Shown: piece after piece, positions 1 to 64,000 of the stretch | Position numbering within the stretch: the first letter of the stretch is position 1 | How the letters are laid out: each line of letters begins with the position of its first letter | Assembly: GCA_965242965.1 (NCBI GenBank) | Contig: OZ251518.1 | Span: 3,968,001 to 4,032,000 of the forward strand | Source: Candidatus Poribacteria bacterium | GTDB lineage: Bacteria; Poribacteria; WGA-4E; WGA-3G | Length of the DNA stretch: 64,000 bases | Direction of reading: 5' to 3' | The notes under the pieces: model-generated | The model's database searches: none | The model's input: the letters and a program-made list of their open reading frames with translations, nothing else | What the model was told of the DNA's origin: nothing | Translations under genes and position numbers: made by a program

Positions 1-756
1 GGCCCGCATGAGCCGTGGGATACGCCGGAACCTTACGCTAGCATGTATGAACCGGCGGACATGCCCCCGGCGATACCGCGTCCGGAAACAGGAGAACGCC
101 CGCGCGGACACCTTGACAGGCTCATGGAACGGGTTAACCCGAATTTTGACGAAGGCGAAATCGGAAGGTTGCGCGCCAATTACGCCGGCAACGTCACACT
201 CATTGACGCGCAGATTGGCGAAATCCTTGACGTAATTCAGGCGCGCGGCGAACTTGAAAACACCGTCATCGTCCACTGCTCAGACCACGGTGAGATGAAC
301 GGTGACTATGGACTTATTTACAAGAGCAACTTCCTCAACGGCGCGGTACGCATTCCGCTGTTGGTGCGCACGCCTGATGCAGTGAAGGGTGCCGTATGCG
401 ATAGCCCGGTGGAATGGACAGACATCGGGCCAACGCTCGTTGAACTCGCAGGTGGTGAATTGAAGCATCGCCAATTCGGTAAATCGCTTTGCCCAGTTTT
501 AGTGCAGCCCGCGTCAATGCACCGAGATTTCGCCATCTCTGAAATAGAAGGCGAAATTATGCTGCTCAATCGGCAATGGAAAATCGCTCTCAATGCAAAC
601 GGCGAGGCGTATCTCTTATTTGACGTGCAAAACGATGCTGAAGAGACACAGAATCTCGCCGGCCGCCCTGAGATTGCGGACGTGGAGACGGAGTTGCGTC
701 TGCAGATTCTGGAGAGGCTCATTGAGACGCAACTCCGACATCCATTGCCAAAGTAG
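1..756 (+). CDS. Sulfatase family protein (5' truncated by window edge)
   Basis: Frame open from base 1 (GPHEPWDTPEPY..); motifs 'NYAGNVTLIDAQIG', 'SDHGEMNGDYG', 'RIPLLVR', 'LFDVQNDAEETQNLA' match the C-terminal half of sulfatases. Confidence 0.85.
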   Translation, partial: GPHEPWDTPEPYASMYEPADMPPAIPRPETGERPRGHLDRLMERVNPNFDEGEIGRLRANYAGNVTLIDAQIGEILDVIQARGELENTVIVHCSDHGEMNGDYGLIYKSNFLNGAVRIPLLVRTPDAVKGAVCDSPVEWTDIGPTLVELAGGELKHRQFGKSLCPVLVQPASMHRDFAISEIEGEIMLLNRQWKIALNANGEAYLLFDVQNDAEETQNLAGRPEIADVETELRLQILERLIETQLRHPLPK

Positions 757-785
757 GCGCGCTTTGGAAGCACGCTTCCTCGCGT

Positions 786-2801
786 CTAGTTTGATGCAGG
801 CTTAATCCGGTAAACGGTGCCCTCATGGCAGATGATGAGGCTCTTTCCCTCCGCTAGATACGGAGCCAATACGGGGAACTGATCGGTGAGTTCAAAATAC
901 TCGTTGCTATGGAACTCAATGTCCTCAACATCCGCGCCGGTGTAGCGGTGGTATTCCGTATCCACCCACCAATCGCCATCAAGATGAAACGTCTTGCGTC
1001 CAATCCGTCTCACCGTGTCAAGTTTTGGTGCTGCGGAACGCATATATTGGCTTGCCGCGGCGTGTTTGCTCGCCTTCACCCGCTGTTGATAATCGTCAGT
1101 TGCCTCATACGCCACGGTGCGTTCCATGAAGCGATGCCGGCCCGCAAGGACAGAATCGGCAGAAACCGTTCGCGACAGATACGGGGTGACAATCCCATAA
1201 TCTTCGCCGATGCGGATGAGTTCGTCGGAGAGTTCTTTGTTCGCACCGTGCAGAATCAATTGATTCTCCAAGTAAGCGACTCGCTGCTGCGCCCACAGCC
1301 GCGGTAGGAACTCCTGCTCGCTTTGAACCGCGGGGAACTGCGCCGTTTTGACGAATTCGTGCTTTTCTCCATCAATCTCGCCAGTTAGCTTCAGCTGCAC
1401 CTGCTGCGCGGCATCCCCGGCGGCTTCATAGCGGCCAAGCACCGTCACTTCGGAGCCGCGGAACATGTCAGGGAGCTCGCTCGGGTAGACGTTATTCGTG
1501 CGGATACCCGCCATCTCCAAGCCGAGATTGACAAGGACCGGTTCGTTAATATTGGCAAAGAACGTGGACAATGTCTGCTCAAGGTTTTCGTGCGGTTCCA
1601 CATACACCCGAGTGCCGCCGTTTTGCTCCGCCAGATTATCCAGCAGCTCCGTGTTAACCCGGTAACCAACGCCGAACACAAAGATACGCGCGTTCCTCTT
1701 GTTCTTTTTAGCAACGTTCTTGAGGATATGCGCCGTGCGAATCTCACCCGCAGTCTGGTGTCCATCGGTGAGGAAGATGAGGATACGCGGCCGTTTGGCA
1801 TCCGGCGCATCCGCCAGCGCGGTGAGCAGTGCATCATTGATGTTCGTCATGCCGCGCCCTTCAATGTGATTGATGAAGGCGAGGGCATTTTCGCGTTGTT
1901 GCGCCACGGGGACGAGGTTATCCGAAAACGCCTCAATCTCGTCGTCAAAGCGGATGAGATTGAACCTGTCTCCATCGTTGAGATTGCGCATGCAAAAGCG
2001 GAGTGCCTCTTTCGCTTGCGCGATTTTCTTCCCCCTCATGCTCCCAGACCGGTCCAAGACGAAGATAAAATCTTTCTCGATAATCGCGGTTTGGTTCACC
2101 TCGTATCTCGGCGTGAAGGTGAGCATGAAATAGCCATCTTCCTTCCGGTCCTCCCGGTGCGTGTAGAGCTCAATGCCGAACTCTTCATCGGAAACCGAGT
2201 AATAAAACTCGAAATCCCTATCCACGGCAATGGCATCCGTCTCTGTGTAGCTGACGCGTGCCCGATGCTCATCCTTGCGGGTAATCGCCACCTCGTGTGA
2301 GGGGGAATAGAGCGATTTGAGCGGATGGTTGTTCTTCAATTCTATAGAAACAGCCAAACTTCCCACAGGTTGCTCGGTTTTGAGAGGGCACAGATATTTC
2401 GTGCGCTCGCCGGTCTGCTTCAGAATTTGCGCGTAGTGGAGTTGGACGCGGCGCGTGTCACCCGATGGAATCGGCGACAACTGCGCGTAAAAAAGGTCGC
2501 GTCCGACGTATGCCATCAATGTCTCATCGCCTGAGGTGCGGACAATCCTGCGGAAAACACGTTGCGCATCGGCTTGCGACAGCCGTTCGGCATTAACAAC
2601 CGAGCCATCAACGCGTAGCGTGACATCGGATACCTCGGCACCGGCAGGAATCGGGAAAATATAGGTGCCTTCCACCGGAACATCGTTCGGGTTAGTAAAC
2701 ACCTGGTCTGCCTGGGTTATTGCGAGTCGGTTCTGAATTGAAACGTTCACATGGTGACGTTCAATGGCGAACCGCTCAAATTGCGCGGGGACAATAAGCA
2801 T
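786..2801 (-). CDS. VIT (vault inter-alpha-trypsin) + von Willebrand A domain protein
   Basis: N-terminal 'QVFTNPND..EGTYIFPIP' VIT pattern; MIDAS 'DRSGSM', 'GMTNI', 'FLTDG'; RBS GAGG upstream. Confidence 0.88.
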   Translation of the reverse strand: MLIVPAQFERFAIERHHVNVSIQNRLAITQADQVFTNPNDVPVEGTYIFPIPAGAEVSDVTLRVDGSVVNAERLSQADAQRVFRRIVRTSGDETLMAYVGRDLFYAQLSPIPSGDTRRVQLHYAQILKQTGERTKYLCPLKTEQPVGSLAVSIELKNNHPLKSLYSPSHEVAITRKDEHRARVSYTETDAIAVDRDFEFYYSVSDEEFGIELYTHREDRKEDGYFMLTFTPRYEVNQTAIIEKDFIFVLDRSGSMRGKKIAQAKEALRFCMRNLNDGDRFNLIRFDDEIEAFSDNLVPVAQQRENALAFINHIEGRGMTNINDALLTALADAPDAKRPRILIFLTDGHQTAGEIRTAHILKNVAKKNKRNARIFVFGVGYRVNTELLDNLAEQNGGTRVYVEPHENLEQTLSTFFANINEPVLVNLGLEMAGIRTNNVYPSELPDMFRGSEVTVLGRYEAAGDAAQQVQLKLTGEIDGEKHEFVKTAQFPAVQSEQEFLPRLWAQQRVAYLENQLILHGANKELSDELIRIGEDYGIVTPYLSRTVSADSVLAGRHRFMERTVAYEATDDYQQRVKASKHAAASQYMRSAAPKLDTVRRIGRKTFHLDGDWWVDTEYHRYTGADVEDIEFHSNEYFELTDQFPVLAPYLAEGKSLIICHEGTVYRIKPASN

Positions 2802-3006
2802 GGTTACCTCGCTTTTTGGTAAGTTATGGGGTGGCTATAATATCCACCCCGTTATTCGGAGGGACGCATTCGTTTCAGCGTCTGTCCACCTATTTAGTTT
2901 CAGATGAGGGAGTATGCACACCTGTCATGCGCTAGGCGGGTTGACACCTGTTACAACGCGCGGTGTCCACCGATGATATAGAACCTTGCGTAGGCCCTCT
3001 ATTAAC

Positions 3007-3036
3007 AGTATACCATAAGCGCATCGGCTTTGTCAA
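3007..3036 (-). promoter_or_regulatory. sigma70-type promoter of the VIT-VWA gene
   Basis: Minus strand TTGACA-18 nt-TATACT with TG before the -10. Confidence 0.55.
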
Positions 3037-3064
3037 GGTAAAATGCTTTTTTTTCAGAATAATT

Positions 3065-3760
3065 GAGGGTGTTTCATAAATCGCTCAACGTCGCGGTGAT
3101 GGCCCGCGCGATAGGGTCAAAAAAAGGGAAGTGTCAGTAGGCGCACCGGGTCTCGATACATGCCGGTAGGAGAGACCTCCCGGTCTTGATGCTACACTCT
3201 AACCCTTATTAAGGTCCTACGGACCTTGATAGGGTGAAGCACATTTTTCTATAGACATTCAGGTCCGTAGGACCTAAAAGAGCCTGTCCACCGCGAGCTT
3301 CCGGTAGACCGCAGCATGGCGAGGGACAGGCCCTCGCCCTACGGTGACGGGGGCGTTCTGCGAAGAAAATGTCCCGTTACCGTAGCGCGGGGGACAGGCC
3401 CCCGCGCATTTTTTGTGGTATTCCTGCATGGCGAGGGACAGGTTTTCCCACCGTCCTACGGTGAAAGGATGCCGTTTTTCTGCGTAGCGTGGGCCTGTCC
3501 TTCACGAATTTCCATGGTATTCCGGCATGGCGAGGGACAGGCCCTCGCCCTACGGTGAAGGAATGCCGTTTTTTCCGTAGTGCGAGGGCCTGTCCCTCGC
3601 GTTGTCCATCGTCAAGGTGCCGTCAGGTCCTTAAGAATGGAAAACACGGGGCGCGTCAAAGGAGGAGTCGAGACCAGGAGGTCTCTCCTACGGTATTGCA
3701 TCGAGAGCGAGGAAGTCTCTCCTACGGGGAGGCATTGAGAACGAGGCAGTCTCTCCTGCC
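3065..3760. repeat. Composite REP-like array with left TIR GAGGGTGTTTCATA
   Basis: TIR 3065-3078; modules GTAGGAGAGACCTCCCGGTCTT, AGGTCC/AGGACC-TATAG, GGCGAGGGACAGGCCCTCGCCCTAC. Confidence 0.85.
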
Positions 3761-3785
3761 GGGCAGAACAGAATCCCTCTCATGG

Positions 3786-4538
3786 CTAATGCTGCAGCGT
3801 TTGCGAGATGAAAAGTTTCGTGCGCTCACTTTGCGGGTTATCGAAGAAATCTGTAGGCGGCGCATCCTCTATAATCACACCCTCATCGAAGAAGAGCACC
3901 CGGTCGGCGACTTCACGGGCGAATCCCATCTCGTGTGTCACAACCAGCATCGTCATGCCGGAACGCGCGAGCTCCCGCATCACGTCGAGAACCTCCGAGA
4001 TCATCTCCGGGTCCAACGCGCTCGTCGGTTCGTCAAATAGCATGATTTTCGGCTCCATCGCCAAGGCACGCGCGATGGCGACGCGTTGCTGCTGTCCGCC
4101 GGATATCTCCGCAGGGAATTTATGCGCCTGCTCTTTGATATCCACCCGGTCCAGTAACGCGAGTGCCATCTCTTCCGCCTCACTTTTCGGCATTTTTTTC
4201 ACGCGGATCGGACCTAACGTGATGTTCTGCAAGTTCGTCAGGTGCGGAAATAGGTTGAACTGTTGGAACACCATGCCGACTTCGCGACGGATGAGATCGA
4301 TGTTCCGAAGATCATTGGTAAGTTCAATGCCATCGACAATAATCCTACCGCGTTGATGTTCCTCCAATCGGTTAATCGTCCGGATAAAGGTAGATTTCCC
4401 GGAACCCGAAGGACCGCAAATAACAGCGCGCTCCCCTTTTTGGAACGAAGTGGTGATGCCTTTGAGGACATGGAAATCGTCAAACCATTTGTGCACATCC
4501 TCACAGGCGATAATCGGTTCTCTGTTTTCGGTTGACAT
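3786..4538 (-). CDS. aapP: Polar amino-acid ABC transporter ATP-binding subunit (AapP/BztD type)
   Basis: Walker A GPSGSGKS, signature ISGGQQQ, Walker [13 protein letters not shown]; start moved to MSTENREP (4538); last gene of an aapJQMP-like operon. Confidence 0.9.
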
Positions 4539-4553
4539 GATGAAATTCCTCTT

Positions 4554-4613
4554 CCCTCTCCATTTTCGTATGGCCCTCTCCATTTTCGTATGGCCCTCTC
4601 CATTTTCGGATGG
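4554..4613. repeat. 20-bp tandem repeat x3 (CCCTCTCCATTTTCGTATGG)
   Basis: Three consecutive copies, the third with one mismatch, next to a degenerate REP hairpin. Confidence 0.9.
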
Positions 4614-4653
4614 CGAAGGGCTGTCCCTCAACGTGCCGTCGGGACAAAAAAAC

Positions 4654-5856
4654 TTAGTCGGTATCCACTCCCAGCGCGGCTTCGATGCGCCGGCTGATAT
4701 AGGACATCGCATAACAGAAGATGAAATAGATGCTAGCCGCAAAGAGATATATCTCTGCTTGGAGTCCCAGCCAATCCGGGTTCGCCATCACGCTTCGGGC
4801 GATGCCAAGTAGATCGAGCAGCCCGATGATAGTCACGAGTGAGGTGTCTTTAAAGAGCGCGATGAACTGCCCGACGATTGCAGGGATGACAGAGCGAAGT
4901 GCCTGCGGCAGGACGATATACTGCATCGTCTTTCGATAGTTGAGTCCGACGGCTTGCGCGGCTTCATACTGTCCTCTGGGGATGGATTGCAGTCCGCCTC
5001 GCACATTCTCAGCCATGTAGGCTGCGGAGAAAAACGTTATGCCCATCATCGCGCGTAAGACTTTGTCCAACTCAATGTCGGGCAGAAAAATCGGGATGAT
5101 GAGGTTTGCCATGAATAAGATAGTGATGAGCGGCACGCCGCGGATTGTCTCAATGTAGACGGTAGATGCCCACTTAATTGCGGGCAGCCTGCTGCGTCTG
5201 CCGATTGCCAGAAGCACGCCGAGTGGGAAGCAAAGCACGATGCCGACGACTGCCAAAATGAGCGTCAGCAGGAGGCCGCCCCAGTTCGTCGTCGGCACCG
5301 CTGTCTCTCCGAACCCGTGGAGCGTTATCATCATCACAGGAAAGGAGAGGAGCCAGCCGCCCAAAATCCAATGGCGCGTTCGGCTGCCGAGGTTCCCCGG
5401 CTTCGTAAAATGAATGAGCGCGAATGCGGCCGCTATCAGTGCCGCGCATCCGAGAAATCCGGCGCGGGTGCTGAACTTAAAGGGGAGCACGGCGAGGAAT
5501 AGCAGCACGCATGCAATGCCGACGGCGACTCTGAACGTCAAACCTCTCCAGACACCGGCACTGATGCCTACTAGCGCGCTCAAAAGCGTGAGGATACACC
5601 ACACGCGCCATATCTCCGTCCTCGGATAGGTGCCGACGGTAAACAGTTGCAGGTTCGCGGGGATAACCTGCCAATTCGCCTCGGTGAATACCCAAGTCAA
5701 AATGCCTTTGAGCGCGAGGTATAAGAAGACGATTGCCAAGCAGGTGAGGAGTGTGTTGAACCACGTGCTGAAGAGGTTCTCCTTCATCCACGGCACTACG
5801 CCTTTAGTGGCGGGCGGTTTGAGTGTTTCGTCAGTCGCAATGCGTTTGGTTAGCAT
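4654..5856 (-). CDS. aapM: Amino-acid ABC transporter permease (AapM/BztC type)
   Basis: '[10 protein letters not shown]', 'WGGLLLTL', 'RGVPLIT', EAA loop '[11 protein letters not shown]', 'FKDTSL'. Confidence 0.88.
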
Positions 5857-6010
5857 GGTGAATCTGATAACGTCTTTCTGCGTATATCCTGTTTGTCTAT
5901 AAACATTGCACTCCTAAATAGTGTAGCGTGCTTACGCGAGCGACGCACTCCTCGTTTAGGCGTGATGGTTTTCAAAGCATGGCACTTTTGGCACTTTTCT
6001 TTTTGTCAGA

Positions 6011-7216
6011 TTAGCGTCCGGTGCGGTTAATGTGAAGCCGTTGGTTATACCAATTCATCGCGGCGGATGTGGTTAAACTCATGATGAGGTAACTCGCCAT
6101 GATTAGCCCGAAAACCGGGATGGATTGTCCGGTTTGATTCATCATCGTCTCGCCGATGCTAAACAGATCGGGGAAACCGACAGCAATCGCCAAACTAGAG
6201 TTTTTCGCCAGATTCAGGTACTGACTCGTAACCGGGGGAATAATGATAGGTATCGCCTGCGGGAGGACGACGAGCCGCAGCGTCTGTGCCTCGTTCAATC
6301 CGACGGATTTTGCGGCTTCGCGCTGCCCTTTGGCGACAGCCTGTATCCCGGCTCTGACAATTTCCGCAATGAAGGCACCGGTATATACCACGAGCCCTAT
6401 CAGCAGCGCGGCGAATTCAGCGGAGAGACTTATCCCACCCTCGAAATTGAAACGTTGCAGAACCGGCAAGTCCAAAGTCAACGGCGCAGGCCGCGTCAGA
6501 AACCATCCGAGAACAGCAACGGCGAGGAAGACAGGGAGTGCCCACTTGGCACGGAAGCCGGGGAGTTCCATCTGTTGCAGTTGCCGCCACCGCACGATGT
6601 AGAGGATAACGGCTAGGCTCAGCCCGACGAGCAGGAAAATACTCCACATCTTCATCCCGGCTGTCGGTTGCGGCGCGGGCAGATAGATACCGCGCTGGTT
6701 AATGAACACGCCGCCGAAAAATTCAATGCTCTCCCGAACCCTCGGTAATTTGCGAATGAGCGCATACCAGAACAGAATCTGCAGCAGCAGCGGGATATTC
6801 CGAAAACATTCAACATACGCAGCAGCGATGTTGCTAATCAGCCAATTTTTAGAGAGGCGCGTGACACCGATGAAGAGCCCCAAAAACGTCGCGCAGGCAA
6901 TCCCAATAAGGCTCACCTTTAAAGTGTTGACGACACCCACCCAAAACGCTCTCATATAACTATCGGCGGGGGTATATCTGATGCCTTCGGAAATGGCGAA
7001 GCCTGCCTCATTTTGGAGAAAATTATCTTCGTCCCAAAACGCCACCTCCAGCGTAACTCCCAGTTTATCAAGTCCTCTCAGCATGTTCGTATAGAGCACT
7101 GCCGCTAACAGGACAATTCCGACTAGAAAAAGCACCTGAAACAGCACGCGCAGCACGCGAACATCCCGCCAGAAAGGGATTTTCTGTTCGGCGTTCCCGT
7201 TTTTTGTTTCGTCCAT
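6011..7216 (-). CDS. aapQ: Amino-acid ABC transporter permease (AapQ/BztB type)
   Basis: 'AGFAISE', 'RNIPLLLQ', 'AEIVRAGIQAV.KGQ.EAA', 'QYLNL.KNSSLA'. Confidence 0.88.
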   Translation of the reverse strand: MDETKNGNAEQKIPFWRDVRVLRVLFQVLFLVGIVLLAAVLYTNMLRGLDKLGVTLEVAFWDEDNFLQNEAGFAISEGIRYTPADSYMRAFWVGVVNTLKVSLIGIACATFLGLFIGVTRLSKNWLISNIAAAYVECFRNIPLLLQILFWYALIRKLPRVRESIEFFGGVFINQRGIYLPAPQPTAGMKMWSIFLLVGLSLAVILYIVRWRQLQQMELPGFRAKWALPVFLAVAVLGWFLTRPAPLTLDLPVLQRFNFEGGISLSAEFAALLIGLVVYTGAFIAEIVRAGIQAVAKGQREAAKSVGLNEAQTLRLVVLPQAIPIIIPPVTSQYLNLAKNSSLAIAVGFPDLFSIGETMMNQTGQSIPVFGLIMASYLIMSLTTSAAMNWYNQRLHINRTGR

Positions 7217-7233
7217 AGTTTTTCTGTTTCCCC

Positions 7234-7585
7234 GGTAGGCGAGACCTCCCGGTCTCGAATTCTTCTAGTCGATGCGCCGTCCCGGTCTCGATGCAACCGA
7301 TGCCCCCGTAGGCGAGACCTCCTGGTCTCGATGCGAATGATGTCCCCGTAGGCGAGACCTCCCGGTCTCGATGCACACCCGTAGGAGAGCCTTCCTCCTA
7401 TAGTTTGCAAGCGTCTAATCACAACCAGTTCAGGAGCAGGTGCTCCTGAACTACAGGCGGCGCGCACTCTAACCCTGTAGTTCGGGTGCGCCTGCACCCG
7501 AACGGGGCAAGAGCGGGCATGCCTTACCTCATCGAGACCAGGAGGTCTCTCCTACCGGCAATAGCGCGGGGGCCTGTCCCCGCTA
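7234..7585. repeat. REP-like array inside the aap operon
   Basis: Several GTAGGCGAGACCTCC(C/T)GGTCTCGA copies plus GTAGTTCAGGAGC- and GCGCGGGGGCCTGTCCCC-type hairpins. Confidence 0.85.
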
Positions 7586-7597
7586 GGAAATATGTCC

Positions 7598-8626
7598 CTA
7601 ACGGAAGGGCATTGCGTAAAGTAGGCCGCCCTGCGTCCACGGTTTATTGATACCGCGCGGTAAGCCGATGGGGGTGAGGTGCCGTTCAAAAATTTCGCCG
7701 TAATTGCCGACGGCGGCGATAATCTGCGGTGCCCACGTTTTAGAGAGTCCCAGTTTCTCACCTAAATCCCCGCTCTTGCCTAAGAAACGTTGGATTTCCG
7801 GGTTATCCGATTTGAAGTCAGCCACGTTAGTTTGTGTGATACCGTGTTCCTCGGCGAAAAAGGTGGCGTAAACCACCCAACTGACGACATCGTTCCATTT
7901 GTTATCGCCGTGGATAGTGAGCGGACCCAGCGGTTCTTTCGAGACAGTCTCCTCAAGGATGACATGCGCACCCGGGTCTTTGAACGCTTGCCGCCGGGCG
8001 ACGAGTTGCGATTTGTCGCTTGTGACAACATCACAACGTCCTTCAAGGTAGCTGCCGTAGAGCGTATCGTTCTCTTCAAAGACGACGGCGTTAAAATCGA
8101 TGCCCAGCGAACGCATCGTATCTGCCAGATTGAGCTCTGTCGTGCTACCGGACAGCACGCCGATGCTTGCCCCGGCGAGTTCTGCTATCGTCGTAATGCC
8201 GAGTTCCTTAGGGAGCATGAACCCTTGTCCATCATAGAACGTCGGCGGTGCGAAGTCTGTGCTGACATCGGTGTCGCGTGTCAGCGTCCACGTCGTGTTT
8301 CGGATGAGGACATCTATCTCGCCTGTCTGCAGGGCGGTGAACCGTTCGGCGGCTTTTAAGGGGACGAACCGCACCTTGCTTCCGTCACCGAGGACAGCGG
8401 CGGCAATGGCGCGCCCGAAATCGACATCAAAGCCGTGCCATGTGCCATCTTGTTCAGGGTAACTGAAGCCGGGCAATCCGGCGTTCACGCCACAGACGAG
8501 CACGCCGCGTTCTTTGACTTTGTCCAGCACACTGCCCTCGGCGTTAGCGAGCAGTGGCATCCCGAGTAATAGCGCGAAGAGCGCAATAAATACGCAACAT
8601 TTAATAGTAGAGTTGTTGATATGCAT
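7598..8626 (-). CDS. aapJ: Amino-acid ABC transporter substrate-binding protein (AapJ/BztA type)
   Basis: Signal peptide; 'CGVN.GLPGFS', 'RNTTWTLTRD', 'YDGQGF', 'SKEPLGP', 'VGNYGEIF', 'GGLLYA.PFR'. Confidence 0.92.
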   Translation of the reverse strand: MHINNSTIKCCVFIALFALLLGMPLLANAEGSVLDKVKERGVLVCGVNAGLPGFSYPEQDGTWHGFDVDFGRAIAAAVLGDGSKVRFVPLKAAERFTALQTGEIDVLIRNTTWTLTRDTDVSTDFAPPTFYDGQGFMLPKELGITTIAELAGASIGVLSGSTTELNLADTMRSLGIDFNAVVFEENDTLYGSYLEGRCDVVTSDKSQLVARRQAFKDPGAHVILEETVSKEPLGPLTIHGDNKWNDVVSWVVYATFFAEEHGITQTNVADFKSDNPEIQRFLGKSGDLGEKLGLSKTWAPQIIAAVGNYGEIFERHLTPIGLPRGINKPWTQGGLLYAMPFR

Positions 8627-8830
8627 GAAATTTCTCCTATCAATAAGTGCAGTTTGAAGGGACTGCGGTTTAGAATTGTGGTTATCTTAAGAGCAATTAT
8701 AGCACGTTTTTGTTTTTTTTAGCAAGAAAAAAGAGGAAGCCAGGGTTTTCTGCCGATTAAAAACAACATTTGACATATTTTCTAAATGCTGCTATCATAT
8801 CTTCAACACCCCTTTTTGGAGGAAAAACCG

Positions 8831-10096
8831 ATGAAAAAGTTCATCATCGCAGAGATTTGCGTCATTGTCGCGCTCGCCGGCGGGTTCTGGCTCGGGCGCG
8901 CCACAAGCACCGATAACAGTTACGCGCACTACTACAGCAACGCAGACAAAGCCTGGGTGGAAGTCCAAAAAATGGACAATCCCCCACTCGATCTTGACGA
9001 ACCGGATAAAAACCGCTTGAGCAAAGTCCGAGCGGGTTACCGGAAAGTGTTTGATAACTACCCCGACAGCCTTTGGGCGGACGATGCCATTTATCAGCTC
9101 GCCTCTCGTCTCCCGCGCACCGATGAAGAGGCGTTCGCGCTGTTCCGACGATTGATTAACAATTACCCCGACAGCGAGTGGGCGGACGATTCGATGTTCG
9201 CCATCGCTTTCGCTTCTTACCAAATCGCGGGGGAACTCAAGCAGACCGGAACGTTGGAATCGATTGATGCCTACTACGACAGGGCTATCGCGCTTTTCAA
9301 GCAATTAATCGATACCTACCCCGGCAGTGTCCTCGTGGCGCAATCGCGGTTTAATATCGCAATGTGCTATTACAGCCGGGACGATTTTGACCTGGCGTTG
9401 GCGCATTTTGAAGAACTCGGCGAGACATTCCGTGATAACGCACTGCTTTATCAGATTTTATACGTCACCGGCGAGATCTATTTCAAGCAACAGCTCTACG
9501 AAAAGGCGCGGGTTGAGTTTACAAACGTGGTTGACTCTGGCGACACGGAATTAGCACCCCTTGCCAGTTTCGGCATCGCGCAAACTTACCTCGCGGAGGG
9601 AGAATACGAGGAGGCCATCGCAGGTTACCAAAAGGTAATCGATCTTTATCCGGACGCGGTTGTCGGAAAGGATGCGCATTTCTACATCGGCTGGGCGTAT
9701 GAAAAACTTGGCAAATATGACGAGGCAATCGCGCAACTAGAATCCGCCATCGACCGGTATCCGCGCAACGAGAACGCCGCGAACTCGCAGATTTACATCG
9801 GGCAAATCGCTTACGCGAATAAGGATACTGCCCAAGCAATCGCGGCGTATCAGAAAGTGGCGGATAACGCGACTTACGATTACGACAACCGCCGCCAAGC
9901 CCAATACTGGGTTGGGAAAATCAACGAGGATATCAACGATATTGAGCAGGCGAGGGATGCCTATCAGAAGTTGCTTAAGGATTTCCCGGAGCCGCACAAA
10001 GAGGCGACGCATCCGTCAAACAATGTCAACGAGAATTACATCCAAAGTTTGCAAGCCAATCGCCTCAACGAAATTCCGGGTATGCTTGATAGATAG
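8831..10096 (+). CDS. Membrane-anchored TPR protein (BamD/YfiO-like repeats)
   Basis: N-terminal hydrophobic helix; repeated 'YPDS.WADD' and TPR helices; RBS GGAGG before ATG 8831; TTGACA-17-TATCAT promoter at about 8770-8798. Confidence 0.8.
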   Translation: MKKFIIAEICVIVALAGGFWLGRATSTDNSYAHYYSNADKAWVEVQKMDNPPLDLDEPDKNRLSKVRAGYRKVFDNYPDSLWADDAIYQLASRLPRTDEEAFALFRRLINNYPDSEWADDSMFAIAFASYQIAGELKQTGTLESIDAYYDRAIALFKQLIDTYPGSVLVAQSRFNIAMCYYSRDDFDLALAHFEELGETFRDNALLYQILYVTGEIYFKQQLYEKARVEFTNVVDSGDTELAPLASFGIAQTYLAEGEYEEAIAGYQKVIDLYPDAVVGKDAHFYIGWAYEKLGKYDEAIAQLESAIDRYPRNENAANSQIYIGQIAYANKDTAQAIAAYQKVADNATYDYDNRRQAQYWVGKINEDINDIEQARDAYQKLLKDFPEPHKEATHPSNNVNENYIQSLQANRLNEIPGMLDR

Positions 10097-10149
10097 ACGC
10101 GGCGGGGCGCGCGCTTTCAAATCGCGTTGATGAAATTCTGGAAATAAAC

Positions 10150-10826
10150 GAGAGTGTTTCATTCCCGGTAGGAGAGACCTCCTGGTCTCGATTCTTCGGT
10201 AGGGCTTTTCTCCGCCCGTAGCGCGGGGGCCTGTCCCTCGCCATCGTTCGCGCGCCAGACCCTGTAGGTCAAGATCGCCTGATCTTGACCCGTTTGTGAT
10301 CAGGCGATCACAAACTACAGAAAGGGGAGAACGAAAAAACGTCTCTGATTCTCTTCAGGTCCGTAGGACCTGAATGTCTATAGCCCGCGCGCCCGCGAAG
10401 AACGCTAAGGTCCTTTAGGTCCTTAATATGCTTTGCCATGTCTGCGTGTTTTTTATTAAGGACCTAAAGGACCTTGGAAACGTGCCGTCACGTTTTTCTA
10501 TAGACATGTAGGACCTAAAGGACCTAAAACGCCACCGCTTGACAATGGACAACGCGGGGGCCTGTCCCCCGCGCTACGAAAAAAAACGCCGTCCTCACCG
10601 TAGGGCGAGGGCCTGTCCCTCGCCATCGTTCGTGCGCCAGACCCTGTAGTTCAGGATCGCCTGATCCTGACCCGTTTGTGATCAGGCGATCACAAACTAC
10701 AGTGGGGGAAACACACATCGTGACGATGGAGCTCGCGGGGGCCTGTCCCCCGCGCTACGGGCACATCGAGACCAGGAGGTCTCTCCTACGGGGAGGTTGC
10801 ATCGAGACCGGGAGGTCTCTCCTACC
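10150..10826. repeat. Composite REP-like array between convergent genes
   Basis: Degenerate TIR GAGAGTGTTTCATT followed by all major hairpin modules. Confidence 0.85.
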
Positions 10827-10844
10827 TCGCCAAGCGGCAGCCGC

Positions 10845-12047
10845 TCAATGCACGGCGAAAGACGAAAATGCTTGTCCCAGGTCAGCGATGATATCCTCGG
10901 CATCCTCTAAGCCAACCGAAATTCGGACGAGGCCGTCTGTAACCCCGGTCTGCCGCCGAATTTCGGCTGGCACGAGCGCGTGCGTTGTGGAGGCAGGGTG
11001 GCAGATTAAAGTGCGGACATCGCCGAGACTGACTGCCAGCGAGCAGACCTGGAGTTGATTAACGAGTTGTTCACCGGCACTTCGCCCACCTTTGAGTTCC
11101 AAGGTTATCATCCCGCCGAATCCATCCATCTGCCGTTTAGCGAGTTCGTGTTGCGGATGACTGCGTAAACCAGGGTAGCGCGCCCAGGCGACAGCAGGAT
11201 GCGTTTCCAAAAACTCGGCGATGCGCAACGCGTTCTCGCAGTGACGCGCCCATCGGAGCGGCAAGGTGGCTATTCCGTGGAGTGTTAACCACGCGTTGAA
11301 GGGACTGATAACCGCGCCGAAGTTACGCAACGCGCCTGTCTTTGCCTGTTCAATGAACTGCTTTTTGCCGACAATCGCACCGGCGATGACTGCGCCGTTA
11401 CCGCTCAGATATTTCGTTATGCTGTGTAGCACCACGTCAATGCCGAGTGTAATGGGTTGCTGTCCGCACGGCGTGGCGAACGTGTTGTCAATCATCGTGA
11501 GTGCGCCGTGCGCTTGGGCGATTTCGGCGCATGCCCCGAGGTCTACTAGTTTGAGCAGCGGGTTTGTGGGGCTTTCAAGGTAGATAACCTTTGTGTCCGG
11601 TCGGAGTGCGCGTTCAATTGCGTGCACATCGGTGGCATCGACGAAGGTTGTCTCAATGCCGAGCCGCGGCAAATCTTCGTTGAGGAGATGGTGCGTTGCT
11701 GAGTAGAGCGTCTCCATAGCGACGACATGGCCGCCATCGGGTAGAGCCGTGAGGAGCGCGGTGCTGACAGCACCCATTCCCGATGCAGTTGCGAGTGCCG
11801 CTTCGCCGCCCTCTAAAACCGCGAGTTTCTGTTCCAAGATGTGCTGTGTCGGATTGCCCCAGCGGGTATAGACGTAGCCGCTTTCTTCGTTGGCAAATGC
11901 TTCGGCGCATTCTTCCGCCGATGTGAAGCGGAAGGTGCTGTTTTGATAGATGGGTGGCAGCAAAGGCGTGCCGCTTTTTTCGTTCTGGCGCGCAAGCGAG
12001 TCTTCGCCTGCATGTATGGCTTGGGTGGCTTTTCCGTATTTTTTCAT
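10845..12047 (-). CDS. PLP-dependent Cys/Met metabolism enzyme (methionine gamma-lyase / cystathionine gamma-synthase family)
   Basis: 'YTRWGNPT', 'ASGMGAV', 'ESPTNP', 'DNTFATP', PLP lysine in 'SITKYLSG', 'SLGD..TL..HPASTTH', 'SVGLED'. Confidence 0.92.
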   Translation of the reverse strand: MKKYGKATQAIHAGEDSLARQNEKSGTPLLPPIYQNSTFRFTSAEECAEAFANEESGYVYTRWGNPTQHILEQKLAVLEGGEAALATASGMGAVSTALLTALPDGGHVVAMETLYSATHHLLNEDLPRLGIETTFVDATDVHAIERALRPDTKVIYLESPTNPLLKLVDLGACAEIAQAHGALTMIDNTFATPCGQQPITLGIDVVLHSITKYLSGNGAVIAGAIVGKKQFIEQAKTGALRNFGAVISPFNAWLTLHGIATLPLRWARHCENALRIAEFLETHPAVAWARYPGLRSHPQHELAKRQMDGFGGMITLELKGGRSAGEQLVNQLQVCSLAVSLGDVRTLICHPASTTHALVPAEIRRQTGVTDGLVRISVGLEDAEDIIADLGQAFSSFAVH

Positions 12048-12076
12048 TTTTTTGTCCTATTTTGATAGAGTTATCT

Positions 12077-12388
12077 GTGGGTGTTTCATATTTCGATGCG
12101 TTCGGTAGGCGAGCCCTCCGAGTCTTGATTTTTTCCCGTAGCGCGGGGACCTGTCCCCCGCGAGTGCCATCGTCACGATGTGTGTTTCCCCCACTGTAGT
12201 TTGTGATCGCCTGATCACAAACGGGTCAGGATCAGGCGATCCTGACCTACAGGGTCTGGCGCGCGGACGATGGCGAGGGACAGGCCCTCGCCCTACGGTG
12301 AAGTGCCGTTTTTTATCGTAGCGCGGGGGCCTGTCCCCCGCGAGCGTTGGAGTGCGCGGACGATATCAAGACCAGGGGGGCTCTCCTA
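12077..12388. repeat. Composite REP-like array with left TIR
   Basis: GTGGGTGTTTCATA at 12077; the last hairpin overlaps the ogt stop codon. Confidence 0.85.
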
Positions 12389-12958
12389 CTTCAACGTTTC
12401 AACGGGATAGCCTTCGAGTTCCAACAACAGACGTTTCTGCCGGACCCCGCCGCCATACCCACCCAATCTGCCATCGCTGCGGATGACGCGATGGCAAGGA
12501 ATGATTATGGAGATGGGATTCGCGCCGACTGCGCCGCCAACGGCACGCACCGCTTTCGGGCTGCCGATTTGCTCGGCGAGCCACTTGTAAGAGCGCGTCT
12601 CACCGAAAGGAATCTCCCGGATGGCGTTCCATACCGCTCTCTGAAACCCGGTTCCTCTGCTGAACTTGAGCGGTGCCTGCGAAAAATCGACTGTTTTCCC
12701 CGCAAAATAGTTTGTGAGGATATCATACGCGTAACTCAACAGCGGCTCATCCGGAATATCGGGCATGCTGGGCGGCGAGGCGTGGTGGTAGTCAATCCGC
12801 GAAATGCCGGCACCTTCGCAGACAACCCGGAGCCACCCGATAGGCGAATTAAAGTAGAAACTCCGGGTGCCAAGCGCATCGTGTATGCCTGAGGGCACTG
12901 GAGGATTCCCTTCGGAGCGTGCATTCTCCAGGAAATCCCATATCTGTTTTGCATTCAT
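12386..12958 (-). CDS. ogt: Methylated-DNA-[protein]-cysteine S-methyltransferase
   Basis: 'GTGFQRAVW..IPFGETRSY', 'RAVG.A...NP', active-site PCHRV; start reassigned to MNAKQ (RBS AAGGA). Confidence 0.92.
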   Translation of the reverse strand: MNAKQIWDFLENARSEGNPPVPSGIHDALGTRSFYFNSPIGWLRVVCEGAGISRIDYHHASPPSMPDIPDEPLLSYAYDILTNYFAGKTVDFSQAPLKFSRGTGFQRAVWNAIREIPFGETRSYKWLAEQIGSPKAVRAVGGAVGANPISIIIPCHRVIRSDGRLGGYGGGVRQKRLLLELEGYPVETLK

Positions 12959-12997
12959 TGCTTGTCCTTTTTTGGCTGGCATGCTATACTGCACACC

Positions 12998-13378
12998 ATG
13001 ATGCAATTTGAAACACCGCAACAACTCTATACCGAACTCGGCGGGCTGTTTGAACGTATCGTCGCAGAACCGGAAGTCCAAGAAGCCCTAAAATCCTTGC
13101 GGCTGTGCGTTCGGTTTCACTACACCGAGCCGGATGCTACGATGACGTTATCCGCCGCGGACGGAAAATACACCATCGTCTGCGGGCATTGCGATGCGAT
13201 TCCCGATGTTGCGCTCACAATGACAGGCGATGTCGCGCACCGTTTCTGGATGGGCGAGCTCAATGTCATGGAAGCGATTACCAAGCGGGACATCGGCGTG
13301 GACGGTTCGCTGGGGAAAATTATGCGGCTTACGCCGCTGATTAAGTCGGCGATTCGCTATAACCGCGAGCACGCATGA
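12998..13378 (+). CDS. SCP2 sterol/lipid-binding domain protein
   Basis: 'PDVALTMTGD.AHRFWMGELNVMEAI...I.VDG' SCP2 pattern; ATG lies 7 nt after TGnTATACT. Confidence 0.7.
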   Translation: MMQFETPQQLYTELGGLFERIVAEPEVQEALKSLRLCVRFHYTEPDATMTLSAADGKYTIVCGHCDAIPDVALTMTGDVAHRFWMGELNVMEAITKRDIGVDGSLGKIMRLTPLIKSAIRYNREHA

Positions 13379-13511
13379 ACTTTCCGCGCGGCTTGCGCGA
13401 GACAGGTCCGCGCACTACGTTTTTTCAAGACAAGTTTTTCGCTTGCAATTTTTCACGCGAAATGGTATCATCTTGCCATCGTGCAACTCCACTTGCCCGA
13501 AGGAGGTAATT

Positions 13512-14288
13512 ATGACAGAAACAATTGAACCTTCCGTGACGCAACTCCGTGAAGAAGGCTGGTGCGTGTTAGAGAACGTTATCCCCGCCGATGCGGTGGA
13601 TGCGGTTCGCGAAGAGGTTGAAACCTCCGAGTCGGACTACAATCAATTCTCGAAAGCGCACGGCCGCTGGGCGCGCAACGTTGTCAGTTTTATACCGCGT
13701 TTCGCGGCGCATTTGGCAAATGAACGGCTCCTCGCGGTTATCCGAGAAGTATTGGGTGCGCAAGTCCGCATTTCTCAAACGGAGTATAAGATTCGGCCGC
13801 CGCACTATGAATTAGTGCGCGCGTATCACTCCGATTTCCCGTATGATCTGAACCAGAAGTGGCACATCCCGCAGCCTTTCCCGAACGCTGTCATCGGCAT
13901 TACGACGCTCTGGATGCTCTCCGAATTTACGACAGAGAACGGCGGCACATGGATAGTGCCGAAAACGCATGTCGATCTTCGGAATCCGCGCGGCAAGGCA
14001 GATGGCATCGGCGACAAAAACCCGCTCGCTGGCGAATTGCAAGCCACCGGGAGTGCCGGCAGTGTGCTCGTCATGGACAGCCGCATTTGGCATTCCAACG
14101 CCGAGAATCCGAGCCCTGGCAAACGCACGGCAGTCGTCGTCCGATACGCGCCGTGGTGGCTGAATTTGGAGCTCTTCGGTGTCAATACCGCGACTATTCC
14201 CGGCGAAACGTTTGATGGCCTGCCTGACGATGTCAAGTTGCTTTATGAACACCGCGCGGAGAATAGAGAACCTACCCTCTGGGTTTAA
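13512..14288 (+). CDS. Phytanoyl-CoA dioxygenase (PhyH) family 2OG-Fe(II) oxygenase
   Basis: 'EGWCVLENVI', HxD 'YHSD', 'ENGGTWIVP.TH', distal His in 'DSRIWH', 'RTA'; RBS AGGAGG. Confidence 0.88.
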   Translation: MTETIEPSVTQLREEGWCVLENVIPADAVDAVREEVETSESDYNQFSKAHGRWARNVVSFIPRFAAHLANERLLAVIREVLGAQVRISQTEYKIRPPHYELVRAYHSDFPYDLNQKWHIPQPFPNAVIGITTLWMLSEFTTENGGTWIVPKTHVDLRNPRGKADGIGDKNPLAGELQATGSAGSVLVMDSRIWHSNAENPSPGKRTAVVVRYAPWWLNLELFGVNTATIPGETFDGLPDDVKLLYEHRAENREPTLWV

Positions 14289-14359
14289 CGAACCGCTAGG
14301 CGTGCTTTGCAGGCGCGTCTGCGTAGAAGGGACATCGCTGTCCCGAAAGGAGAATTCTC

Positions 14360-14788
14360 ATGTCGACTACACTTGTCCACATTGGCGTGCGCACGACGGA
14401 TTTGGAAAAGAGCATCCGTTTCTGGCGTGATGCACTCGGTTTGCGCGTTTTCTCAACGATGAATGGATGCTATGACCTAACCGATGGCTATCATAACTTC
14501 CGTGTTTTCCAGCACCGTGGCCCGGCGCGTCCGAAGCACGTCGGCGGGATGCTGGACTATCTGCACATCGGTGTCCGTGTGCCGGATTTGAAGGCAGCGG
14601 CGCAGCGGTGCGAGAAACTCGGCTTCCAGATTACGTGGGAAGGCTTAGATGGCAGCAACCCCTACGATGCGAAGTCCGGCGAGCTTCCCTCCCAAGCCTT
14701 CAAAGTCGAGGACCCGGATGGCATCGTCGTTGACATTACGGAGCAAGATGAGCAGTGGCCCGGTGTCGCGCTCCAAAGCCGCGCGTAA
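14360..14788 (+). CDS. VOC/glyoxalase family protein
   Basis: 'HIGVRTTDLEKSIRFW...LG', second 'HIGVRV.D', 'DPDGIVVDI'; RBS AAGGAG. Confidence 0.85.
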   Translation: MSTTLVHIGVRTTDLEKSIRFWRDALGLRVFSTMNGCYDLTDGYHNFRVFQHRGPARPKHVGGMLDYLHIGVRVPDLKAAAQRCEKLGFQITWEGLDGSNPYDAKSGELPSQAFKVEDPDGIVVDITEQDEQWPGVALQSRA

Positions 14789-14795
14789 TCGAGAA

Positions 14796-15263
14796 CGTAG
14801 GGCGGGGGCCTGTCCCCCGCCGTGCTATCCGAATCGTGGTAGGCGAGACCTCCCGGTCTCGATGCACCACCCTATGCCTGTCCGCCGCCATGCTATCCGC
14901 GAGAACGTAGGGCGGGGGCCTGTCCCCCGCCGTGCTGTCAGCACACGTAGCTCCCTCTGTAGTTTGCGATCGCCTGATCGCAAACAGGTGCAGTCCGCAC
15001 CGTTTTATTGAACGTAGGGCGGGGGCCTGTCCCCCGCCGGGCGTTTGGCTGTCAAACCGCATCCCTTGTAGGGCAGGAGCACCTGCTCCTGACCCGTTCG
15101 GGATCAGGCGATCCCGAATTACAGAGGTGGGCCCGATCGGGAGGAATGCATCGAGACCGGGAGGTCTCGCCTACCGGCTCCCGAACTACAGAGGTGGGCC
15201 CGATGGCTTCTGGTATTCGTCCTTCCCGAAGGGGGAATAAATACCGAAACGGCGTTATGAAAC
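14796..15263. repeat. Composite REP-like array ending in a truncated right TIR
   Basis: GTAGGGCGGGGGCCTGTCCCC(C)GCC x3; subterminal ATACCGAAACGG.GTTATGAAAC shared with the ends near 19282 and 58880. Confidence 0.85.
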
Positions 15264-15955
15264 TATTCATCGCCACCCAAGAGCCCGAGCCTGAGTAGAT
15301 AGTATACCAACGTGAGCAGACTCGTTACAGCGGCGGCGAGATAGGTGAGGAACGCGGCGTTCAGCACTTTACTAGCGTGCCGATTCTCTTCCGGTGAAAG
15401 CAGTCCAACTTCGTCCATCGCGACTTTAGCGCGTTTGCTGGCATCCCATTCAACGGGAAGCGTAATCAGCGAAAATACCACGCCGACGGTAAACAGCCCA
15501 ACGCCTAGCAACAGAAAGGGTTGGATGAAAAAGCCTATCATCATCAGGATATAGGCCGCCGTTGAGCTGAAGTTTGTCGCGGGGACGAGGGCAGTCCGGA
15601 GGCTCAGCATGCCGTAATTGCTTGCATCCTGAATTGCATGGCCTGCTTCGTGGCAGGCGACACCGATTGCGGATAGCGACTGACTTGAGTAAACATCTTC
15701 GGACAGGCGAAGGGCTTTGGGGCCCGGGTCATAGTGATCACTCAGCCATCCGCTTGTGCGTTCAATGCTGACACCGTGGATGCCGTTCCGTTGTAGCATC
15801 ATTGCGGCGGCTTGCGCCCCGGTCATCCCGCTTCGCGAGCCGACTTGCGAGTATTTTGAGAACGTCCGCTTCGTTTTGAATGTCGCATACAGGGATAATG
15901 CCAGCCCTGGCGCGAGGAAGACGAAATAGAGCGGGTCGAAAAAACCGAAAAACAT
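15263..15955 (-). CDS. Membrane zinc metallopeptidase (YugP / Zn_peptidase_2 family)
   Basis: 'LSDHYDP', HExxH 'HEAGHAIQ', 'TLPVEWDAS.RA', 'VL.AA.LTY'. Confidence 0.9.
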   Translation of the reverse strand: MFFGFFDPLYFVFLAPGLALSLYATFKTKRTFSKYSQVGSRSGMTGAQAAAMMLQRNGIHGVSIERTSGWLSDHYDPGPKALRLSEDVYSSQSLSAIGVACHEAGHAIQDASNYGMLSLRTALVPATNFSSTAAYILMMIGFFIQPFLLLGVGLFTVGVVFSLITLPVEWDASKRAKVAMDEVGLLSPEENRHASKVLNAAFLTYLAAAVTSLLTLVYYLLRLGLLGGDE

Positions 15956-16058
15956 GAGGGATACCTCCTTGTTTATGTTTTTTTGCTAAGAACGTTTGTA
16001 TCTGTTCGTTTCAGCAATTATACCATATATCCGCGAGAAAATCAAATTATTTTTCAGT

Positions 16059-16211
16059 ATCAAAGTTGAACTCGGTTTTTGGTGTGTGGTTGCTTTGCGA
16101 GGGACAGGCCCTCGCGCTACGGTATCGTGGCGGGTCATTTGGGGGTTGCACTCGTTTTTTTGCGCGTCGTTGCACTGCGAGGGACAGGCCCTCGCGCTAC
16201 GGTAGCGTGGG
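16059..16211. repeat. Small REP array bracketed by a 17-bp direct repeat
   Basis: Two GCGAGGGACAGGCCCTCGCGCTAC copies; TCAAATTATTTTTCAGT at 16042-16058 and 16212-16228. Confidence 0.85.
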
Positions 16212-16239
16212 TCAAATTATTTTTCAGTCTCGGTTTCGT

Positions 16240-16268
16240 TTGACATGTTACGCCCGAGCTGGTAAACT
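16240..16268 (+). promoter_or_regulatory. sigma70-type promoter of the Mrr_N-repeat gene
   Basis: TTGACA-17-TAAACT with TG extension. Confidence 0.6.
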
Positions 16269-16305
16269 GTGAAAAACGTCCTTATGGACGAGGAGAGTAA
16301 GCGAA

Positions 16306-17253
16306 ATGGCCATACCTAGTCGTCGAGAAATGAGATTGCCGCTGCTTCAACACATTGCTGATGGGCGCGAATATCTCTATTCTGAATTGAAAACCGCGTT
16401 AACACGGCACTTTTTGCTAACAGATGCCGATCAGCATGCGGTAAAGCCAAACGGGAAGAACAAGTTTAGCGCGCGCCTATCGACAATTTTGGGCACGCTA
16501 CGTGCGGAAGGGTTAGTGGCGTTCACACCGTCAAAGAGGGACGGCACTTATCGCATCACCGAACGCGGACGTTATGTTTTAAGCCAGTCGCCGGCGGCAA
16601 TCAATTCCGCTTTTTGGCGGCAGTTTAAGCTGCCCAGTGTTGACGCGATTATCCCCGTGCTCCTTCAGCACGTTGGAGATGGAAAGAGTCATCACTACCT
16701 CGCGTTGCGCGAAGCGGTGACGATGCACTTTTCAATTACACCGGCGCAACAGCGAGCTATCTTGCCGAGTTGGGGACTCAGGTGGAACCGCCGTTGGGGA
16801 GATGCCCGCAAAGCACTCATCCATGCGGATTTCGTGGATAACACCGAAGCCGGGCGTTACCAAATCACAGCCCTTGGATGGGAAGTCCTCCACAATCCAC
16901 CCCCGGTGATTGACACTGCTTTCTTAGCGACGTTTCAATTGCCTCAGGGTAAAATGGGGCCGATGCTCCTCCAGCATATCGCTGACAAGGCAAGCGCGCC
17001 TCGGCAGGTTGTGATAGATACGCTTGTCAACCGCCTCAGAACAGATGTCTATCCCAGCGGCGTGATGCCGTGGCGCAAGGCTTGCAACTGGGAAATGGCT
17101 CGGTTAGAAAGGAGCAAACTCGTAACGTCAACCGACGATGGGTTTTGTGAGATAACCGCGTTGGGAAAAGCGGCACTCATCTTAGAACCCGATGCGTTTC
17201 CGTGGATTTTCCCACAAAGGCTGAGAGAAGCGGCGGAGCTGCTTAGTTCGTAA
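16306..17253 (+). CDS. Protein of three tandem Mrr N-terminal-like winged-helix domains, no nuclease domain
   Basis: Starts 'MAIP...M.LPLLQ.IADG.E'; three units 'LLQH(I/V)(A/G)D...(Y/C).IT..G'; no D-x-QAK Mrr catalytic motif. Confidence 0.7.
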   Translation: MAIPSRREMRLPLLQHIADGREYLYSELKTALTRHFLLTDADQHAVKPNGKNKFSARLSTILGTLRAEGLVAFTPSKRDGTYRITERGRYVLSQSPAAINSAFWRQFKLPSVDAIIPVLLQHVGDGKSHHYLALREAVTMHFSITPAQQRAILPSWGLRWNRRWGDARKALIHADFVDNTEAGRYQITALGWEVLHNPPPVIDTAFLATFQLPQGKMGPMLLQHIADKASAPRQVVIDTLVNRLRTDVYPSGVMPWRKACNWEMARLERSKLVTSTDDGFCEITALGKAALILEPDAFPWIFPQRLREAAELLSS

Positions 17254-17299
17254 CCCGGTGGCATCCGGTTCGTCGTTGTTGAAGTTGCAATCGGTTTTT

Positions 17300-17535
17300 G
17301 GTGCGTTCGTTGCACTGCGAGGGACAGGCCCTCGCGCTACGGTATCGTGGCGGGTTATTTGAGGTGTTGCAATCGGTTTTTGGCGTGTGGTTGTTTTGCG
17401 AGGGCCTGTCCCTCGCGCCACGGGAACGAAAACCGTCATTTTCACCGTAGCGCGGGGGCCTGTCCCCCGCGACTGTCGGCGTGCCCGAACGATGGCGAGG
17501 GACAGGCCCTCGCGCTACGGTATCGTGGCGGGTTA
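17300..17535. repeat. REP array of the same subtype as 16059-16211
   Basis: GCGAGGGACAGGCCCTCGCGCTACGGTATCGTGGCGGG twice. Confidence 0.85.
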
Positions 17536-17559
17536 TTGGGGAAATGAGAGGCTAAAAAT

Positions 17560-18747
17560 ATGAAAATCACAAACGTGAAAACGATTTTGACGGCACCCAA
17601 TGGCATCCGACTCGTCGTTGTCAAAGTCGAAACGAGTGAGCCGGGGTTATATGGCATCGGCTGCGCGACGTTTACGCAACGTCCGCTCGCTGTCGCAACC
17701 GCCGTCGATGAATACCTCAAACCGTTCCTAATCGGGAAAGACCCGGGTAACATTGAGGACATCTTCCAGACCAGTTTTGTCAGTTCCTATTGGCGCAATG
17801 GACCTGTGTTAAACAACGCGCTCAGCGGGGTGGACATCGCCTTGTGGGACATCATGGGGAAGCGCGCGGGGATGCCTGTCTATCAATTGCTCGGTGGGAA
17901 GTGCCGAGAGGCAGTCACGCTTTACGCGCACGCCGGGGGCAGCGACTTCCAAGAAGTTGAGGAGAACATCCGGCGTTATATGGAGCAGGGGTATCGCTAT
18001 GTCCGCGCGCAGGTGGCAATCCCCGGCCATTCCACTTACGGTGCGGCGAGTGGTGGCGCGCCTGCTTTTGAACCGACACCGTATGTCAACACCGTCGTCA
18101 AATTGTTCGCGCATTTGCGGGAGCAGTTAGGTGACGAAGTGGAGCTCCTCCACGATGTGCATGAACGGATTCCGCCGATTCAGGCGATTAATCTCGCCAA
18201 ATTGTTGGAACCGTATCACCTCTTTTTTCTCGAAGATCCGTTTGCACCGGAGGATGTCGACTATTTCCAGTTGATGCGTCAGCAGACAAGCACGCCGATT
18301 GCGATGGGCGAATTGTTCAACAATCCGAACGAGTATGTCCATCTCATCAAGGACCGGCTCATCGATTTTATCCGCGTGCATATTTCGCAGATAGGCGGCA
18401 TCAGTCCGGCGCGGAAGTTGGCGGCGTTCTGTGAATTCTTCGGTGTGCGCACGGCGTGGCATGGGCCCGGTGATGTGTCGCCTGTCGGACATGCGGCGAA
18501 CGTCGCCTTAGATTTGGTGTCCTATAATTTTGGCATTCAGGAGCAACATGTCTTCGGGGAAAATACAAAGGCGGTCTTTCCCGGTTGCCCTGAGATTCGC
18601 GATGGCTGCTATTGGGCGAGGGAAGCACCTGGGCTCGGCATGGATATTGACGAGGAGCTCGCTGCAAAATTCCCGTTTCCGGAACATCCGCTCAACGGTG
18701 GTTGGGCTCCTGTGCGTCGGAGAGATGGGACGGTTATCCGTCCGTAG
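17560..18747 (+). CDS. Enolase-superfamily sugar-acid dehydratase (RspA/ManD-like)
   Basis: 'YWRNGPV', 'DIALWDI.GK', 'LLHDVHER', 'FLEDP', 'AMGEL', 'RTAWHGPGD', 'GIQE'. Confidence 0.9.
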   Translation: MKITNVKTILTAPNGIRLVVVKVETSEPGLYGIGCATFTQRPLAVATAVDEYLKPFLIGKDPGNIEDIFQTSFVSSYWRNGPVLNNALSGVDIALWDIMGKRAGMPVYQLLGGKCREAVTLYAHAGGSDFQEVEENIRRYMEQGYRYVRAQVAIPGHSTYGAASGGAPAFEPTPYVNTVVKLFAHLREQLGDEVELLHDVHERIPPIQAINLAKLLEPYHLFFLEDPFAPEDVDYFQLMRQQTSTPIAMGELFNNPNEYVHLIKDRLIDFIRVHISQIGGISPARKLAAFCEFFGVRTAWHGPGDVSPVGHAANVALDLVSYNFGIQEQHVFGENTKAVFPGCPEIRDGCYWAREAPGLGMDIDEELAAKFPFPEHPLNGGWAPVRRRDGTVIRP

Positions 18748-18766
18748 TGAGGGAAAAAACGGTTCT

Positions 18767-19310
18767 TAGGTCCGTAGGACCTTAATGTCTATAGAACGCG
18801 CGCCCGCGAAGAACCCTAAGGTCCTTTAGGTCCTTAATAGTTTGTGCCATGTCCGCGCGTGTTTTTTATTAAGGACCTAAAGGCCCTTGGAAACGGGACG
18901 ACACGTTTTTCTATAGACATGTAGGTCCTAAAGGCCCTAAAACGATGCATCCGAAAAAACGCCACCCCCTCACCGTAGAGCGAGGGCCTGTCCCTCGCCA
19001 TGCACCGGTCTGCGCAGCAACCATCCGGAGTCTCTGGGCTGTGGGCGTTTTCCGCAGCGGTCGAGAGATCGCGGGGGACAGGCCCCCGCGCTACGGTGAA
19101 AAAAACGCCGTCCCTTCCCGTAGGGCGAGGGCCTGTCCCTCGCCATCGTTCGGCTGTCAGAACGCATCCCCCCTGTAGTTCAGGAGCACCAGTTCCTGAC
19201 CCGTTCGGGAGCGGGCGCTCCCGAACTACAGAGGTGGGCACAATGCCTGCTGGTATTCGCCTGTCCTCCAAGGCGGGATAAATACCGAAACGGAGTTATG
19301 AAACACCCTC
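18767..19310. repeat. Composite REP-like array with right TIR
   Basis: AGGTCC/TATAG block, A- and C-family hairpins, TATGAAACACCCTC at 19297-19310. Confidence 0.85.
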
Positions 19311-19313
19311 AGG

Positions 19314-19964
19314 TTACTTGAAGAAGGTGATAAGCGAGAGCACCAGAGCGGCGACAGCGGCGCAGGCGGTGGCGACAATCCCACCGGTTTTCCAACGGTC
19401 GGTGGTGTCAAGCTTCCGATCGCGCATGTTGGCGATAAAGGTATTGAGTCGTTCCTCCAATGCCTCTACCATGCCTGTCAGTTTGGCATCTCGTGCCTGC
19501 AGCTCGCCCTTAAGTTCCGCGTGGCTGACCTTCATGTCTGAGGTGTCTTTCAAGACTGCCTGGATGCTAGTCTGGTTTCGCTTCACCTCGCCGCGGGTTT
19601 CGTTCAACGCATCGCAGGTGGTTTCCAGGTCTTTTTGAACAACCTTCACCTCGTATTGCGTCTCCGTGACGATGCCGCGGGTTTCGTGGAGTTCCTCGCG
19701 GGTTTCCGTTACCTCGCCGCGAGTTTCCTTTACCTCCGCTTGGGTTTCCTTCACTTCCTCGCGGGTTTCCTTCACTTCGCCGCGGGTTTCCTTTACTTCC
19801 GCCTGAGTTTCCGTTACTGCCTCGCGCGTTTCCTTCACCTCAGACTCTAGGTTTGCTGTCCGTGCAGCCTGCGCAGCATCCTGAGCCTGTAGTTGCGCCG
19901 TAATCTCTTGTTGCTGCGCCGCTATCTCCTCAAGTTTTTGGAGAATAAGGTCTTCTTTATTCAT
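19314..19964 (-). CDS. Coiled-coil heptad-repeat protein with C-terminal transmembrane anchor
   Basis: About 10 '(E/A)V(K/T)ET(R/Q)x' heptads encoded by 21-bp repeats; hydrophobic C-terminus; RBS GAGG; TTGACA-18-TATAAT upstream. Confidence 0.8.
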   Translation of the reverse strand: MNKEDLILQKLEEIAAQQQEITAQLQAQDAAQAARTANLESEVKETREAVTETQAEVKETRGEVKETREEVKETQAEVKETRGEVTETREELHETRGIVTETQYEVKVVQKDLETTCDALNETRGEVKRNQTSIQAVLKDTSDMKVSHAELKGELQARDAKLTGMVEALEERLNTFIANMRDRKLDTTDRWKTGGIVATACAAVAALVLSLITFFK

Positions 19965-20150
19965 CAGTTTATACCTCTTGTGTTAGTTAGTCACAGGACC
20001 ATAAAGGTCTGTTAAATCAACGCGGCAGTCAAACTACCGCTAGGGATAACGAAATTATACACGCAATCCCTGATTAATGTCAAGTTTTTTTGTGTTTCTC
20101 AGACATGCAGGTATTGCATCGAGACCGGGAAGTCTCTCCTACCGCTAATA

Positions 20151-21071
20151 CTAAAAACCTAACCGTTTTACCTCAGTTTGGAGAGATACCCCAGTCTTCG
20201 ACTTTACCTGTCGTTGGATATGCGCGACGAGACTGAGCACATCCGCCGCTGACGCGCTGTCAATATTGAGGATGAAATTCCCGTGAACCGTTGATACCTC
20301 CGCACCGCCGATGCGGTGGCCTTTCAAACCGCACGCGTCAATCAGCCTTCCTGCCGAATCGCCAGATGGGTTTTTGAACATGCACCCTGCATTCTCTTCG
20401 GCGAAGGGTTGCGTCGCGACTTTCTGTTTGTAAAAGGTTTGCATCCGTTCGGTTATCGTCTCAGCATCGCCGGGTTCGAGGGAGAGCGTCGCGCCTGTCA
20501 CACAGAAATAGTCGCCGAGAATGCTGTGTCGGTATTCAAAGCGGGCTTCGGCGTGAGAGAGTTCGGCGAGCGCGCCGGTATCGTGCATGACGGTGACGTT
20601 GGTGACGACATCACCGAAACTGCTGCCCCATGCACCTGCGTTCATAATGAGCGCGCCGCCGACAGAACCGGGGATGCCAAGCGCGAATTCAACGCCGCTC
20701 AACCCGCGCCGGGACATCGATTTTGAGAGCCGCGGCAGCGATACACCCGCTCCGACTGTGACAATGTTTCCATCAATCGTCAATTGCGCGAGCTCCCCGA
20801 TGAGTCGGATGGCGATGCCGCTGAAGCCCGCGTCACTCACGAGCAGATTTGAACCGCGCCCGATGATTGCAACAGGGATGTCCCACTGCTGGTGAAAGCG
20901 TGCGATGGATGCCAATTCTGTGAGTGTGCTGACTTCAAAGTAAGCCGCCGCTTCACCGCCGATGCCGAAGTGCGTGTGCTTGGATAACGGTTCGCCAAAT
21001 CGGAGTCGTGAGTTTGGGCTTTGGACGATGTTTGCGAGTGCTTCTTGCCAATTTTGGGTGATGTTTTCCAT
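20151..21071 (-). CDS. murB: UDP-N-acetylmuramate dehydrogenase
   Basis: 'HTHFGIGG.A', 'GRGSNLLV.D', 'IPGSVGGA..MNAGA', 'YRHS', 'GC.FKNP', 'HGNFI.N', 'L.TEV'. Confidence 0.95.
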   Translation of the reverse strand: MENITQNWQEALANIVQSPNSRLRFGEPLSKHTHFGIGGEAAAYFEVSTLTELASIARFHQQWDIPVAIIGRGSNLLVSDAGFSGIAIRLIGELAQLTIDGNIVTVGAGVSLPRLSKSMSRRGLSGVEFALGIPGSVGGALIMNAGAWGSSFGDVVTNVTVMHDTGALAELSHAEARFEYRHSILGDYFCVTGATLSLEPGDAETITERMQTFYKQKVATQPFAEENAGCMFKNPSGDSAGRLIDACGLKGHRIGGAEVSTVHGNFILNIDSASAADVLSLVAHIQRQVKSKTGVSLQTEVKRLGF

Positions 21072-21108
21072 GGGAATGTCTATTGTCTCCTTTTTTTTGT
21101 TGTTTATT

Positions 21109-21922
21109 GAGGGTGTTTCATAAATCAATCAACGCCGCGGTGCAAAGAACGGTTGGTGTTACCGTAGGGCGAGGGCCTGTCCCTCGCCATCGTTTTGCTA
21201 TCAGAGTGCCTCACCCCTGTAGGTCAAGATCGCCTGATCTTGACCCGTTCGGGAGCAGGCGCTCCCGAACTACAGTGGTGGGCCCGATGCCTCCCCGGTA
21301 GGAGAGACCTCCCGGTCTCGATTTTCAACATATCGGGACAAGGATGTCCCTCCTACCCGAACCGATGCCTCCCCGGTAGGAGAGACCTCCTGGTCTCAAT
21401 GCTCCCTAGTCTCATACCCCCGCGCTACGGTGAAAAAAACGTTTTTCGTTTTCTTCAGGTCCTTTAGGTCCTGAATGTCTATAGCATGCGGCGATCTGAA
21501 GAGCTCTAAGGTCCTTTAGGTCCTTAATGTGTTTTGCGGTGCGGCGTGTTTTTTTTATTAAGGACCTAAAGGACCTTGATAGAGGTCTCCACGTTTTTCT
21601 ATAGACATGTAGGTCCTAAAGGACCTAAGAGCGGCTTCTTGACACCGACGATCGCGGGGGACAGGCCCCCGCGCTACGTTGAAAATGACGGTTTTCGTTC
21701 CCGTAGGGCTTGGGCCCTCGGATGCCACACGCGCATCCGAGCGGGTGTCCCTCGCCATCGTTCAGCTATCAGAACGCGTCCCCTCTGTAGTTCAGGAGCG
21801 CCTGCTCCTGACCCGTTCGGGAGCGGGTGCTCCCGAACTACAGTGGTGGGCCCGATGCCTTCTGCATCGAGACCAGGATGTCCCTCCTACCGGGATGCCA
21901 TCGAAATATAAAACCCCCCTTC
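21109..21922. mobile_element. Composite MITE-like REP array with both ends (right end degenerate)
   Basis: Left GAGGGTGTTTCATA, right TATAAAACCCCCCTTC; flanks TGTTTATT / AGTTCATT (6 of 8 match). Confidence 0.7.
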
Positions 21923-22149
21923 AGTTCATTATAGCATAGCCTTTATGTCCAAGTCAAACGAAAAATATCCTGATGCCAGAACCATTGACAAGCGACAGCA
22001 TTCAAAAAAACGAACCTTTTCATAATAGCATTGTCTAAAAAAACGAAACCTAAATAGCTCTGGCACTTGATGCCAAGCAACAGAACGCTAGCACGGGAAA
22101 CAGGAATGACGCTCCCCGCAGCGTTCATAACAATTAAGGAGAAAAGAAA

Positions 22150-22644
22150 ATGAAGCAGAAATGGTTGGCACTCAGCGCGATTGCTGTCATCGCAGTCGTC
22201 GGTATGTTTGTCTTTGACTTCGCTACTTCGGCACAGCGGCCGGAACGCGGCGAACGCGGCGGACGCGGTGAACGCGGCGGACGCAGCATGATGAATCCCA
22301 CCTCCCTCGTTGATAACTCTTGGACAGACTTGACGTTCATCCTGAAGGTGGACGACGAAACGCTCGTGAAGGCGCGGCCCATCTATCAGGACACCCGCGA
22401 TAAATTTGAAGCGGAGTTCAAGAAGTTACAGGCATCCGGTGACCCGCGGGAGATGCAGCGAGGCATGATGGCCATCGCTGGAAAAGTCGGTGCCGAATTC
22501 CAGGCGGCTCTCAAAGAGGTTTTGTCAGAGGAACAACTGATGAAGCTTAACGCTTTGACGAAGAAACGCCAGACCGAGTTGGCGCAACGTATGAATCGCT
22601 GGGGTGGCGGTAATCGTCGAGGCGGTGGTGGCGGTAGCCGTTAA
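22150..22644 (+). CDS. Secreted alpha-helical protein with GERG low-complexity repeats (Spy/CpxP-like)
   Basis: Signal peptide; 'LKEVLSEEQ' resembles the LTxxQ motif; RBS AAGGAG. Confidence 0.65.
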   Translation: MKQKWLALSAIAVIAVVGMFVFDFATSAQRPERGERGGRGERGGRSMMNPTSLVDNSWTDLTFILKVDDETLVKARPIYQDTRDKFEAEFKKLQASGDPREMQRGMMAIAGKVGAEFQAALKEVLSEEQLMKLNALTKKRQTELAQRMNRWGGGNRRGGGGGSR

Positions 22645-22677
22645 TTTCGTTGCTAGGGCGGGTATTGTTTAACCGGG

Positions 22678-23332
22678 CGATCGCGAGGGACAGGCCCTCG
22701 CGCTACGGTTGTCCAGGCCGCCTCCCTTTATCGTAGGGCGAGGGCCTGTCCCTCGCCATCGTTCTACGATAAAAAACGCCGTCCCTTCACGTAGGGCGAG
22801 GGCCTGTCCCTCGCCATCGTTCGGTTGTCAGAGCGCGTCCCCTCTGTAGTTCAGGAGCGCCTGCTCCTGATCCGTTCGGGAGCGGGCGCTCCCGAACTAC
22901 GATAAAAACGCCCTCCCTTCAACGCTCGCGGGGGACAGGCCCCCGCGCTACGATGAACAAAAACGCCGTCCCTTCACCGTAGGGCTTGGGCCCTCGGATG
23001 CCACACGCGCATGCGAGCGGGTTTCCCTCGCCATCGTTCGGTTGTCAAAGCGCGTCCCCTCTGTAGTTCAGGAGCGCCTGCTCCTGATCCGTTCGGGAGC
23101 GGGCGCTCCCGAACTACGATAAAAAACGCCGTCCCTTCAACGCTCGCGGGGGACAGGCCCCCGCGCTACGGTGGAGGGAGAGGGTTCGGTTCAACAACGC
23201 TCGCGGGGGACAGGCCCCCGCGCTACGGTTGTCCAGGCCGCCTCCCTTTACCGTAGGGCGAGGGCCTGTCCCTCGCCGTGCTGCGGTCTACCGAACGATC
23301 GCGGGGGACAGGCCCCCGCGCTACGGTGAAGG
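22678..23332. repeat. REP-like array downstream of the R-M gene, with internal duplication
   Basis: About 10 A-family hairpins; block 22809-22950 repeated at 23025-23170. Confidence 0.88.
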
Positions 23333-23339
23333 GAAAGAC

Positions 23340-26300
23340 TCACGGTAAATAGATACCCGCGCGAGCCAACTCAACCCGCATATCCGACAATGCACGCGAC
23401 TCCATAACGTCATCATAGGCGTAAGGGATACCAGAGCGCGCCGCCTTCCGCCGATCTTCCGCATAACAACAACGCGCCTTCTTCGTGCCCGAAATGCTCG
23501 GCTCAATAGACAGCAATTCACGCAAAGACTGCATCGCCCGATGAATCGCCGCATCCGTAATACCAAGCACCTCCGACAGCAACCGCGCATCAAGGATATG
23601 CCGCCAAGCATCATCCGCGCACTCGTTGTAAGGCTTCAGCCGATAGCCCTTCAAATCGGATAGCACCCGCTCCGCCGCTCCCAACTGCGTATCGGATAAC
23701 TGACGGACATCCAGCGTCGGAACATTCGGTAACGTTGTTGGAGTTAATGCACCACGTCCTGGCTGTTGCTTGCCCGCTGTCGTCCAGTGACATAGCATAC
23801 CGAACGTTGAATTTGTCCACAGCGTCCACGCCGCTTCGTAACGAACGTCTTCCAACTTCACATTGGTAACAAAACTAACCCCTAACGCTGGAACCTCGGT
23901 CCAATGCGCCAACACCGAATTGGCGTTGAATCCCAGATACATGTGATAATGCGTTCGGCTGTTGTGCTGACGCAAAATCCCGTGCGCCTTTTCGACGTTC
24001 TGCGGCTTAACCTGTGCCTTCTGATCTGGCACGACTTGCATCGAACGTTGCGGCGTTATATATTTAAGCTGCCACAGGGCATCGTATCCTTCTTGCACGT
24101 TGGATTCGCGCCGGTGCATCTCAAAGGCACCACGTTTGCCCTTCTGCTTAATATCATTATGACATGCGCCGACTTTTCCAATCTCACCCAACGGACAGAT
24201 TGGGATGTCAATCGCGTCTATCAGTTCGGGTAACCGCAATTTCCCTTGACGCAGTTGGTAGGCGATTTGCATTAACGACATGGACTTCACACGGGATGCG
24301 CCCCATTCGCCTGCACCGATGGGACATTCTAACACCTGCGCCATGCCGACATCGCCAACCTTAATAGCATCACCGCCGAGTGCTTCGTCTTCCAACTGCC
24401 GTGCGATAGGCTGACGATGGAGGATTTCGGCTAATGCTTGTGCGGCGAGGGTGCTATCGGGACGTTGGGATAGACAGACGAATGTCGCTCTCCCCGTGTT
24501 TTTCGCCACGCCCTTGTCGGCGATTACCATGCATTCCGCCATGCTCGTTTCGGCTGAAAACGCGCTGTCGTATCCGCTCTTTTGGGCGATTGTGACTACC
24601 ATGACGTTGTGGTATTCTGTCGCCCACATCTCACGCACCTTCTTAAACGAATCAACCGTTAAAGCCGTCGCCGGCAGAATGATGCCCATGCGCCCACCGT
24701 CACGTAATTTCAAATCTGCGAGTTCGACGAAATATGAATACGCAACCTTGCCATGAGAGACTCGGCTCTCCTTTGAGGCGAGTTCTTTCAACATCGCTTT
24801 CTGTTCAGCATCGCTGCGTCCTTCCGACGCAAATACGCGCTTCGGATCTCTGGTATTAGGATCGGCACTAGAGGTTAAAAACGGCGGATTTTGGATGACG
24901 ATGTCCATCTCACCCTCGCCAAACTCACGTTTCAACTCCGCTGTTGCATCGCTGTCGCCTGCCAACTGTTCTCCCTCAGACTCCATCGTCGGGAACAGCA
25001 GTTGGTTATCCAGTAATTCCAACGAACCGGTTTTGTAAACGCCTTCCTCTGTCTCACCGTGAGGGGCGGTGATAACCCGCGTTGCGCCCAGCGTTACTTC
25101 CGGGTGCGCGCTCGCCATTGCGGCGAAGGTGAGGTGAGTGCAGTGGGAGTAGATGTCCGCGCCTGCCAGATTGTTTTCGAGCATTTCGCGATGGATGACG
25201 ATGCTGTTCTCGCCGGTTCGTTCTTCATATAGCCGTTGGATGCGCTTATACACGCCGTTGAGCAACGCGCCTGTCCCGCATGCGAAATCTGCCACTTTCG
25301 GTAACCGTCCATCGTCTGGGAGGTTTGGACAGACCAGCGCCGATAGCAGGGTTGCGCTCGTTGGCAGCGTGTAATTCGCCTTCACGTATTTCCTGTCTAT
25401 CAGCAGGCTTTGGAACACTTCACCGGCGAGTTCGTGGATCTGGGGGAGGTGCGATTCGACGAGTGTGCATGCGGCATCGCAAAGTTGCGCTAGCACGTTG
25501 TTCGCCATCGCTTCGTCGTATATGAACGCCTCGCACAGCATCCGGCGCGCGTCCTTGAAAATCGGTTGGTAGTTCACCTTGAGGATCGCCGCCCAATCTT
25601 GAACTACCTCTGTCAACTTGATGCCGTTTATCTTGTAGTAAGCCGGCGGCCGCACCGATTCCATGCGCGGTTTGCCGGCGACGGCATGCTGGAAGACAAA
25701 GGCATTCGTGATAATAAGGCATGCCATCCGGGCGGTCTGCTCGCAGTAATCCTGCTCCAAGATGTTATCTAATTTGTCGCCGATGATGGCATTGGTTTCC
25801 GTTGCATCGTGCAGCCATTTCGCCGCGACCTGGATTTCTTCCTCCATTTTCTCGGATGCTTCGGCGATGTGTTGGCTTGGCACCGCGCCGACTTTCAGTG
25901 CGTTTGCGACATCGGCGAGGGTGCCGCGGGCATAGCCGACGCTGGGGAATTCGTAGTATTCGCCGCTGCTTTCGCCGATGAGCATGGACTCGATGTCATC
26001 TGCTGCGCGTAGTGCCGCCGTTATCTCCGCGCCCGGTTTTTCCTGAAGGCGTGTAGGGTATCGGACTACCATCGCCGATTTCAGTTTCAGGCTCGCGCCG
26101 ACGAATTCGGGGAGGAGGGTGCGTCCCAGGTATCGTTCGCGTACCTGAGTTACGCCGTTGCGCGCTTTGGAATCGCTCCATTTCGCTTCGATGGCGACGG
26201 TTTCGTGTCCGCGTCGCATCGCTATGATGTCGGGTTGACGGAGGCTTCCTTTTAGCGGTTTTTGTTGTTCTTCAAATTTCCATTCTGGGCACATATCCCG

Positions 26301-26351
26301 TAATAGTGGGACGATTTGGCTTGTTACTGGGTTTTCGGTCTGTTTTGCCAT
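23340..26351 (-). CDS. Fused endonuclease/N6-adenine methyltransferase (type IIG-like restriction-modification protein)
   Basis: N-terminal PD..(D/E)xK 'QPDII...IEAK'; SAM motif I 'DFACGTG'; motif IV 'NPPF'; long C-terminal TRD-like region; start MAKQTEN with RBS AAGGA. Confidence 0.8.
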   Translation of the reverse strand: MAKQTENPVTSQIVPLLRDMCPEWKFEEQQKPLKGSLRQPDIIAMRRGHETVAIEAKWSDSKARNGVTQVRERYLGRTLLPEFVGASLKLKSAMVVRYPTRLQEKPGAEITAALRAADDIESMLIGESSGEYYEFPSVGYARGTLADVANALKVGAVPSQHIAEASEKMEEEIQVAAKWLHDATETNAIIGDKLDNILEQDYCEQTARMACLIITNAFVFQHAVAGKPRMESVRPPAYYKINGIKLTEVVQDWAAILKVNYQPIFKDARRMLCEAFIYDEAMANNVLAQLCDAACTLVESHLPQIHELAGEVFQSLLIDRKYVKANYTLPTSATLLSALVCPNLPDDGRLPKVADFACGTGALLNGVYKRIQRLYEERTGENSIVIHREMLENNLAGADIYSHCTHLTFAAMASAHPEVTLGATRVITAPHGETEEGVYKTGSLELLDNQLLFPTMESEGEQLAGDSDATAELKREFGEGEMDIVIQNPPFLTSSADPNTRDPKRVFASEGRSDAEQKAMLKELASKESRVSHGKVAYSYFVELADLKLRDGGRMGIILPATALTVDSFKKVREMWATEYHNVMVVTIAQKSGYDSAFSAETSMAECMVIADKGVAKNTGRATFVCLSQRPDSTLAAQALAEILHRQPIARQLEDEALGGDAIKVGDVGMAQVLECPIGAGEWGASRVKSMSLMQIAYQLRQGKLRLPELIDAIDIPICPLGEIGKVGACHNDIKQKGKRGAFEMHRRESNVQEGYDALWQLKYITPQRSMQVVPDQKAQVKPQNVEKAHGILRQHNSRTHYHMYLGFNANSVLAHWTEVPALGVSFVTNVKLEDVRYEAAWTLWTNSTFGMLCHWTTAGKQQPGRGALTPTTLPNVPTLDVRQLSDTQLGAAERVLSDLKGYRLKPYNECADDAWRHILDARLLSEVLGITDAAIHRAMQSLRELLSIEPSISGTKKARCCYAEDRRKAARSGIPYAYDDVMESRALSDMRVELARAGIYLP

Positions 26352-26409
26352 GTTGATGTTTCCTTTTTGTTTCCGAGTTTCGTAGTTTTTCTGGCAGAGT
26401 GCACCACCT

Positions 26410-27475
26410 CTGTAGGTCAAGAGCGCCTGCTCTTGACCCGTTCGGGAGCAGGCGCTCCCGAACTACAGAGGTTACGAACCGTCTCCCTTTACCGTAGTGC
26501 GGGGGCCTGTCCCCCGCGATGCTCGCGCGCCAGGCCCGTAGGTCAAGAGCGCCTGCTCTTGACCCGTTCGGGAGCAGGCGCTCCCGAACTACAGAGTTGG
26601 GCCCGATGCCTTTTCGTAGTGCGGGGGCCTGTCCCCCGCAATGTTACGAATGTGAAGATTCTGCTTTGGCCTGCAGGTCGGCGAGGGACAGGCCCTCGCG
26701 CTACGTTTTTCCGGCAGAGTGCCTCACCTCTGTAGGTCAAGAGCGCCTGCTCTTGACCCGTTCGGGAGCAGGCGCTCCCGAACTACAGAGTTGGGCCCGA
26801 TGCCTTATCGTTTGGGCACTCCGACGATCGCGGGGGACAGGCCCCCGCGCTACGATAAAAAACGCTGCCTCTTGACACCGACGATCGCGGGGGACAGGCC
26901 CCCGCGCTACGATAAAAAACGCCTCCGCTTCACGTAGGGCGAGGGCCTGTCCCTCGCCATCGTTTCGTGCACCCGAACATTCGCGGGGGACAGGCCCTCG
27001 CGATGTGAAAAAAAACGCCGCCCCAACCGTAGGGCGCGGGCCTGTCCCGCGCCATCGTTCGTGGCCCCCAACGATCGCGAGGGACAGGCCCTCGCCCTAC
27101 GGTGAAGGGAGCGGGTTTCGATCCAACGAGAACGAGGGATAGGCCCTCGCGCTACGGTGAAAAAAAGCGGCCTCTTGACACCGACGCTCGCGGGGGACAG
27201 GCCCCCGCGCTACGGTGAAGGGAACGGTTTCGATTCAACGATCGCGAGGGACAGGCCCTCGCGCTACGGTGAAGGGAGCGGGTTTCAATTCAACGCTCGC
27301 GGGGGACAGGCCCCCGCGCTACGGTGAAGGGAGCGGGTTTCAATTCAACGCTCGCGGGGGACAGGCCCCCGCGCTACGATGAAAAAAAACGCCTCCCCAG
27401 CCGTAGGGCGCGGGCCTGTCCTGCGCCATCGTTCGGGTACCCCAATATTCGCGGGGGACAGCCCCCGCGCTACGG
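26410..27475. repeat. Largest REP-like array in the window (about 1.07 kb)
   Basis: Three GTAGGTCAAGAGCGCCTGCTCTTGACCCGTTCGGGAGCAGGCGCTCCCGAACTACAG doublets and more than 15 A-family hairpins. Confidence 0.9.
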
Positions 27476-27506
27476 GCCTGGAAAAACGCCATCCCCCAAA
27501 CGTTTT

Positions 27507-29771
27507 TCAATTCTTCAACGCCTCCACCCAGTGCAAAATTTCTTCCCGATTGCGGACATCGTTGCGGGCCAAGGCGGTTCCCGTTTCAATCAAAAGCGCA
27601 TGGAGAGACTCGCGTTTGCCTTTCAATGCTAATGCATATTTTTCCTTCGCCGCGTCTAACTGCTTCCGGTGCATCAAACAGATTGCCGCGGTGCACCGCA
27701 CCCGAACGAGGATATCCGCGTCCGATTTGTCAGAACGCCGAGCTAACTGCGATTCCAACGATAGCAGATTCCAGAAGGCAGGCATATTGAGCCGGTCGCG
27801 TTGGAAAACCTGCTCAAATCCTGTCAACGCCTTCGTGAATTCGCCTTGCATCAAATAGAGATAGGCGATGGTATTGTCAATGTGAACATCCCTGTCGGCT
27901 TTCGGAATCGCCTCGAATTCGGTGAGGGCGGCGGCGTATTTCCGCTGCTGCATGCGTTCGTTGCCGCGTCGGATGTGCAGGTTCATCAGTTCGGCTTTCG
28001 CCTGTGGATTCTGCGGTTCTTGCGCCAGCACACGCGCGAGTTCTGCATCGGCGCGTTTGTCATCGCCCGCGCCTTGATACGCCTGCACGAGACTGAGACG
28101 GAGATTCAGGTCTTCCGGAACAATGCGGAGTGCCGCTGTCAAATGTTGGATGGCTGCATCGTAACGTTCCTGCTGGATGAGACTTCGGGCATAGTGATGA
28201 TAGGCGGCGATGAGGTTATGTTGCACCCATTCGGCGTTCGGCGTGGCGTTGTAAACCTTCTGAAACGCCGCCAGTGCCGCCGCATAATCACCTTTTTTGA
28301 GATAGAGTTCGCCAAGCAGGCTATGTCCCTGCGTATCGTTCGGCTGGAGTTTCACCACCTCTTGATACGCCGCAATCGCCGCGTCCACCTTCCCTGTCTC
28401 CCGATAGACATGTCCCTTTTGCGAGTATGCATCGATGAGATTCTTGCGCGCGATGTCAAACGTCGGCAGCACCTCCAAAGCGTTCCGATATGCATCGATG
28501 GCCGCGTCCCACAGTTTTCGGTTTCTCAGCGCGACACCGAAGTTGTTATAGCACTGCGCCAGGGCGCGCTGCATCACCGCGTCGACAGGGTTCATCTCCC
28601 GTGCCTTCAGGTAATAGCCGATTGCCTTTTCATACTCGCCGACCTGCGCGTAGCCGTTGCCCATCAGTTGATACGTGGGGGCATCGAGGGGTTTGAGCCG
28701 CAGTGCCTTCTCAAACGCCGCCGTCGCAGTGTCAAAGTCCCTGTCCGCCAACGCTTTGAACGCCTTTTCGCGTAGGAGTTGATGCAAGTTTCGCCTTGCG
28801 GCTTTATGATGCGGTTCAATGTCCAATGCGTTCTCAAACGCAAGCATTGCGCGCTCGTTCTCCTTTTGCTCGTAATAGAAAATGCCGAGGGTGTTATAGT
28901 CTGCCGGCGACGGTTTTAGCGTAATCCGTTTCTTAAGCAGTTCGATCGCTTCAAAAACCTGTCCCGTTTTTTGATAGGCTTGCACCAATTTCTCTATCGC
29001 CGGGCGGAAGTTGGGATTAAGGCGGCGACATGTCTGGAAGCAGTCAATCGCCGCTGCGATATTGCCTTTATCGAAGTAGACAGTGCCTAGCAGATAATGC
29101 GTTCGTAAATTCCTCGGCTTCCGCAAGATTTCTTCTTTCAGCAGTTTCATCGCGATGTCGTGCTGCGGCGTATCCAGCGGCGTGTTATAGAGTCTCAGCA
29201 ACGTTGCGATGTCACGTTCGGTAGGCTGCTGCGCTGTCGCCGTCGGATAGTTGATGTCGGCGGGGTGTGGGCTGTGTCCCCAGAGTCCGAGGGCGTGTCC
29301 AAATTCGTGGAGACAGACGGTGCGCATCTCTTCCTGCGTCAGTTCCCCGATAGAGCCATCTCCCTCTAACATCAGGATAACCTCCACCTTAAACCCTTGA
29401 GTGGCGTTCAGGCGTGTCAGTTCCGCGCTTCCGAGCCGCGTATCCTGAATGTCCATGAGGCTGCTATGTCCCCAGCTGACGCGGATGTCCGCCTGTTCTG
29501 GGGTTTCTGTTTCTTCAAAACGGATGGTTTCAGGTGCGGCGTTTTCCCATTCGTCCATGGCGTATCGGAGTTCGGGGAGATAGGGGCTCTCCAACAAAAT
29601 CGGCGAGATGTAGACACGGATGGGCATCTCCGTGAAGCGCGTAATTCTGCCATCAGAGAAGAGCGTGATGTGGTCGAAATAGTCTGTTTCTGGCGCGGCG
29701 AAGGTTGAACCTGCCGCTGCTATCGCGATGAGGGTAATGGTGAGCATGCTGGTTAGGGTTTTTAGGGACAT
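27507..29771 (-). CDS. Secreted matrixin-like (M10) zinc metalloprotease with long TPR array
   Basis: Signal peptide; 'HEFGHALGLWGHS', 'ERDIATL..LY'; more than 12 TPR units. Confidence 0.85.
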   Translation of the reverse strand: MSLKTLTSMLTITLIAIAAAGSTFAAPETDYFDHITLFSDGRITRFTEMPIRVYISPILLESPYLPELRYAMDEWENAAPETIRFEETETPEQADIRVSWGHSSLMDIQDTRLGSAELTRLNATQGFKVEVILMLEGDGSIGELTQEEMRTVCLHEFGHALGLWGHSPHPADINYPTATAQQPTERDIATLLRLYNTPLDTPQHDIAMKLLKEEILRKPRNLRTHYLLGTVYFDKGNIAAAIDCFQTCRRLNPNFRPAIEKLVQAYQKTGQVFEAIELLKKRITLKPSPADYNTLGIFYYEQKENERAMLAFENALDIEPHHKAARRNLHQLLREKAFKALADRDFDTATAAFEKALRLKPLDAPTYQLMGNGYAQVGEYEKAIGYYLKAREMNPVDAVMQRALAQCYNNFGVALRNRKLWDAAIDAYRNALEVLPTFDIARKNLIDAYSQKGHVYRETGKVDAAIAAYQEVVKLQPNDTQGHSLLGELYLKKGDYAAALAAFQKVYNATPNAEWVQHNLIAAYHHYARSLIQQERYDAAIQHLTAALRIVPEDLNLRLSLVQAYQGAGDDKRADAELARVLAQEPQNPQAKAELMNLHIRRGNERMQQRKYAAALTEFEAIPKADRDVHIDNTIAYLYLMQGEFTKALTGFEQVFQRDRLNMPAFWNLLSLESQLARRSDKSDADILVRVRCTAAICLMHRKQLDAAKEKYALALKGKRESLHALLIETGTALARNDVRNREEILHWVEALKN

Positions 29772-29848
29772 AAGGTTGTCTCCGTTATTGTATTGTGATG
29801 AGAGAGTTTAACATATTGCGCGTTAAAAAGTCTTGATTTCTTTCTTCG

Positions 29849-30343
29849 GGTAGGAGAGACCTCCTGGTCTCGATGCAATGGGGCGGCGGCGGCAGAAAGC
29901 CCCTTCATCGTAGGGCGAGGGCCCTCGGATGCCACACGCGCATGCGAGCGGGTTTCCCTCGCCATGCTGCGATCGCGGGGGACAGGCCCCCGCGCTACGG
30001 TGAAAAAAACGGTTCCCTTCACCGTAGGGCGAGGGCCTGTCCCTCGCCATCGTTTTGCTGCCAGACCCCTTCACACACATCGTGACGATGGAGTTCGCGG
30101 GGGACAGGCCCCCGCGCTACGATGGAAAAAACATGCCGATTACCGTAGGGCGAGGGCCTGTCCCTCGCCATCGTTTTGCTGCCAGAACCCTTCACCTCTG
30201 TAGGTCAGGATCGCCCGATCCTGACCCGTTCGGGATTAGGCGATCCCGAACTACAGCGGTGGGCCCGATGCCTTCCGGTAGGAGAAACATCAAGACAAGG
30301 AAGTCTCTCCTATCGGGAAGGCATTGATATATGAAACATCCTC
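29849..30343. repeat. Composite REP array with right TIR, bracketed by a 22-bp direct repeat
   Basis: TATGAAACATCCTC 30330-30343; TAACATATTGCGCGTTAAAAAG at 29809-29830 and 30353-30374. Confidence 0.88.
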
Positions 30344-30449
30344 AATAAAGTCTAACATATTGCGCGTTAAAAAGCAAGGGCATTTTCATCTTCGATTTTG
30401 GAAATGCAATTGTCTATAAGCAGATTAGAAGGTGTCAAGGCGTTAAGAT

Positions 30450-33400
30450 TCAGGGCGTAACATCCCGCGCGCAACGAAAACCGATGAGGCCGTTCGCGTT
30501 CGTCGGCGAAAACCTGCCGCGAGGGGCGACGCGCAAGTTCTGTGCTGAATTGGGCCAACCGCCGCCGCGCAACACGCGCGAGGTTGTAACGTTTTGGTAA
30601 TTCGTCATCACTTCCGTTAGGGTCATCTCGCTGGCGAGCGGATTCCGCCGCGGCGAACGCGTATAGAAATCCGCCTCATACGCATCAAGGCACCACTCCC
30701 ACACATTCCCAGCCATGTCGTATAACCCATACCCATTCGGCGCATACATGCCAACCGGCGTTGTCAGCGGAGTAGGACTTCGGATAGACTTACCGTAGTT
30801 TGCCTTGCTAGCATCAATGCTGTAACCCCACGGGTATTTCTCATCCACCAAGCCGCCGCGTGCGGCTTTCTCCCATTCTGCCTCTGTCGGGAGCCGTTTC
30901 CCGGCCCACTGCGCGTACGCCATCGCCGCATACCAACTCACATACACCACCGGGTGGTTCCCTTTCCCACTCGGATAACTGTTACCACTCCAATCTTGGA
31001 GGTAGAGTCCACTGCGGTATTTTTTCGGAATCCGGTTTTTCTGCCACGGTGGGTTTGCATCGACAAACGCCTTGAACTGCGCATTCGTGACTTCGTATTT
31101 ATCAATGTAGAATGCATCGACGTAAACGGTATGTACGGGTTTTTCATTGTCTTCTGCGTCGCTGTCGTTGCTGCCCATTTGGAAGTCGCCGGCGGGAATC
31201 CGCACCATCTCCGTGCCATCTTTCCCAAGAATCGTCGATGTGTGCGCGCCTTGCTGAGGAATTGCTTGTTTCTCCAATTGGACATCCCGCTGCCCCTCCT
31301 GACCTCCTTGTGTAACAGCCCGCGCGCAACGAAAACCGATGTAGACGCTCAAGTTCGCCGGCGTAAACCTGTTGCGATTGGCGACGCGCAAGTCCCGCGC
31401 TGTAAGGCCCCAACTGCCGCCGCGCAACACGCGCGAGGTTGTAACGTTAACGTTTTGGTAATTCGTCATCAGTTCTGTCATGTTCATCTCGCCGGCGAGC
31501 GGATTTTGAGGCTGCGAACGCGCGTAGAAACCCTCCTCATGCGCATCAAGGCACCACTCCCACACATTGCCGGCCATGTCGTATAACCCATACCTATTCG
31601 GCGCGTACGTGCCAACCTGCGTTGTGTTTCCAACATCCTTGTTGTAGTTTGCTTGGCTGGTGTCAATTGCATTCCCCCATGGGTATTTCTTGTCCACCAA
31701 GCCGCCACGGGCCGCTTTCTCCCACTCTGCCTCTGTCGGGAGCCGTTTGCCGGCCCACTGCGCATACGCCATCGCCGCATACCAACTCACATACCTCACC
31801 GGATGGTTCCCTTTCCCACTCGGATAACTGTTCCCACTCCAATCTTGGAGGTAGTTTCCACTGTGGTATTTTTGCGGAATCCGGTTTTTCTGCCACTGGG
31901 GGTTTGCATCGACAAACGTCTTGAACTGCGCGTTCGTCACCTCGTAGGTATCAATGTAGAACGCATCCACATAGACGGTATGCGCGGGTTTTTCATCGTC
32001 TCCTGCGTCGCTGTCGTTGCTGCCCATTTGGAAGTCGCCGGCGGGAATCAGCACCATTTCAGTAGTATCTGGTATAGCAGCGGGTTTGGGACGTGCTTGT
32101 GTTTCCAATTGGACATCCTGTTGCACCTCCTGACCTCCTTGTGTAACATCCCTCGCGCAACGAAAACCGAAGTGGCCGTCCGTGCTCGCTGGCGTATTGC
32201 CGCCGCGACCGGCGACACGCAAATCCTGTGCGGTAAAGATCCAACTGCCGCCGCGCAACACGCGCGAGGTTGTAACGTTTTTGTAATTCGTCATCACTTC
32301 CGTTAGGTTCATCTCGCCGGCGAGCGGATTCCGCCGCGTTGAACGCGCATAGGAATCATACGCATCAAGGCACCACTCCCACACATTGCCGGCCATATCG
32401 TATAACCCATACCCATTCGGCGGATACGTGCCAACCGGCATTGTGTTTCCAACAGTCTTGTTGTAGTTTGCTTGGCTGATGTCAATTGCATTGCCCCACG
32501 GGTATTTCTTGCCCACTAAGCCGCCGCGGGCGGCTTTCTCCCACTCTGCCTCTGTCGGGAGCCGTTTGCCGGCCCACTGCGCATACGCTATCGCTGCATA
32601 CCAACTCACATGCCTTACCGGATGGTTCGATTTCCCACGGGGATAATTATTGCCATCCCAATGCATGAGGTAACCGTGGAAGTCAGTGGGCATGGCGAAC
32701 TGCTCATCAATTTTGTCTTTTTGCCACTGTGGGTTTGCATCGACAAACGCCTTGAACTGTGCATTCGTCACTTCGTATTTATCGATGTAGAACGCGTCTA
32801 CGTAAACGGTATGCATCGGTTTTTCATGGCTGTATGCCTCGTGGTCGTTGCTGCCCATTTGGAACTCGCCGGCGGGGATGAGCACCATTTCAGTAGAGGC
32901 TGGCATAGCAGCGGGTTTGGGACGTGCTCGTTTCTCCAATTGAACATCCCACGGAACTTCTTGTCCACCCCTCAGTGTCACACCTCTCACTTGGCTTTTG
33001 TAACCGGGGAGTTCTATGCCAAGTTCTACCTGCTTTTCTCGCGTTGTTCCGGTGTCAACCTCAAAGCCGCGCAACGGCGTTTTGCCGATAGCGGCACCGT
33101 CAAGATAAACACTCGCGCCGTTCGGTGTGCTGGTCACCTGCAAGGTTGCGATGGTGGCAAACTTTTCCAATCGGACTGTCCATGGCATGCTTTGCCCACC
33201 TTTCAATGTCAAGGTTGTTGTTCGGCTTTTATAGCCTTCGGATTCCAAGCGGACATGAACCTGTTTGACGCGTCTCACCCCAGTGTCGATTTGATAGCCG
33301 CGCATCGGTGTTTTCCCGATGACAATCCCCTCAAGATAAACCGTCGCGCCGCGGGGAGTGCTTGTTACGTTTAACGTCGCTATTGTAGATAAGGCATCGC

Positions 33401-34292
33401 CAGGAGGAGGAGGTGCTTCCCGCGGCAAGACGAATACAAAATCCCCCTGGTTCAGTTTGGGGTTGTTGATTTTGCCATACTGCGGGTTTTGCCCACGGTT
33501 ATATTTCGGGACTTCGGTTTTCAGATAGAGCCCTAACTCCGCGCCGGTAATGTAACCGTCCGCAATAGGTTCCTGCGCGATGCCTTTAACGAGGTTCAGA
33601 AATGCCTCCTTAAAAACACTGTGATCTGGCACGGTTTCATCGGCGCGGCCGGCCGTGATGAATTGTCGCACGGGATATTTGACGTTGTTTGAGACATAAG
33701 GCGGCGGAATCTGGCTGCGCGCATTGAGAATCGTGCCAGAGAAACAGCTGTCAAACATAAACAGCACATGCCGTGACTGCATGCGCCGTGACTGCGTCAC
33801 CAGCGATTCCATGTCCACACTTTTGCTACCGTCGATGCCGTCGTTTTTTGGGAAAGGCGCGTCTACCATGACGAGGTATCCAAGGTGTTCGCCATCGGCA
33901 AGTTCCTCAGTGTAACCGTGGCCCGCGTAGTAGAAAAGGAGTCGGGCATCCTCGTTTTTTCCGTTCTGGACGAACGTCTCAAAGGCATCTTCAAACTTGT
34001 CTTTTGTCAGGTCGGTTTTGAGGGTGACGTTGAAGCCGTGTGTTTTGAGTGCCGCGGCGACTTCCTGCACGTCGCGAGTTGCGCCGGGCAGCGGGTCCCA
34101 GCCATTTCGGTAATTTCCGTTTCCGACGATGAGCGCGTAAGAGGCTTTATAGAGTTCAATCTCTTCGCCGGTGTTTGTTCGGACGCTGATTTTCATGCCG
34201 CGGTTGGTTTGCGGGCAGAGGTCTGGCGCGCCGATGAAAATGGCGGCACTACCAAAGACGATGGCAATAAGGGTGATGAATACGGTTTTCAT
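30450..34292 (-). CDS. Secreted caspase (peptidase C14)-PEGAx2-(FGE-sulfatase/CLec)x3 protein; putative DGR target
   Basis: Signal/TM; dyad 'YYAGHG' and 'FDSCFSG'; two 'VTSTP.GA.VYL.G..IGKTP' PEGA; three 'IPAG.FQMGS...RLPTEAEWEKAARGG...GNVWEW...RGGSW...GFRC' domains. Confidence 0.92.
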   Translation of the reverse strand: MKTVFITLIAIVFGSAAIFIGAPDLCPQTNRGMKISVRTNTGEEIELYKASYALIVGNGNYRNGWDPLPGATRDVQEVAAALKTHGFNVTLKTDLTKDKFEDAFETFVQNGKNEDARLLFYYAGHGYTEELADGEHLGYLVMVDAPFPKNDGIDGSKSVDMESLVTQSRRMQSRHVLFMFDSCFSGTILNARSQIPPPYVSNNVKYPVRQFITAGRADETVPDHSVFKEAFLNLVKGIAQEPIADGYITGAELGLYLKTEVPKYNRGQNPQYGKINNPKLNQGDFVFVLPREAPPPPGDALSTIATLNVTSTPRGATVYLEGIVIGKTPMRGYQIDTGVRRVKQVHVRLESEGYKSRTTTLTLKGGQSMPWTVRLEKFATIATLQVTSTPNGASVYLDGAAIGKTPLRGFEVDTGTTREKQVELGIELPGYKSQVRGVTLRGGQEVPWDVQLEKRARPKPAAMPASTEMVLIPAGEFQMGSNDHEAYSHEKPMHTVYVDAFYIDKYEVTNAQFKAFVDANPQWQKDKIDEQFAMPTDFHGYLMHWDGNNYPRGKSNHPVRHVSWYAAIAYAQWAGKRLPTEAEWEKAARGGLVGKKYPWGNAIDISQANYNKTVGNTMPVGTYPPNGYGLYDMAGNVWEWCLDAYDSYARSTRRNPLAGEMNLTEVMTNYKNVTTSRVLRGGSWIFTAQDLRVAGRGGNTPASTDGHFGFRCARDVTQGGQEVQQDVQLETQARPKPAAIPDTTEMVLIPAGDFQMGSNDSDAGDDEKPAHTVYVDAFYIDTYEVTNAQFKTFVDANPQWQKNRIPQKYHSGNYLQDWSGNSYPSGKGNHPVRYVSWYAAMAYAQWAGKRLPTEAEWEKAARGGLVDKKYPWGNAIDTSQANYNKDVGNTTQVGTYAPNRYGLYDMAGNVWEWCLDAHEEGFYARSQPQNPLAGEMNMTELMTNYQNVNVTTSRVLRGGSWGLTARDLRVANRNRFTPANLSVYIGFRCARAVTQGGQEGQRDVQLEKQAIPQQGAHTSTILGKDGTEMVRIPAGDFQMGSNDSDAEDNEKPVHTVYVDAFYIDKYEVTNAQFKAFVDANPPWQKNRIPKKYRSGLYLQDWSGNSYPSGKGNHPVVYVSWYAAMAYAQWAGKRLPTEAEWEKAARGGLVDEKYPWGYSIDASKANYGKSIRSPTPLTTPVGMYAPNGYGLYDMAGNVWEWCLDAYEADFYTRSPRRNPLASEMTLTEVMTNYQNVTTSRVLRGGGWPNSAQNLRVAPRGRFSPTNANGLIGFRCARDVTP
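30453..30580 (-). other. Putative DGR variable region (gene 1, domain 3, C-terminal)
   Basis: Differences from sister domains fall at codon positions 1-2 with the third base conserved (see findings). Confidence 0.75.
31311..31436 (-). other. Putative DGR variable region (gene 1, domain 2, internal)
   Basis: Same pattern. Confidence 0.7.
32142..32268 (-). other. Putative DGR variable region (gene 1, domain 1, internal)
   Basis: Same pattern. Confidence 0.7.
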
Positions 34293-34371
34293 GATGGCGC
34301 GGATTTTAGCATGTTACGCCTTAAAAAGCAAGGGTATTTTCTCTATAATCAGAAAAACGTCCCAGTGCGCG

Positions 34372-34607
34372 CGTAGGGCGAGGGCCTGTCCCTCGCCGTG
34401 CTGGGTTCTGATTCCCGTTGCGCGCGTAGGGCGAGGGCCTGTCCCTCGCCGTGCTGCGGTCTAACGCCTCGGGAGTTCGTAGGGCGCGGGCCTGTCCCTC
34501 GCCATGCTGGGTTCTGGTTTTGCATCGAGACCAGGAGGTCTCTCCTACCGGTGTTGCATCGAGACCAGGAGGTCTCTCCTACCGGGGCCGCCTGTCCCTC
34601 GCCCTAC
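34372..34607. repeat. REP-like array
   Basis: Three A-family and two B-family hairpins; terminal GTAG supplies the stop of 34604..36253. Confidence 0.85.
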
Positions 34608-36253
34608 GGTTGTGTGGCGTTTTTGCTAAGCGTCGTAATCACAAGACGCGCTTCACTCTGTTGCGCATGAGGACGTTGCTGCTTCTTTTTCATCCCGCGA
34701 AAAGCGCGAGCTGCCTGTTCAGCATCTTCTGCCTTCAAAAATAGATACCCATCGCTTTCGTAGGACTCGATGACTGGAAACTTATCGGTCCGCGCCGCGA
34801 CGATAAGCAATTCTGCGCCAAACGGAGCTGCACACTCAAACTCTTCCGGAATCTCAACAACACGATTAACCTTCGACTCATCGATATAGTAGTTGTCATA
34901 GAGGAGCGTGTGCCGGCCATCGGCAAGGATATAGAGGATGCGGATGTAAGCCGCTTGATTGACACGGACAGAAACCAGCATTGTCTCGCCTTCGGTATAA
35001 AGCGGATGCTCACTCGGGCTGTTTGTCCAGACATCCACCCGCAGCGCGCCACTGACGAATTCGCCTTCGGCAAACGCTTTTTGTGATATGAGAGCCGCCT
35101 GCCAATTTTGCGGTTTGAAGTCCATATCCGTAAGGCGCGAGAAGGTGACTGCGGTGCCAGCCTTGACTGCACCGGTATCGACATCGCGCAGCGTCGTCCG
35201 AAGGGTGATTGCATCGCTGTTTTCCCAATAGGTGCCGGAGAGCAGCAACGTCGCGCCCGCACTTTTGGTAAAATCGCGCATCAGTTGCGCGGAACGGGGA
35301 CGAACGTTTCCGCGGGAACGGTGCTTTTCAGTGACGGTGTGCCACTTGCCGATTTGTCCGAGTTGTGCCTCCAGCGCGGCGCGGAATTCACGCGAAAAAC
35401 GGCTATTCATCTGCGTATCTTGATAGGTAGGGGCTACCAGCAACACTTTCCCTGCGAGGTGACGCACCTGTTTTGAGAGTTGAAAGACAACGGCACGCGC
35501 AATATCATCAACGGAAGTGATTGCGGCAGTTGAGACGAGGTGCTCAACGCGATTCATTACCTCGGTGTGCGACATCAGGGGACTATCTCCCACGCCGGAA
35601 TCGCCTTTTGTGGCTCTTTCCAATTCGGCGAAGGCGGTGTCTGCAGAAATCGCGACCGGGAGGGCGCGCCTACTGGAGAGTTTTGCCACCGTCAAGATAG
35701 TCTCCGCCTCTTTCAACGCTTCGTAAAGCGGCGCGGTGCTCAGGTATTTCTCCACGGCGAGAGAGATTTTATCCTCGTTTTCTGCGGTGTGGGCATCGGC
35801 AAGGATGCGCCGGATTTCGGCGCGGCGTTGGACAGCGCGTTGCGTATAGAGCCGCTTGAGCTCGGCGCGCGAAATCCATGCGAGGACATACGCGGTATGC
35901 TGGCCATCGTAATGCTCAAGCGAAAGTCCCATCAGTTGCAGCGCAGTGGAACTTTGAGTGGTTGCACTGAAATGTTCGGAGACACCGTGCCTCGTCTCTT
36001 CCTCGCCGGTGGAAATAACGCTTTTGATGTTTGTGACAATGTGGCGAGAAACTTCTGCGCGGGCGTTGTCTGCGGCAATCTGGCGTGATTCGGCACCGTT
36101 CCCCTGCGCACTCCCGAAGCCGACGAGATAACTGTGTGATGGATGCCTTTTGGACACGCCGAAGTTGCGGACCCAATCGGGTGCGTCGGCGTGCGCGGTT
36201 GTGGTGAGGGAGATAAGGAATATGAAAAATAGAGAGATGCGCGTGGTTTTCAT
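34604..36253 (-). CDS. Secreted LPP20-like + DUF4384-like domain protein
   Basis: Signal peptide ending AHA, 'PDWV', 'A.DNARAE'; C-terminal 'VWTN....Y..GE...V.V.VNQ.AY..ILY..ADG', 'PFGAELL'; domain names by recollection. Confidence 0.65.
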   Translation of the reverse strand: MKTTRISLFFIFLISLTTTAHADAPDWVRNFGVSKRHPSHSYLVGFGSAQGNGAESRQIAADNARAEVSRHIVTNIKSVISTGEEETRHGVSEHFSATTQSSTALQLMGLSLEHYDGQHTAYVLAWISRAELKRLYTQRAVQRRAEIRRILADAHTAENEDKISLAVEKYLSTAPLYEALKEAETILTVAKLSSRRALPVAISADTAFAELERATKGDSGVGDSPLMSHTEVMNRVEHLVSTAAITSVDDIARAVVFQLSKQVRHLAGKVLLVAPTYQDTQMNSRFSREFRAALEAQLGQIGKWHTVTEKHRSRGNVRPRSAQLMRDFTKSAGATLLLSGTYWENSDAITLRTTLRDVDTGAVKAGTAVTFSRLTDMDFKPQNWQAALISQKAFAEGEFVSGALRVDVWTNSPSEHPLYTEGETMLVSVRVNQAAYIRILYILADGRHTLLYDNYYIDESKVNRVVEIPEEFECAAPFGAELLIVAARTDKFPVIESYESDGYLFLKAEDAEQAARAFRGMKKKQQRPHAQQSEARLVITTLSKNATQP

Positions 36254-36646
36254 AGCGATCCTTGGAGAACAGATTCTAGCCTATCGTAATATAGCATCGG
36301 ATCGATTAAAAGGCAAGCGTTTTTTTAATCAGGATTTGCAGGATTTGCAAGATTAGAGGACATTCGCGTTATGGAAATCTGCTGGAGGTCTGAATTTTCT
36401 TTCCATTGATCTTTGTGATAGATCTAGACCGCAAGACGATCCGAGTTGACAATAAAGCGCAGATCTGAAGAAAAATTGATTGCGATCAAAAAAATAAAAT
36501 TGGATTTAGATATTCGCAAAAGAATACTATATTAAGCCTAGTAGGAGTTTTCAGGTGCCATTCGTCGCGCGGGAGAAAATGCTCCCGCTTCTTGTGCAAT
36601 CACTTGTTAGTGACTCTGAAATTAATATATAATAAGGAGAAAAATA

Positions 36647-36976
36647 ATGCAATTTGAAAGGAAGACGAAATCCGAGACAACAGAAACAGTAAAAATCTCT
36701 ACAGATCCAGCGGAGAGGGCCCATGTTCGGGTTAATCAAAAATCCGGTGAATATGAGATCACTACCTCGCCAATTCCCTGTGATCACAAATCGGGTGAAT
36801 GTAAAGTCATCACCTTGCGAATTCCTTCCATAGGTGGTTGTCTACGCAGATGCCTCACCTTCGTTAAGGATTGGAATTTTCTGTTCCAGGCAGTTAGATT
36901 CGTCATGGAGAACTTCCCAGAGTTTGTCTTAATTGTCTGGGCTTTGTTCCGTTTTCTAGGTGTTATGCCCAATTAG
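36647..36976 (+). CDS. Small hypothetical protein with hydrophobic C-terminus
   Basis: RBS TAAGGAG; lies in an AT-rich segment; no recognisable motif. Confidence 0.45.
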   Translation: MQFERKTKSETTETVKISTDPAERAHVRVNQKSGEYEITTSPIPCDHKSGECKVITLRIPSIGGCLRRCLTFVKDWNFLFQAVRFVMENFPEFVLIVWALFRFLGVMPN

Positions 36977-37224
36977 TTTCTGTAGTTCGGGATCGCCTGA
37001 TCCCGAACAGTCAAGATCGCTTGGAAACCAGTATGCCAGAGTTTCAGGCGATTTTGACCTACAGAGACGAGGCAAATCAACGTCAGTTGGTATTAGAGGG
37101 AAATCTTTATGCAAACAAGGCATGCTATCGGATAATTGGATAGTTTTGTTCGTCTTTTTGTGCAAAGGTGCAATTACTTGTAGTGCTACTATCTGCAAGA
37201 ACAGAAGGGGTAAAGGAGTTAGGG

Positions 37225-40092
37225 TTAAGGGGTAACATCCTTCGCGCAACGAAAACCGAGGTTGACGGCCGTGAACGTTGGCGGATTCCTGTTGCGATTG
37301 GCGACACGCAAGGCCAGCACTGACGAGAGCCAACTGCCGCCGCGCAACACGCGGTCATTGTGGTCCTGAACCTTCGCGAAGCCATCTTCAACCCATCCTC
37401 CCGCCACCGGATTCCGATGTGGCGAACGCCTATAGAAAGCTGCCTCCCACTCATCAATGCACCACTCGTAGACATTGCCCGCCATATTGTGTAATCCGTA
37501 TCCGTTCGCCGGGTAACTGCCGACAGGGGCAATGAACGCGTGCCCATCGTTCACACTGTCATCTGTCCAAGTTATCCAATCAATATTGAGGTTAGCTAGA
37601 GTGACATCGGCGAAGTTACACTGCGTTCCATCCGGCGCACTGTTACCCCACGGGTATTTCTTGCCTTCCAAGCCGCCGCGTGCGGCTTTCTCCCACTCTG
37701 CCTCTGTCGGGAGCCGTTTGCCGGCCCACTGCGCATACGCCATCGCTGCATACCAACTCACGAACATCACAGGGTGGGTGTCTTCCCCACTCGGATAACT
37801 GTTCTCCGTCCAGGAGTCTAGGTAGTCTCCATCATGATATTTGTCAGGGATGTTGTCCTTCCGCCACTGTGGGTTTGCATTGACAAACGCCTTGAACTGC
37901 GCGTTCGTCACCTCGTATTTGTCCATGTAGAATGCACCGACGTAAACGGTATGCACAGGTCTTTCATTGCCTTCCGTGTTGCTGTCGTTGCTGCCCATTT
38001 GGAACTCGCCGGCGGGGATCAGCGCCATATCCGCGCCATCTTGTCCAAGAATCGTTGATGGGTGCGCGCCTTGCTGAGGGATTGCCTGTTTTTCCAATTG
38101 GACATCTCGCGGTCCCTCCTGACCTCCTTGCGTAACAGCCCTCGCGCAACGAAAACCGATGAGGTTGAACGTGGCCGTGGGCGGCCTGCTGTTGCGATCG
38201 GCGACATGCAAGCTCCGTGCGACGAAGCCCCACGACCCGCCGCGCAACACGCGGGCATTGTGGGTCTGAACCTTCGCGAAGCCATCTCCAACCCATCCCC
38301 CCGCTACCGGATTCCGATGTGGAGAACGCGAATAGAAAGCTGCATCCCACTCATCAATGCACCACTCGTGGACATTGCCCGCCATATTGTGTAATCCGTA
38401 TCCGTTCGCCGGGTAACTGCCGACAGGGGCAGTGAACGCGTGACCATCGTTCACATTGTCATTTGTCCAAGTTATCTCATCAATATTGCGGTTAGCCAGA
38501 GTGACATCGGCGAAGTTACACTGCGTTCCGTCCGGCGCACTGTTGCCCCACGGGTATTTCTTGCCTTCCAAGCCGCCGCGTGCGGCTTTCTCCCACTCTG
38601 CCTCTGTTGGGAGCCGTTTGCCGGCCCACTGCGCATACGCCATCGCCGCATACCAGCTTACAAGAACAACTGGATGGTTACCGGCCCCACTCGGATAGTC
38701 GTTGCCATTCCAGAGGTTGAGGTAGTAGCCATTGTGGTATTTGTCAGGGATGTTGTCCTTCTGCCACTGTGGGTTTGCGTCGACAAACGCCTTGAACTGC
38801 GCGTTCGTCACCTCGTATTTGTCCATGTAGAATGCATTGATGTAAACGGTATGCACTGGTTTTTCATAGTCTTCTGCCTCGCTGTCGTTGCTGCCCATTT
38901 GGAACTCGCCGGCGGGGATGAGCACCATCTCGGCACCGTCTCGTCCAATTATCGTCGGAGCAAGCGTTGATTCTAAGGCGACATCCCAGGGGAGGTTTTG
39001 TCCACCTGTCACTGTAACGTTTTTCATTAGGTTTTTGTAACCAGCGAGTTCTAAGCCGATTTCTATCTGCTTTTCACGCCTGATTCCCGTGTCAATCTCC
39101 TGGTTGTGTAATGGCGTTTTTCCGACAGCGGCCCCATCAACGTAGACTGTTGCACCGCTGGGAGTGCTCGTTATATGCAACGTTGCGAGTGTAGGGAGTT
39201 CGGCAGTGTTTCGCTGCGGTAGCACGAAGACAAAATCGCCCTTATCTAACTTCGGGTCTTGGATTTTACCGTATTGTGGGTGTTGCGCCTCGTTGTATAT
39301 CGGGACCTGATTCTTCAGATACAATCCCAACTCCGCACCAGTGATATAACCATCGCGGAACGGTTCGGCAGCGCGGCCGTCAATGAGGTCAAGGAACGCT
39401 GTTTTGAACACGCTCCGGTCAGGCACGGGTTCGTTCGCGCGCCCGGCGGTGATGAATTGCCGCACGGGATGCCGAATGTTATCCGAAATGCTCTCGGGTC
39501 TCACCCGGTCGCGTGCATTCAAAATAGTGCCGGAGAAGCAGCAGTCAAACAGGAACAGGACATGCCGTGCGAGTATCGCCTTGGATTCACCGACAAGCGT
39601 TTCCATGTTGACGCTTTCTCGGACAAAGCCGAGTTTGTCGATGTCAGGTTCTGGTGCGTCTACCATGACGAGATACCCGCGTTCCTGGGCGTTGGCAAGT
39701 GGCAGGGTGTAACCGTGTCCTGCATAGTAAAAGAGGAGACGGTTGTTTTCGTCTGCCCCGTGCTCTAACACGAATGTGAGGAATGCGTCCTCAAATTCAT
39801 CTGCGGTGAGATCGGTTTTAAGGGTGACGTTGAAGTCGTGTGTTTGGAGTGCCTCGGCGACTTCTTTCACGTCTTGTATCGCGCCCGGCAGCGGGTCCCA
39901 TCCGTTAGTGTAGTTTCCATTTCCGATGACGAGTGCGTAAGAGGCGTTGTAGAGTTCAATGTGTTCGCCGGCACTGGTGCGGACGCTAATTTTCATGCCG
40001 CGGCGGGTTTGTGGGTGCAGCGTTGTGGTGCCGATGAAAATGAGGGCACCACAGAGCAAAACAACAAAAAGTGAGATGCTAAAGATTTTCAC
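37225..40092 (-). CDS. Secreted caspase (C14)-PEGA-(FGE-sulfatase/CLec)x2 protein; putative DGR target
   Basis: GTG start after GAGGTG RBS aligns with paralog N-termini; 'YYAGHG', 'FDCCFSG'; one PEGA; two CLec domains. Confidence 0.92.
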   Translation of the reverse strand: MKIFSISLFVVLLCGALIFIGTTTLHPQTRRGMKISVRTSAGEHIELYNASYALVIGNGNYTNGWDPLPGAIQDVKEVAEALQTHDFNVTLKTDLTADEFEDAFLTFVLEHGADENNRLLFYYAGHGYTLPLANAQERGYLVMVDAPEPDIDKLGFVRESVNMETLVGESKAILARHVLFLFDCCFSGTILNARDRVRPESISDNIRHPVRQFITAGRANEPVPDRSVFKTAFLDLIDGRAAEPFRDGYITGAELGLYLKNQVPIYNEAQHPQYGKIQDPKLDKGDFVFVLPQRNTAELPTLATLHITSTPSGATVYVDGAAVGKTPLHNQEIDTGIRREKQIEIGLELAGYKNLMKNVTVTGGQNLPWDVALESTLAPTIIGRDGAEMVLIPAGEFQMGSNDSEAEDYEKPVHTVYINAFYMDKYEVTNAQFKAFVDANPQWQKDNIPDKYHNGYYLNLWNGNDYPSGAGNHPVVLVSWYAAMAYAQWAGKRLPTEAEWEKAARGGLEGKKYPWGNSAPDGTQCNFADVTLANRNIDEITWTNDNVNDGHAFTAPVGSYPANGYGLHNMAGNVHEWCIDEWDAAFYSRSPHRNPVAGGWVGDGFAKVQTHNARVLRGGSWGFVARSLHVADRNSRPPTATFNLIGFRCARAVTQGGQEGPRDVQLEKQAIPQQGAHPSTILGQDGADMALIPAGEFQMGSNDSNTEGNERPVHTVYVGAFYMDKYEVTNAQFKAFVNANPQWRKDNIPDKYHDGDYLDSWTENSYPSGEDTHPVMFVSWYAAMAYAQWAGKRLPTEAEWEKAARGGLEGKKYPWGNSAPDGTQCNFADVTLANLNIDWITWTDDSVNDGHAFIAPVGSYPANGYGLHNMAGNVYEWCIDEWEAAFYRRSPHRNPVAGGWVEDGFAKVQDHNDRVLRGGSWLSSVLALRVANRNRNPPTFTAVNLGFRCAKDVTP
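37228..37353 (-). other. Putative DGR variable region (gene 2, domain 2, C-terminal)
   Basis: Same pattern; retains AAT CGC AAC AGG AAT template-like codons. Confidence 0.75.
38131..38253 (-). other. Putative DGR variable region (gene 2, domain 1, internal)
   Basis: Same pattern, GGG TCG TGG variant. Confidence 0.65.
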
Positions 40093-40200
40093 GGGATTCA
40101 CCTCTTCAAGAAGAACGATTTTGGGCAAGGTTACGAAGAATTTCCTGCGGAGATGGTTGCCGGCCAGCAGAAAACCGAAAACCAAATGACGTTGACATTA

Positions 40201-40229
40201 ATTATACACAAAATGTTGATTAATGTCAA
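40201..40229 (-). promoter_or_regulatory. Consensus sigma70 promoter of gene 37225..40092
   Basis: TTGACA-17-TATAAT on the minus strand. Confidence 0.7.
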
Positions 40230-40402
40230 AGTTGTGGGGAAATTTCATGGCAATTCAGTTTTCCTCATAACCACTTTTCGTTTGATAGGCACGCAACTGA
40301 CTGGAAAACGGAACGCCTCTCTCCTCGGGTTGTGCCGAAGTTTGATTATTTGTGATGCCTTTTCTATAAACAGCAGATCAGAAGAGGTAAAGGTGTGACG
40401 AA

Positions 40403-43249
40403 TTAAGGGGTAACATCGCTCGCGCAACGAAAACCGGTGTCGACGTTCGTGAGCGTTGGCGGATTCCTGTAGCGATTGGCGACACGCATGAACTGCGCTG
40501 TACCGCCACAACCGCCGCCGCGCAACACGCGGGCATTGTGGTCCTGAACCTTCGCGAAGCCATCTCCAACCCATCCCCCCGCTACCGGATTCCGATGTGG
40601 AGAACGCGAATAGAAAGCTGCATCCCACTCATCAATGCACCACTCGTAGACATTGCCCGCCATATTGTGTAATCCGTATCCGTTCGCCGGGTAACTGCCG
40701 ACAGGGGCAGTGAGCGCGTGACCGTCGTTCACATTGGCATCCGTCTCAATTCTCTCATCAATGTTAGCATCAATGTTAGCCAGAGTGACATCGGCGAAGT
40801 TACACTGCGTTCCGTCCGGCGCACTGTTGCCCCACGGGTATTTCTTGCCTTCCAAGCCGCCGCGTGCGGCTTTCTCCCATTCTGCCTCTGTCGGGAGCCG
40901 TTTGCCGGCCCACTGCGCATACGCCATCGCCGCATACCAGCTTACAAAAACAACTGGATAGTTACCTTGTCCACTCGGATAGTCGTTGCCATTCCAGAGG
41001 CCTAGGTAGTCTCCATCGTGGTAGACGTGCGGAATTTGGTTTTTCCGCCACTGCGGATTTGCATCGACAAATGCCTTGAACTGCGCGTTCGTCACTTCGT
41101 ATTTGTCGATGTAGAATGCATCGACATAAACGGTATGCACCGGTTTTTCATTGTTATTTGCCTCGCTGTCGTCGCTGCCCATCTGGAACTCACCTGCGGG
41201 GATGAGCACCATCTCGCTCGTGTCTGGCATAGCATTGGCTTTGGGAGGTGCTTGTTTTTCCAGTAACTTCGTTGGAGTAACAGCCCTCGCGCAACGAAAA
41301 CCGCCGCTTGAGTCCGTGGCCGCGGGCGTAAACCAGAAGCGATAGGCGACGCGCAAGCCCGATGCGGCGGTGCCCCACGACCCGCCGCGCCACACGCGGG
41401 CACTGTAGGTCTGAACCTTCGCGAATCCATCTCCAACCCATCCACGCCCCACCGGATTCCGATGTGGCGAACGCCTATAGAAAGTTGCATCCCACTCATC
41501 AATGCACCACTCGTAGACATTGCCCGCCATATTGTGTAATCCGTATCCGTTCGCCGGGTAACTGCCGACAGGGGCAGTGAGCGCGTGACCATCGTTCACA
41601 TTGGCATCTGTCCAAATTCTATAATCAGGATCGAGGTTAAGCAGAGTGACATCGGCGAAGTTACACTGCGTTCCATCCGGCGCACTGTTGCCCCACGAGT
41701 AGGTCTTGCCATCTAACCCACCACGGGCGGCTTTCTCCCATTCTGCCTCTGTCGGGAGCCGTTTGCCGGCCCACTGCGCATACGCCATCGCCGCATACCA
41801 GCTTACAAAAACAACTGGATAGTTACCTGTTCCACTCGGATAGTCGTTGCCATTCCAGAGGTCTAGGTAGCTTCCATCATGATATTTCTCAGAGATGTTG
41901 TCTTTCCGCCACTGTGGATTTGCATCGACAAACGTCTTGAACTGCGCGTTCGTCACTTCGTATTTGTCGATGTAGAATGCATCGACGTAAACGGTATGCA
42001 CCGGTTTTTCATTGTCTTTTGCGTTGCTGTCGTCGCTGCCCATCTGGAAGTCGCCGGCGGGGATGAGCACCATCTCCGCGCCATCTTGTCCAATAATCTG
42101 TTGGACAAGCATAGGTTCTAAGGGGATATCCCAGGGCACGTTTTCTCCGCCTATCAAGGTGACGTTTTTCACCCGGCTTTTGTAACCGGCGAGTTCTAAG
42201 CCGATTTCTACCGGCTTCTCACGCTGCACACCCGTGTCAATTTCATAGTTGCGTAAGGGCGTTTCCCCGATGGGGGCACCGTCAAGATAGACCGTCGCGC
42301 CGTTCGGTGTGCTCGTCACATTCACCGTCGCGAGTGGCGGGAGGTCTGCCTGAGGTGGCGAAGTATGCCGCTGAGGCAGCACGAAGACAAAATCGCCTTT
42401 GTCTAACTTCGGGTCTCGGATTTTACCGTATTGTGGGTGTTGCGCCTCGTTGTATATCGGTACCTGATTCTTCAGATACAATCCCAACTCTGCACCGGTA
42501 ATGTAACCATCGCGGAACGGTTCAGCAGCGCGGCCATCAATGAGGTCGAGGAATGCGGTTTTGAACACGCTCCGGTCAGGCACGGGTTCGTTCGCGCGCC
42601 CGGCGGTGATGAATTGCCGCACAGGATGCCGAATGTTATCCGAAATGCTCTCGGGGCTGATTCTGTCGCGCGCGTTGAGAATGGTGCCGGAGAAGCAGCA
42701 GTCAAACAGAAACAGGACATGCCGTGCGAGTATCGCCTTGGATTCACCGACAAGGGTTTCCATGTTGATACTGCCTCGGACGAAGCCGAGTTTGTCGGTG
42801 TCGGGCTCTGGTGCGTCTACCATGACGAGATAGCCGCGCTCCTGCTCGTTGGCAAGCGGCAGGGTGTAACCGTGTCCGGCGTAGTAAAAGAGGAGCCGGT
42901 TGTTTTCGTCTGCGCCATGTTCCAACACGAACGTGAGGAACGCGTCCTCAAACTCATCTGCGGTGAGATCGGTTTTGAGGGTGACGTTGAAGTCGTGTGT
43001 TTTGAGTGCCTCGGCGACTTCTTTCACGTCTTGTAGTGCCCCGGGCAGCGGGTCCCATCCGTTTGTGTAATTGCCATTTCCGATGACGAGTGCATAGGAG
43101 GCGTTATAGAGTTCAATGTGTTCGCCGGCACCGGTGCGGACGCTAATTTTCATGCCGCGGCTGGTTTGGGAGCGCAAGTCTGTGGTGCTGATGAAGATGA
43201 TGGCACCACAGAGGATGATAACAAATAGGAAAATGAGAGACGTTTTCAT
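40403..43249 (-). CDS. Secreted caspase (C14)-PEGA-(FGE-sulfatase/CLec)x2 protein; putative DGR target
   Basis: Caspase domain almost identical to that of 37225..40092; RBS GAGGA. Confidence 0.92.
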   Translation of the reverse strand: MKTSLIFLFVIILCGAIIFISTTDLRSQTSRGMKISVRTGAGEHIELYNASYALVIGNGNYTNGWDPLPGALQDVKEVAEALKTHDFNVTLKTDLTADEFEDAFLTFVLEHGADENNRLLFYYAGHGYTLPLANEQERGYLVMVDAPEPDTDKLGFVRGSINMETLVGESKAILARHVLFLFDCCFSGTILNARDRISPESISDNIRHPVRQFITAGRANEPVPDRSVFKTAFLDLIDGRAAEPFRDGYITGAELGLYLKNQVPIYNEAQHPQYGKIRDPKLDKGDFVFVLPQRHTSPPQADLPPLATVNVTSTPNGATVYLDGAPIGETPLRNYEIDTGVQREKPVEIGLELAGYKSRVKNVTLIGGENVPWDIPLEPMLVQQIIGQDGAEMVLIPAGDFQMGSDDSNAKDNEKPVHTVYVDAFYIDKYEVTNAQFKTFVDANPQWRKDNISEKYHDGSYLDLWNGNDYPSGTGNYPVVFVSWYAAMAYAQWAGKRLPTEAEWEKAARGGLDGKTYSWGNSAPDGTQCNFADVTLLNLDPDYRIWTDANVNDGHALTAPVGSYPANGYGLHNMAGNVYEWCIDEWDATFYRRSPHRNPVGRGWVGDGFAKVQTYSARVWRGGSWGTAASGLRVAYRFWFTPAATDSSGGFRCARAVTPTKLLEKQAPPKANAMPDTSEMVLIPAGEFQMGSDDSEANNNEKPVHTVYVDAFYIDKYEVTNAQFKAFVDANPQWRKNQIPHVYHDGDYLGLWNGNDYPSGQGNYPVVFVSWYAAMAYAQWAGKRLPTEAEWEKAARGGLEGKKYPWGNSAPDGTQCNFADVTLANIDANIDERIETDANVNDGHALTAPVGSYPANGYGLHNMAGNVYEWCIDEWDAAFYSRSPHRNPVAGGWVGDGFAKVQDHNARVLRGGGCGGTAQFMRVANRYRNPPTLTNVDTGFRCASDVTP
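40406..40531 (-). other. Putative DGR variable region (gene 3, domain 2, C-terminal)
   Basis: Same pattern. Confidence 0.75.
41277..41399 (-). other. Putative DGR variable region (gene 3, domain 1, internal)
   Basis: Same pattern, GGG TCG TGG variant. Confidence 0.65.
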
Positions 43250-43272
43250 AGAATTTCCTCAGGCTACAGATT

Positions 43273-43427
43273 CGTCGGTGATCGAACGGATACGAACTAT
43301 CGAGACCGGGAGGTCTCGCCTACGGGAGCATCCGATGCGTCGGTGATCGAACGGATACGAACCATCGAGACCGGGAGGTCTCTCCTACAGGAGCATCCGA
43401 TGTGTCGGTTATTGAACGGATACGAAC
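43273..43427. repeat. 65-bp tandem repeat x2.4, each full unit holding a B-family REP
   Basis: Units begin at 43273, 43338 and 43403 (CGTCGGTGATCGAACGGATACGAAC..). Confidence 0.9.
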
Positions 43428-43469
43428 GCCTTTAGGAGAGGCGCGGGTATCGCCCGCGCCTAGCATAGG

Positions 43470-44111
43470 TTATTGCGTTGCACCGGTTTCTGGTTGTTCC
43501 GGCGGTTGTTCCTCGCCATCTTGTGCGCGTTTTTCCTCAATAGCGTGCTCAAGTTCCTTGAACCCTTCCGAAGCGCGCCATCGGTTGTATAACGCCTTAT
43601 CCCGGCTGATGGTGCCGACAGCCTGAGTGCCTAGCATGCCGGCCGGCAGTTCCATCAAGACGTAAACGGTGTTGGTAAGTCCATCAGGATTCTGAAGCCG
43701 ATGGACTTTGGCTGGACTCGATCCGACGAGCCGCTGATCAGCCACGGTCCTCGAGATTTGGGCGAAAAGTCCGTTGGCTTCCGCGCTCGCCGCGTCGCCG
43801 CCTACTTCTTCCTCAAAACTTTTGACGAGAACGGTGACTGCTGCTTCGATCTTCAGTGCCAGTGCGGCTCTCGCGTTTTGGACGGCTTTTCGTTCTGCGC
43901 GGCCCATGTCGCGGGACGCGCCTGATTCAACGACGTAAATAAATTCGTCGTCGTCCTGCGGTGGGCTATCTACCCAGCCGGGCAGCTCGGGCAGTGGCGG
44001 CGGTGGTGATTGTTGCGCCAGCGGCGAGGTGCGCTTACTTCCGCAACCAATGAGGCACACGAGTGCGCCGATGCAGAGAATTGATATGAAATTGAACCCG
44101 GTTTTGTTCAT
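43470..44111 (-). CDS. LPP20-like lipoprotein
   Basis: Lipobox LIGC, Pro-rich linker, 'PGWV..PP', 'A.QNARA.LA'. Confidence 0.72.
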   Translation of the reverse strand: MNKTGFNFISILCIGALVCLIGCGSKRTSPLAQQSPPPPLPELPGWVDSPPQDDDEFIYVVESGASRDMGRAERKAVQNARAALALKIEAAVTVLVKSFEEEVGGDAASAEANGLFAQISRTVADQRLVGSSPAKVHRLQNPDGLTNTVYVLMELPAGMLGTQAVGTISRDKALYNRWRASEGFKELEHAIEEKRAQDGEEQPPEQPETGATQ

Positions 44112-44190
44112 AATGTGGTTCCTTTTTTAATCCGCAGGCGCGATGTCAAACCGCGCCTGCGGGGGACGTTTTGCGTAAATCCTGTTAAGT

Positions 44191-44618
44191 GAGGGGTTTC
44201 GTAAATCCCCGTAGGAGAGACCTCCTGGTCTCGATGCAATAGGGCGGCGCGCCTCCCAGGGCCGCGGCGGCAGAAGGTCCCCCTTTTACCCCTGTAGGTC
44301 AGGATCGCCTGATCCTGACCTGTTTGTGATCAGGCGAGCACAAACTACAGACAGGGAAACACACATCCTAACGATAGAGATCGCGGGGGACAGGCCCCCG
44401 CGCTACGGTAAAAAACGGTTCCCTTCACCGTAGGGCGAGGGCCTGTCCCTCGCCATCGCCCGCGCAATCCAATGATCGCGGGGGAAACCCGCTCGGATGC
44501 GCGTATGGCATCCGAGGGCCCCCGCGCTACGGGAACATCGAGACCGGGAGGTCTCGCCTACCGGAAATCGAGCCCCGAGGTCTCGCCTACCGAACACATC
44601 GAAATATGAAACATCCTC
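44191..44618. mobile_element. Composite MITE-like REP array with both TIRs and a 7-bp target duplication
   Basis: GTTAAGT | GAGGGGTTTCGTA ... TATGAAACATCCTC | GTTAAGT. Confidence 0.8.
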
Positions 44619-44695
44619 GTTAAGTTAGCGGCGAAGGCAGATGTGCTTCCGCCGCGGAAATCGGTTTTTTCCTTACCGATAAAATGATACTAAAT

Positions 44696-46081
44696 TCATT
44701 CCGAAATGTCAAGCGAAAATTCTGTCAACAACGCCGCCAACGGGTTGCAGAGAATCTCTTCGCTTTCGGCATCTATCAAGGAATGACACGTGCCATCTTT
44801 CAACTCATAAACGGCGACTTCGTCGGCAGAGAGCCAACACCGGTCTGGTGCAAGTTTGGCTATCCGGGCCGCCGCCGCCACCGAGGACTGCTTTTTTATC
44901 GCTGGTGCCGCACGCAACAAGGTTTGAAGCACCGTCAACACATACGGACTATGCGTTGTCAGCACGACTTGGGATTCCTCCGTGTTCAGCAGCAACGCGA
45001 TACACTCGATGAGTTCCTTCTGCGCGGTTGGATAGAGACTCGCCTCGGGTTCTTCGATTACCCGAAATACGGTGTCATTGTATATCACCGTGAAGAAGAT
45101 GTCTTGGAGGAGGCGGAGCGTGTTCTGTTCGCCGGCTGAAGCCGCGAGTAACGGGACCGAGCCTTCGCCGGTAGGCTGATTGAACAGCGATTTTTTGTCA
45201 TCTGCCGTTCCGTATGTGCCTTTGAGGATGCGCGCCATCTTTTCCATGAGGAATTCTGCGGCAGGCGCATCGAGTTCATCATCCTCATCATCCTCATCAT
45301 CCTCGCCTACCCGTTCGGCGAGGAGGGCATGGTAGTCTTGCTCGTTAAAGGTTTGCAAGAACTCCTCGTTTTTCTCCAAGAGCTGCGCCAGGAGGTAGCT
45401 CTGCACGGCGGGTGCAGGGTTGCGTTCTACATCGCGTTCAAAGAGCTCCCTTTTGATGCCGCCGTAGAAGACGCGTTTGAAGGCATCCGGATAGTGTGAG
45501 ATAATCTGCCGGCCTGCCGGGATATAGAGGTTTCTGAACTGCGTGCCGAAGAACCGTTCGGTGATGCCGCGAATCCCGGTCCCGAGGAAGATTTCAAGGA
45601 ACATCCGTTCACCGGGGGTAAACGTATTCGCTTGTTGGGAAGTGCCCTCCTTGAGAGACTTCTCCTTCGCCTTGCGCAGGCCAGCCTGATACTCCTTGTA
45701 AACTTCGTTCAGCTCGTCCGTGAGAGCGGGGAGCGTGATGTCGAGCTGCCCATCGTCCGTTAAAGCGAGGGTGACAGCACTTTCATCGGTATAGTGATAC
45801 GTAATCTCAAACGGACCGAGGTGGGTGAGTTCACCAAAAAAGAGGCGGAATTGCTGCGCAAAGTGGTGCTGGAACGTTGGAACGAGTTGCTGCTCGCCTT
45901 CCCAATTCACCTCCCAGAGCCATTTGCGGAGGGAGTAGGTGACGTTGTGGAAGAAGTAGAGCAGTTGCGCGAGCGTGCTTTTGCCACTGGCCTGTTCGCC
46001 GATGAGCACGACAAGTTTCTTATCCATGTCAAGCTCCGCCTCGCGGGTATGAATGAAATTTTTCACGATGAGTTTTGGCAT
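44696..46081 (-). CDS. ABC/AAA_21-type ATPase (AbiEii/OLD-related)
   Basis: Walker A 'GEQASGKS', signature 'SAGEQ', Walker B 'IEEPE..LYP', H-loop 'TTHSPY'. Confidence 0.82.
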   Translation of the reverse strand: MPKLIVKNFIHTREAELDMDKKLVVLIGEQASGKSTLAQLLYFFHNVTYSLRKWLWEVNWEGEQQLVPTFQHHFAQQFRLFFGELTHLGPFEITYHYTDESAVTLALTDDGQLDITLPALTDELNEVYKEYQAGLRKAKEKSLKEGTSQQANTFTPGERMFLEIFLGTGIRGITERFFGTQFRNLYIPAGRQIISHYPDAFKRVFYGGIKRELFERDVERNPAPAVQSYLLAQLLEKNEEFLQTFNEQDYHALLAERVGEDDEDDEDDELDAPAAEFLMEKMARILKGTYGTADDKKSLFNQPTGEGSVPLLAASAGEQNTLRLLQDIFFTVIYNDTVFRVIEEPEASLYPTAQKELIECIALLLNTEESQVVLTTHSPYVLTVLQTLLRAAPAIKKQSSVAAAARIAKLAPDRCWLSADEVAVYELKDGTCHSLIDAESEEILCNPLAALLTEFSLDISE

Positions 46082-46090
46082 TTTTACTTC

Positions 46091-47473
46091 CTATAAATCG
46101 TTAGTATCAATGAGACAGACACCCTCTTCGGCTGCGCGGTGTTTGAGTGCATCTGTCCAGCCGCTGACAGAAAATAGCAGATATCGGGGATGCTGCCGCC
46201 ATGCATCTGGGACTTTCTGCGCGTTTTCCATGAGGCGAATCAGGACATTTTCACCGACCGGGGTATGCCACCATTTGCACTCCCCGAACGAGTGGCTTCC
46301 GTCAAGATTTTCTGTCAACACGTCAATCTCAACGTCGGAACCCCAGTGCGCGCCCACTCGTTGAGGGGCAACCTTGAGTTTCTCGTCCCAATGAAAGGTG
46401 ACATATTGGCGGCAAATGTCTTCAAAAACCGTTCCCATGTATTGCGAAAGGTTGGGCGCGATGCGCTGCTGATAGACGAAATCGGCGTTCCCGGATTCGA
46501 TGAGACTCCGATTCGGTAGCACAAACCGAAACCAAAAATTGACGTAGTTGTCGGCAATTTTGTAGAGCCCTTTTCTGCTCTTTTGCGGGGCGCGTTCGGT
46601 GATAGATGTCTCCCGTTTCACCAGTTTCAAGTCTCGCAGCACCGTCAGATATTTATTCGCTTGTGTCGGTTCAAGTCCGACGCGCTGGGAAATCTCATTA
46701 AGTCGCGTCGCGCCGCCGGCGATGGCGTGCAGGAGGCTAGCATACGTGCGCGGTTCTCGGAGTTCCATCCGCAGCAGGAAGTTCACCTCATCGAACAGAT
46801 AACTTTGTGGCGCGAGCAGCGCGTCTTTGATGTTCTGTTCCAGCGTTTTCTCACTCGCGAATTGGTTGAGATACGCCGGAATCCCGCCGAGGATGCCGTA
46901 GGCGGTTATCTTCTCCTTCGCCGAGTAGGATGGCAAAAACCGGCCACTCTCGCGGTAAGAGAGCGGCAACAGCTGCTGCTGTCCCGTGCGGCGGCCATAC
47001 AGCGGTGAACGTTCCGCCAGCACTTCTCGCTCCATGAAACTCACCTGCGAACCGCACAGAATCAGGAAGAGTTTGCTGTGTCTCCCATGCAAATCCCAGA
47101 AACGTTGGATTTGCGATGGCAATGCTCCATTATCTTCGCATAGATACTGAAATTCGTCAAGCACTAAGATGAGGCGTTCCTGTTGTGCCTGCTGCGCGAA
47201 ATAGATGAGTGCCGATTCCCAGTCCGAAAACGTAAGGCTTTGGAGCAGCGCATCATCAATGACGTGTCGTGCTGCTTCGGTGAGCTGCTGCAGCTGGTCT
47301 GGTGCTTTCAACTGGCTGGCGAGAAAATAGATGCTCCGTTTGCCTTTGCAAAACTGCGTGAGGAGTTCGGTTTTTCCGACGCGTCTTCTGCCATACAGCA
47401 CGAAGAATTCGGCGGCATCTGAGTGCCACATCCTGTCTAATGCAGTTAATTCTTGTTCGCGATTGATGAACAT
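46091..47473 (-). CDS. Archaeal-type ATPase with wHTH and C-terminal DUF234-like PD-(D/E)xK domain
   Basis: 'FINREQEL', 'YGRRRVGKT', 'LDEFQ', 'SPLYGRRT', 'GGIPAYL', 'FWFRF', 'EIDV...GECKW'. Confidence 0.88.
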   Translation of the reverse strand: MFINREQELTALDRMWHSDAAEFFVLYGRRRVGKTELLTQFCKGKRSIYFLASQLKAPDQLQQLTEAARHVIDDALLQSLTFSDWESALIYFAQQAQQERLILVLDEFQYLCEDNGALPSQIQRFWDLHGRHSKLFLILCGSQVSFMEREVLAERSPLYGRRTGQQQLLPLSYRESGRFLPSYSAKEKITAYGILGGIPAYLNQFASEKTLEQNIKDALLAPQSYLFDEVNFLLRMELREPRTYASLLHAIAGGATRLNEISQRVGLEPTQANKYLTVLRDLKLVKRETSITERAPQKSRKGLYKIADNYVNFWFRFVLPNRSLIESGNADFVYQQRIAPNLSQYMGTVFEDICRQYVTFHWDEKLKVAPQRVGAHWGSDVEIDVLTENLDGSHSFGECKWWHTPVGENVLIRLMENAQKVPDAWRQHPRYLLFSVSGWTDALKHRAAEEGVCLIDTNDL

Positions 47474-47572
47474 AGGTTTGTCTCTCCGTTTACCGATCTG
47501 TTGGTGTGCAGCAGCTTGCCATCGGGTTGCATTCTGAATACTTTGGCTGCACTATGCGCGTCAACTTTGGTG

Positions 47573-47615
47573 TTATACTCTAAAGTATTATACGCTAAAG
47601 TATAATAAATGTCAA
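47573..47615 (-). promoter_or_regulatory. Consensus promoter overlapped by a tandem palindromic operator-like repeat
   Basis: TTGACA-17-TATAAT (minus strand); TTATAC(T/G)CTAAAGTA x2. Confidence 0.7.
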
Positions 47616-47653
47616 GGTTCCGACTTTGTCTGAGACATTCAGCCCGATGTCTG

Positions 47654-47935
47654 GGTAGGAGGGGCATCCTTGTCCCGATATGCCCTCTTGGTAGGAGGAA
47701 CATCCTTGTCCCGATACCGATGTTTGGGTAGGAGGGACATCCTTGTCCCGATACGGCATTGCATCGAGACCAGGAGGTCTCTCCTACGGGGGAAAATCGA
47801 GACCGGGAGGTCTCTCCTACTGGGTATCAAGACCAGGAGGTCTCTCCTACTGGGTATCAAGACCAGGAGGGCTCTTCTACCGGCAATAGCGCGCGGGCTG
47901 TCCCCGCGCCGTTGCACGATTTATGAAACACCCTC
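47654..47935. repeat. REP array (D- and B-family) with right TIR
   Basis: GTAGGAGG..CATCCTTGTCCCGATA x3; GAGACC.GGAGGTCTCTCCTAC-type x4; TATGAAACACCCTC 47922-47935. Confidence 0.88.
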
Positions 47936-47937
47936 GG

Positions 47938-48450
47938 TTAAATTCCCATCCGAAGCGCGACAGCCGCCAGCAAAATCAGCAGCGAAACAACACCCATTAG
48001 ACTAGATACCACCGACATTTGCGAACGGAGCCGCTGAACATCCGACGGAAGTTCCTCCAGATTGATATCTAACTCCGAAATCGCGGCAGACATCTTCGGG
48101 CCGAAGACAAAGCCGTGCAACGCGGTAAGGATAATTAGCACGACGAAAAGCATTAGTTTGATAAACAGCGTGCGCATAAACGCGCCGATTAACTCCGGCG
48201 GCGCAGTAGTCGTCAGCACGCCCGACATGAAAATGTTAAAGATGCCGGTGAAGAATAGCACGCCGACACAACACCACACGACAGGCTCAAACCGTTTGCC
48301 TATCTCTGCTAAAATCTGAACCCGTTGGACAGGCGGAAGACTCTTTCTGAAATAGGGAACGATGACCAGGGCAATGATGAGGTTACCGCCGATCCAGACA
48401 ACCGCGGCGATGACGTGTAACCAAAGGATAAGGAGCGAGAGGAGTTCCAT
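47938..48450 (-). CDS. Four-TM membrane protein (CopD/DUF4149-like)
   Basis: 'WLHVIAAVVWIGG', 'LFFTGIFN', 'IKL.L', 'ALH.F..GP'; start MELLSL with RBS AAGGA. Confidence 0.7.
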   Translation of the reverse strand: MELLSLLILWLHVIAAVVWIGGNLIIALVIVPYFRKSLPPVQRVQILAEIGKRFEPVVWCCVGVLFFTGIFNIFMSGVLTTTAPPELIGAFMRTLFIKLMLFVVLIILTALHGFVFGPKMSAAISELDINLEELPSDVQRLRSQMSVVSSLMGVVSLLILLAAVALRMGI

Positions 48451-48554
48451 TGTATTGTGTTTCCTTTCTGAAGTTGAGAAGCCTTGTTCTGTAGTTCGGA
48501 CTCGCCTGAGCCCGAATGGGGCAAAATCGGACGAGACGCTACAGACGCTTGTTT

Positions 48555-50198
48555 TTAAGAATTTCCTATCTGTTGAATAACCTTCTCGGCGCGGGAAATT
48601 AACGCGTGCCGCTCCTCTGCCGGAAGCGGCGCGGGGGAAAACCGATAGTAATCGCACTGCGCCAAGATATCCACGACTTCCTGAATTGTGGCATCCGAGA
48701 GCCCCGCCTGCGCGCAAGTTTCGCGCACCGCATCAGGACTGGCAGAGCCCGCGACAAGCGAGATGCCTAACGTTTCACTGAGATATTCATATAAGACTTG
48801 GGCGATGGCATTCCCGAACGCCGTGGCGTTGTCTGCACGACTCTCCAAGATTTCCGTGAGCGTCGCGAGAGCCTCCTGTTCTGGCGGCACGTCGTGCTCT
48901 TCAATTTCCGCACGCGCGCTTGCCCGACGGCGATACCATAAATAGCCTCCCGCAACAAAACCAATAACGAGCACGGAGAGCCCTATTAAGAGCAACCACT
49001 TCCCCCACGCCACGCCATCGGGTTCAACCTCAACCAGCGCGCTCGGTTTCGGTGTCACGGTAAACGGAATCGGTGCTGTCTCTGTCGTTTGGTAGGTGCC
49101 GAGTTCCGGCGCGAAATAGGTATAAGAAATCGCAGGGATGCGCACTGTCCCGGCTTGCGACGGCACAAGCGCGTAGGCATAAACGTAACTCTGCTGCGTA
49201 GAACCGACACCGGGATTCGGACCGGATACGGTGACACCCGGTATCGCTGGAATCTGTGGCGCGGTGAGCGTCTGCATGTTGCCGCGTCCAGAGATACGCA
49301 CGGATAACGTGAGTCCTCTTCCCACTTCAACGCGAGTTTTGTCGATTTGCGCGGTGATTTGGTAGTCGCCGATAGCACCAGAAAACGGTGCGCTGTTGGA
49401 AGCTGCGTCTACCGGCAGAGCCGGCAGTGGCCGCACAGACAACGTGAGCGGTTTGGTTTTCAACGTTTTTGGAGCTCGGTTGAGCGGCAGCCTCAGTGAA
49501 GCGGGTTCAATGACAATACTGCCCGTTTTCTGTGGATAGAGCCGCCGCACCTCCGCCTGCACATGAAACGTTTGTCCGCGAATCCGCTTTGTCTCGTTCA
49601 GCGGCGCGGGGAGCTCTGTCACTAAAAAACCTGAAAAATCGGGAAGCGTGGCGACTGGCGATTCTCGCGTCGGCAACACGGTGGTGTAGAGATAGCGGAA
49701 CGTATACGTCACCTCCTGATTGAGATAGGGGTTTGAAGGCGTTACCTCCGCCTCCACTTGATGAACCCCATCAGTGGAGGTATCCCGATACGTGTCTTCA
49801 CCACTCACCCGAACAGTGCCGGGATTCGCGAAATAGGGAGTGCCTTGATATGAGAAACGGACATCCGAAAGCGCGAAATCACCTATCTCCTGTGGAATCA
49901 GTTCATAATACCACGCCTTGGAGACAGCGATTTTATCGCCTTCTAGCCGCGGCGTGGTGGAAGAACGCAGCGGCACGGCGAGAAACGCAGGCAGAAAATT
50001 GAAGATTGGCGCATCAATATGTTCAATGAATGTCTTCCCGGAGAGCACAAGCTCCAAAGTCGCTTTCTCGCTAAATTGGATGTCCCGCGGTTGGACTACG
50101 GCGGAAACATCAATTTCTGCCGCACCGATGCCCACGAGAAAAAATAACGCGAAAGACGTGGTGATGAGTTTTTGATGATGCGTTGAGAAACGTTGCAT
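48555..50198 (-). CDS. BatD / oxygen-tolerance family protein
   Basis: Signal peptide, three beta-sandwich repeats, 'FSGAIG.Y', 'ISGRGN', 'YF.PE.G.Y', TM, 'CD..RFSP'; follows a BatC-like gene. Confidence 0.75.
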   Translation of the reverse strand: MQRFSTHHQKLITTSFALFFLVGIGAAEIDVSAVVQPRDIQFSEKATLELVLSGKTFIEHIDAPIFNFLPAFLAVPLRSSTTPRLEGDKIAVSKAWYYELIPQEIGDFALSDVRFSYQGTPYFANPGTVRVSGEDTYRDTSTDGVHQVEAEVTPSNPYLNQEVTYTFRYLYTTVLPTRESPVATLPDFSGFLVTELPAPLNETKRIRGQTFHVQAEVRRLYPQKTGSIVIEPASLRLPLNRAPKTLKTKPLTLSVRPLPALPVDAASNSAPFSGAIGDYQITAQIDKTRVEVGRGLTLSVRISGRGNMQTLTAPQIPAIPGVTVSGPNPGVGSTQQSYVYAYALVPSQAGTVRIPAISYTYFAPELGTYQTTETAPIPFTVTPKPSALVEVEPDGVAWGKWLLLIGLSVLVIGFVAGGYLWYRRRASARAEIEEHDVPPEQEALATLTEILESRADNATAFGNAIAQVLYEYLSETLGISLVAGSASPDAVRETCAQAGLSDATIQEVVDILAQCDYYRFSPAPLPAEERHALISRAEKVIQQIGNS

Positions 50199-50246
50199 AT
50201 TTTTTCAGGTATCTGACAGATAGAGATGTCCGTCCTTACGGCACGA

Positions 50247-50849
50247 TTACCAATCCTTCTCCCGGCGATAGCCGCTTTTGAATTGCCGTTGCAACGACTT
50301 GCGCCGGATGCTGTTTTCCTTTTCGCGCAGCTGCGCCAATAAACGGCGTGTCTCAGATTCGGAAACGCTCGGGTTCGGGCGTTCCTGCCGCTCAGTTTTT
50401 TGTTGCCCACCTACTTTCGGCTGATTTTGTTGCTGCTGGAGTGCCAATGCAAGGTTGTGCTTGGCATCCGCGTCGGTTGGTGTTAATTGCAGCGCGTTCC
50501 GATAAGCCTCAATTGCTTTGTCAAGTTCGCCTGATTGAAACTGCGCGTTGCCGAGGTTATAGTAGGTTGCGGCGCGCGGTTCGCCTGTCAGAAGCGATGC
50601 CTGAAACGCCGCCGCCGCCATTTCAAATTGCCCCTGTTTGTAGAGCGCGGTACCGAGGTTATAGTGCGCGAGCGGATTATCGGGCTTCTGGCGCACCGCC
50701 TGTTGGAAGGCGTTCATTGCCGCGTCGTAATTGCCTCGCCGATACGCCACGTTACCAGACTGCATCTCGCGATGCCACGTCCCGAACCATCCGCCGAAGA
50801 CAATAGCGGATATGATGATAAGTGAGAGAGTGAGGGTGCGTTTCCACAT
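50247..50849 (-). CDS. BatC-like TPR protein
   Basis: 'GN.AY..G.Y..A', 'YNLGNA', 'DAKHNL.LA', Q-rich linker, C-terminal 'EKDW'. Confidence 0.8.
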   Translation of the reverse strand: MWKRTLTLSLIIISAIVFGGWFGTWHREMQSGNVAYRRGNYDAAMNAFQQAVRQKPDNPLAHYNLGTALYKQGQFEMAAAAFQASLLTGEPRAATYYNLGNAQFQSGELDKAIEAYRNALQLTPTDADAKHNLALALQQQQNQPKVGGQQKTERQERPNPSVSESETRRLLAQLREKENSIRRKSLQRQFKSGYRREKDW

Positions 50850-50913
50850 GGTATCTATTATATACGATAACGCTGTGGATTGCAAGAAATTGTGCAAACA
50901 GGCTGGAACAAAT

Positions 50914-51441
50914 GAGAGTGTTTCATATCTCGATGGCTTCCCGGTAGGCGAGACCTCCTGGTCTCGATGTTCCCGTAGCGCGGGGGCCTATCCCCCGTGA
51001 GTGCTCAAGAACCGTTTTTTTTATCGTAGCGCGGGGGCCTGTCCCCCGCGATCGTCCATTGTCAAGTTATGTTTTTAGGGCCTTTAGGTCCTACATGTCT
51101 ATAGCAACACGTGTCGGCCCGTTTTCAAGGTCCTTTAGGTCCTTAATAAAAAACACGCGGACTTGGCAAAACCTATTAAGGACCTAAAGGACCTTAGGAT
51201 TCTTCGCGGGTGCGCGGGCTATAGACATTAAGGTCCTACGGACCTAAGAGACGTTTTTTCAAGGGGGGGGCTGCCGCCGCTGTCCCGGTAGGCGCGCCGC
51301 CCTATTGCATCGAGACCGGGAGGTCTCTCCTACCGGCAGAAATCGGGACAGGTAGGAGGGACATCCTTGTCCCGATACGCACAGGAACAAAACGCATCGA
51401 GACCGGGAGGTTTCTCCTACACGGTTTTATGAAACACCCTG
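50914..51441. mobile_element. Composite MITE-like REP array with both TIRs
   Basis: GAACAAAT | GAGAGTGTTTCATA ... TATGAAACACCCTG | AAACAAAT (7 of 8 match). Confidence 0.8.
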
Positions 51442-51545
51442 AAACAAATACCAGAATTCTCCATCAATAAGCGCGATTTGAAATCGCGCAGGCGGGATGC
51501 GTTCTACGTGAGTTCTCTCAAAAAAAGCGGACAAAAAAGGCGGAC

Positions 51546-51578
51546 AAAAAAAGGCGGCTTGGGTAAACAAGCCGCCTT
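51546..51578 (-). terminator. Intrinsic terminator
   Basis: AAGGCGGCTTG-6 nt-CAAGCCGCCTT stem followed by a T-tract on the minus strand, just downstream of the 51595 stop. Confidence 0.75.
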
Positions 51579-51594
51579 CTGGAAAGCGAACGCG

Positions 51595-52425
51595 CTATTT
51601 GCGCCGGATATCAGCCCACGTCGTCGTCAACTTCCCTTTCGGTTCAACCGGGGTAAGCGGCGTGATTTCATCAAAGAAACTCTGCTTATCGGTTGCATCC
51701 TTGGGGTAAATGGTGACAGCGTCGTGCGTGGCATCGTCAAAGTGCAGGTTGAAATAGGCGGAGCCGCCGCTTTCACCGCACCGGTAGACAAGGACGTTCG
51801 CGCCTTTTTGCAACTCAACTTCAACGTTATAGTCGACTTGTTGCGCTGCCCCTGTCCAGGCGGAGTTGTTATACCATTTTTCACCGTTAATCCAGATGTG
51901 CGCGTGGTCATCGTGTGCGGGCGACATCACGGAAGTCATGTCGCTCGGTGCATCGATAACAATAACAGCGTAGGTGTCAATGTTATCGGCAGGGCCGCCG
52001 CGGTTCATATTGTCGCCATCGGCCGGATCGATCTCAAAGACGGTCCAGGCGCGTGTGCCGCCGTGGTCATCGCCCCAGACGACATCGGTAGTCTGCGTGA
52101 GAAGCAAGCCTTCCAGCGTGGAGAGGGAGGCATCGGTGATTTTACCGCCGGTGCCTTCATCCATGAAATCAACGAGGGCCGAGACCGCGAATCCGCCGTT
52201 ATTTTCGTAGTTACCATCGGGCCCATACCACTTGGTAATCCACGTTTCAACATCGGCGTGGTCTTCGTTGAGTGCGGCCTCTGTCGGATTTTCCAATTGC
52301 GCGTCTTCGGCGAGCGGGCCGCCGGTAATGTTCACAACGCCTTGCGCGGCGGCGAAGTGCGAGAAACTGACTGCAACGGCGAAAAGCATCACCATTGCGA
52401 GCGTCAAACGAGAAAATGTGTTCAT
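51595..52425 (-). CDS. Secreted PA14-like beta-sandwich protein with C-terminal VEPxGKLTTxW motif (paralog 1)
   Basis: Signal peptide; 'AHDD.A.IWINGE..VELQKGANVL'; RBS AAGGAG. Confidence 0.75.
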   Translation of the reverse strand: MNTFSRLTLAMVMLFAVAVSFSHFAAAQGVVNITGGPLAEDAQLENPTEAALNEDHADVETWITKWYGPDGNYENNGGFAVSALVDFMDEGTGGKITDASLSTLEGLLLTQTTDVVWGDDHGGTRAWTVFEIDPADGDNMNRGGPADNIDTYAVIVIDAPSDMTSVMSPAHDDHAHIWINGEKWYNNSAWTGAAQQVDYNVEVELQKGANVLVYRCGESGGSAYFNLHFDDATHDAVTIYPKDATDKQSFFDEITPLTPVEPKGKLTTTWADIRRK

Positions 52426-52615
52426 TTGAACTCCTTCTATTATTTACGGTAAATTTTGCGCGGGAACAATTTTGTTGCCGCGCGTCTAACAAGACAGAAC
52501 TGACGCGAAAAATGTATACGTTCCGCGTCTGTCCTGCCATTTGATGACATAATTATAGTTTTTCAACACAAATTAGTCAAGAAAAAACGGATTTTCCGTG
52601 CGAACGGATTCGCGG

Positions 52616-53446
52616 TTAGCGATTGCGCTTAATAGCCGCCCACCTTGTTGTCAACTTTCCGGCAGGTTCCACCGGAAGAATGCCGGCGACTTCGTCGAAG
52701 AAGCTGTCCTGGTTCCGCGCTTTGTCGGGATAGATTTTGGCGACTTTGTGCGTGTTGTCGTCAAAGTGGAGGTTCATATACGCGGAACCTCCGCTTTCGC
52801 CGCACCGGTAAAGCACGACATTCGCGCCTTTTTGCAGGTCGACCTCGATATTGTAGTCAACTTCCTGCGCGGCACCTGTCCAAGCGGAGTTGTTATACCA
52901 CTTTTCACCGTTGATCCAGATTTGCGCGTAGTCATCGTGCGCGGGCGACATCACGGCTTTCATAGCCTGGGGCGCAGCCACGACGACGATACCGTAAGTA
53001 TCAATGTTATCGGCGGGCCCGCCGCGGTTCATATTGTCGCCGTTCGCCGGTTCAAGTTCAAAGACGGTCCACTCGCGGGTGCCCCCGTTCTGCTTATCCC
53101 ACTCCATTTTAATATTTTGGGTCTTCTGCAAACCGGCGGCGGTGGAGAGATCAACCTGTGTCAACTTGCCGTTAGTGCCTTCGTCAATGAGGTCCTTCGG
53201 CGCGGAGGCGGGGAATCCACCGTTGTTTTCGTAGTTACCGTCAGGCCCATACCACTTGGTAATCCACGTCTTCTCCCCGGCATGGCTTTCGTTCAGCGGA
53301 GCTTCTCCCGGGTTTTTCAGCCAATCGGCCTCTTTTATTGGGCCGTCTTTGATGTTGACTTTCTGCGCGAACGCAAGGTGCGAGCTGCCCGCAGCCAGCG
53401 CGAAAATTAGCGCGATTGCGAGCAGAAAGGAACAAAATTTTTTCAT
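52616..53446 (-). CDS. Secreted PA14-like protein with C-terminal motif (paralog 2)
   Basis: Collinear with neighbours; RBS AAGGAG. Confidence 0.75.
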   Translation of the reverse strand: MKKFCSFLLAIALIFALAAGSSHLAFAQKVNIKDGPIKEADWLKNPGEAPLNESHAGEKTWITKWYGPDGNYENNGGFPASAPKDLIDEGTNGKLTQVDLSTAAGLQKTQNIKMEWDKQNGGTREWTVFELEPANGDNMNRGGPADNIDTYGIVVVAAPQAMKAVMSPAHDDYAQIWINGEKWYNNSAWTGAAQEVDYNIEVDLQKGANVVLYRCGESGGSAYMNLHFDDNTHKVAKIYPDKARNQDSFFDEVAGILPVEPAGKLTTRWAAIKRNR

Positions 53447-53606
53447 AAAGGTTTTTCTCCTTGTCGGTTATGTGCTTCCGATACATGTCTGTCATTCAGG
53501 AACGATGCGCCTGAACAGTCAAAATCGGGAGCTCTTAAACTACAGGTGGGGTATGAGTTGTCAGGACAGATAGTTAACGACATCTGTCCTGACATCCGAT
53601 TCTCGG

Positions 53607-54440
53607 TTAGCGGTTGCGCTTAATATCGCCCCAGATTGTCGTCAATTTTCCGGCAGGCTCAACGGGTAGGACACCTGCAACTTCCCTGAAGAAACTGGCC
53701 TGGTCCTTCGCCTTGTCCGGATAGATGTCGACAACTTTGTCGGTTGCATCGTCAAAATGCAGGTTCATATACGCGTGCCCGCCGGATTCCCCGCACCGAT
53801 AGAGTAAAACGTTCGCGCCTTTTTGCAACTGAACTTCAACGTTGAAGTCGACTTGTTGCGCGGCGCCGGTCCAGCGGGAATTGTTATACCACTTTTCGCC
53901 GTTGATCCAAATTTGCGCGTGATCATCGTGCGCGGGGGACATGACGGCTTTCATGTCCTTGGGTGCATCGATGACACAGATGGCATAGGTATCCATGTTA
54001 TCGGCTGGGCCGTCCCTGTTCATGTGGTGCGCGTCCGCGGGGTCCAGTTCAAAGACGGTCCATTTGCGCGCGCCGCCGTTTGCGCCTTTCCAACCGATAT
54101 CGACAGTCTGCGTCAGTTGCAGCCCTTCAACGGTAGAGAGGGAGACCTGTGTCAACTTGCCGTTGGTGCCTTCGTCAATGAGGTCCTTCGGTGCGGAGGC
54201 ACCGAATCCGCCGTTGTTTTCGTAGTTCCCATCGGGGCCGTACCACTTGGTGATCCACGTCTTCTCACCGGAATGGTCTTCGTTCAGTTCGGCTTCCGCC
54301 GGGTCCTTCAGCCAATCGGCCTCTTTTATCGGGCCGTCTTTGATGTTGACCTTCTGCGCGAACGCAGAGTCGATTTGACCCCCCCCGATCAGGGCGAAAA
54401 CCAGCATCGCTGCGAGGGTAAACAAATAAAATTTTTTCAT
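53607..54440 (-). CDS. Secreted PA14-like protein with C-terminal motif (paralog 3)
   Basis: Start MKKFYLF after AGGAGG; collinear with neighbours. Confidence 0.75.
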   Translation of the reverse strand: MKKFYLFTLAAMLVFALIGGGQIDSAFAQKVNIKDGPIKEADWLKDPAEAELNEDHSGEKTWITKWYGPDGNYENNGGFGASAPKDLIDEGTNGKLTQVSLSTVEGLQLTQTVDIGWKGANGGARKWTVFELDPADAHHMNRDGPADNMDTYAICVIDAPKDMKAVMSPAHDDHAQIWINGEKWYNNSRWTGAAQQVDFNVEVQLQKGANVLLYRCGESGGHAYMNLHFDDATDKVVDIYPDKAKDQASFFREVAGVLPVEPAGKLTTIWGDIKRNR

Positions 54441-54646
54441 TCTGAACTTGCCTCCTGAGTTGGTAAGACAATTTTTCTTCAACTTTATGCCGTATTATGG
54501 CAAACTTCCAAAAAATTGTCAAGGAAAAATTCAAAAAAGGAATTGCTAATTAGCAATTGCAAATAATGATACAATTTTGTCAAAAAATTGTCAATAAGAT
54601 TTTTTGTCTATCCAGAGACATTCAGTATTCTGCTGCCCAGTTAAGG

Positions 54647-54924
54647 GAGGGTGTTTCATATCTCGATGACTTCCCGGTAGGAGAGACCTCCCGGTCTCGA
54701 TGTTCCCGTAGCGCGGGGGCCCTCGGATGCCACACGCGCATCCGAGCGGGTTTCCCCGCGTTGTCTCAAGCACCGTTTTTTTTATCGTAGCGCGGGGGCC
54801 TGTCCCCCGCGATCGTTGGGGTGCGCGGACGATGGCGAGGGACAGGCTCGCCCTACGATGAAGGGGGGCTTTCTGCCACAGCGGCCCCGGGTACTGCATC
54901 GAGACCGGGAGGGCTCTCCTACGG
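54647..54924. repeat. Composite REP array with left TIR
   Basis: GAGGGTGTTTCATA 54647-54660; first ~70 bp nearly identical to the array at 50914. Confidence 0.85.
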
Positions 54925-54976
54925 TAGAACGCGGGTGGGTGTATCAACGTTCGGTGTTTTCCGTTTGACGCGAGCG

Positions 54977-56017
54977 TTACCGGCTTTGTTTCTTCTGCGA
55001 GGCGTGCTTTATCTTTCCCCACTGCGTCGGCAACTTCCCGTGCGGTGAGACAGACAACGCGCCTTCTACCCAGTCGGGCCACTTCTCATCACTCGGTTCG
55101 CGTGTGATGCGTTTCAGACTCCGCGTGTCAAACGTATAGCGATAGAGGTTATAATTCGGGGTGGCTTTATCCTTTAACATCAGTGAAAAGAGAATGGCAC
55201 GATCCTTCTCCATCCAACATGCAGTGGATCCTACCCAATTGTTACCGAGTCTGTCATTAATATCTGTAATTTCCTTTTTCCGGCGGCCGATCCGCTGAAC
55301 GATGAGTTTCTCGAGATGTCCATCTTTAAGCCACTTGACTTCAGCGAAGAGGATCCGTTGTCCATCCGCAGACCAACGCGGAAAGAACCGGAGGGTGGGG
55401 AGGTCGCCTACCTCTGGATCCGGGAGAAGCGGACGCTGGTGCTGCCCATCCGCAGACATCACGTAAATATTTTTCGGGTTGAGCCCGGCTTTGATGCAGA
55501 GGAACCGCTCAAAAGCCAGTTGCGTGCCATCGGGGGACCAGTCCGGGGCAACAGAGCCTCTCCCGTTATCGTCTGCCAGGGTTAACTGTGTAACGGCACC
55601 CGACACCAAATCAAGGACGTGCACCTCACCTCTTCCACTTCGATCGCTCATAAAGGCGATTTTTGTGCCATCAGGAGACCAGGAGAGATAGTGATCAGTG
55701 ACGTTGTTATGGGTGAGTCGTTGTGGTTCTGTTCCATCTGCATTCATCAGGAACAGTTCCGACGAGGTTTGTATCTTGTCCTTGTCCATGTATCGCGTAA
55801 AGGCGATTTTTGTGCCATCGGGAGACCAGCGCGGGTAACTGTCTTTCGCCGTGGTATTGTGGGTCAGCCTGCGTCTGCCAGAGCCATCATCGTTCATGAC
55901 ATAAATGTCATTGTCCACACAAAAGACAATCTTCGCATCAACGCAGACCTGCGCACCGGCGAACAAGAGCAGACTGCAAGCGAAGAAAAATATGAAGGCG
56001 TTTTTTTGACTATTCAT
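54977..56017 (-). CDS. Secreted TolB-like PD40 beta-propeller with the same C-terminal motif
   Basis: Repeated 'P.WSPDG.KIAF'; ends 'SVSPHGKLPTQWGKIK'; TTGACA-17-TATAAT upstream at about 56105-56133. Confidence 0.85.
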   Translation of the reverse strand: MNSQKNAFIFFFACSLLLFAGAQVCVDAKIVFCVDNDIYVMNDDGSGRRRLTHNTTAKDSYPRWSPDGTKIAFTRYMDKDKIQTSSELFLMNADGTEPQRLTHNNVTDHYLSWSPDGTKIAFMSDRSGRGEVHVLDLVSGAVTQLTLADDNGRGSVAPDWSPDGTQLAFERFLCIKAGLNPKNIYVMSADGQHQRPLLPDPEVGDLPTLRFFPRWSADGQRILFAEVKWLKDGHLEKLIVQRIGRRKKEITDINDRLGNNWVGSTACWMEKDRAILFSLMLKDKATPNYNLYRYTFDTRSLKRITREPSDEKWPDWVEGALSVSPHGKLPTQWGKIKHASQKKQSR

Positions 56018-56275
56018 CTGTAGACTCCTCAGGGAATAGAGAAATCTGCCCTTACGTTTGCGGCACTTTGCGTGTGCGTTGCCAAACCTTTCGTATTACG
56101 GTTAATTATACCACAAAAAGTGTTGGATGTCAAATTTTTGGAAAAATCCGTGAAAAATCTGCATCGTGGATTAATCTATCACATTTCGCTGTTTTTTCTC
56201 AAGTTTCCGATATTCTTTTTCTGTACCCACGTCAACAGAGGAAAACTAAAGATTCTGACATTTTCTAGATTTTTC

Positions 56276-56304
56276 TTGACAAAATGTAAAAAAAATGTTA
56301 CGAT
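56276..56304 (+). promoter_or_regulatory. sigma70 promoter of the def operon
   Basis: TTGACA-17-TACGAT with TG extension. Confidence 0.6.
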
Positions 56305-56339
56305 ATTAAAATACGTTAAAAAACAACAGGACTAACAAA

Positions 56340-56951
56340 ATGTCAAAACGAAAAAGAAAATCGAAAGACTCGCAACCAGCTGCCGATGCCGTGGTGGAAG
56401 AAGAACCGTGTTTGCGTCAGACGGCACCGCTACAACTCCGTTACTACGGCGACCCGGTCCTCCGCAAAAAGGCGGAGCCGGTAGCGGAAATTACCGAGGC
56501 GGAACTCCAACTTGCGGAGGAGATGCTAATTACGATGTATGCCACCGGGAACGGTATCGGACTTGCCGCGCCGCAGGTAGGCGTTCTGAAACGCTTCCTT
56601 ATCGTTGACGTGAGTGCGGTTGACGACGAAGAATACGAACCGGTGATGTTGTTTAACCCCGAAATTCTGGGCGAGGAAGGGGAAATTGTCGCGGAAGAAG
56701 GGTGCCTCAGCATTCCGAATGTCACCGCCGATGTGAAACGTCCGGAGAAAGTGGTAGTTGAAGGGATTAACGTTGCGCGTGAACAGGTTCGGATTGAGGC
56801 AGAGGGCTTGTTGGCACGCGCGCTGCAACACGAGATCGATCATCTCAACGGGGTGCTGTTTATCGACAAACTCAGCGGCTTGAAACGACAGCTGCTCGCT
56901 GGCAAGTTGCGGCAGATTCAATTAGCGGAACGCCCGGGAGATAACGGATGA
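56340..56951 (+). CDS. def: Peptide deformylase
   Basis: GIGLAAPQ, EGCLS, QHEIDHLNG. Confidence 0.96.
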   Translation: MSKRKRKSKDSQPAADAVVEEEPCLRQTAPLQLRYYGDPVLRKKAEPVAEITEAELQLAEEMLITMYATGNGIGLAAPQVGVLKRFLIVDVSAVDDEEYEPVMLFNPEILGEEGEIVAEEGCLSIPNVTADVKRPEKVVVEGINVAREQVRIEAEGLLARALQHEIDHLNGVLFIDKLSGLKRQLLAGKLRQIQLAERPGDNG

Positions 56952-57667
56952 AAACCGCCGTCATATTGCTTATTCTCGTGGGTCTCCTGCTGCCGAATGC
57001 CTTAGTGTTTGGAGATCTCACGTTTGAAGATGTTCAGAAAATTCGGGACACTCTCAAACCGGAATTTGACGCAATAAACAAGCTGTTTGACGATGTGAAC
57101 CAACGCCTTGGCGATGTGAACCAACGCTTCAATGTTGTGTGGATGTTCCTGATTGCGGTGCTTGTGGCGGTTATCGGGATGCCCCTCTATCGCGACCGGA
57201 AAAAGGAGCGTAACGGAACGCCCGGGAGGCAACGAATGAAAACCATCGTATTGCTTATTTTCGTGGGGCTCCTGCTGCCGAGTGCCTTAGTGTATGGAGA
57301 TCTCACGTTTGAGGATGTTCAGAAAATTCGGGACACTCTCAAACCGGAATTTGACGCAATAAACAAGCGGTTTGACGATGTGAACCAACGCTTCAATGTT
57401 GTGTGGATGTTCCTGCTTGCGGTGCTTGCGGCAGTTATCGGGATGCCCCTCTATCGCGACAGGAAAAAGGATCGCGAACAGGATGAGAAAATTGCGGCAC
57501 TCACCCGAATCGTTGAGGAACAGCAAGCAGAGATAGAGCAACAGAAAGCGGAAATCTCCAGCCAGCGCGCGGAACTCAACAGCCTGAAAACGCACGTAGA
57601 TCCGCCCGCAGCCGCGCCTAAGCACACAACCGCACTGTCAATAGAATCAAAAGAGGTTAACGGATGA
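56948..57667 (+). CDS. Membrane coiled-coil hypothetical protein formed by an in-frame 288-bp tandem duplication
   Basis: Units start at ATG 56948 and ATG 57236 and are near-identical; ATGA overlaps with def and larE. Confidence 0.75.
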   Translation: MKTAVILLILVGLLLPNALVFGDLTFEDVQKIRDTLKPEFDAINKLFDDVNQRLGDVNQRFNVVWMFLIAVLVAVIGMPLYRDRKKERNGTPGRQRMKTIVLLIFVGLLLPSALVYGDLTFEDVQKIRDTLKPEFDAINKRFDDVNQRFNVVWMFLLAVLAAVIGMPLYRDRKKDREQDEKIAALTRIVEEQQAEIEQQKAEISSQRAELNSLKTHVDPPAAAPKHTTALSIESKEVNG

Positions 57668-58527
57668 GAAATGCCATGGTGAAAACATTGGAATTGCCAC
57701 ACCTGCAAGCGAAAGTAGACGCACTTTATACTTGCTTGCGCGATTATCAGAAAGTTATCGTAGCCTTTTCGGGGGGCGTGGATAGCACTTTCCTCGCGGA
57801 GGCGGCGCAACACGCGCTCGGCGATGATGCGCTCGCTGTCACTGCCATCTCCGATTCCTATCCCATCCGCGAAATGCGGGCGGCGCAGGATATCGCCAAA
57901 CAGATCGGCATCCGTTTTGAAACGGTGCATACCGAAGAATTGGAGCTGGAAGGCTACGCCAGCAACCCGACGAATCGTTGCTACTTCTGTAAGACAGAAT
58001 TGTTCGATAAACTCCGTCCCATCGCCGAGAAATACGATGTCGGCACTATCGTCTACGGCGCGATTCCGGACGATGTCGGAGATCATCGGCCGGGGATGGA
58101 CGCGGCGAAGCGGATGGGCATCCAGGCACCGCTAATTGATGTCGACTTGACGAAGGCGGAGATTCGCGAGATTTCAAAGGCGTGGCAGCTTCCGACGTGG
58201 GATAAGCCGGCGTTCGCGTGCTTGTCCTCCCGTTTTCCGTACGGCATGCGGATTACGCGCGAATTGCTGCGGCAAGTCGATGCCGCCGAGCAGTTCCTTT
58301 ACGATTTAGGCATCCGGCAATTCCGCGTGCGTCACCACGGCGAACTGGCCCGCATTGAATTAGAACCGGCGGAGATGTCGCGATTCCTGCGGACGGATGC
58401 GCGGCAGCAAGTCAGCGCGCATTTCAAAACGTTGGGATACGCGCATGTCACGCTAGATTTGCAGGGTTACCGTTCAGGTAGCCTGAATGAAGGCGTTGCG
58501 AAGATTCTCAGGGGCAAAGCCGCTTAA
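57664..58527 (+). CDS. larE: ATP-dependent sacrificial sulfur transferase LarE family
   Basis: PP-loop 'AFSGGVDS', 'RCYFCK', 'RPG', 'CLSSRFPYG', 'RVRHH', 'GYRSGSLN'. Confidence 0.9.
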   Translation: MRNAMVKTLELPHLQAKVDALYTCLRDYQKVIVAFSGGVDSTFLAEAAQHALGDDALAVTAISDSYPIREMRAAQDIAKQIGIRFETVHTEELELEGYASNPTNRCYFCKTELFDKLRPIAEKYDVGTIVYGAIPDDVGDHRPGMDAAKRMGIQAPLIDVDLTKAEIREISKAWQLPTWDKPAFACLSSRFPYGMRITRELLRQVDAAEQFLYDLGIRQFRVRHHGELARIELEPAEMSRFLRTDARQQVSAHFKTLGYAHVTLDLQGYRSGSLNEGVAKILRGKAA

Positions 58528-58529
58528 TT

Positions 58530-58907
58530 GAGGGTGTTTCATAACTCAAGAAACCGTCCGGTTACCGTAGCGCGGGGGCCTGTCCCCCGTGATCGTCCCG
58601 TAGGAGAGCCCTCCCGGTCTCGATGCAACTCTAAACCTTATTAAGGTCCTACGGACCTTGATAGGGTGCGGCACGTTTTTCTATAGACATGTAGGTCCTA
58701 CGGACCTAAAAGAGCGGTTCGGTGGACCGCAGCATGGCGAGGGACAGGCCCTCGCCCTACGGTGAAAGGGGACCGTTCTGCGGCCAAGAAACCGTCCGGT
58801 TACCGTAGCGCGGGGGCCTGTCCCCCGCGATCGTCCCTACCAAGAGGGCTCGGTAGTCGCCTGCTCCAGGGGCGATAACTACCGAAACGGAGTTATGAAA
58901 CACCCTC
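58530..58907. mobile_element. Composite MITE-like REP array with perfect TIRs and 8-bp target duplication
   Basis: GCTTAATT | GAGGGTGTTTCATAACTC ... GAGTTATGAAACACCCTC | GCTTAATT (18-bp perfect IR in this copy). Confidence 0.88.
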
Positions 58908-58927
58908 GCTTAATTGAGGTGGCATCC

Positions 58928-59542
58928 ATGGCTTTTAGCGATTTCAAAACAATCCCCGAGGTCCTCGAAACATTTCAGATTACCTACGTCCGCCGTGACT
59001 TCGTCAAGAGTGGAGCAGTTGCCACCCCGTCGGAGCATTTTCTGCAAGACTTTGAATTTAACCAGCAATATATCGACGTTTTCGCATCCGAGGGCGCGCG
59101 ATGTGAGGCGATAATCTTTCCGGTGCTGAAGGAAGTCTATAAGGCTTATGCCAAGGACTACGCGCTCTGGATAAAGAAATCCATCGTTTGCGACGAAACC
59201 TTGAGCGGTATACCCGATTACTTCATCGCCACCCGGTCGAAACTGGGGATTCCCGTTGTCGGCAAGCCCCTGATAATGATGGTAGCGGCGAAGCAGAACG
59301 ACTTTGAGCAAGGCTGGGGGCAATGTCTCGCTGAATTGATAGCCGTGCAAAAGATGAATGACGATGCGGCTACGCCGGTGCATGGAATTGTCACCGATGG
59401 AAAGTTGTGGGAGTTCGGGCGGCTCGTCGGCGATGTCTTTACCCGAAATCGAACGAGTTTTACCTCGGATAATTTGCCGGTGCTACTCGGTGCAGTAGAT
59501 TCGGTATTTGATACCGCAACGGGAGCCGCGATTGAAGGCTAA
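58928..59542 (+). CDS. Restriction-endonuclease-fold (HsdR_N-like) hypothetical protein
   Basis: 'G.PDY.IA', 'VAAK', 'GWGQCLAEL', 'GIVTDG..WEFG'; start MAFSDFK after GAGGTGG. Confidence 0.65.
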   Translation: MAFSDFKTIPEVLETFQITYVRRDFVKSGAVATPSEHFLQDFEFNQQYIDVFASEGARCEAIIFPVLKEVYKAYAKDYALWIKKSIVCDETLSGIPDYFIATRSKLGIPVVGKPLIMMVAAKQNDFEQGWGQCLAELIAVQKMNDDAATPVHGIVTDGKLWEFGRLVGDVFTRNRTSFTSDNLPVLLGAVDSVFDTATGAAIEG

Positions 59543-59551
59543 GGTGGCGGC

Positions 59552-59935
59552 ATGACGATGGAATTCCTCTCTGAACTTGCCAAATCCATCATCGGAGCCA
59601 TTCTCTTGTTATTGGGGAGCATCCCTGTGCTGATTTGGTGGTTGGCTCCGTGTTTATTGGCATTCGTCCTTTTCCGCACGGCGATAAGAAAACGGAAAAG
59701 CGCGCAGGATTTCCGCATCGCTCCGAAGTCTGCCTCCCTGAAAAAGGGAAAGTTGTCACAGGAAGATAAACAGCAGCTTGCCGAGAAGATTCGGGAAAGC
59801 CGCACCACCAATCTGAAAAAAAGTTTCGCTGGCGAAGCCGGGTCCAAATACATGGCCTACGCCACAGTCGGGTTGATTTTGCTCACGCTACTGTTCGTTC
59901 TTGCAATGGTAGTTTTGAGATTTCATAGATACTAG
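59552..59935 (+). CDS. Small hypothetical membrane protein
   Basis: Hydrophobic N- and C-terminal segments; starts 9 bp after the upstream gene. Confidence 0.55.
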   Translation: MTMEFLSELAKSIIGAILLLLGSIPVLIWWLAPCLLAFVLFRTAIRKRKSAQDFRIAPKSASLKKGKLSQEDKQQLAEKIRESRTTNLKKSFAGEAGSKYMAYATVGLILLTLLFVLAMVVLRFHRY

Positions 59936-59988
59936 TTGAGGAAGAAATTGAGACCGGGAGGTCTCGCCTACAGCGTTCGGTTTGTAAT

Positions 59989-61353
59989 ATGTCCAATCCA
60001 CACACACAGCCGCTCGTCGGCATCGAGAACTTCAGTTGGCAGAAATGGGATGCCTGCACGCACTGCGGGCTCTGCCTCCCCACCTGTCCTACCTACCGCG
60101 AATTAGGTTTGGAGACAGATTCGCCGCGGGGTAGGTTGTATCTCATGGGCAGCGCGTTTAAGCCGGAAAATGCTACGCCGCTCAACGAAGAGTGGGCAGA
60201 ATACATCTACCGATGCTTGGATTGCCGGGCGTGCGAGACGGCTTGTCCCTCCGGCGTTCACTTCGGCGAACTGCTTGAACAGGCGCGCGCCATCTACGAA
60301 AGCAACGCAAACCGTTCCACAGGATACCGATTCTGGAATGAACTCGTCTTCAAGCGGCTGCTCCCGAACCGTGAACGGCTGGATCTCCTCTTTGAACTGA
60401 TGTGGTTATACCAACGTTTGGGCATCCGCTGGCTCGTCCAAAAAACGGGGATTCTCAAGTTAATGGGACGGCTTGGGACGATGGAATCGCTGCTGCCAAA
60501 AATTCCGCCGCCGCGACTCAAATACACGATACGTGACATCACACCTGCGGAAGGCGAAACGCGGTATCGCGTCGGATTTATACCGGGTTGCGTGATGAAC
60601 CAAGTCTTCACCGAAACGAACTTGGCAACCATTCGCGTCTTGACTCGGAACGGGTGCGAGGTAGTCACGCCGCGACAGCAGACGTGCTGCGGCGCGTTGC
60701 ATCTCCATAACGGCGCGCGGGAACTCGCCGCAACCCTCGCGAAGCAGAATATTGATGCATTCGGGGACAACCATGGAAATCCATCCGCACAGTCCCTGGA
60801 AGGACTTGACGCGATTATCATCAACGCTGCAGGCTGCGGCGCGACGCTTAAGGAATACGATGCACTCCTTGAAAACGACGCGGACTACGCGGAAAAGGCG
60901 AAGCAATTCAGCGGAAAAATGCGCGACATCAGCGAATTCTTGGCTGAAATCGAAATGGTGAAACCGACTCGCGAAATGCAACGGCGTGTCACTTACGACG
61001 AACCGTGCCATCTCTTGCATGGACAAAAGGTTGGCGCGCAACCACGCAAAGTCCTCCAAGCCATTCCGGGCATTGAGTTAGTGGAATTAACCGAAGCGGA
61101 GTGGTGTTGCGGCAGCGCGGGCATCTATAACATCACGCAGCCTGAACTCTCGCAGGAGATTCTGGAACGAAAGATGGGGCATCTCGCCGATACGAACGCG
61201 GACATCGTCGCGACCGGCAATCCGGGTTGCCTCCTCCAAATTCAGGTCGGCATCCAAAAGCACGGGTTACCGATGAAAGCGATGCATCCGGTGAATCTGT
61301 TGGATTGCGCGTATCGCGGCATCGCACCGGAGGAGTGGGAATCCGTTGGCTGA
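59989..61353 (+). CDS. glcF: Glycolate oxidase Fe-S subunit (GlcF-like, CCG domains)
   Basis: CTHCGLCLPTCPT, 'SPRGR', CLDCRACETACPSGV, 'CCGAL', 'PCHL.HGQ', 'CCGSAGIYN', 'NPGC'. Confidence 0.88.
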   Translation: MSNPHTQPLVGIENFSWQKWDACTHCGLCLPTCPTYRELGLETDSPRGRLYLMGSAFKPENATPLNEEWAEYIYRCLDCRACETACPSGVHFGELLEQARAIYESNANRSTGYRFWNELVFKRLLPNRERLDLLFELMWLYQRLGIRWLVQKTGILKLMGRLGTMESLLPKIPPPRLKYTIRDITPAEGETRYRVGFIPGCVMNQVFTETNLATIRVLTRNGCEVVTPRQQTCCGALHLHNGARELAATLAKQNIDAFGDNHGNPSAQSLEGLDAIIINAAGCGATLKEYDALLENDADYAEKAKQFSGKMRDISEFLAEIEMVKPTREMQRRVTYDEPCHLLHGQKVGAQPRKVLQAIPGIELVELTEAEWCCGSAGIYNITQPELSQEILERKMGHLADTNADIVATGNPGCLLQIQVGIQKHGLPMKAMHPVNLLDCAYRGIAPEEWESVG

Positions 61354-61357
61354 ATTC

Positions 61358-61664
61358 GGTAGGCGAGACCTCCTGCGTCTCGATGTGCCCGTAGCGCGGG
61401 GGCCCTCGGATGCCATACGCGCATCCGAGCGGGTTTCCCCCGCGAGCTCCATCGTCACGATGTGTGTTTCACCCTCTGTAGTTTGTGATCGCCTGATCAC
61501 AAACAGGTCAGGATCAGGCGATCCTGACCTACAGGGGTGAGGCGGTCTGACAGCCAAACGCATGGCGAGGGACAGGCCCTCGCCCTACGATGAAGGGACG
61601 GCGTTTTTTTCACCGCAGCGCGGGGCATGTCACCGCGACACCAAGCGATTTATGAAACCTTCTC
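61358..61664. repeat. Composite REP array with degenerate right TIR
   Basis: TATGAAACCTTCTC 61651-61664; subterminal CACCGCGAC..AGCGATTTATG is the reverse complement of the 3065 end. Confidence 0.85.
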
Positions 61665-61696
61665 AGCTAAATCCTTCTGGGTTAAAAAATAAAAAT

Positions 61697-61725
61697 TTGA
61701 CTTTTTTTGTTAAATGTGGTAAAAT
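61697..61725 (+). promoter_or_regulatory. sigma70 promoter directly abutting the dcd start codon
   Basis: TTGACT-17-TAAAAT, ATG 5 nt later, no SD. Confidence 0.65.
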
Positions 61726-61730
61726 TAATT

Positions 61731-62309
61731 ATGGTTTTGTCAGATAGGGATATTCTTCAGTATATGAAGGCGGGGAAAATCAAAATTACGCCCGCGCCGG
61801 ATTTAGAGACGCAACTCGGCAGTTGCTCAATTGACTTCAGGTTGGGCAACACGTTTCGCGTGTTTGAGCATAGCAAGTATCCCTACATCGATCTGCGCGG
61901 AGAGATTGATGTCGACGACTTGATGCGACGCGTGGACGTTCCCGATGACAATGCCTTCACGATGCAACCGGGTGAGTTCGTTCTTGCAGCAACTCGCGAG
62001 AAACTGGAGCTCGCCGATGACGTGATGGCGCGCCTCGAAGGCCGGAGCAGCCTCGGTAGACTCGGCATCATCGTGCATAGCACCGCGGGGCTCTTTGACC
62101 CGGGGTGGATAGGCATCGCGACGTTGGAGTTGGGCAACCTCGGACGCATGCCAGTCCAGTTGTATCCGGGGATGCGGATTTGTGCGTTCACATTTGAGCA
62201 GCTCTCTTCGCCTGCGAAAGTGCCCTATCAACAAAAGCCTGCAAATAAATACGCAGGCCAAAACGGCCCGGAGACAAGTCGCTTCGCGAAGGATGTTGAA
62301 TTCCGATAG
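61731..62309 (+). CDS. dcd: dCTP deaminase
   Basis: 'MVLSDRDI', 'SID.RLG', 'PGEFVLA.T.E', 'GRSSLGRLG', 'TAG.FDPG', 'TLEL.N', 'KY.GQ'. Confidence 0.95.
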   Translation: MVLSDRDILQYMKAGKIKITPAPDLETQLGSCSIDFRLGNTFRVFEHSKYPYIDLRGEIDVDDLMRRVDVPDDNAFTMQPGEFVLAATREKLELADDVMARLEGRSSLGRLGIIVHSTAGLFDPGWIGIATLELGNLGRMPVQLYPGMRICAFTFEQLSSPAKVPYQQKPANKYAGQNGPETSRFAKDVEFR

Positions 62310-62445
62310 GGAGTGGTTTGACACCGCGCATGCTGAAACGTTGGGCAATTTTATGCCTAATAATAGGGCAAATCCGACAGGCATTGCCCCGTCGGAAGCC
62401 GTTCCTTGTCAAGAGTAGCAGGCGTTGCAACTCCGTCGCTACGTT

Positions 62446-62461
62446 TGGCACGTATTTTGCA
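62446..62461 (+). promoter_or_regulatory. sigma54 (-24/-12) promoter of glnA
   Basis: TGGCAC-GTATT-TTGCA fits TGGCAC-N5-TTGCW exactly, about 150 bp upstream of glnA. Confidence 0.8.
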
Positions 62462-62612
62462 ATTTTTAATTTGGTATAGGACTTACGCAGCAGGAATGCG
62501 GATTCCAGCATTTGCGTTAGTCCTGTCGGTTTGGTAACGTGTTCGTCAAATGAAATGAGTTGCGCATTCAGTGACGAATCTATTATGTGTTGATAATTAG
62601 GAGGAAATGCGA

Positions 62613-64000
62613 ATGGCAATGACACCAAGTGAGGTGGTCGCACTCGCAAAAGAGAACGATATAAAAATCGTCGACCTCAAATTCATGGATCTCCCCGGCA
62701 TGTGGCAGCATTTAACGATTTTGCCCGGCGAGGTGGACGAATCCTTGTTTGAGGATGGGATTGGCTTTGACGGGTCGAGTATCCGTGGCTTCCAAGCCAT
62801 TAACGAAAGCGATATGCTGCTCTTCCCAGACCCGGCGACAGCGATGATCGACCCGGTTTGCAAGGTGCCGACGCTGAGCATCACGTGTAATATCAAAGAC
62901 CCGATTACGTTGGAGAATTACACGCGCGATGTGCGGCATATCGCACAGAAGGCCGAGGCATACCTGCAGTCCACCGGGATTGCGGATATCAGTTACTGGG
63001 GTCCTGAGGCGGAGTTCTATCTGCTCGATGATCTTCGCTATGGGCAAAACCAGCATTCGGGTTATTACTTCGTTGACTCCATCGAAGGGAGTTGGAACTC
63101 CGGCCGCGAAGAGAATCCGAACCTCGCCTATAAGCCGCGCTATAAAGAGGGTTACTTCCCCGTGCCGCCATCGGATACTTATCAGGACCTCCGTTCTGAG
63201 ATGTGTCTTAAGCTCATCGATGCTGGCATTGAAGTCGAAATGCATCACCATGAAGTCGGCACAGCTGGCCAAGGTGAGATCGACATCCGATTCGACACGA
63301 TGACCCGGGTCGGCGACAAAATTGCGTTGTATAAGTATATCATCAAGAACGTCGCCCGCGCTAACAACCTGATTGCCACGTTCATGCCGAAGCCGCTGTT
63401 CCAAGACAACGGTTCGGGGATGCACGTGCATCAAAGTCTGTGGAAGAACGGGAAGAACCTCTTCTACGATCCGCAGGGGTATTCACTGCTGAGCGATGAC
63501 GCGCTTTACTACATCGGCGGCTTGCTCACGCATGCCCGTTCGCTTTGTGCTATCATCGCGCCGACTACCAACTCCTACAAACGATTGGTACCGGGGTATG
63601 AAGCACCCGTGAACATCGCCTACTCGCAAAGGAACCGGAGCGCGTGTGTGCGCATCCCCGTCTACTCCAAGAGCGAAAAGGGGAAACGGATTGAGTTCCG
63701 CACGCCGGACCCGTCTTGCAACCCGTATCTCGCATTCAGCGCATTGCTGATGGCGGGCCTTGACGGCATCCAAAACCGCATCCATCCGGGGGACCCGCTC
63801 GACAAGGATCTCTATGATCTGGAACCGGAAGAACTCGCCGACATTGAGTCCACACCCATGTCTCTCGGCGATTCCCTCGATGCGTTAGAGGATGACCACG
63901 AGTATCTCCTCAAGGGCGATGTATTCACGCAAGATGTCATTGATGTCTGGATCGATTACAAGCGTGAGAATGAGGTCGATGCTGTGAACATGCGGCCGCA
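62613..64000 (+). CDS. glnA: Glutamine synthetase type I (3' truncated; missing from the ORF track)
   Basis: Manual translation: [76 protein letters not shown]; RBS AGGAGG. Confidence 0.97.

What the first reader, a model, noticed from the sequence alone, without database searches (positions are those of the whole stretch)
30450..43249. Targets lack a local RT/TR, and four of seven variable regions are internal to the genes
Seen: no RT motif (YxDD), no Avd-like ORF and no AAC-rich non-coding copy within about 30 kb to the left or 20 kb to the right. Each gene holds 2-3 differently diversified VRs in tandem. Established: typical DGR targets have one C-terminal VR near the cassette, although remote targets are known. 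Inference: this is a trans-acting DGR serving a dispersed family of multivalent binders, each polypeptide combining several specificities on one secreted protease.
Basis: partly seen in the sequence, partly recalled or inferred. Interest (0 to 1): 0.8.

Follow-up and report, generated by a model that had tools for sequence, protein, structure and literature searches.

The report
Orphaned multi-site DGR targets, retroelement lost
Three neighbouring protease genes of a sponge-associated bacterium each carry two or three binding domains whose tips were rewritten by a diversity-generating retroelement, but this genome has lost the element's enzyme and template, so the tips now look frozen rather than actively diversified.

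Summary
Genes A (30450-34292), B (37225-40092) and C (40403-43249), all on the minus strand, encode caspase-PEGA proteins. They carry 3, 2 and 2 FGE-sulfatase (C-type-lectin-fold) domains. Each domain ends in a 111-nt variable region (VR); four of the seven are internal.

The DGR signature is strong. Among 12 VRs of this genome, non-adenine sites are 95% alike, flanking scaffolds 66% and inferred adenine sites 36%. All 31 adenines of a relative's template repeat (TR) fall on variable columns.

"Served by a trans-acting DGR" is supported only as history. The 5.70-Mb, 2-contig assembly has no reverse transcriptase (RT) and no TR. It keeps one intact Avd gene beside another target, 1.26 Mb away, followed by REP repeat arrays where relatives carry RT and TR. 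The only strain variant of gene B has both VRs unchanged.

Close relatives still carry RT beside a 99%-identical Avd, and their cassette-adjacent VRs differ. The loss is therefore recent and probably polymorphic.

Tandem VR-bearing lectin domains, trans targets and repeat arrays replacing RT are already described (Doré 2024). This scan has noted orphaned DGR VRs on other DNA before.

Verdict: a new member of a known kind, of moderate interest.

The parts
30450..34292 (-). Gene A, 1280 aa. Domain order: N-terminal hydrophobic segment, caspase (Peptidase_C14, with AGHG and DSCFSG motifs), 2 PEGA domains, 3 tandem FGE-sulfatase/CLec domains.
   Evidence: FGE-sulfatase E 4.1e-201 in 3 stretches; PEGA 7e-25; C14 1.4e-18. 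The exact protein is on record.
30468..30578 (-). VR A3t, the terminal VR of gene A. It has 0 mismatches to the VR-class consensus at non-adenine sites.
31323..31433 (-). VR A2i, internal (second FGE domain of A). It has 1 non-adenine mismatch.
32154..32264 (-). VR A1i, internal (first FGE domain of A). It has 3 non-adenine mismatches.
34604..36253 (-). Intervening gene, 549 aa, with LPP20 lipoprotein-like and DUF4384 domains. It is kept between the A-like and B-like genes in the same-genus genome G002 (90% nt identity).
37225..40092 (-). Gene B, 955 aa from a GTG start. Domain order: caspase, PEGA, 2 FGE-sulfatase/CLec domains.
   Evidence: The GTG start is confirmed by an exact look-up of the 955-aa product.
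37243..37353 (-). VR B2t, terminal. It has 2 non-adenine mismatches. It is identical in strain variant P0006 and in contigs of runs X7, X8 and X11.
38143..38253 (-). VR B1i, internal. It has 8 non-adenine mismatches, four of them in a 5' GGGTCG variant shared with C1i. It is identical in P0006. A contig of the diverged strain in run X1 spans it with 2 differences in 411 nt.
40403..43249 (-). Gene C, 948 aa, a paralogue of B. Domain order: caspase, PEGA, 2 FGE-sulfatase/CLec domains.
40421..40531 (-). VR C2t, terminal. It has 3 non-adenine mismatches. Contigs of X7, X8 and X11 span it with 0 differences.
41288..41398 (-). VR C1i, internal. It has 5 non-adenine mismatches and keeps the fewest adenines (8 of 35).

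Best explanation
Genes A, B and C encode exported or membrane-anchored caspase-type proteases. Each is fused through PEGA domains to two or three non-catalytic FGE-type C-type-lectin domains. The ligand-binding tip of every one of these domains was written by mutagenic retrohoming from a single DGR template class. The cassette that did this lay 1.26 Mb away, next to a cohesin-dockerin-FGE target. In this genome that cassette has kept the target and an intact Avd gene. Its reverse transcriptase and template repeat are gone, and REP/MITE-like repeat arrays stand in their place. The seven VRs, internal ones included, were competent remote targets and were rewritten individually after the domains duplicated. 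In this lineage they are now a frozen, germline-like set of binding specificities. Shown: the domain architecture; the adenine-specific VR pattern; absence of RT and TR from the assembly; the Avd remnant; the decay series in relatives; unchanged VRs in one strain variant. Inferred: export; the ligand-sensing protease function; the order of events; that the RT is truly absent from the living population.
For: (1) DGR signature. Across 12 VRs of this genome, mean pairwise identity is 0.95 at non-adenine sites, 0.66 in the 300 nt upstream and 0.36 at inferred adenine sites (66 pairs). 31 of 31 adenines of the G024 TR and 29 of 30 of the G004 TR fall on variable columns (Fisher p 5e-14 and 1e-11). 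30 of 35 variable columns are codon positions 1-2.
(2) No RT and no TR in the assembly. The assembly is 94.66% complete, in 2 contigs.
(3) One Avd only. It scores 118 bits against NCBIfam DivGenRetAVD (cut-off 80) and is 76-82% identical to the Avd of relatives that have target-Avd-RT-TR. The relatives' cassettes align to the own target and Avd, but their RT regions hit nothing. REP arrays begin about 10 nt after the Avd stop.
(4) Decay series among 41 genomes. The cassette is intact in 3 (G004, G009, G024). G000 keeps Avd only, G007 an Avd fragment plus TR, G020 an Avd fragment, and G024:C276 an Avd with a stop codon.
(5) Frozen VRs. P0006 against gene B has 0 of 52 VR residues changed and 37 of 903 elsewhere. 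Contigs of X7, X8 and X11 (2 studies) span B2t and C2t with 0 differences. An X1 contig spans B1i with 2 differences in 411 nt.
(6) Recent activity. The tandem domains are specific to G000, because the G002 orthologues have one FGE domain each. The G002 VRs carry their own shared non-adenine variants. Sibling VRs differ mainly at adenine sites, so at least one internal VR per gene was rewritten in place.
Against: A very close relative still has the enzyme. RT P0086 sits on a 74,390-base contig. That is the same length as the contig carrying an Avd 99% identical to the own one (P0012) and the orthologous target (P0016). RT P0194 is on a 5,813,822-base contig that also carries a 97.6%-identical marker protein.

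In those relatives the cassette-adjacent target differs at 12-15 of 26 VR residues against 4% elsewhere. The C1:1432791 target differs at 13-16 of 26. The element was therefore active very recently and may persist in part of the population that this assembly represents.

The frozen-VR evidence is thin. It rests on one variant protein, whose 37 non-VR changes sit mostly in gene-conversion-like patches, plus Logan contigs that drop rare variants and may include the source sample. No strain variant of genes A or C was available (clusters of 1). One X1 contig over B2t has 14 differences whose positions were not shown. The genome is 94.66% complete, not 100%.
Confidence: 0.65

Rival explanations
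1. The DGR still acts in trans on these genes. RT and TR would then exist in the organism but be missing from this assembly. They could be a minority structural variant at the Avd locus, an unbinned plasmid or phage, or a repeat-collapsed stretch.
For: Avd is intact and 94-99% conserved among strain-level variants, and its exact sequence is seen on 15 contigs. The 12 VRs still match each other at 95% of non-adenine sites, with 0-3 mismatches in 9 of 12, so the last homing was recent. Close relatives carry RT next to a 99%-identical Avd. PMC10907252 reports intact and degraded DGR variants coexisting within single aggregates (passage read).
Against: No RT of any kind and no TR is found in either of the two contigs, by four methods. 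No matching TR turns up in one scan each of genome contigs and viral contigs with a 21-nt VR-class word; the single metagenome hit is an unrelated gene. The VRs are unchanged in the one strain variant and in contigs of three runs. Phage-borne DGRs are not expected to serve remote chromosomal targets (Wu 2018, passage read).
Confidence: 0.25
2. The differences between tandem VRs predate the tandem arrangement. Domains with already different VRs were joined by recombination, and their scaffolds were later homogenised by gene conversion. On this reading internal VRs were never rewritten in place.
For: P0006 shows conversion-like patches exchanged between B1 and B2 scaffolds, and between B and C signal peptides, that leave the VRs untouched. 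The A-gene domains do not group with the G002 A-like domain in the tree. Internal VRs show more non-adenine mismatches (1, 3, 8, 5) than terminal ones (0, 2, 3). They also lack the conserved sequence past the stop codon.
Against: All four internal VRs carry the G000-specific non-adenine variants rather than the G002-type ones. They keep the AGGGCTGTTAC-type 3' element. The sharp 5' boundary, where 56-60% scaffold identity jumps to 88-97% non-adenine identity between A and B/C domains, shows that each was overwritten by the same TR class.
Confidence: 0.08
3. No retroelement was involved. The variable tips result from ordinary paralogue divergence under diversifying selection.
For: No cognate TR can be shown in this genome.
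Against: Variation is confined to columns that are adenines in relatives' TRs (31 of 31). Synonymous third positions between them are near-identical across paralogues that are only 56-60% alike just upstream. A DGR Avd sits beside one of the 12 VRs.
Confidence: 0.02

Closest known systems
Thiohalocapsa PB-PSB1 DGR 4/5 loci (Doré et al. 2024, PNAS, PMC10907252; passages read)
   Same: A single target gene carries three tandem VR-bearing CLec domains. Targets are served in trans by a TR elsewhere that matches at all non-adenine sites. Arrays of MITE-like repeats replace the RT gene. Intact and degraded cassettes coexist. Another of its targets carries a caspase-like CHAT domain.
   Different: In that organism a complete cassette of the same class (DGR 2) is present in the same genome, and diversification was measured in reads. 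Here no RT or TR remains. The N-terminal part there is vWA within a MoxR ternary system; here it is caspase C14 plus PEGA with an LPP20/DUF4384 neighbour. The host there is a purple sulfur bacterium; here it is a sponge-associated bacterium.
Canonical cassette of same-family relatives G004, G009 and G024 (target - Avd - RT - TR; architecture avd-RT-TR of Wu et al. 2018, PMC5758913)
   Same: Avd is 76-82% identical. The FGE-type target has the same VR frame. The TR is in register with the own VRs.
   Different: The own locus stops after Avd. The own genome has 13 frame-perfect VRs against at most 6 (TR included) in any of the 40 relatives. None of the relatives' loci examined shows tandem VR domains.
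Treponema denticola TvpA and its remote targets (PDB 2Y3C; Wu 2018 passage)
   Same: An FGE-type CLec domain carries the VR (2y3c matches at E 4e-11). Several remote targets are served by one cassette.
   Different: TvpA has one VR per protein, and the Treponema cassette is intact.
Cyanobacterial DGR targets with regulatory or protease domains (Vallota-Eastman et al. 2020, PMC7517822; search listing and start of abstract only)
   Same: DGR-diversified CLec domains are fused to signalling or protease modules.
   Different: The paper was not read in detail, so no claim is made about tandem VRs there.

Membership tests
DGR target gene (variable region written by mutagenic retrohoming) | The VR differs from a cognate TR in the same genome only at TR adenines. 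| tested here: not met
   No TR-like copy is present in the 5.70-Mb assembly. blastn with all 7 VRs finds only coding FGE-domain copies.
DGR target gene (variable region written by mutagenic retrohoming) | Substitution pattern is adenine-specific and falls in codon positions 1-2, with invariant non-adenine sites (tested by proxy against relatives' TRs). | tested here: met
   31 of 31 and 29 of 30 TR adenines fall on variable columns. Identity is 0.95 at non-adenine sites against 0.66 in the scaffold. 30 of 35 variable columns are codon positions 1-2.
DGR target gene (variable region written by mutagenic retrohoming) | The VR lies at the C-terminal end of a CLec/FGE-sulfatase-fold domain. | tested here: met
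   Pfam PF03781 has E 4e-201, 3e-131 and 1e-129. PDB sequence search gives FGE at 3e-44 and TvpA (2y3c) at 4e-11.
DGR target gene (variable region written by mutagenic retrohoming) | A GC-rich IMH-like element lies at the 3' end of the VR and differs from the TR's 3' flank. | tested here: met
   7 of 7 window VRs end in GCGCG + (A/C)(G/A)(G/C)G(C/A)TGTTAC, like the VRs of G024 and G004. The relatives' TRs continue with AAGAC instead. Function was not tested. No downstream hairpin is found at 7 of 7 (z from -1.3 to +1.3).
Complete DGR system | A DGR-clade reverse transcriptase (IGNLTSQ and YVDD motifs) is present in the genome. | tested here: not met
   PF00078 gives 0 matches, and the control genomes ring. 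tblastn best E is 0.43. The RT profile run with --max gives a best E of 0.78. P0086 hits only REP-derived residues 174-228 (the middle of its output was cut from view).
Complete DGR system | The Avd accessory protein is present. | tested here: met
   NF033474 scores 118 bits (cut-off 80), E 2e-34, single copy at G000:C1:5271392-5271760.
Caspase / Peptidase C14 | Caspase fold with the catalytic His-Cys dyad. | tested here: met
   PF00656 has E 1e-18 to 4e-19. The PADLOC caspase model gives 1.6e-17. YYAGHGY and FD(S/C)CFSG are present in A, B and C. That these motifs hold the dyad is recalled, and activity was not tested. The NCBIfam EACC1-associated caspase model is below its cut-off (54 against 140 bits).
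True formylglycine-generating enzyme | A pair of catalytic cysteines lies in the loop before the GFRCA motif. | tested here: not met
   In the alignment to FGE 6muj, the enzyme's LCHDSYC segment faces the hypervariable stretch and gaps of the query. Which residues are catalytic is recalled, not taken from a call.
Multi-VR tandem-CLec DGR targets (PB-PSB1 DGR 4/5 type) | Two or more tandem CLec domains, each with its own VR, lie in one polypeptide. | tested here: met
Multi-VR tandem-CLec DGR targets (PB-PSB1 DGR 4/5 type) | N-terminal vWA domain and a MoxR/VMAP ternary-system neighbourhood. | tested here: not met
   The N-terminus is caspase + PEGA and the neighbour is LPP20/DUF4384. No vWA domain is seen in A, B or C.

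The most novel reading that the evidence does not exclude
The DGR behaves here as a dispensable, population-polymorphic mutator. It writes a repertoire (12 VRs in 8 genes, internal tandem domains included). The cassette is then eroded by REP/MITE invasion: in-frame REP insertions in the RT of sister strains, then complete replacement in this genome. Each lineage is left with a fixed, germline-like set of multivalent protease-linked receptors. Strains would then differ in repertoire much as individuals differ in immune-receptor alleles. Avd might be retained for a reason other than retrohoming.
Probability: 0.3. Interest if true: 0.6.

Novelty: new member of a known kind. Interest (0 to 1): 0.4.

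Why it matters
This locus gives a clean natural series for how DGR systems end. Relatives hold an intact cassette. Sister strains hold an RT with REP-derived insertions. This genome holds only Avd, and its genus-mates hold nothing. The diversified targets persist throughout.

It also shows that internal VRs, which lack the stop codon and the conserved downstream sequence of terminal ones, were writable. That bears on what a DGR needs to recognise a target.

For sponge-symbiont biology it marks a family of caspase-lectin surface proteins whose binding specificities differ between strains. The general phenomena (tandem VR domains, trans targets, repeat arrays replacing RT) are already published.

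Tried and rejected
1. A scan of metagenome contigs with the 3' end of the own Avd gene gave 0 hits.
2. Scans with a 21-nt VR-class word gave 0 hits in genome contigs and 0 in viral contigs. The 1 hit in metagenome contigs (L046) lies inside an unrelated 429-aa ORF with no FGE or VR features, in a GC-rich organism, and is a chance match.
3. Read laying. All four runs are Logan contigs broken by the repeats, so within-sample diversity could not be measured. No listed piece spans the VRs of gene A or C1i. Run X1 shows no or next to no depth over three bins of gene C, which says nothing. The positions of the 14 differences in X1's contig over B2t were cut from the table.
4. Hairpins downstream of the VRs. 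None is significant at the 7 window VRs. They are strong at the live G024 VR (z -5.8) and at the own Avd-adjacent VR (z -4.4). This is suggestive only.
5. The FGE gene cluster at C1:1.4328-1.4384 Mb was searched for a second cassette remnant, and none was found.
6. The motif match at window 9762 (2 mismatches) is chance: it lies antisense in an ORF with no FGE or VR features.
7. PADLOC gave only a generic caspase hit, and nothing for the LPP20/DUF4384 gene or for Avd.
8. No structure prediction or complex prediction was run. The Pfam and PDB sequence matches were judged sufficient.
Full report
WHAT IS THERE

The window is G000:C1:3968001-4032000 of a 5,700,154-base assembly in two contigs, 94.66% complete. 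Three minus-strand genes fill most of 30450-43249.
- Gene A: 30450-34292, 1280 aa.
- Gene B: 37225-40092, 955 aa from a GTG start. The exact product is on record.
- Gene C: 40403-43249, 948 aa.

A 549-aa LPP20/DUF4384 gene (34604-36253) lies between A and B.

Each protein starts with a hydrophobic segment, followed by a Peptidase_C14 caspase domain (E about 1e-18, with AGHG and D(S/C)CFSG motifs). Then come one or two PEGA domains, and then tandem FGE-sulfatase domains: three in A, two in B and two in C.

By sequence these domains resemble formylglycine-generating enzymes (E 3e-44) and the Treponema DGR target TvpA (2y3c, E 4e-11). The stretch facing the enzyme's cysteine loop is the hypervariable part, so they are binding domains, not enzymes. 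Which residues are catalytic is recalled, not taken from a call.

THE OBSERVATION

GGTTTTCGTTGCGCG occurs exactly seven times in the window, against 0.37 expected. It ends all seven FGE domains. Four of the seven are internal.

IS IT A DGR FOOTPRINT?

Yes. Aligned in register, the seven copies and five more elsewhere in the genome share a 111-nt frame.
- 60 columns are invariant, 16 vary slightly and 35 vary freely.
- 30 of the 35 freely varying columns are codon positions 1 or 2.
- Over all 66 pairs, identity is 0.95 at the non-variable class, 0.66 in the 300 nt upstream and 0.36 at the variable class.
- Between A-type and B/C-type domains the identity jumps from 56-60% to 88-97% at the CGCGTG boundary.

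Three same-family genomes (G004, G009, G024) carry a canonical cassette of target, Avd, RT (IGNLTSQ, Y[VM]DDF) and TR. Their TRs lie in register with the own VRs. 31 of 31 (G024) and 29 of 30 (G004) TR adenines fall on variable columns (p 5e-14 and 1e-11).

All seven window VRs end in the VR-type 3' element (GCGCG then a GGGCTGTTAC-like run). The relatives' TRs continue differently.

WHERE IS THE MACHINERY?

It is not in this assembly.
- PF00078 finds no reverse transcriptase of any kind, and the control genomes ring.
- tblastn with three relatives' RTs gives nothing better than E 0.43.
- A profile of those RTs, run without filters on 112,986 six-frame ORFs, gives a best E of 0.78.
- No copy of the VR frame is adenine-rich.
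- TR-type probes find nothing in G000, while they find the TRs of G004, G009, G024 and G007.

There is exactly one Avd gene, at C1:5271392-5271760. It scores 118 bits against DivGenRetAVD (cut-off 80). It lies 1.26 Mb from the window, directly downstream of a cohesin-dockerin-FGE target whose VR belongs to the same class.

The relatives' cassettes align to this target and Avd at 68-77% nucleotide identity. Their RT regions align to nothing. About 10 nt after the Avd stop, roughly 1.5 kb of GTAG/CTAC-tagged palindromic repeats begins and runs to the next gene. Earlier notes of this scan describe such REP/MITE arrays throughout this genome. I saw them at this locus and in the window's spacers.

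A DECAY SERIES

Among the 41 genomes searched (G000 plus 40 relatives):
- The cassette is intact in three (G004, G009, G024).
- G000 keeps Avd only.
- G007 keeps an Avd fragment followed by a TR.
- G020 keeps an Avd fragment.
- G024 has a second Avd with a stop codon.
- The two other genomes of the genus (G001, G002) have neither RT, Avd nor TR.

G000 nevertheless has 13 frame-perfect VRs, more than any of the 40 relatives. The next highest count is 6 in G004, including its TR.

HOW RECENT WAS THE LAST WRITING?

G002 has the syntenic locus (B-like gene, LPP20/DUF4384 gene, A-like gene), but with one FGE domain per protein. In a tree of the domain scaffolds, B1, B2, C1 and C2 form a clade (100/100) with the G002 B-like domain outside it. 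The tandem copies are therefore specific to G000's lineage, barring gene conversion.

The two G002 VRs share non-adenine variants that none of the 12 G000 VRs has. Each species' VRs were thus written by its own TR version after the split.

Within G000, sibling domains with 88-93% identical scaffolds share only 20-51% of the adenine-class sites. If the tandem copies arose by duplication, at least one internal VR in each gene must have been rewritten in place.

Internal VRs carry somewhat more non-adenine mismatches (1, 3, 8, 5) than terminal ones (0, 2, 3). Four of the mismatches in B1i and C1i are one shared 5' variant, which may lie outside the stretch that was replaced. The hint that internal sites were written less often is therefore weak. 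It parallels the unequal VR activity reported in PMC10907252.

ARE THE VRs STILL CHANGING?

The evidence says no, but it is limited.
- The only other member of the 90% clusters of A, B and C is P0006, a 96%-identical variant of B. Its 37 differences lie in the signal segment (now C-like) and in patches exchanged between the two FGE scaffolds. Both VRs are identical, 0 of 52 residues.
- Contigs of three runs from two studies span the terminal VRs of B (36982-37385) and C (39849-40563) with no difference.
- A contig of a diverged strain (run X1) spans internal VR B1i with 2 differences in 411 nt.

Some of these runs may be the source sample, and contigs drop rare variants.

Two facts point the other way.
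- In clusters of other targets, the Avd-adjacent target differs at 12-15 of 26 VR residues (3 comparisons, one of them a frame-shifted member at 21 of 26) against about 4% elsewhere. The C1:1432791 target differs at 13-16 of 26 (4 comparisons).
- Two older-looking targets (C1:5173068, and the three-domain dockerin protein at C1:2677598) have conserved VRs.

RT genes also exist in very close relatives. P0086 is on a 74,390-base contig, the same length as the contig holding an Avd 99% identical to the own one and the orthologous target. P0194 is on a 5,813,822-base contig that also holds a 97.6%-identical copy of the dockerin protein. Equal contig length is my only link between these proteins.

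These RTs carry in-frame insertions of 19-48 residues just before IGNLTSQ. The inserts read like translated REP elements, and they are the only part of P0086 that hits the G000 genome.

READING

The seven VRs are remote targets of a cassette whose remnant lies at 5.27 Mb. They were written individually, internal ones included, after this species split from G002. The RT and TR were then lost from this lineage, with REP arrays now in their place, while sister strains still hold an RT.

I put 0.65 on "lost and frozen in this genome". I put 0.25 on "still served by an RT/TR that the assembly lacks".

The protein function is inferred from architecture and from the published view of such proteins (PMC7159879 and PMC10907252, passages read). 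On that view it is a surface or periplasmic protease tethered to two or three lectin-type sensors of different specificity, in conflict or host-interaction roles. Nothing was tested here.

COMPARISON WITH WHAT IS KNOWN

Wu et al. 2018 document remote targets up to megabases away, and argue that they belong to non-phage DGRs. Doré et al. 2024 describe all of the following in one organism:
- single targets with three tandem VR-bearing CLec domains;
- trans-served degenerate loci;
- unequal activity of VRs within one target;
- MITE-like arrays that replaced RT genes;
- coexisting intact and degraded variants;
- a caspase-like target.

The present case differs in three ways: the host (a sponge-associated lineage, going by the source names on RT homologues and by earlier notes), the caspase-PEGA front end, and having lost the last RT/TR. 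This scan has also noted orphaned DGR VRs in several other genomes; those notes are unchecked.

I searched the paper library for DGR together with sponge and symbiont. Among the 7 papers listed I saw no title or abstract start on DGRs in sponge symbionts. I did not open them.

VERDICT

This is a new member of a known kind. Interest 0.4.

Noticed in passing
Proteins P0084, P0086-P0090, P0194 (RTs of close relatives; not in the window): DGR reverse transcriptases of the sister lineage carry in-frame insertions of 19-48 residues just before the IGNLTSQ motif. The inserts read like translated REP elements (ARDRPSPYG-type). Insert length varies between clusters, and the ORFs stay open, one cluster having 22 members. 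Whether such RTs still work is unknown.
   Followed up: partly
G000:C1:2677598-2680462 (locus L053): A second multi-domain protein carries a dockerin plus three tandem FGE domains joined by TDTGTVTPP-type repeats. Its three VR-like segments have drifted at non-adenine sites. They are conserved among 5 strain-level variants (2-8 of 78 residues changed against 2-7% elsewhere). This looks like an older, long-frozen tandem target.
   Followed up: partly
G000:C1:1436451-1437300: An FGE-domain gene is cut off in the middle of its VR (after AATCGC) and runs straight into the start of the next FGE gene. This is a deletion with one end inside a VR.
   Followed up: no
G000:C1:31236-31282 (minus strand): An isolated copy of a VR 3' end plus the conserved post-stop sequence stands with no recognisable VR frame upstream of it. 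It looks like a stray fragment of a target's 3' end.
   Followed up: no
window 30440-30467 and 37215-37242; also other terminal VRs of the genome: About 25 nt beyond the 15-mer are conserved among most terminal VRs of otherwise divergent genes, running across the stop codon (GTTACGCCTTGA.TCTTAAC-like). Internal VRs keep only the first 11 nt. This could be part of target recognition, or a trace of how 3' ends spread.
   Followed up: partly
Protein P0006 against gene B (window 37225-40092): The strain variant has gene C's signal segment, and patches swapped between the first and second FGE scaffolds. This points to gene conversion among the paralogues that spares the VRs.
   Followed up: partly
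window 43269-43398 and 30005-30195: A tandem 65-nt repeat (94% alike) lies just upstream of gene C. A pair of 70-nt REP-type repeats (89% alike) lies downstream of gene A. In the laid runs many contigs join REP copies across the locus.
   Followed up: no
G000:C1:1242756-1261025: A cluster of four further protease-type FGE genes: Pfam finds a caspase domain in three and PEGA plus FGE only in the fourth. Three of the four carry VRs of the same tight class. Caspase-lectin fusions are therefore the main target type of this DGR.
   Followed up: partly

Follow-up and report, generated by a model that had tools for sequence, protein, structure and literature searches.

Insertion sequences of the IS982 family are ~1.1 kb long and carry a single DDE gene of the IS4/IS5/IS982 fold (DDE_Tnp_1_3), terminal inverted repeats and a short target duplication of fixed length; in the ISfinder classification their ends start with AC and the duplication measures 3–9 bp. 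Mobile insertion cassettes (MICs, e.g. MIC231/IS231) consist of insertion-sequence ends placed around passenger genes, with no transposase, while IS1397 and ISKpn1 are insertion sequences that target REPs. MITEs derived from bacterial insertion sequences (Correia/NEMIS, RUP, Nezha, which PMC3733652 lists) are high-copy, short non-coding derivatives of 130–800 bp that are moved in trans. REP, REPIN and BIME units with their RAYT transposase, the subject of PMC3733652 and PMC3337134, are GC-rich GTAG/CTAC palindromes of 16–27 bp in hundreds to thousands of copies, arranged in doublets and tandem clusters.

The window (the whole stretch of DNA that was analysed, 64 kb long) comes from a Poribacteria genome, the assembly of which consists of two contigs and is 94.7% complete; the organism is a sponge symbiont. 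A preliminary description of the window had proposed that its REP mosaics are packaged in MITE-like shells, forming a hybrid non-autonomous element in which DDE-type ends spread a REP cargo that is then remodelled. Sequence comparison supports this proposal, each of its testable steps having held, and the shells are very probably MITEs of an IS982-like DDE insertion-sequence family of Poribacteria with REP interiors. The kind of mobile DNA is familiar, and the REP-filled variant of a MITE is unusual. The shells share high copy number and short non-coding sequence with the MITEs listed above but differ from insertion-sequence-derived MITEs in that the interior is made of REP hairpins rather than of an insertion-sequence leftover, and in that ~1000 ends occur in a host with no intact transposase in its assembly. 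Their interior units match REPs in size, tag, copy number and clustering. REPs and REPINs are not known to have such terminal inverted repeats or to make a target duplication, whereas here REP blocks sit inside a DDE-type shell that has both. IS1397 and ISKpn1 likewise link DDE enzymes to REPs, but there the REP is the insertion site; here the DDE element contains the REPs and inserts into a palindrome that is AT-rich and is not a REP. The literature searched, which lay outside subscription journals, yielded no description of Poribacteria MITEs or insertion sequences and no paper joining IS982, MITE and target site duplication.

Ends, target duplications and empty sites

The 14-mer GAGGGTGTTTCATA occurs at 13 sites in the window at ≤2 mismatches, against 0.27 expected, and none of 100 shuffles attained 13 matches. 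All end positions given in the preliminary description are present, those at 44191 and 61664 as degenerate copies, for which alone a loose, noisy search (4 errors) was used. The complete shells and single ends are listed below.

44191..44618, no strand assigned: complete shell A, 428 bp; left end degenerate (GAGGGGTTTCGTAA); GTTAAGT at 44184-44190 and 44619-44625
50914..51441, no strand assigned: complete shell B, 528 bp; flanks GAACAAAT (50906-50913) and AAACAAAT (51442-51449)
58530..58907, no strand assigned: complete shell C, 378 bp; perfect ends; GCTTAATT at 58522-58529 and 58908-58915
3065..3078, + strand: left end, 0 mismatches, no recognisable partner nearby
10150..10163, + strand: weak resemblance to a left end at 2 mismatches, could be a chance match
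12077..12090, + strand: left end; next right end 7.2 kb off (19310), flanks unmatched
19297..19310, − strand: right end, subterminal type ACTCC
21109..21122, + strand: left end; next right end 9.2 kb off (30343), flanks unmatched
30330..30343, − strand: right end, 1 mismatch
47922..47935, − strand: right end, type AAATCG, closing a REP-filled stretch
54647..54660, + strand: left end without recognisable right partner
61649..61664, − strand: degenerate right end GAGAAGGTTTCATAAA, from the loose search

The right end at 47922..47935 sits exactly at a break in gene order relative to the same-genus genome G002. The alignments of G001 and G002 begin beside it, at 47936 and 47942, and the DNA left of 47935 maps ~148 kb away in G002.

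Across the whole 5.7-Mb genome the 14-mer has 1026 matches at ≤2 mismatches, 530 of them exact, compared to 11–63 matches for each of ten shuffled versions of the motif. As in MITEs, terminal inverted repeats are thus common to many copies. Positions 1–14 of these ends are conserved at 90–99% and conservation extends to about position 17–21, so that the inverted repeat first given as 14 bp is present at the ends but is longer, at least 17 bp. The three subterminal types noticed in the window recur throughout the genome (AATCGCT, 316 ends; ACTCCGT, 215; TYTCGAT, 189), the remaining 306 ends being of other types.

Pairing adjacent + and − ends no more than 1100 bp apart gave 299 pairs genome-wide. 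An exact flanking duplication of 7–10 bp is found in 99 of these: it measures 8 bp in 64 pairs and 9 bp in 27, while four pairs have one of 7 bp and four have one of 10 bp. Counting 8-bp flanks alone, 36 pairs show a duplication with one mismatch. The three duplications reported for the window (GCTTAATT on both sides, GTTAAGT on both sides, and GAACAAAT paired with AAACAAAT) are as claimed. Target duplications are thus real, as the preliminary description had it, but their length, stated there as 7–8 bp, is mainly 8 bp, then 9 bp. The 200 pairs without an exact duplication and the ~428 unpaired ends imply that many copies have decayed, been rearranged or been mis-paired.

The logo of the flanks is an AT-rich palindromic target, A-N-T-T-A-A-N-T, and a target biased in this way could by itself produce matching flanks by chance. 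Re-dealing the partners, which keeps the bias, nevertheless yielded means of 0.56 exact and 3.9 one-mismatch duplications, with a maximum of 12 in any of 1000 runs, against the 64 exact ones observed. Furthermore, empty sites carry a single copy of the target. These two controls refute the chance-match reading, the likelihood of which is practically nil.

All five insertion sites tested, three of the window and two of gene-carrying copies described below, are empty and have one target copy in same-genus genomes. At the site of shell A, G002 (L019) shows a lone GTTAAGT in place of an element; the orthologous position in G001 (L017) lacks shell B and has its flanks near-contiguous; and for shell C, both G001 and G002 have an empty site containing one G(T)TTAAT(T/C). 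Moreover, a metagenome contig (record 25, run X5) runs straight from 58520 to 58907 and represents an empty allele of shell C in DNA that is ~96% identical to the window (50 differing letters over 1215 aligned), while a contig of run X16 spans the filled right junction of the same shell. The contigs of runs X14 and X1 break at the element and are uninformative as to its filled or empty state. The preliminary description had named a lack of empty alleles and flanking duplications no more frequent than chance as the outcome that would speak against it; empty alleles were found for all three complete copies of the window, and the genome-wide tabulation it had called for put duplications far above chance.

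A cognate insertion-sequence family in sister genera

Insertion sequences of 1102–1137 bp that have the shell ends, 8-bp duplications and a 332-residue DDE transposase are present in sister genera, in agreement with the earlier attribution of the ends to a DDE enzyme. Members of this family turned up in 22 of 60 relatives. Seven elements of 1107 bp, identical to one another, are present in G022; both of their ends show the 14-mer of the shells, their target duplication is AGATAATT, and their single ORF has 332 residues. Six of the eight insertion-sequence copies examined across eight genomes are flanked by an exact 8-bp duplication. The transposase matches the Pfam profile DDE_Tnp_1_3 with 39.3 bits (cut-off 27), and in aligned full-length copies the motifs D..A.WS, AD.GY and IEP.F, which supply the candidate D, D and E residues, are conserved. 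Size, gene content, fold, inverted repeats and the short fixed duplication are those of the IS982 family. IS982 is also the best NCBIfam match, but at 55.2 bits against a cut-off of 130 the protein is far from the curated model, and the ends begin with GAGGG, unlike the AC start of IS982. Since NCBI records label relatives of this transposase as hypothetical proteins, the comparison delimits an insertion-sequence family that goes under that name in public records. Sequence shared between the shells and these insertion sequences from other genera is limited to ~17–22 bp, which leaves those exact elements as no more than candidate ancestors.

The genome also contains Y1_Tnp genes. One of them, a RAYT gene scoring 47 bits, is flanked in inverted orientation by REPs of the R4 family (three copies on one side and four on the other), as is usual in REP/RAYT systems; this holds for R4 only and not for R1–R3. 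Since Y1_Tnp genes are present, and since PMC3733652 describes RAYT-like genes that are bordered by TIRs of moderately abundant families, the shell ends might be thought to belong to a tyrosine (HUH) system, either RAYT or a TIR-associated relative, and not to a DDE enzyme. This is very improbable: the intact RAYT-like gene is bordered by R4 REPs and not by a shell end, and the identical end delimits DDE insertion sequences in other genera. The 8-bp duplication is likewise at odds with HUH chemistry as established for IS200/IS605.

The autonomous insertion sequence that the preliminary description had suggested looking for is thus intact only in sister genera, while decayed fragments of it occur in this genome. 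There is no intact cognate transposase in the assembly: tblastn yields fragments only, and a filter-free profile search over 112,986 six-frame ORFs gave just four fragment matches. Six loci retain the first 129–137 bp of the insertion sequence at 70–75% identity. The profiles PF01610, PF00872, PF01609, PF12762, PF00665, PF03050, PF13358, PF13546 and PF13612 each have zero matches in the genome.

Several other candidates were rejected. The 53 long +/− pairs (0.85–10 kb), examined as potential autonomous copies, contain host genes, and the multi-copy ORFs of 1482 and 921 residues in or near some of these pairs resemble, as judged by eye, paralogous secreted repeat proteins and not transposases. 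A comparison of the genome to itself for insertion-sequence-like repeats returned, among the matches listed, only paralogous gene families (85–93% identity). Variant ends GAGGGTGGTTCATA in G019, G004 and G007, considered as possible transposase sites, have host-like ORFs only at their six loci.

REP interiors of the shells

The shells have a median length of 385 bp (mode 250–300 bp), and their interiors are wholly repeat sequence without coding capacity. Among the 99 copies for which a duplication was verified, the fraction of the interior made up of bases with at least 20 genomic matches has a median of 1.0. The impression gained from the window that the interiors all differ was wrong, as 113 of 294 shells have a full-length relative, and 66 make up one family with a 267-bp consensus. 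This core consists of four or five GTAG/CTAC-tagged REP hairpins in fixed order, and the REP units of its consensus, R1–R4, all bear the tag and have 110 to 2611 copies each at ≤3 mismatches. A REP cargo, as proposed, is therefore present in the shells, and it is also abundant outside them: depending on the family, 48–88% of REP copies lie outside recognisable paired shells (R2, 88% of 2611; R1, 66% of 547; R4, 75% of 545). The shell is thus one vehicle of REPs among others.

Remodelling of the cargo, the last step of the proposal, is borne out by shell lengths, the median of which climbs from 292 to 760 bp as one module goes from one to five copies, and by near-identical shells in which a single block, broken off within REP stems, makes the difference. 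G049 has variants of 258 and 345 bp, the longer of which contains an additional insert with a GTAG...CTAC hairpin. The orthologous site C1:3012258-3012735 is filled both in this genome (G000) and in G001, but in opposite orientations and with different lengths, and so gives no clear picture of remodelling at a fixed site.

The excess of REPs outside paired shells, the added REP modules by which longer shells differ from the core and the hairpin-holding insert of G049 would also suit a simpler account, in which REPs merely invaded ordinary MITE shells at a later time, so that shell transposition spread no REPs and nothing is hybrid. We consider this account quite improbable. The core is found full-length, with identical REP order, at many unrelated loci, and its shared module order, in a family of 66, contradicts independent gain of REPs after insertion. 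It is also carried by ~25 of the 99 copies whose duplications were verified, which implies that REPs were already inside the transposing copy.

Under the preferred reading of the shells as MITEs with REP interiors, the transposase would recognise the ~17-bp end GAGGGTGTTTCATAAAT on either side, and whatever lies between two such ends would be inserted by a staggered cut at the 8-bp palindromic target, the repair of which would create the 8-bp duplication. With a block of GTAG-tagged REP hairpins as the interior, instead of an insertion-sequence remnant, each transposition would also have copied four or five REPs elsewhere. Interiors would later have grown or shrunk as REP modules were duplicated, deleted or inserted, and the agent of this remodelling may have been RAYT, or ordinary recombination or slippage. 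Two protein-coding genes have also been moved by the shell ends. We infer that the insertion-sequence family of the sister genera moved the copies in this genome and that its transposase was lost after the burst; the mode of interior remodelling is likewise inferred. Such shells would be a natural case of one selfish DNA class (REPs) being copied by another (a DDE MITE), which bears on how REP families attain very high numbers and new sites. For annotation, they would account for a large part of the repeat-filled DNA between genes in this lineage.

State of the swarm and passenger genes

With ~1000 ends and only decayed fragments of a transposase, the swarm is either orphaned or reliant on a transposase from outside. 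The source of the enzyme can be tested in sponge metagenomes. Copies of the core are on average ~80% alike and the best pair is 96% alike, so that no very recent burst is visible.

A swarm that is still mobile, with REPs of a tyrosine transposase stacked in DDE-type MITEs and the transposase supplied from outside the chromosome by an episome, a phage or co-resident Poribacteria with an intact insertion sequence, is unlikely, although several observations are consistent with it. The empty allele at 58530 comes from a population ~96% identical to the window while another run has the filled junction, sister genera in sponge metagenomes hold identical multi-copy insertion sequences with shell ends, and among the 96 pairs in which both ends are perfect, 28 retain an exact 8-bp duplication. 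However, similarity between any two shells reaches 96% at most, which speaks against recent copying. A polymorphism seen at 96% identity can be older than the transposase loss, and the second contig, 38 kb long, yields a single weak end match and no match to the transposase. If the swarm does move in this manner, the shells would be a community-level vehicle that spreads REPs, and occasionally genes for host interaction (ankyrin) and defence (methylase), among sponge symbionts.

Two copies carry such genes between their ends:

C1:54311-57212: gene-carrying copy, 2902 bp; perfect ends and perfect 8-bp duplication; no transposase
C1:188873-192792: gene-carrying copy, 3920 bp; perfect ends and perfect 8-bp duplication; no transposase

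The genes carried encode an ankyrin/dockerin protein and a Type-ISP-like methylase, and both sites are empty in a sister species. With a gene between the ends and no transposase, these copies resemble mobile insertion cassettes, on which see PMC5444012; REP-filled arms and the two passengers named above set them apart. Ankyrin-repeat and restriction-modification-type genes, both of them classes typical of sponge symbionts, have thus been moved by shell ends. Beside the passenger genes, the arms consist of REP-filled shell sequence, and a whole small shell lies within one of them.

Shell ends and target duplications

The swarm of shells, short MITE-like elements between paired inverted ends, is best explained as a MITE family mobilised by a DDE transposase and carrying blocks of REPs as cargo. 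The 14-bp end GAGGGTGTTTCATA, searched for with at most two mismatches, has 13 matches in the window against 0.27 expected, a number reached in 0 of 100 shuffles. All ends listed in the preliminary description are present, those at 44191 and 61664 being degenerate versions of the 14-mer. The source genome (5.70 Mb in two contigs, 54% G+C), where the window spans C1:3968001–4032000, contains 1026 such matches, 530 of them exact, versus 11 to 63 for each of ten shuffled motifs. At one mismatch or fewer, it has 900 ends, compared to eight in G001 (a fragmented assembly) and one in G002 (four contigs), two genomes of the same genus, and it is the extreme among the 41 genomes counted. Conservation of the end extends to about position 17–21. 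The three subterminal types described earlier recur throughout the genome (AATCGCT at 316 ends, ACTCCGT at 215, TYTCGAT at 189; 306 ends carry other sequences), most commonly as AATCGCT paired with ACTCCGT (77 pairs).

Pairing each plus end with a directly following minus end yields 314 pairs shorter than 3 kb, with a median length of 385 bp and a mode of 250–300 bp. The eight bases outside both ends are identical in 64 of the 299 pairs of at most 1100 bp and differ by a single mismatch in another 36. When right flanks are re-dealt among the pairs, which preserves the target bias, the respective means are 0.56 and 3.9, with a maximum of 12 in 1000 runs. Exact duplications of 9 bp (27 pairs), 7 bp (4) and 10 bp (4) also occur, so that 99 pairs are verified by an exact 7–10-bp duplication, which is absent in the other 200. 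The flanks define a palindromic target, A-N-T-T-A-A-N-T. The duplications reported for the three complete window copies (44191–44618, 50914–51441 and 58530–58907) read exactly as first written, and coincidence as the source of the flanking duplications is excluded by the controls to near certainty.

Empty sites and gene-carrying copies

The window is collinear with one contig of G001 and one stretch of G002, whose genes are ~80–91% identical to its own. None of the three complete window copies occurs at its orthologous place in these alignments, where the duplicated bases stand only once. A 2191-bp contig from X5, a metagenome run belonging to another study, joins window position 58520 directly to 58907, a junction that removes exactly the element and one 8-bp copy, with 50 differing letters in 1215 aligned; a contig from run X16 spans the right junction of the 58530–58907 copy in its filled state. 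The mobile-element reading of the preliminary description, staked on empty alleles and on duplications above chance, is supported: empty alleles are found, and duplications exceed the re-dealt control. Amplification would have taken place in the source lineage after its split from G001 and G002.

In two cases genes lie between the ends, which are perfect and flanked by a perfect 8-bp duplication. These elements behave like mobile insertion cassettes; at both sites G001 is empty, with a single target copy.

Gene-carrying copies in the source genome (main contig, C1)
C1:54311–57212, 588-aa protein with ankyrin repeats and a dockerin domain
C1:188873–192792, 1022-aa protein with Type-ISP coupler, N6 methylase and Type-ISP specificity domains

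The 588-aa protein displays an HExxH motif, seen by eye, and the left arm of the second element holds a whole small shell. The flanks of the two copies (C1:54270–54310 and 192793–192840) contain promoter-like sequences within ~20 bp of the insertion, made up of TTGACA or TTGATA, a 17-bp spacer and TGGTATCAT; overlap between promoters and the AT-rich target may be frequent. The Type-ISP-like methylase gene (C1:189371–192590) is multi-copy in the source genome, G001 and G002 (85–90% DNA identity), with at least five further loci. A family of large repeat proteins, secreted as judged by eye (921–1482 aa; L013 1356–5804, L015 1521–4286 and about ten other loci of the source genome), likewise has copies 85–90% identical in DNA, and several of its genes are bracketed by shell ends with non-matching flanks.

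The unpaired right end at 47935 (window 47486–47935) sits exactly at a break in gene order relative to G002: the sequence on its right aligns to G002 near 4,387,600 and that on its left near 4,239,540, ~148 kb apart. Such lone ends may be signs of rearrangement between copies. Both species have an element at the AGTTAATT/ACTTAATT site (C1:3012258–3012735 and, in G001, L045 3327–4189), in opposite orientation and 478 bp and 863 bp long, respectively; in the source genome a 12-bp copy of flanking DNA stands in place of the tip of one end. This site would be explained by repeated hot-spot insertion or by an inversion of the resident element.

An insertion sequence with the same ends

The preliminary description called for an autonomous element with these ends. 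Such an element exists in other genera, but no intact one is found in the source genome. G022, from another genus of the same family, has seven copies that begin and end with shell ends (GAGGGTGTTTCATAAAT...) spaced exactly 1107 bp apart, with the duplication AGATAATT. The 332-aa product of its single ORF is recognised by Pfam DDE_Tnp_1_3 (39.3 bits, cut-off 27) and also by DDE_Tnp_1; IS982 is the top NCBIfam model, with a score of 55.2 bits for a cut-off of 130. Seven of eight copies from eight genomes measure 1102–1137 bp and the eighth, broken and with mismatched ends, 937 bp. All eight have the GAGGG(T/G)G...CATAA form of the ends, six have exact 8-bp AT-rich duplications, and the full-length transposases share the motifs D..A.WS, AD.GY and IEP.F. 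The family is present in 22 of 60 relatives (g5, 12 of 15; g2, 8 of 15; g11, 1 of 4; g10, 1 of 8) and in neither of the two relatives from the window's own genus. A large protein collection holds 1329 relatives of the transposase, the few named ones labelled ‘hypothetical protein [Candidatus Poribacteria bacterium]’. Both these DDE insertion sequences with shell ends and the target duplication contradict an origin of the ends in a tyrosine-transposase system, which is hardly credible.

A DDE transposase would be the enzyme that mobilised the shells. A tblastn search of the source genome finds two pieces at C1:2371353–2371663 (residues 1–36 and 188–241, 43–47% identity) and otherwise short N-terminal pieces. 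An unfiltered profile of eight transposases gives only four fragment matches below E = 1 in 112,986 six-frame ORFs of at least 30 aa, and no match comes from PF13612 or from eight further transposase families. The assembly is 94.7% complete, so an intact transposase is ‘not found’ and its absence is not proven. The first 129–137 bp of the insertion sequence are retained at six loci (70–75% identity), one of which adjoins the decayed gene at 2371746. C1:2371353–2371746 is a decayed autonomous copy, with a perfect end, the first 137 bp of the insertion sequence and two fragments of the transposase gene that lack its middle; no second end is found in the ~750 bp that follow the later fragment (searched to C1:2370600). 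These remnants show that the lineage formerly carried autonomous copies, and the MITE family would now be without a resident transposase. Continued mobility through an enzyme from outside is unlikely, though the least so of the alternatives.

G049, another relative, has intact insertion sequences and 76 variant ends, GAGGGGTGTGCATAA. Its 13 sampled short copies (258–355 bp) have exact 8-bp duplications in nine cases and 18 bp in common with the resident insertion sequence. MITEs thus form regularly in this insertion-sequence family. The G049 copies (L049–L061) constitute a separate MITE family beside the intact elements, in which a 345-bp form differs from one of 258 bp by an insert with a GTAG...CTAC hairpin. 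Within the library searched, Poribacteria MITEs or insertion sequences and IS982 MITEs yielded nothing relevant.

The REP cargo

The shells carry REP blocks; shells and insertion sequences have only ~17–22 bp in common. The earlier statement that the interiors all differ does not hold: 113 of 294 shells of at most 850 bp have a relative aligning over 90% of both (180 are singletons), and the largest family has 66 members (227–369 bp, mean identity 80%, best pair 96%). Its 267-bp consensus consists of consecutive GC-rich hairpins bearing GTAG or CTAC tags. About 25 of the 99 verified copies are the full-length core and the shorter ones are internal deletions of it. This shared core contradicts the idea that the REPs are mere late invaders of the shells, which is improbable. 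The median fraction of interior bases with at least 20 genomic matches is 1.0 in the verified copies, and their median length grows with the copy number of one REP-pair module (consensus 164–246), being 292, 405, 475, 631 and 760 bp for one to five. In seven pairs of shells with 88% identity or more, a single block of 81–425 bp, with breakpoints within REP stems, distinguishes the two members; interiors would have been remodelled later at REP boundaries.

REP units, counted with at most three mismatches, number 2611 (R2), 547 (R1), 545 (R4) and 110 (R3), and the share found within paired shells ranges from 12% to 52%, although shells of this kind make up 2.2% of the genome. GTAG REPs, RAYTs and RAYT-like genes flanked by terminal inverted repeats are described in passages of PMC3733652 that do not mention REP blocks within DDE-type shells. 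One Y1_Tnp gene of the source genome (47 bits) looks intact and lies between three R4 units and, in opposite orientation, four more, the classic REP–RAYT arrangement; a second copy is broken. At L012 1920–2523, the long open frame upstream of the RAYT-like gene is REP read-through outside the protein, the real product being ~167 aa long.
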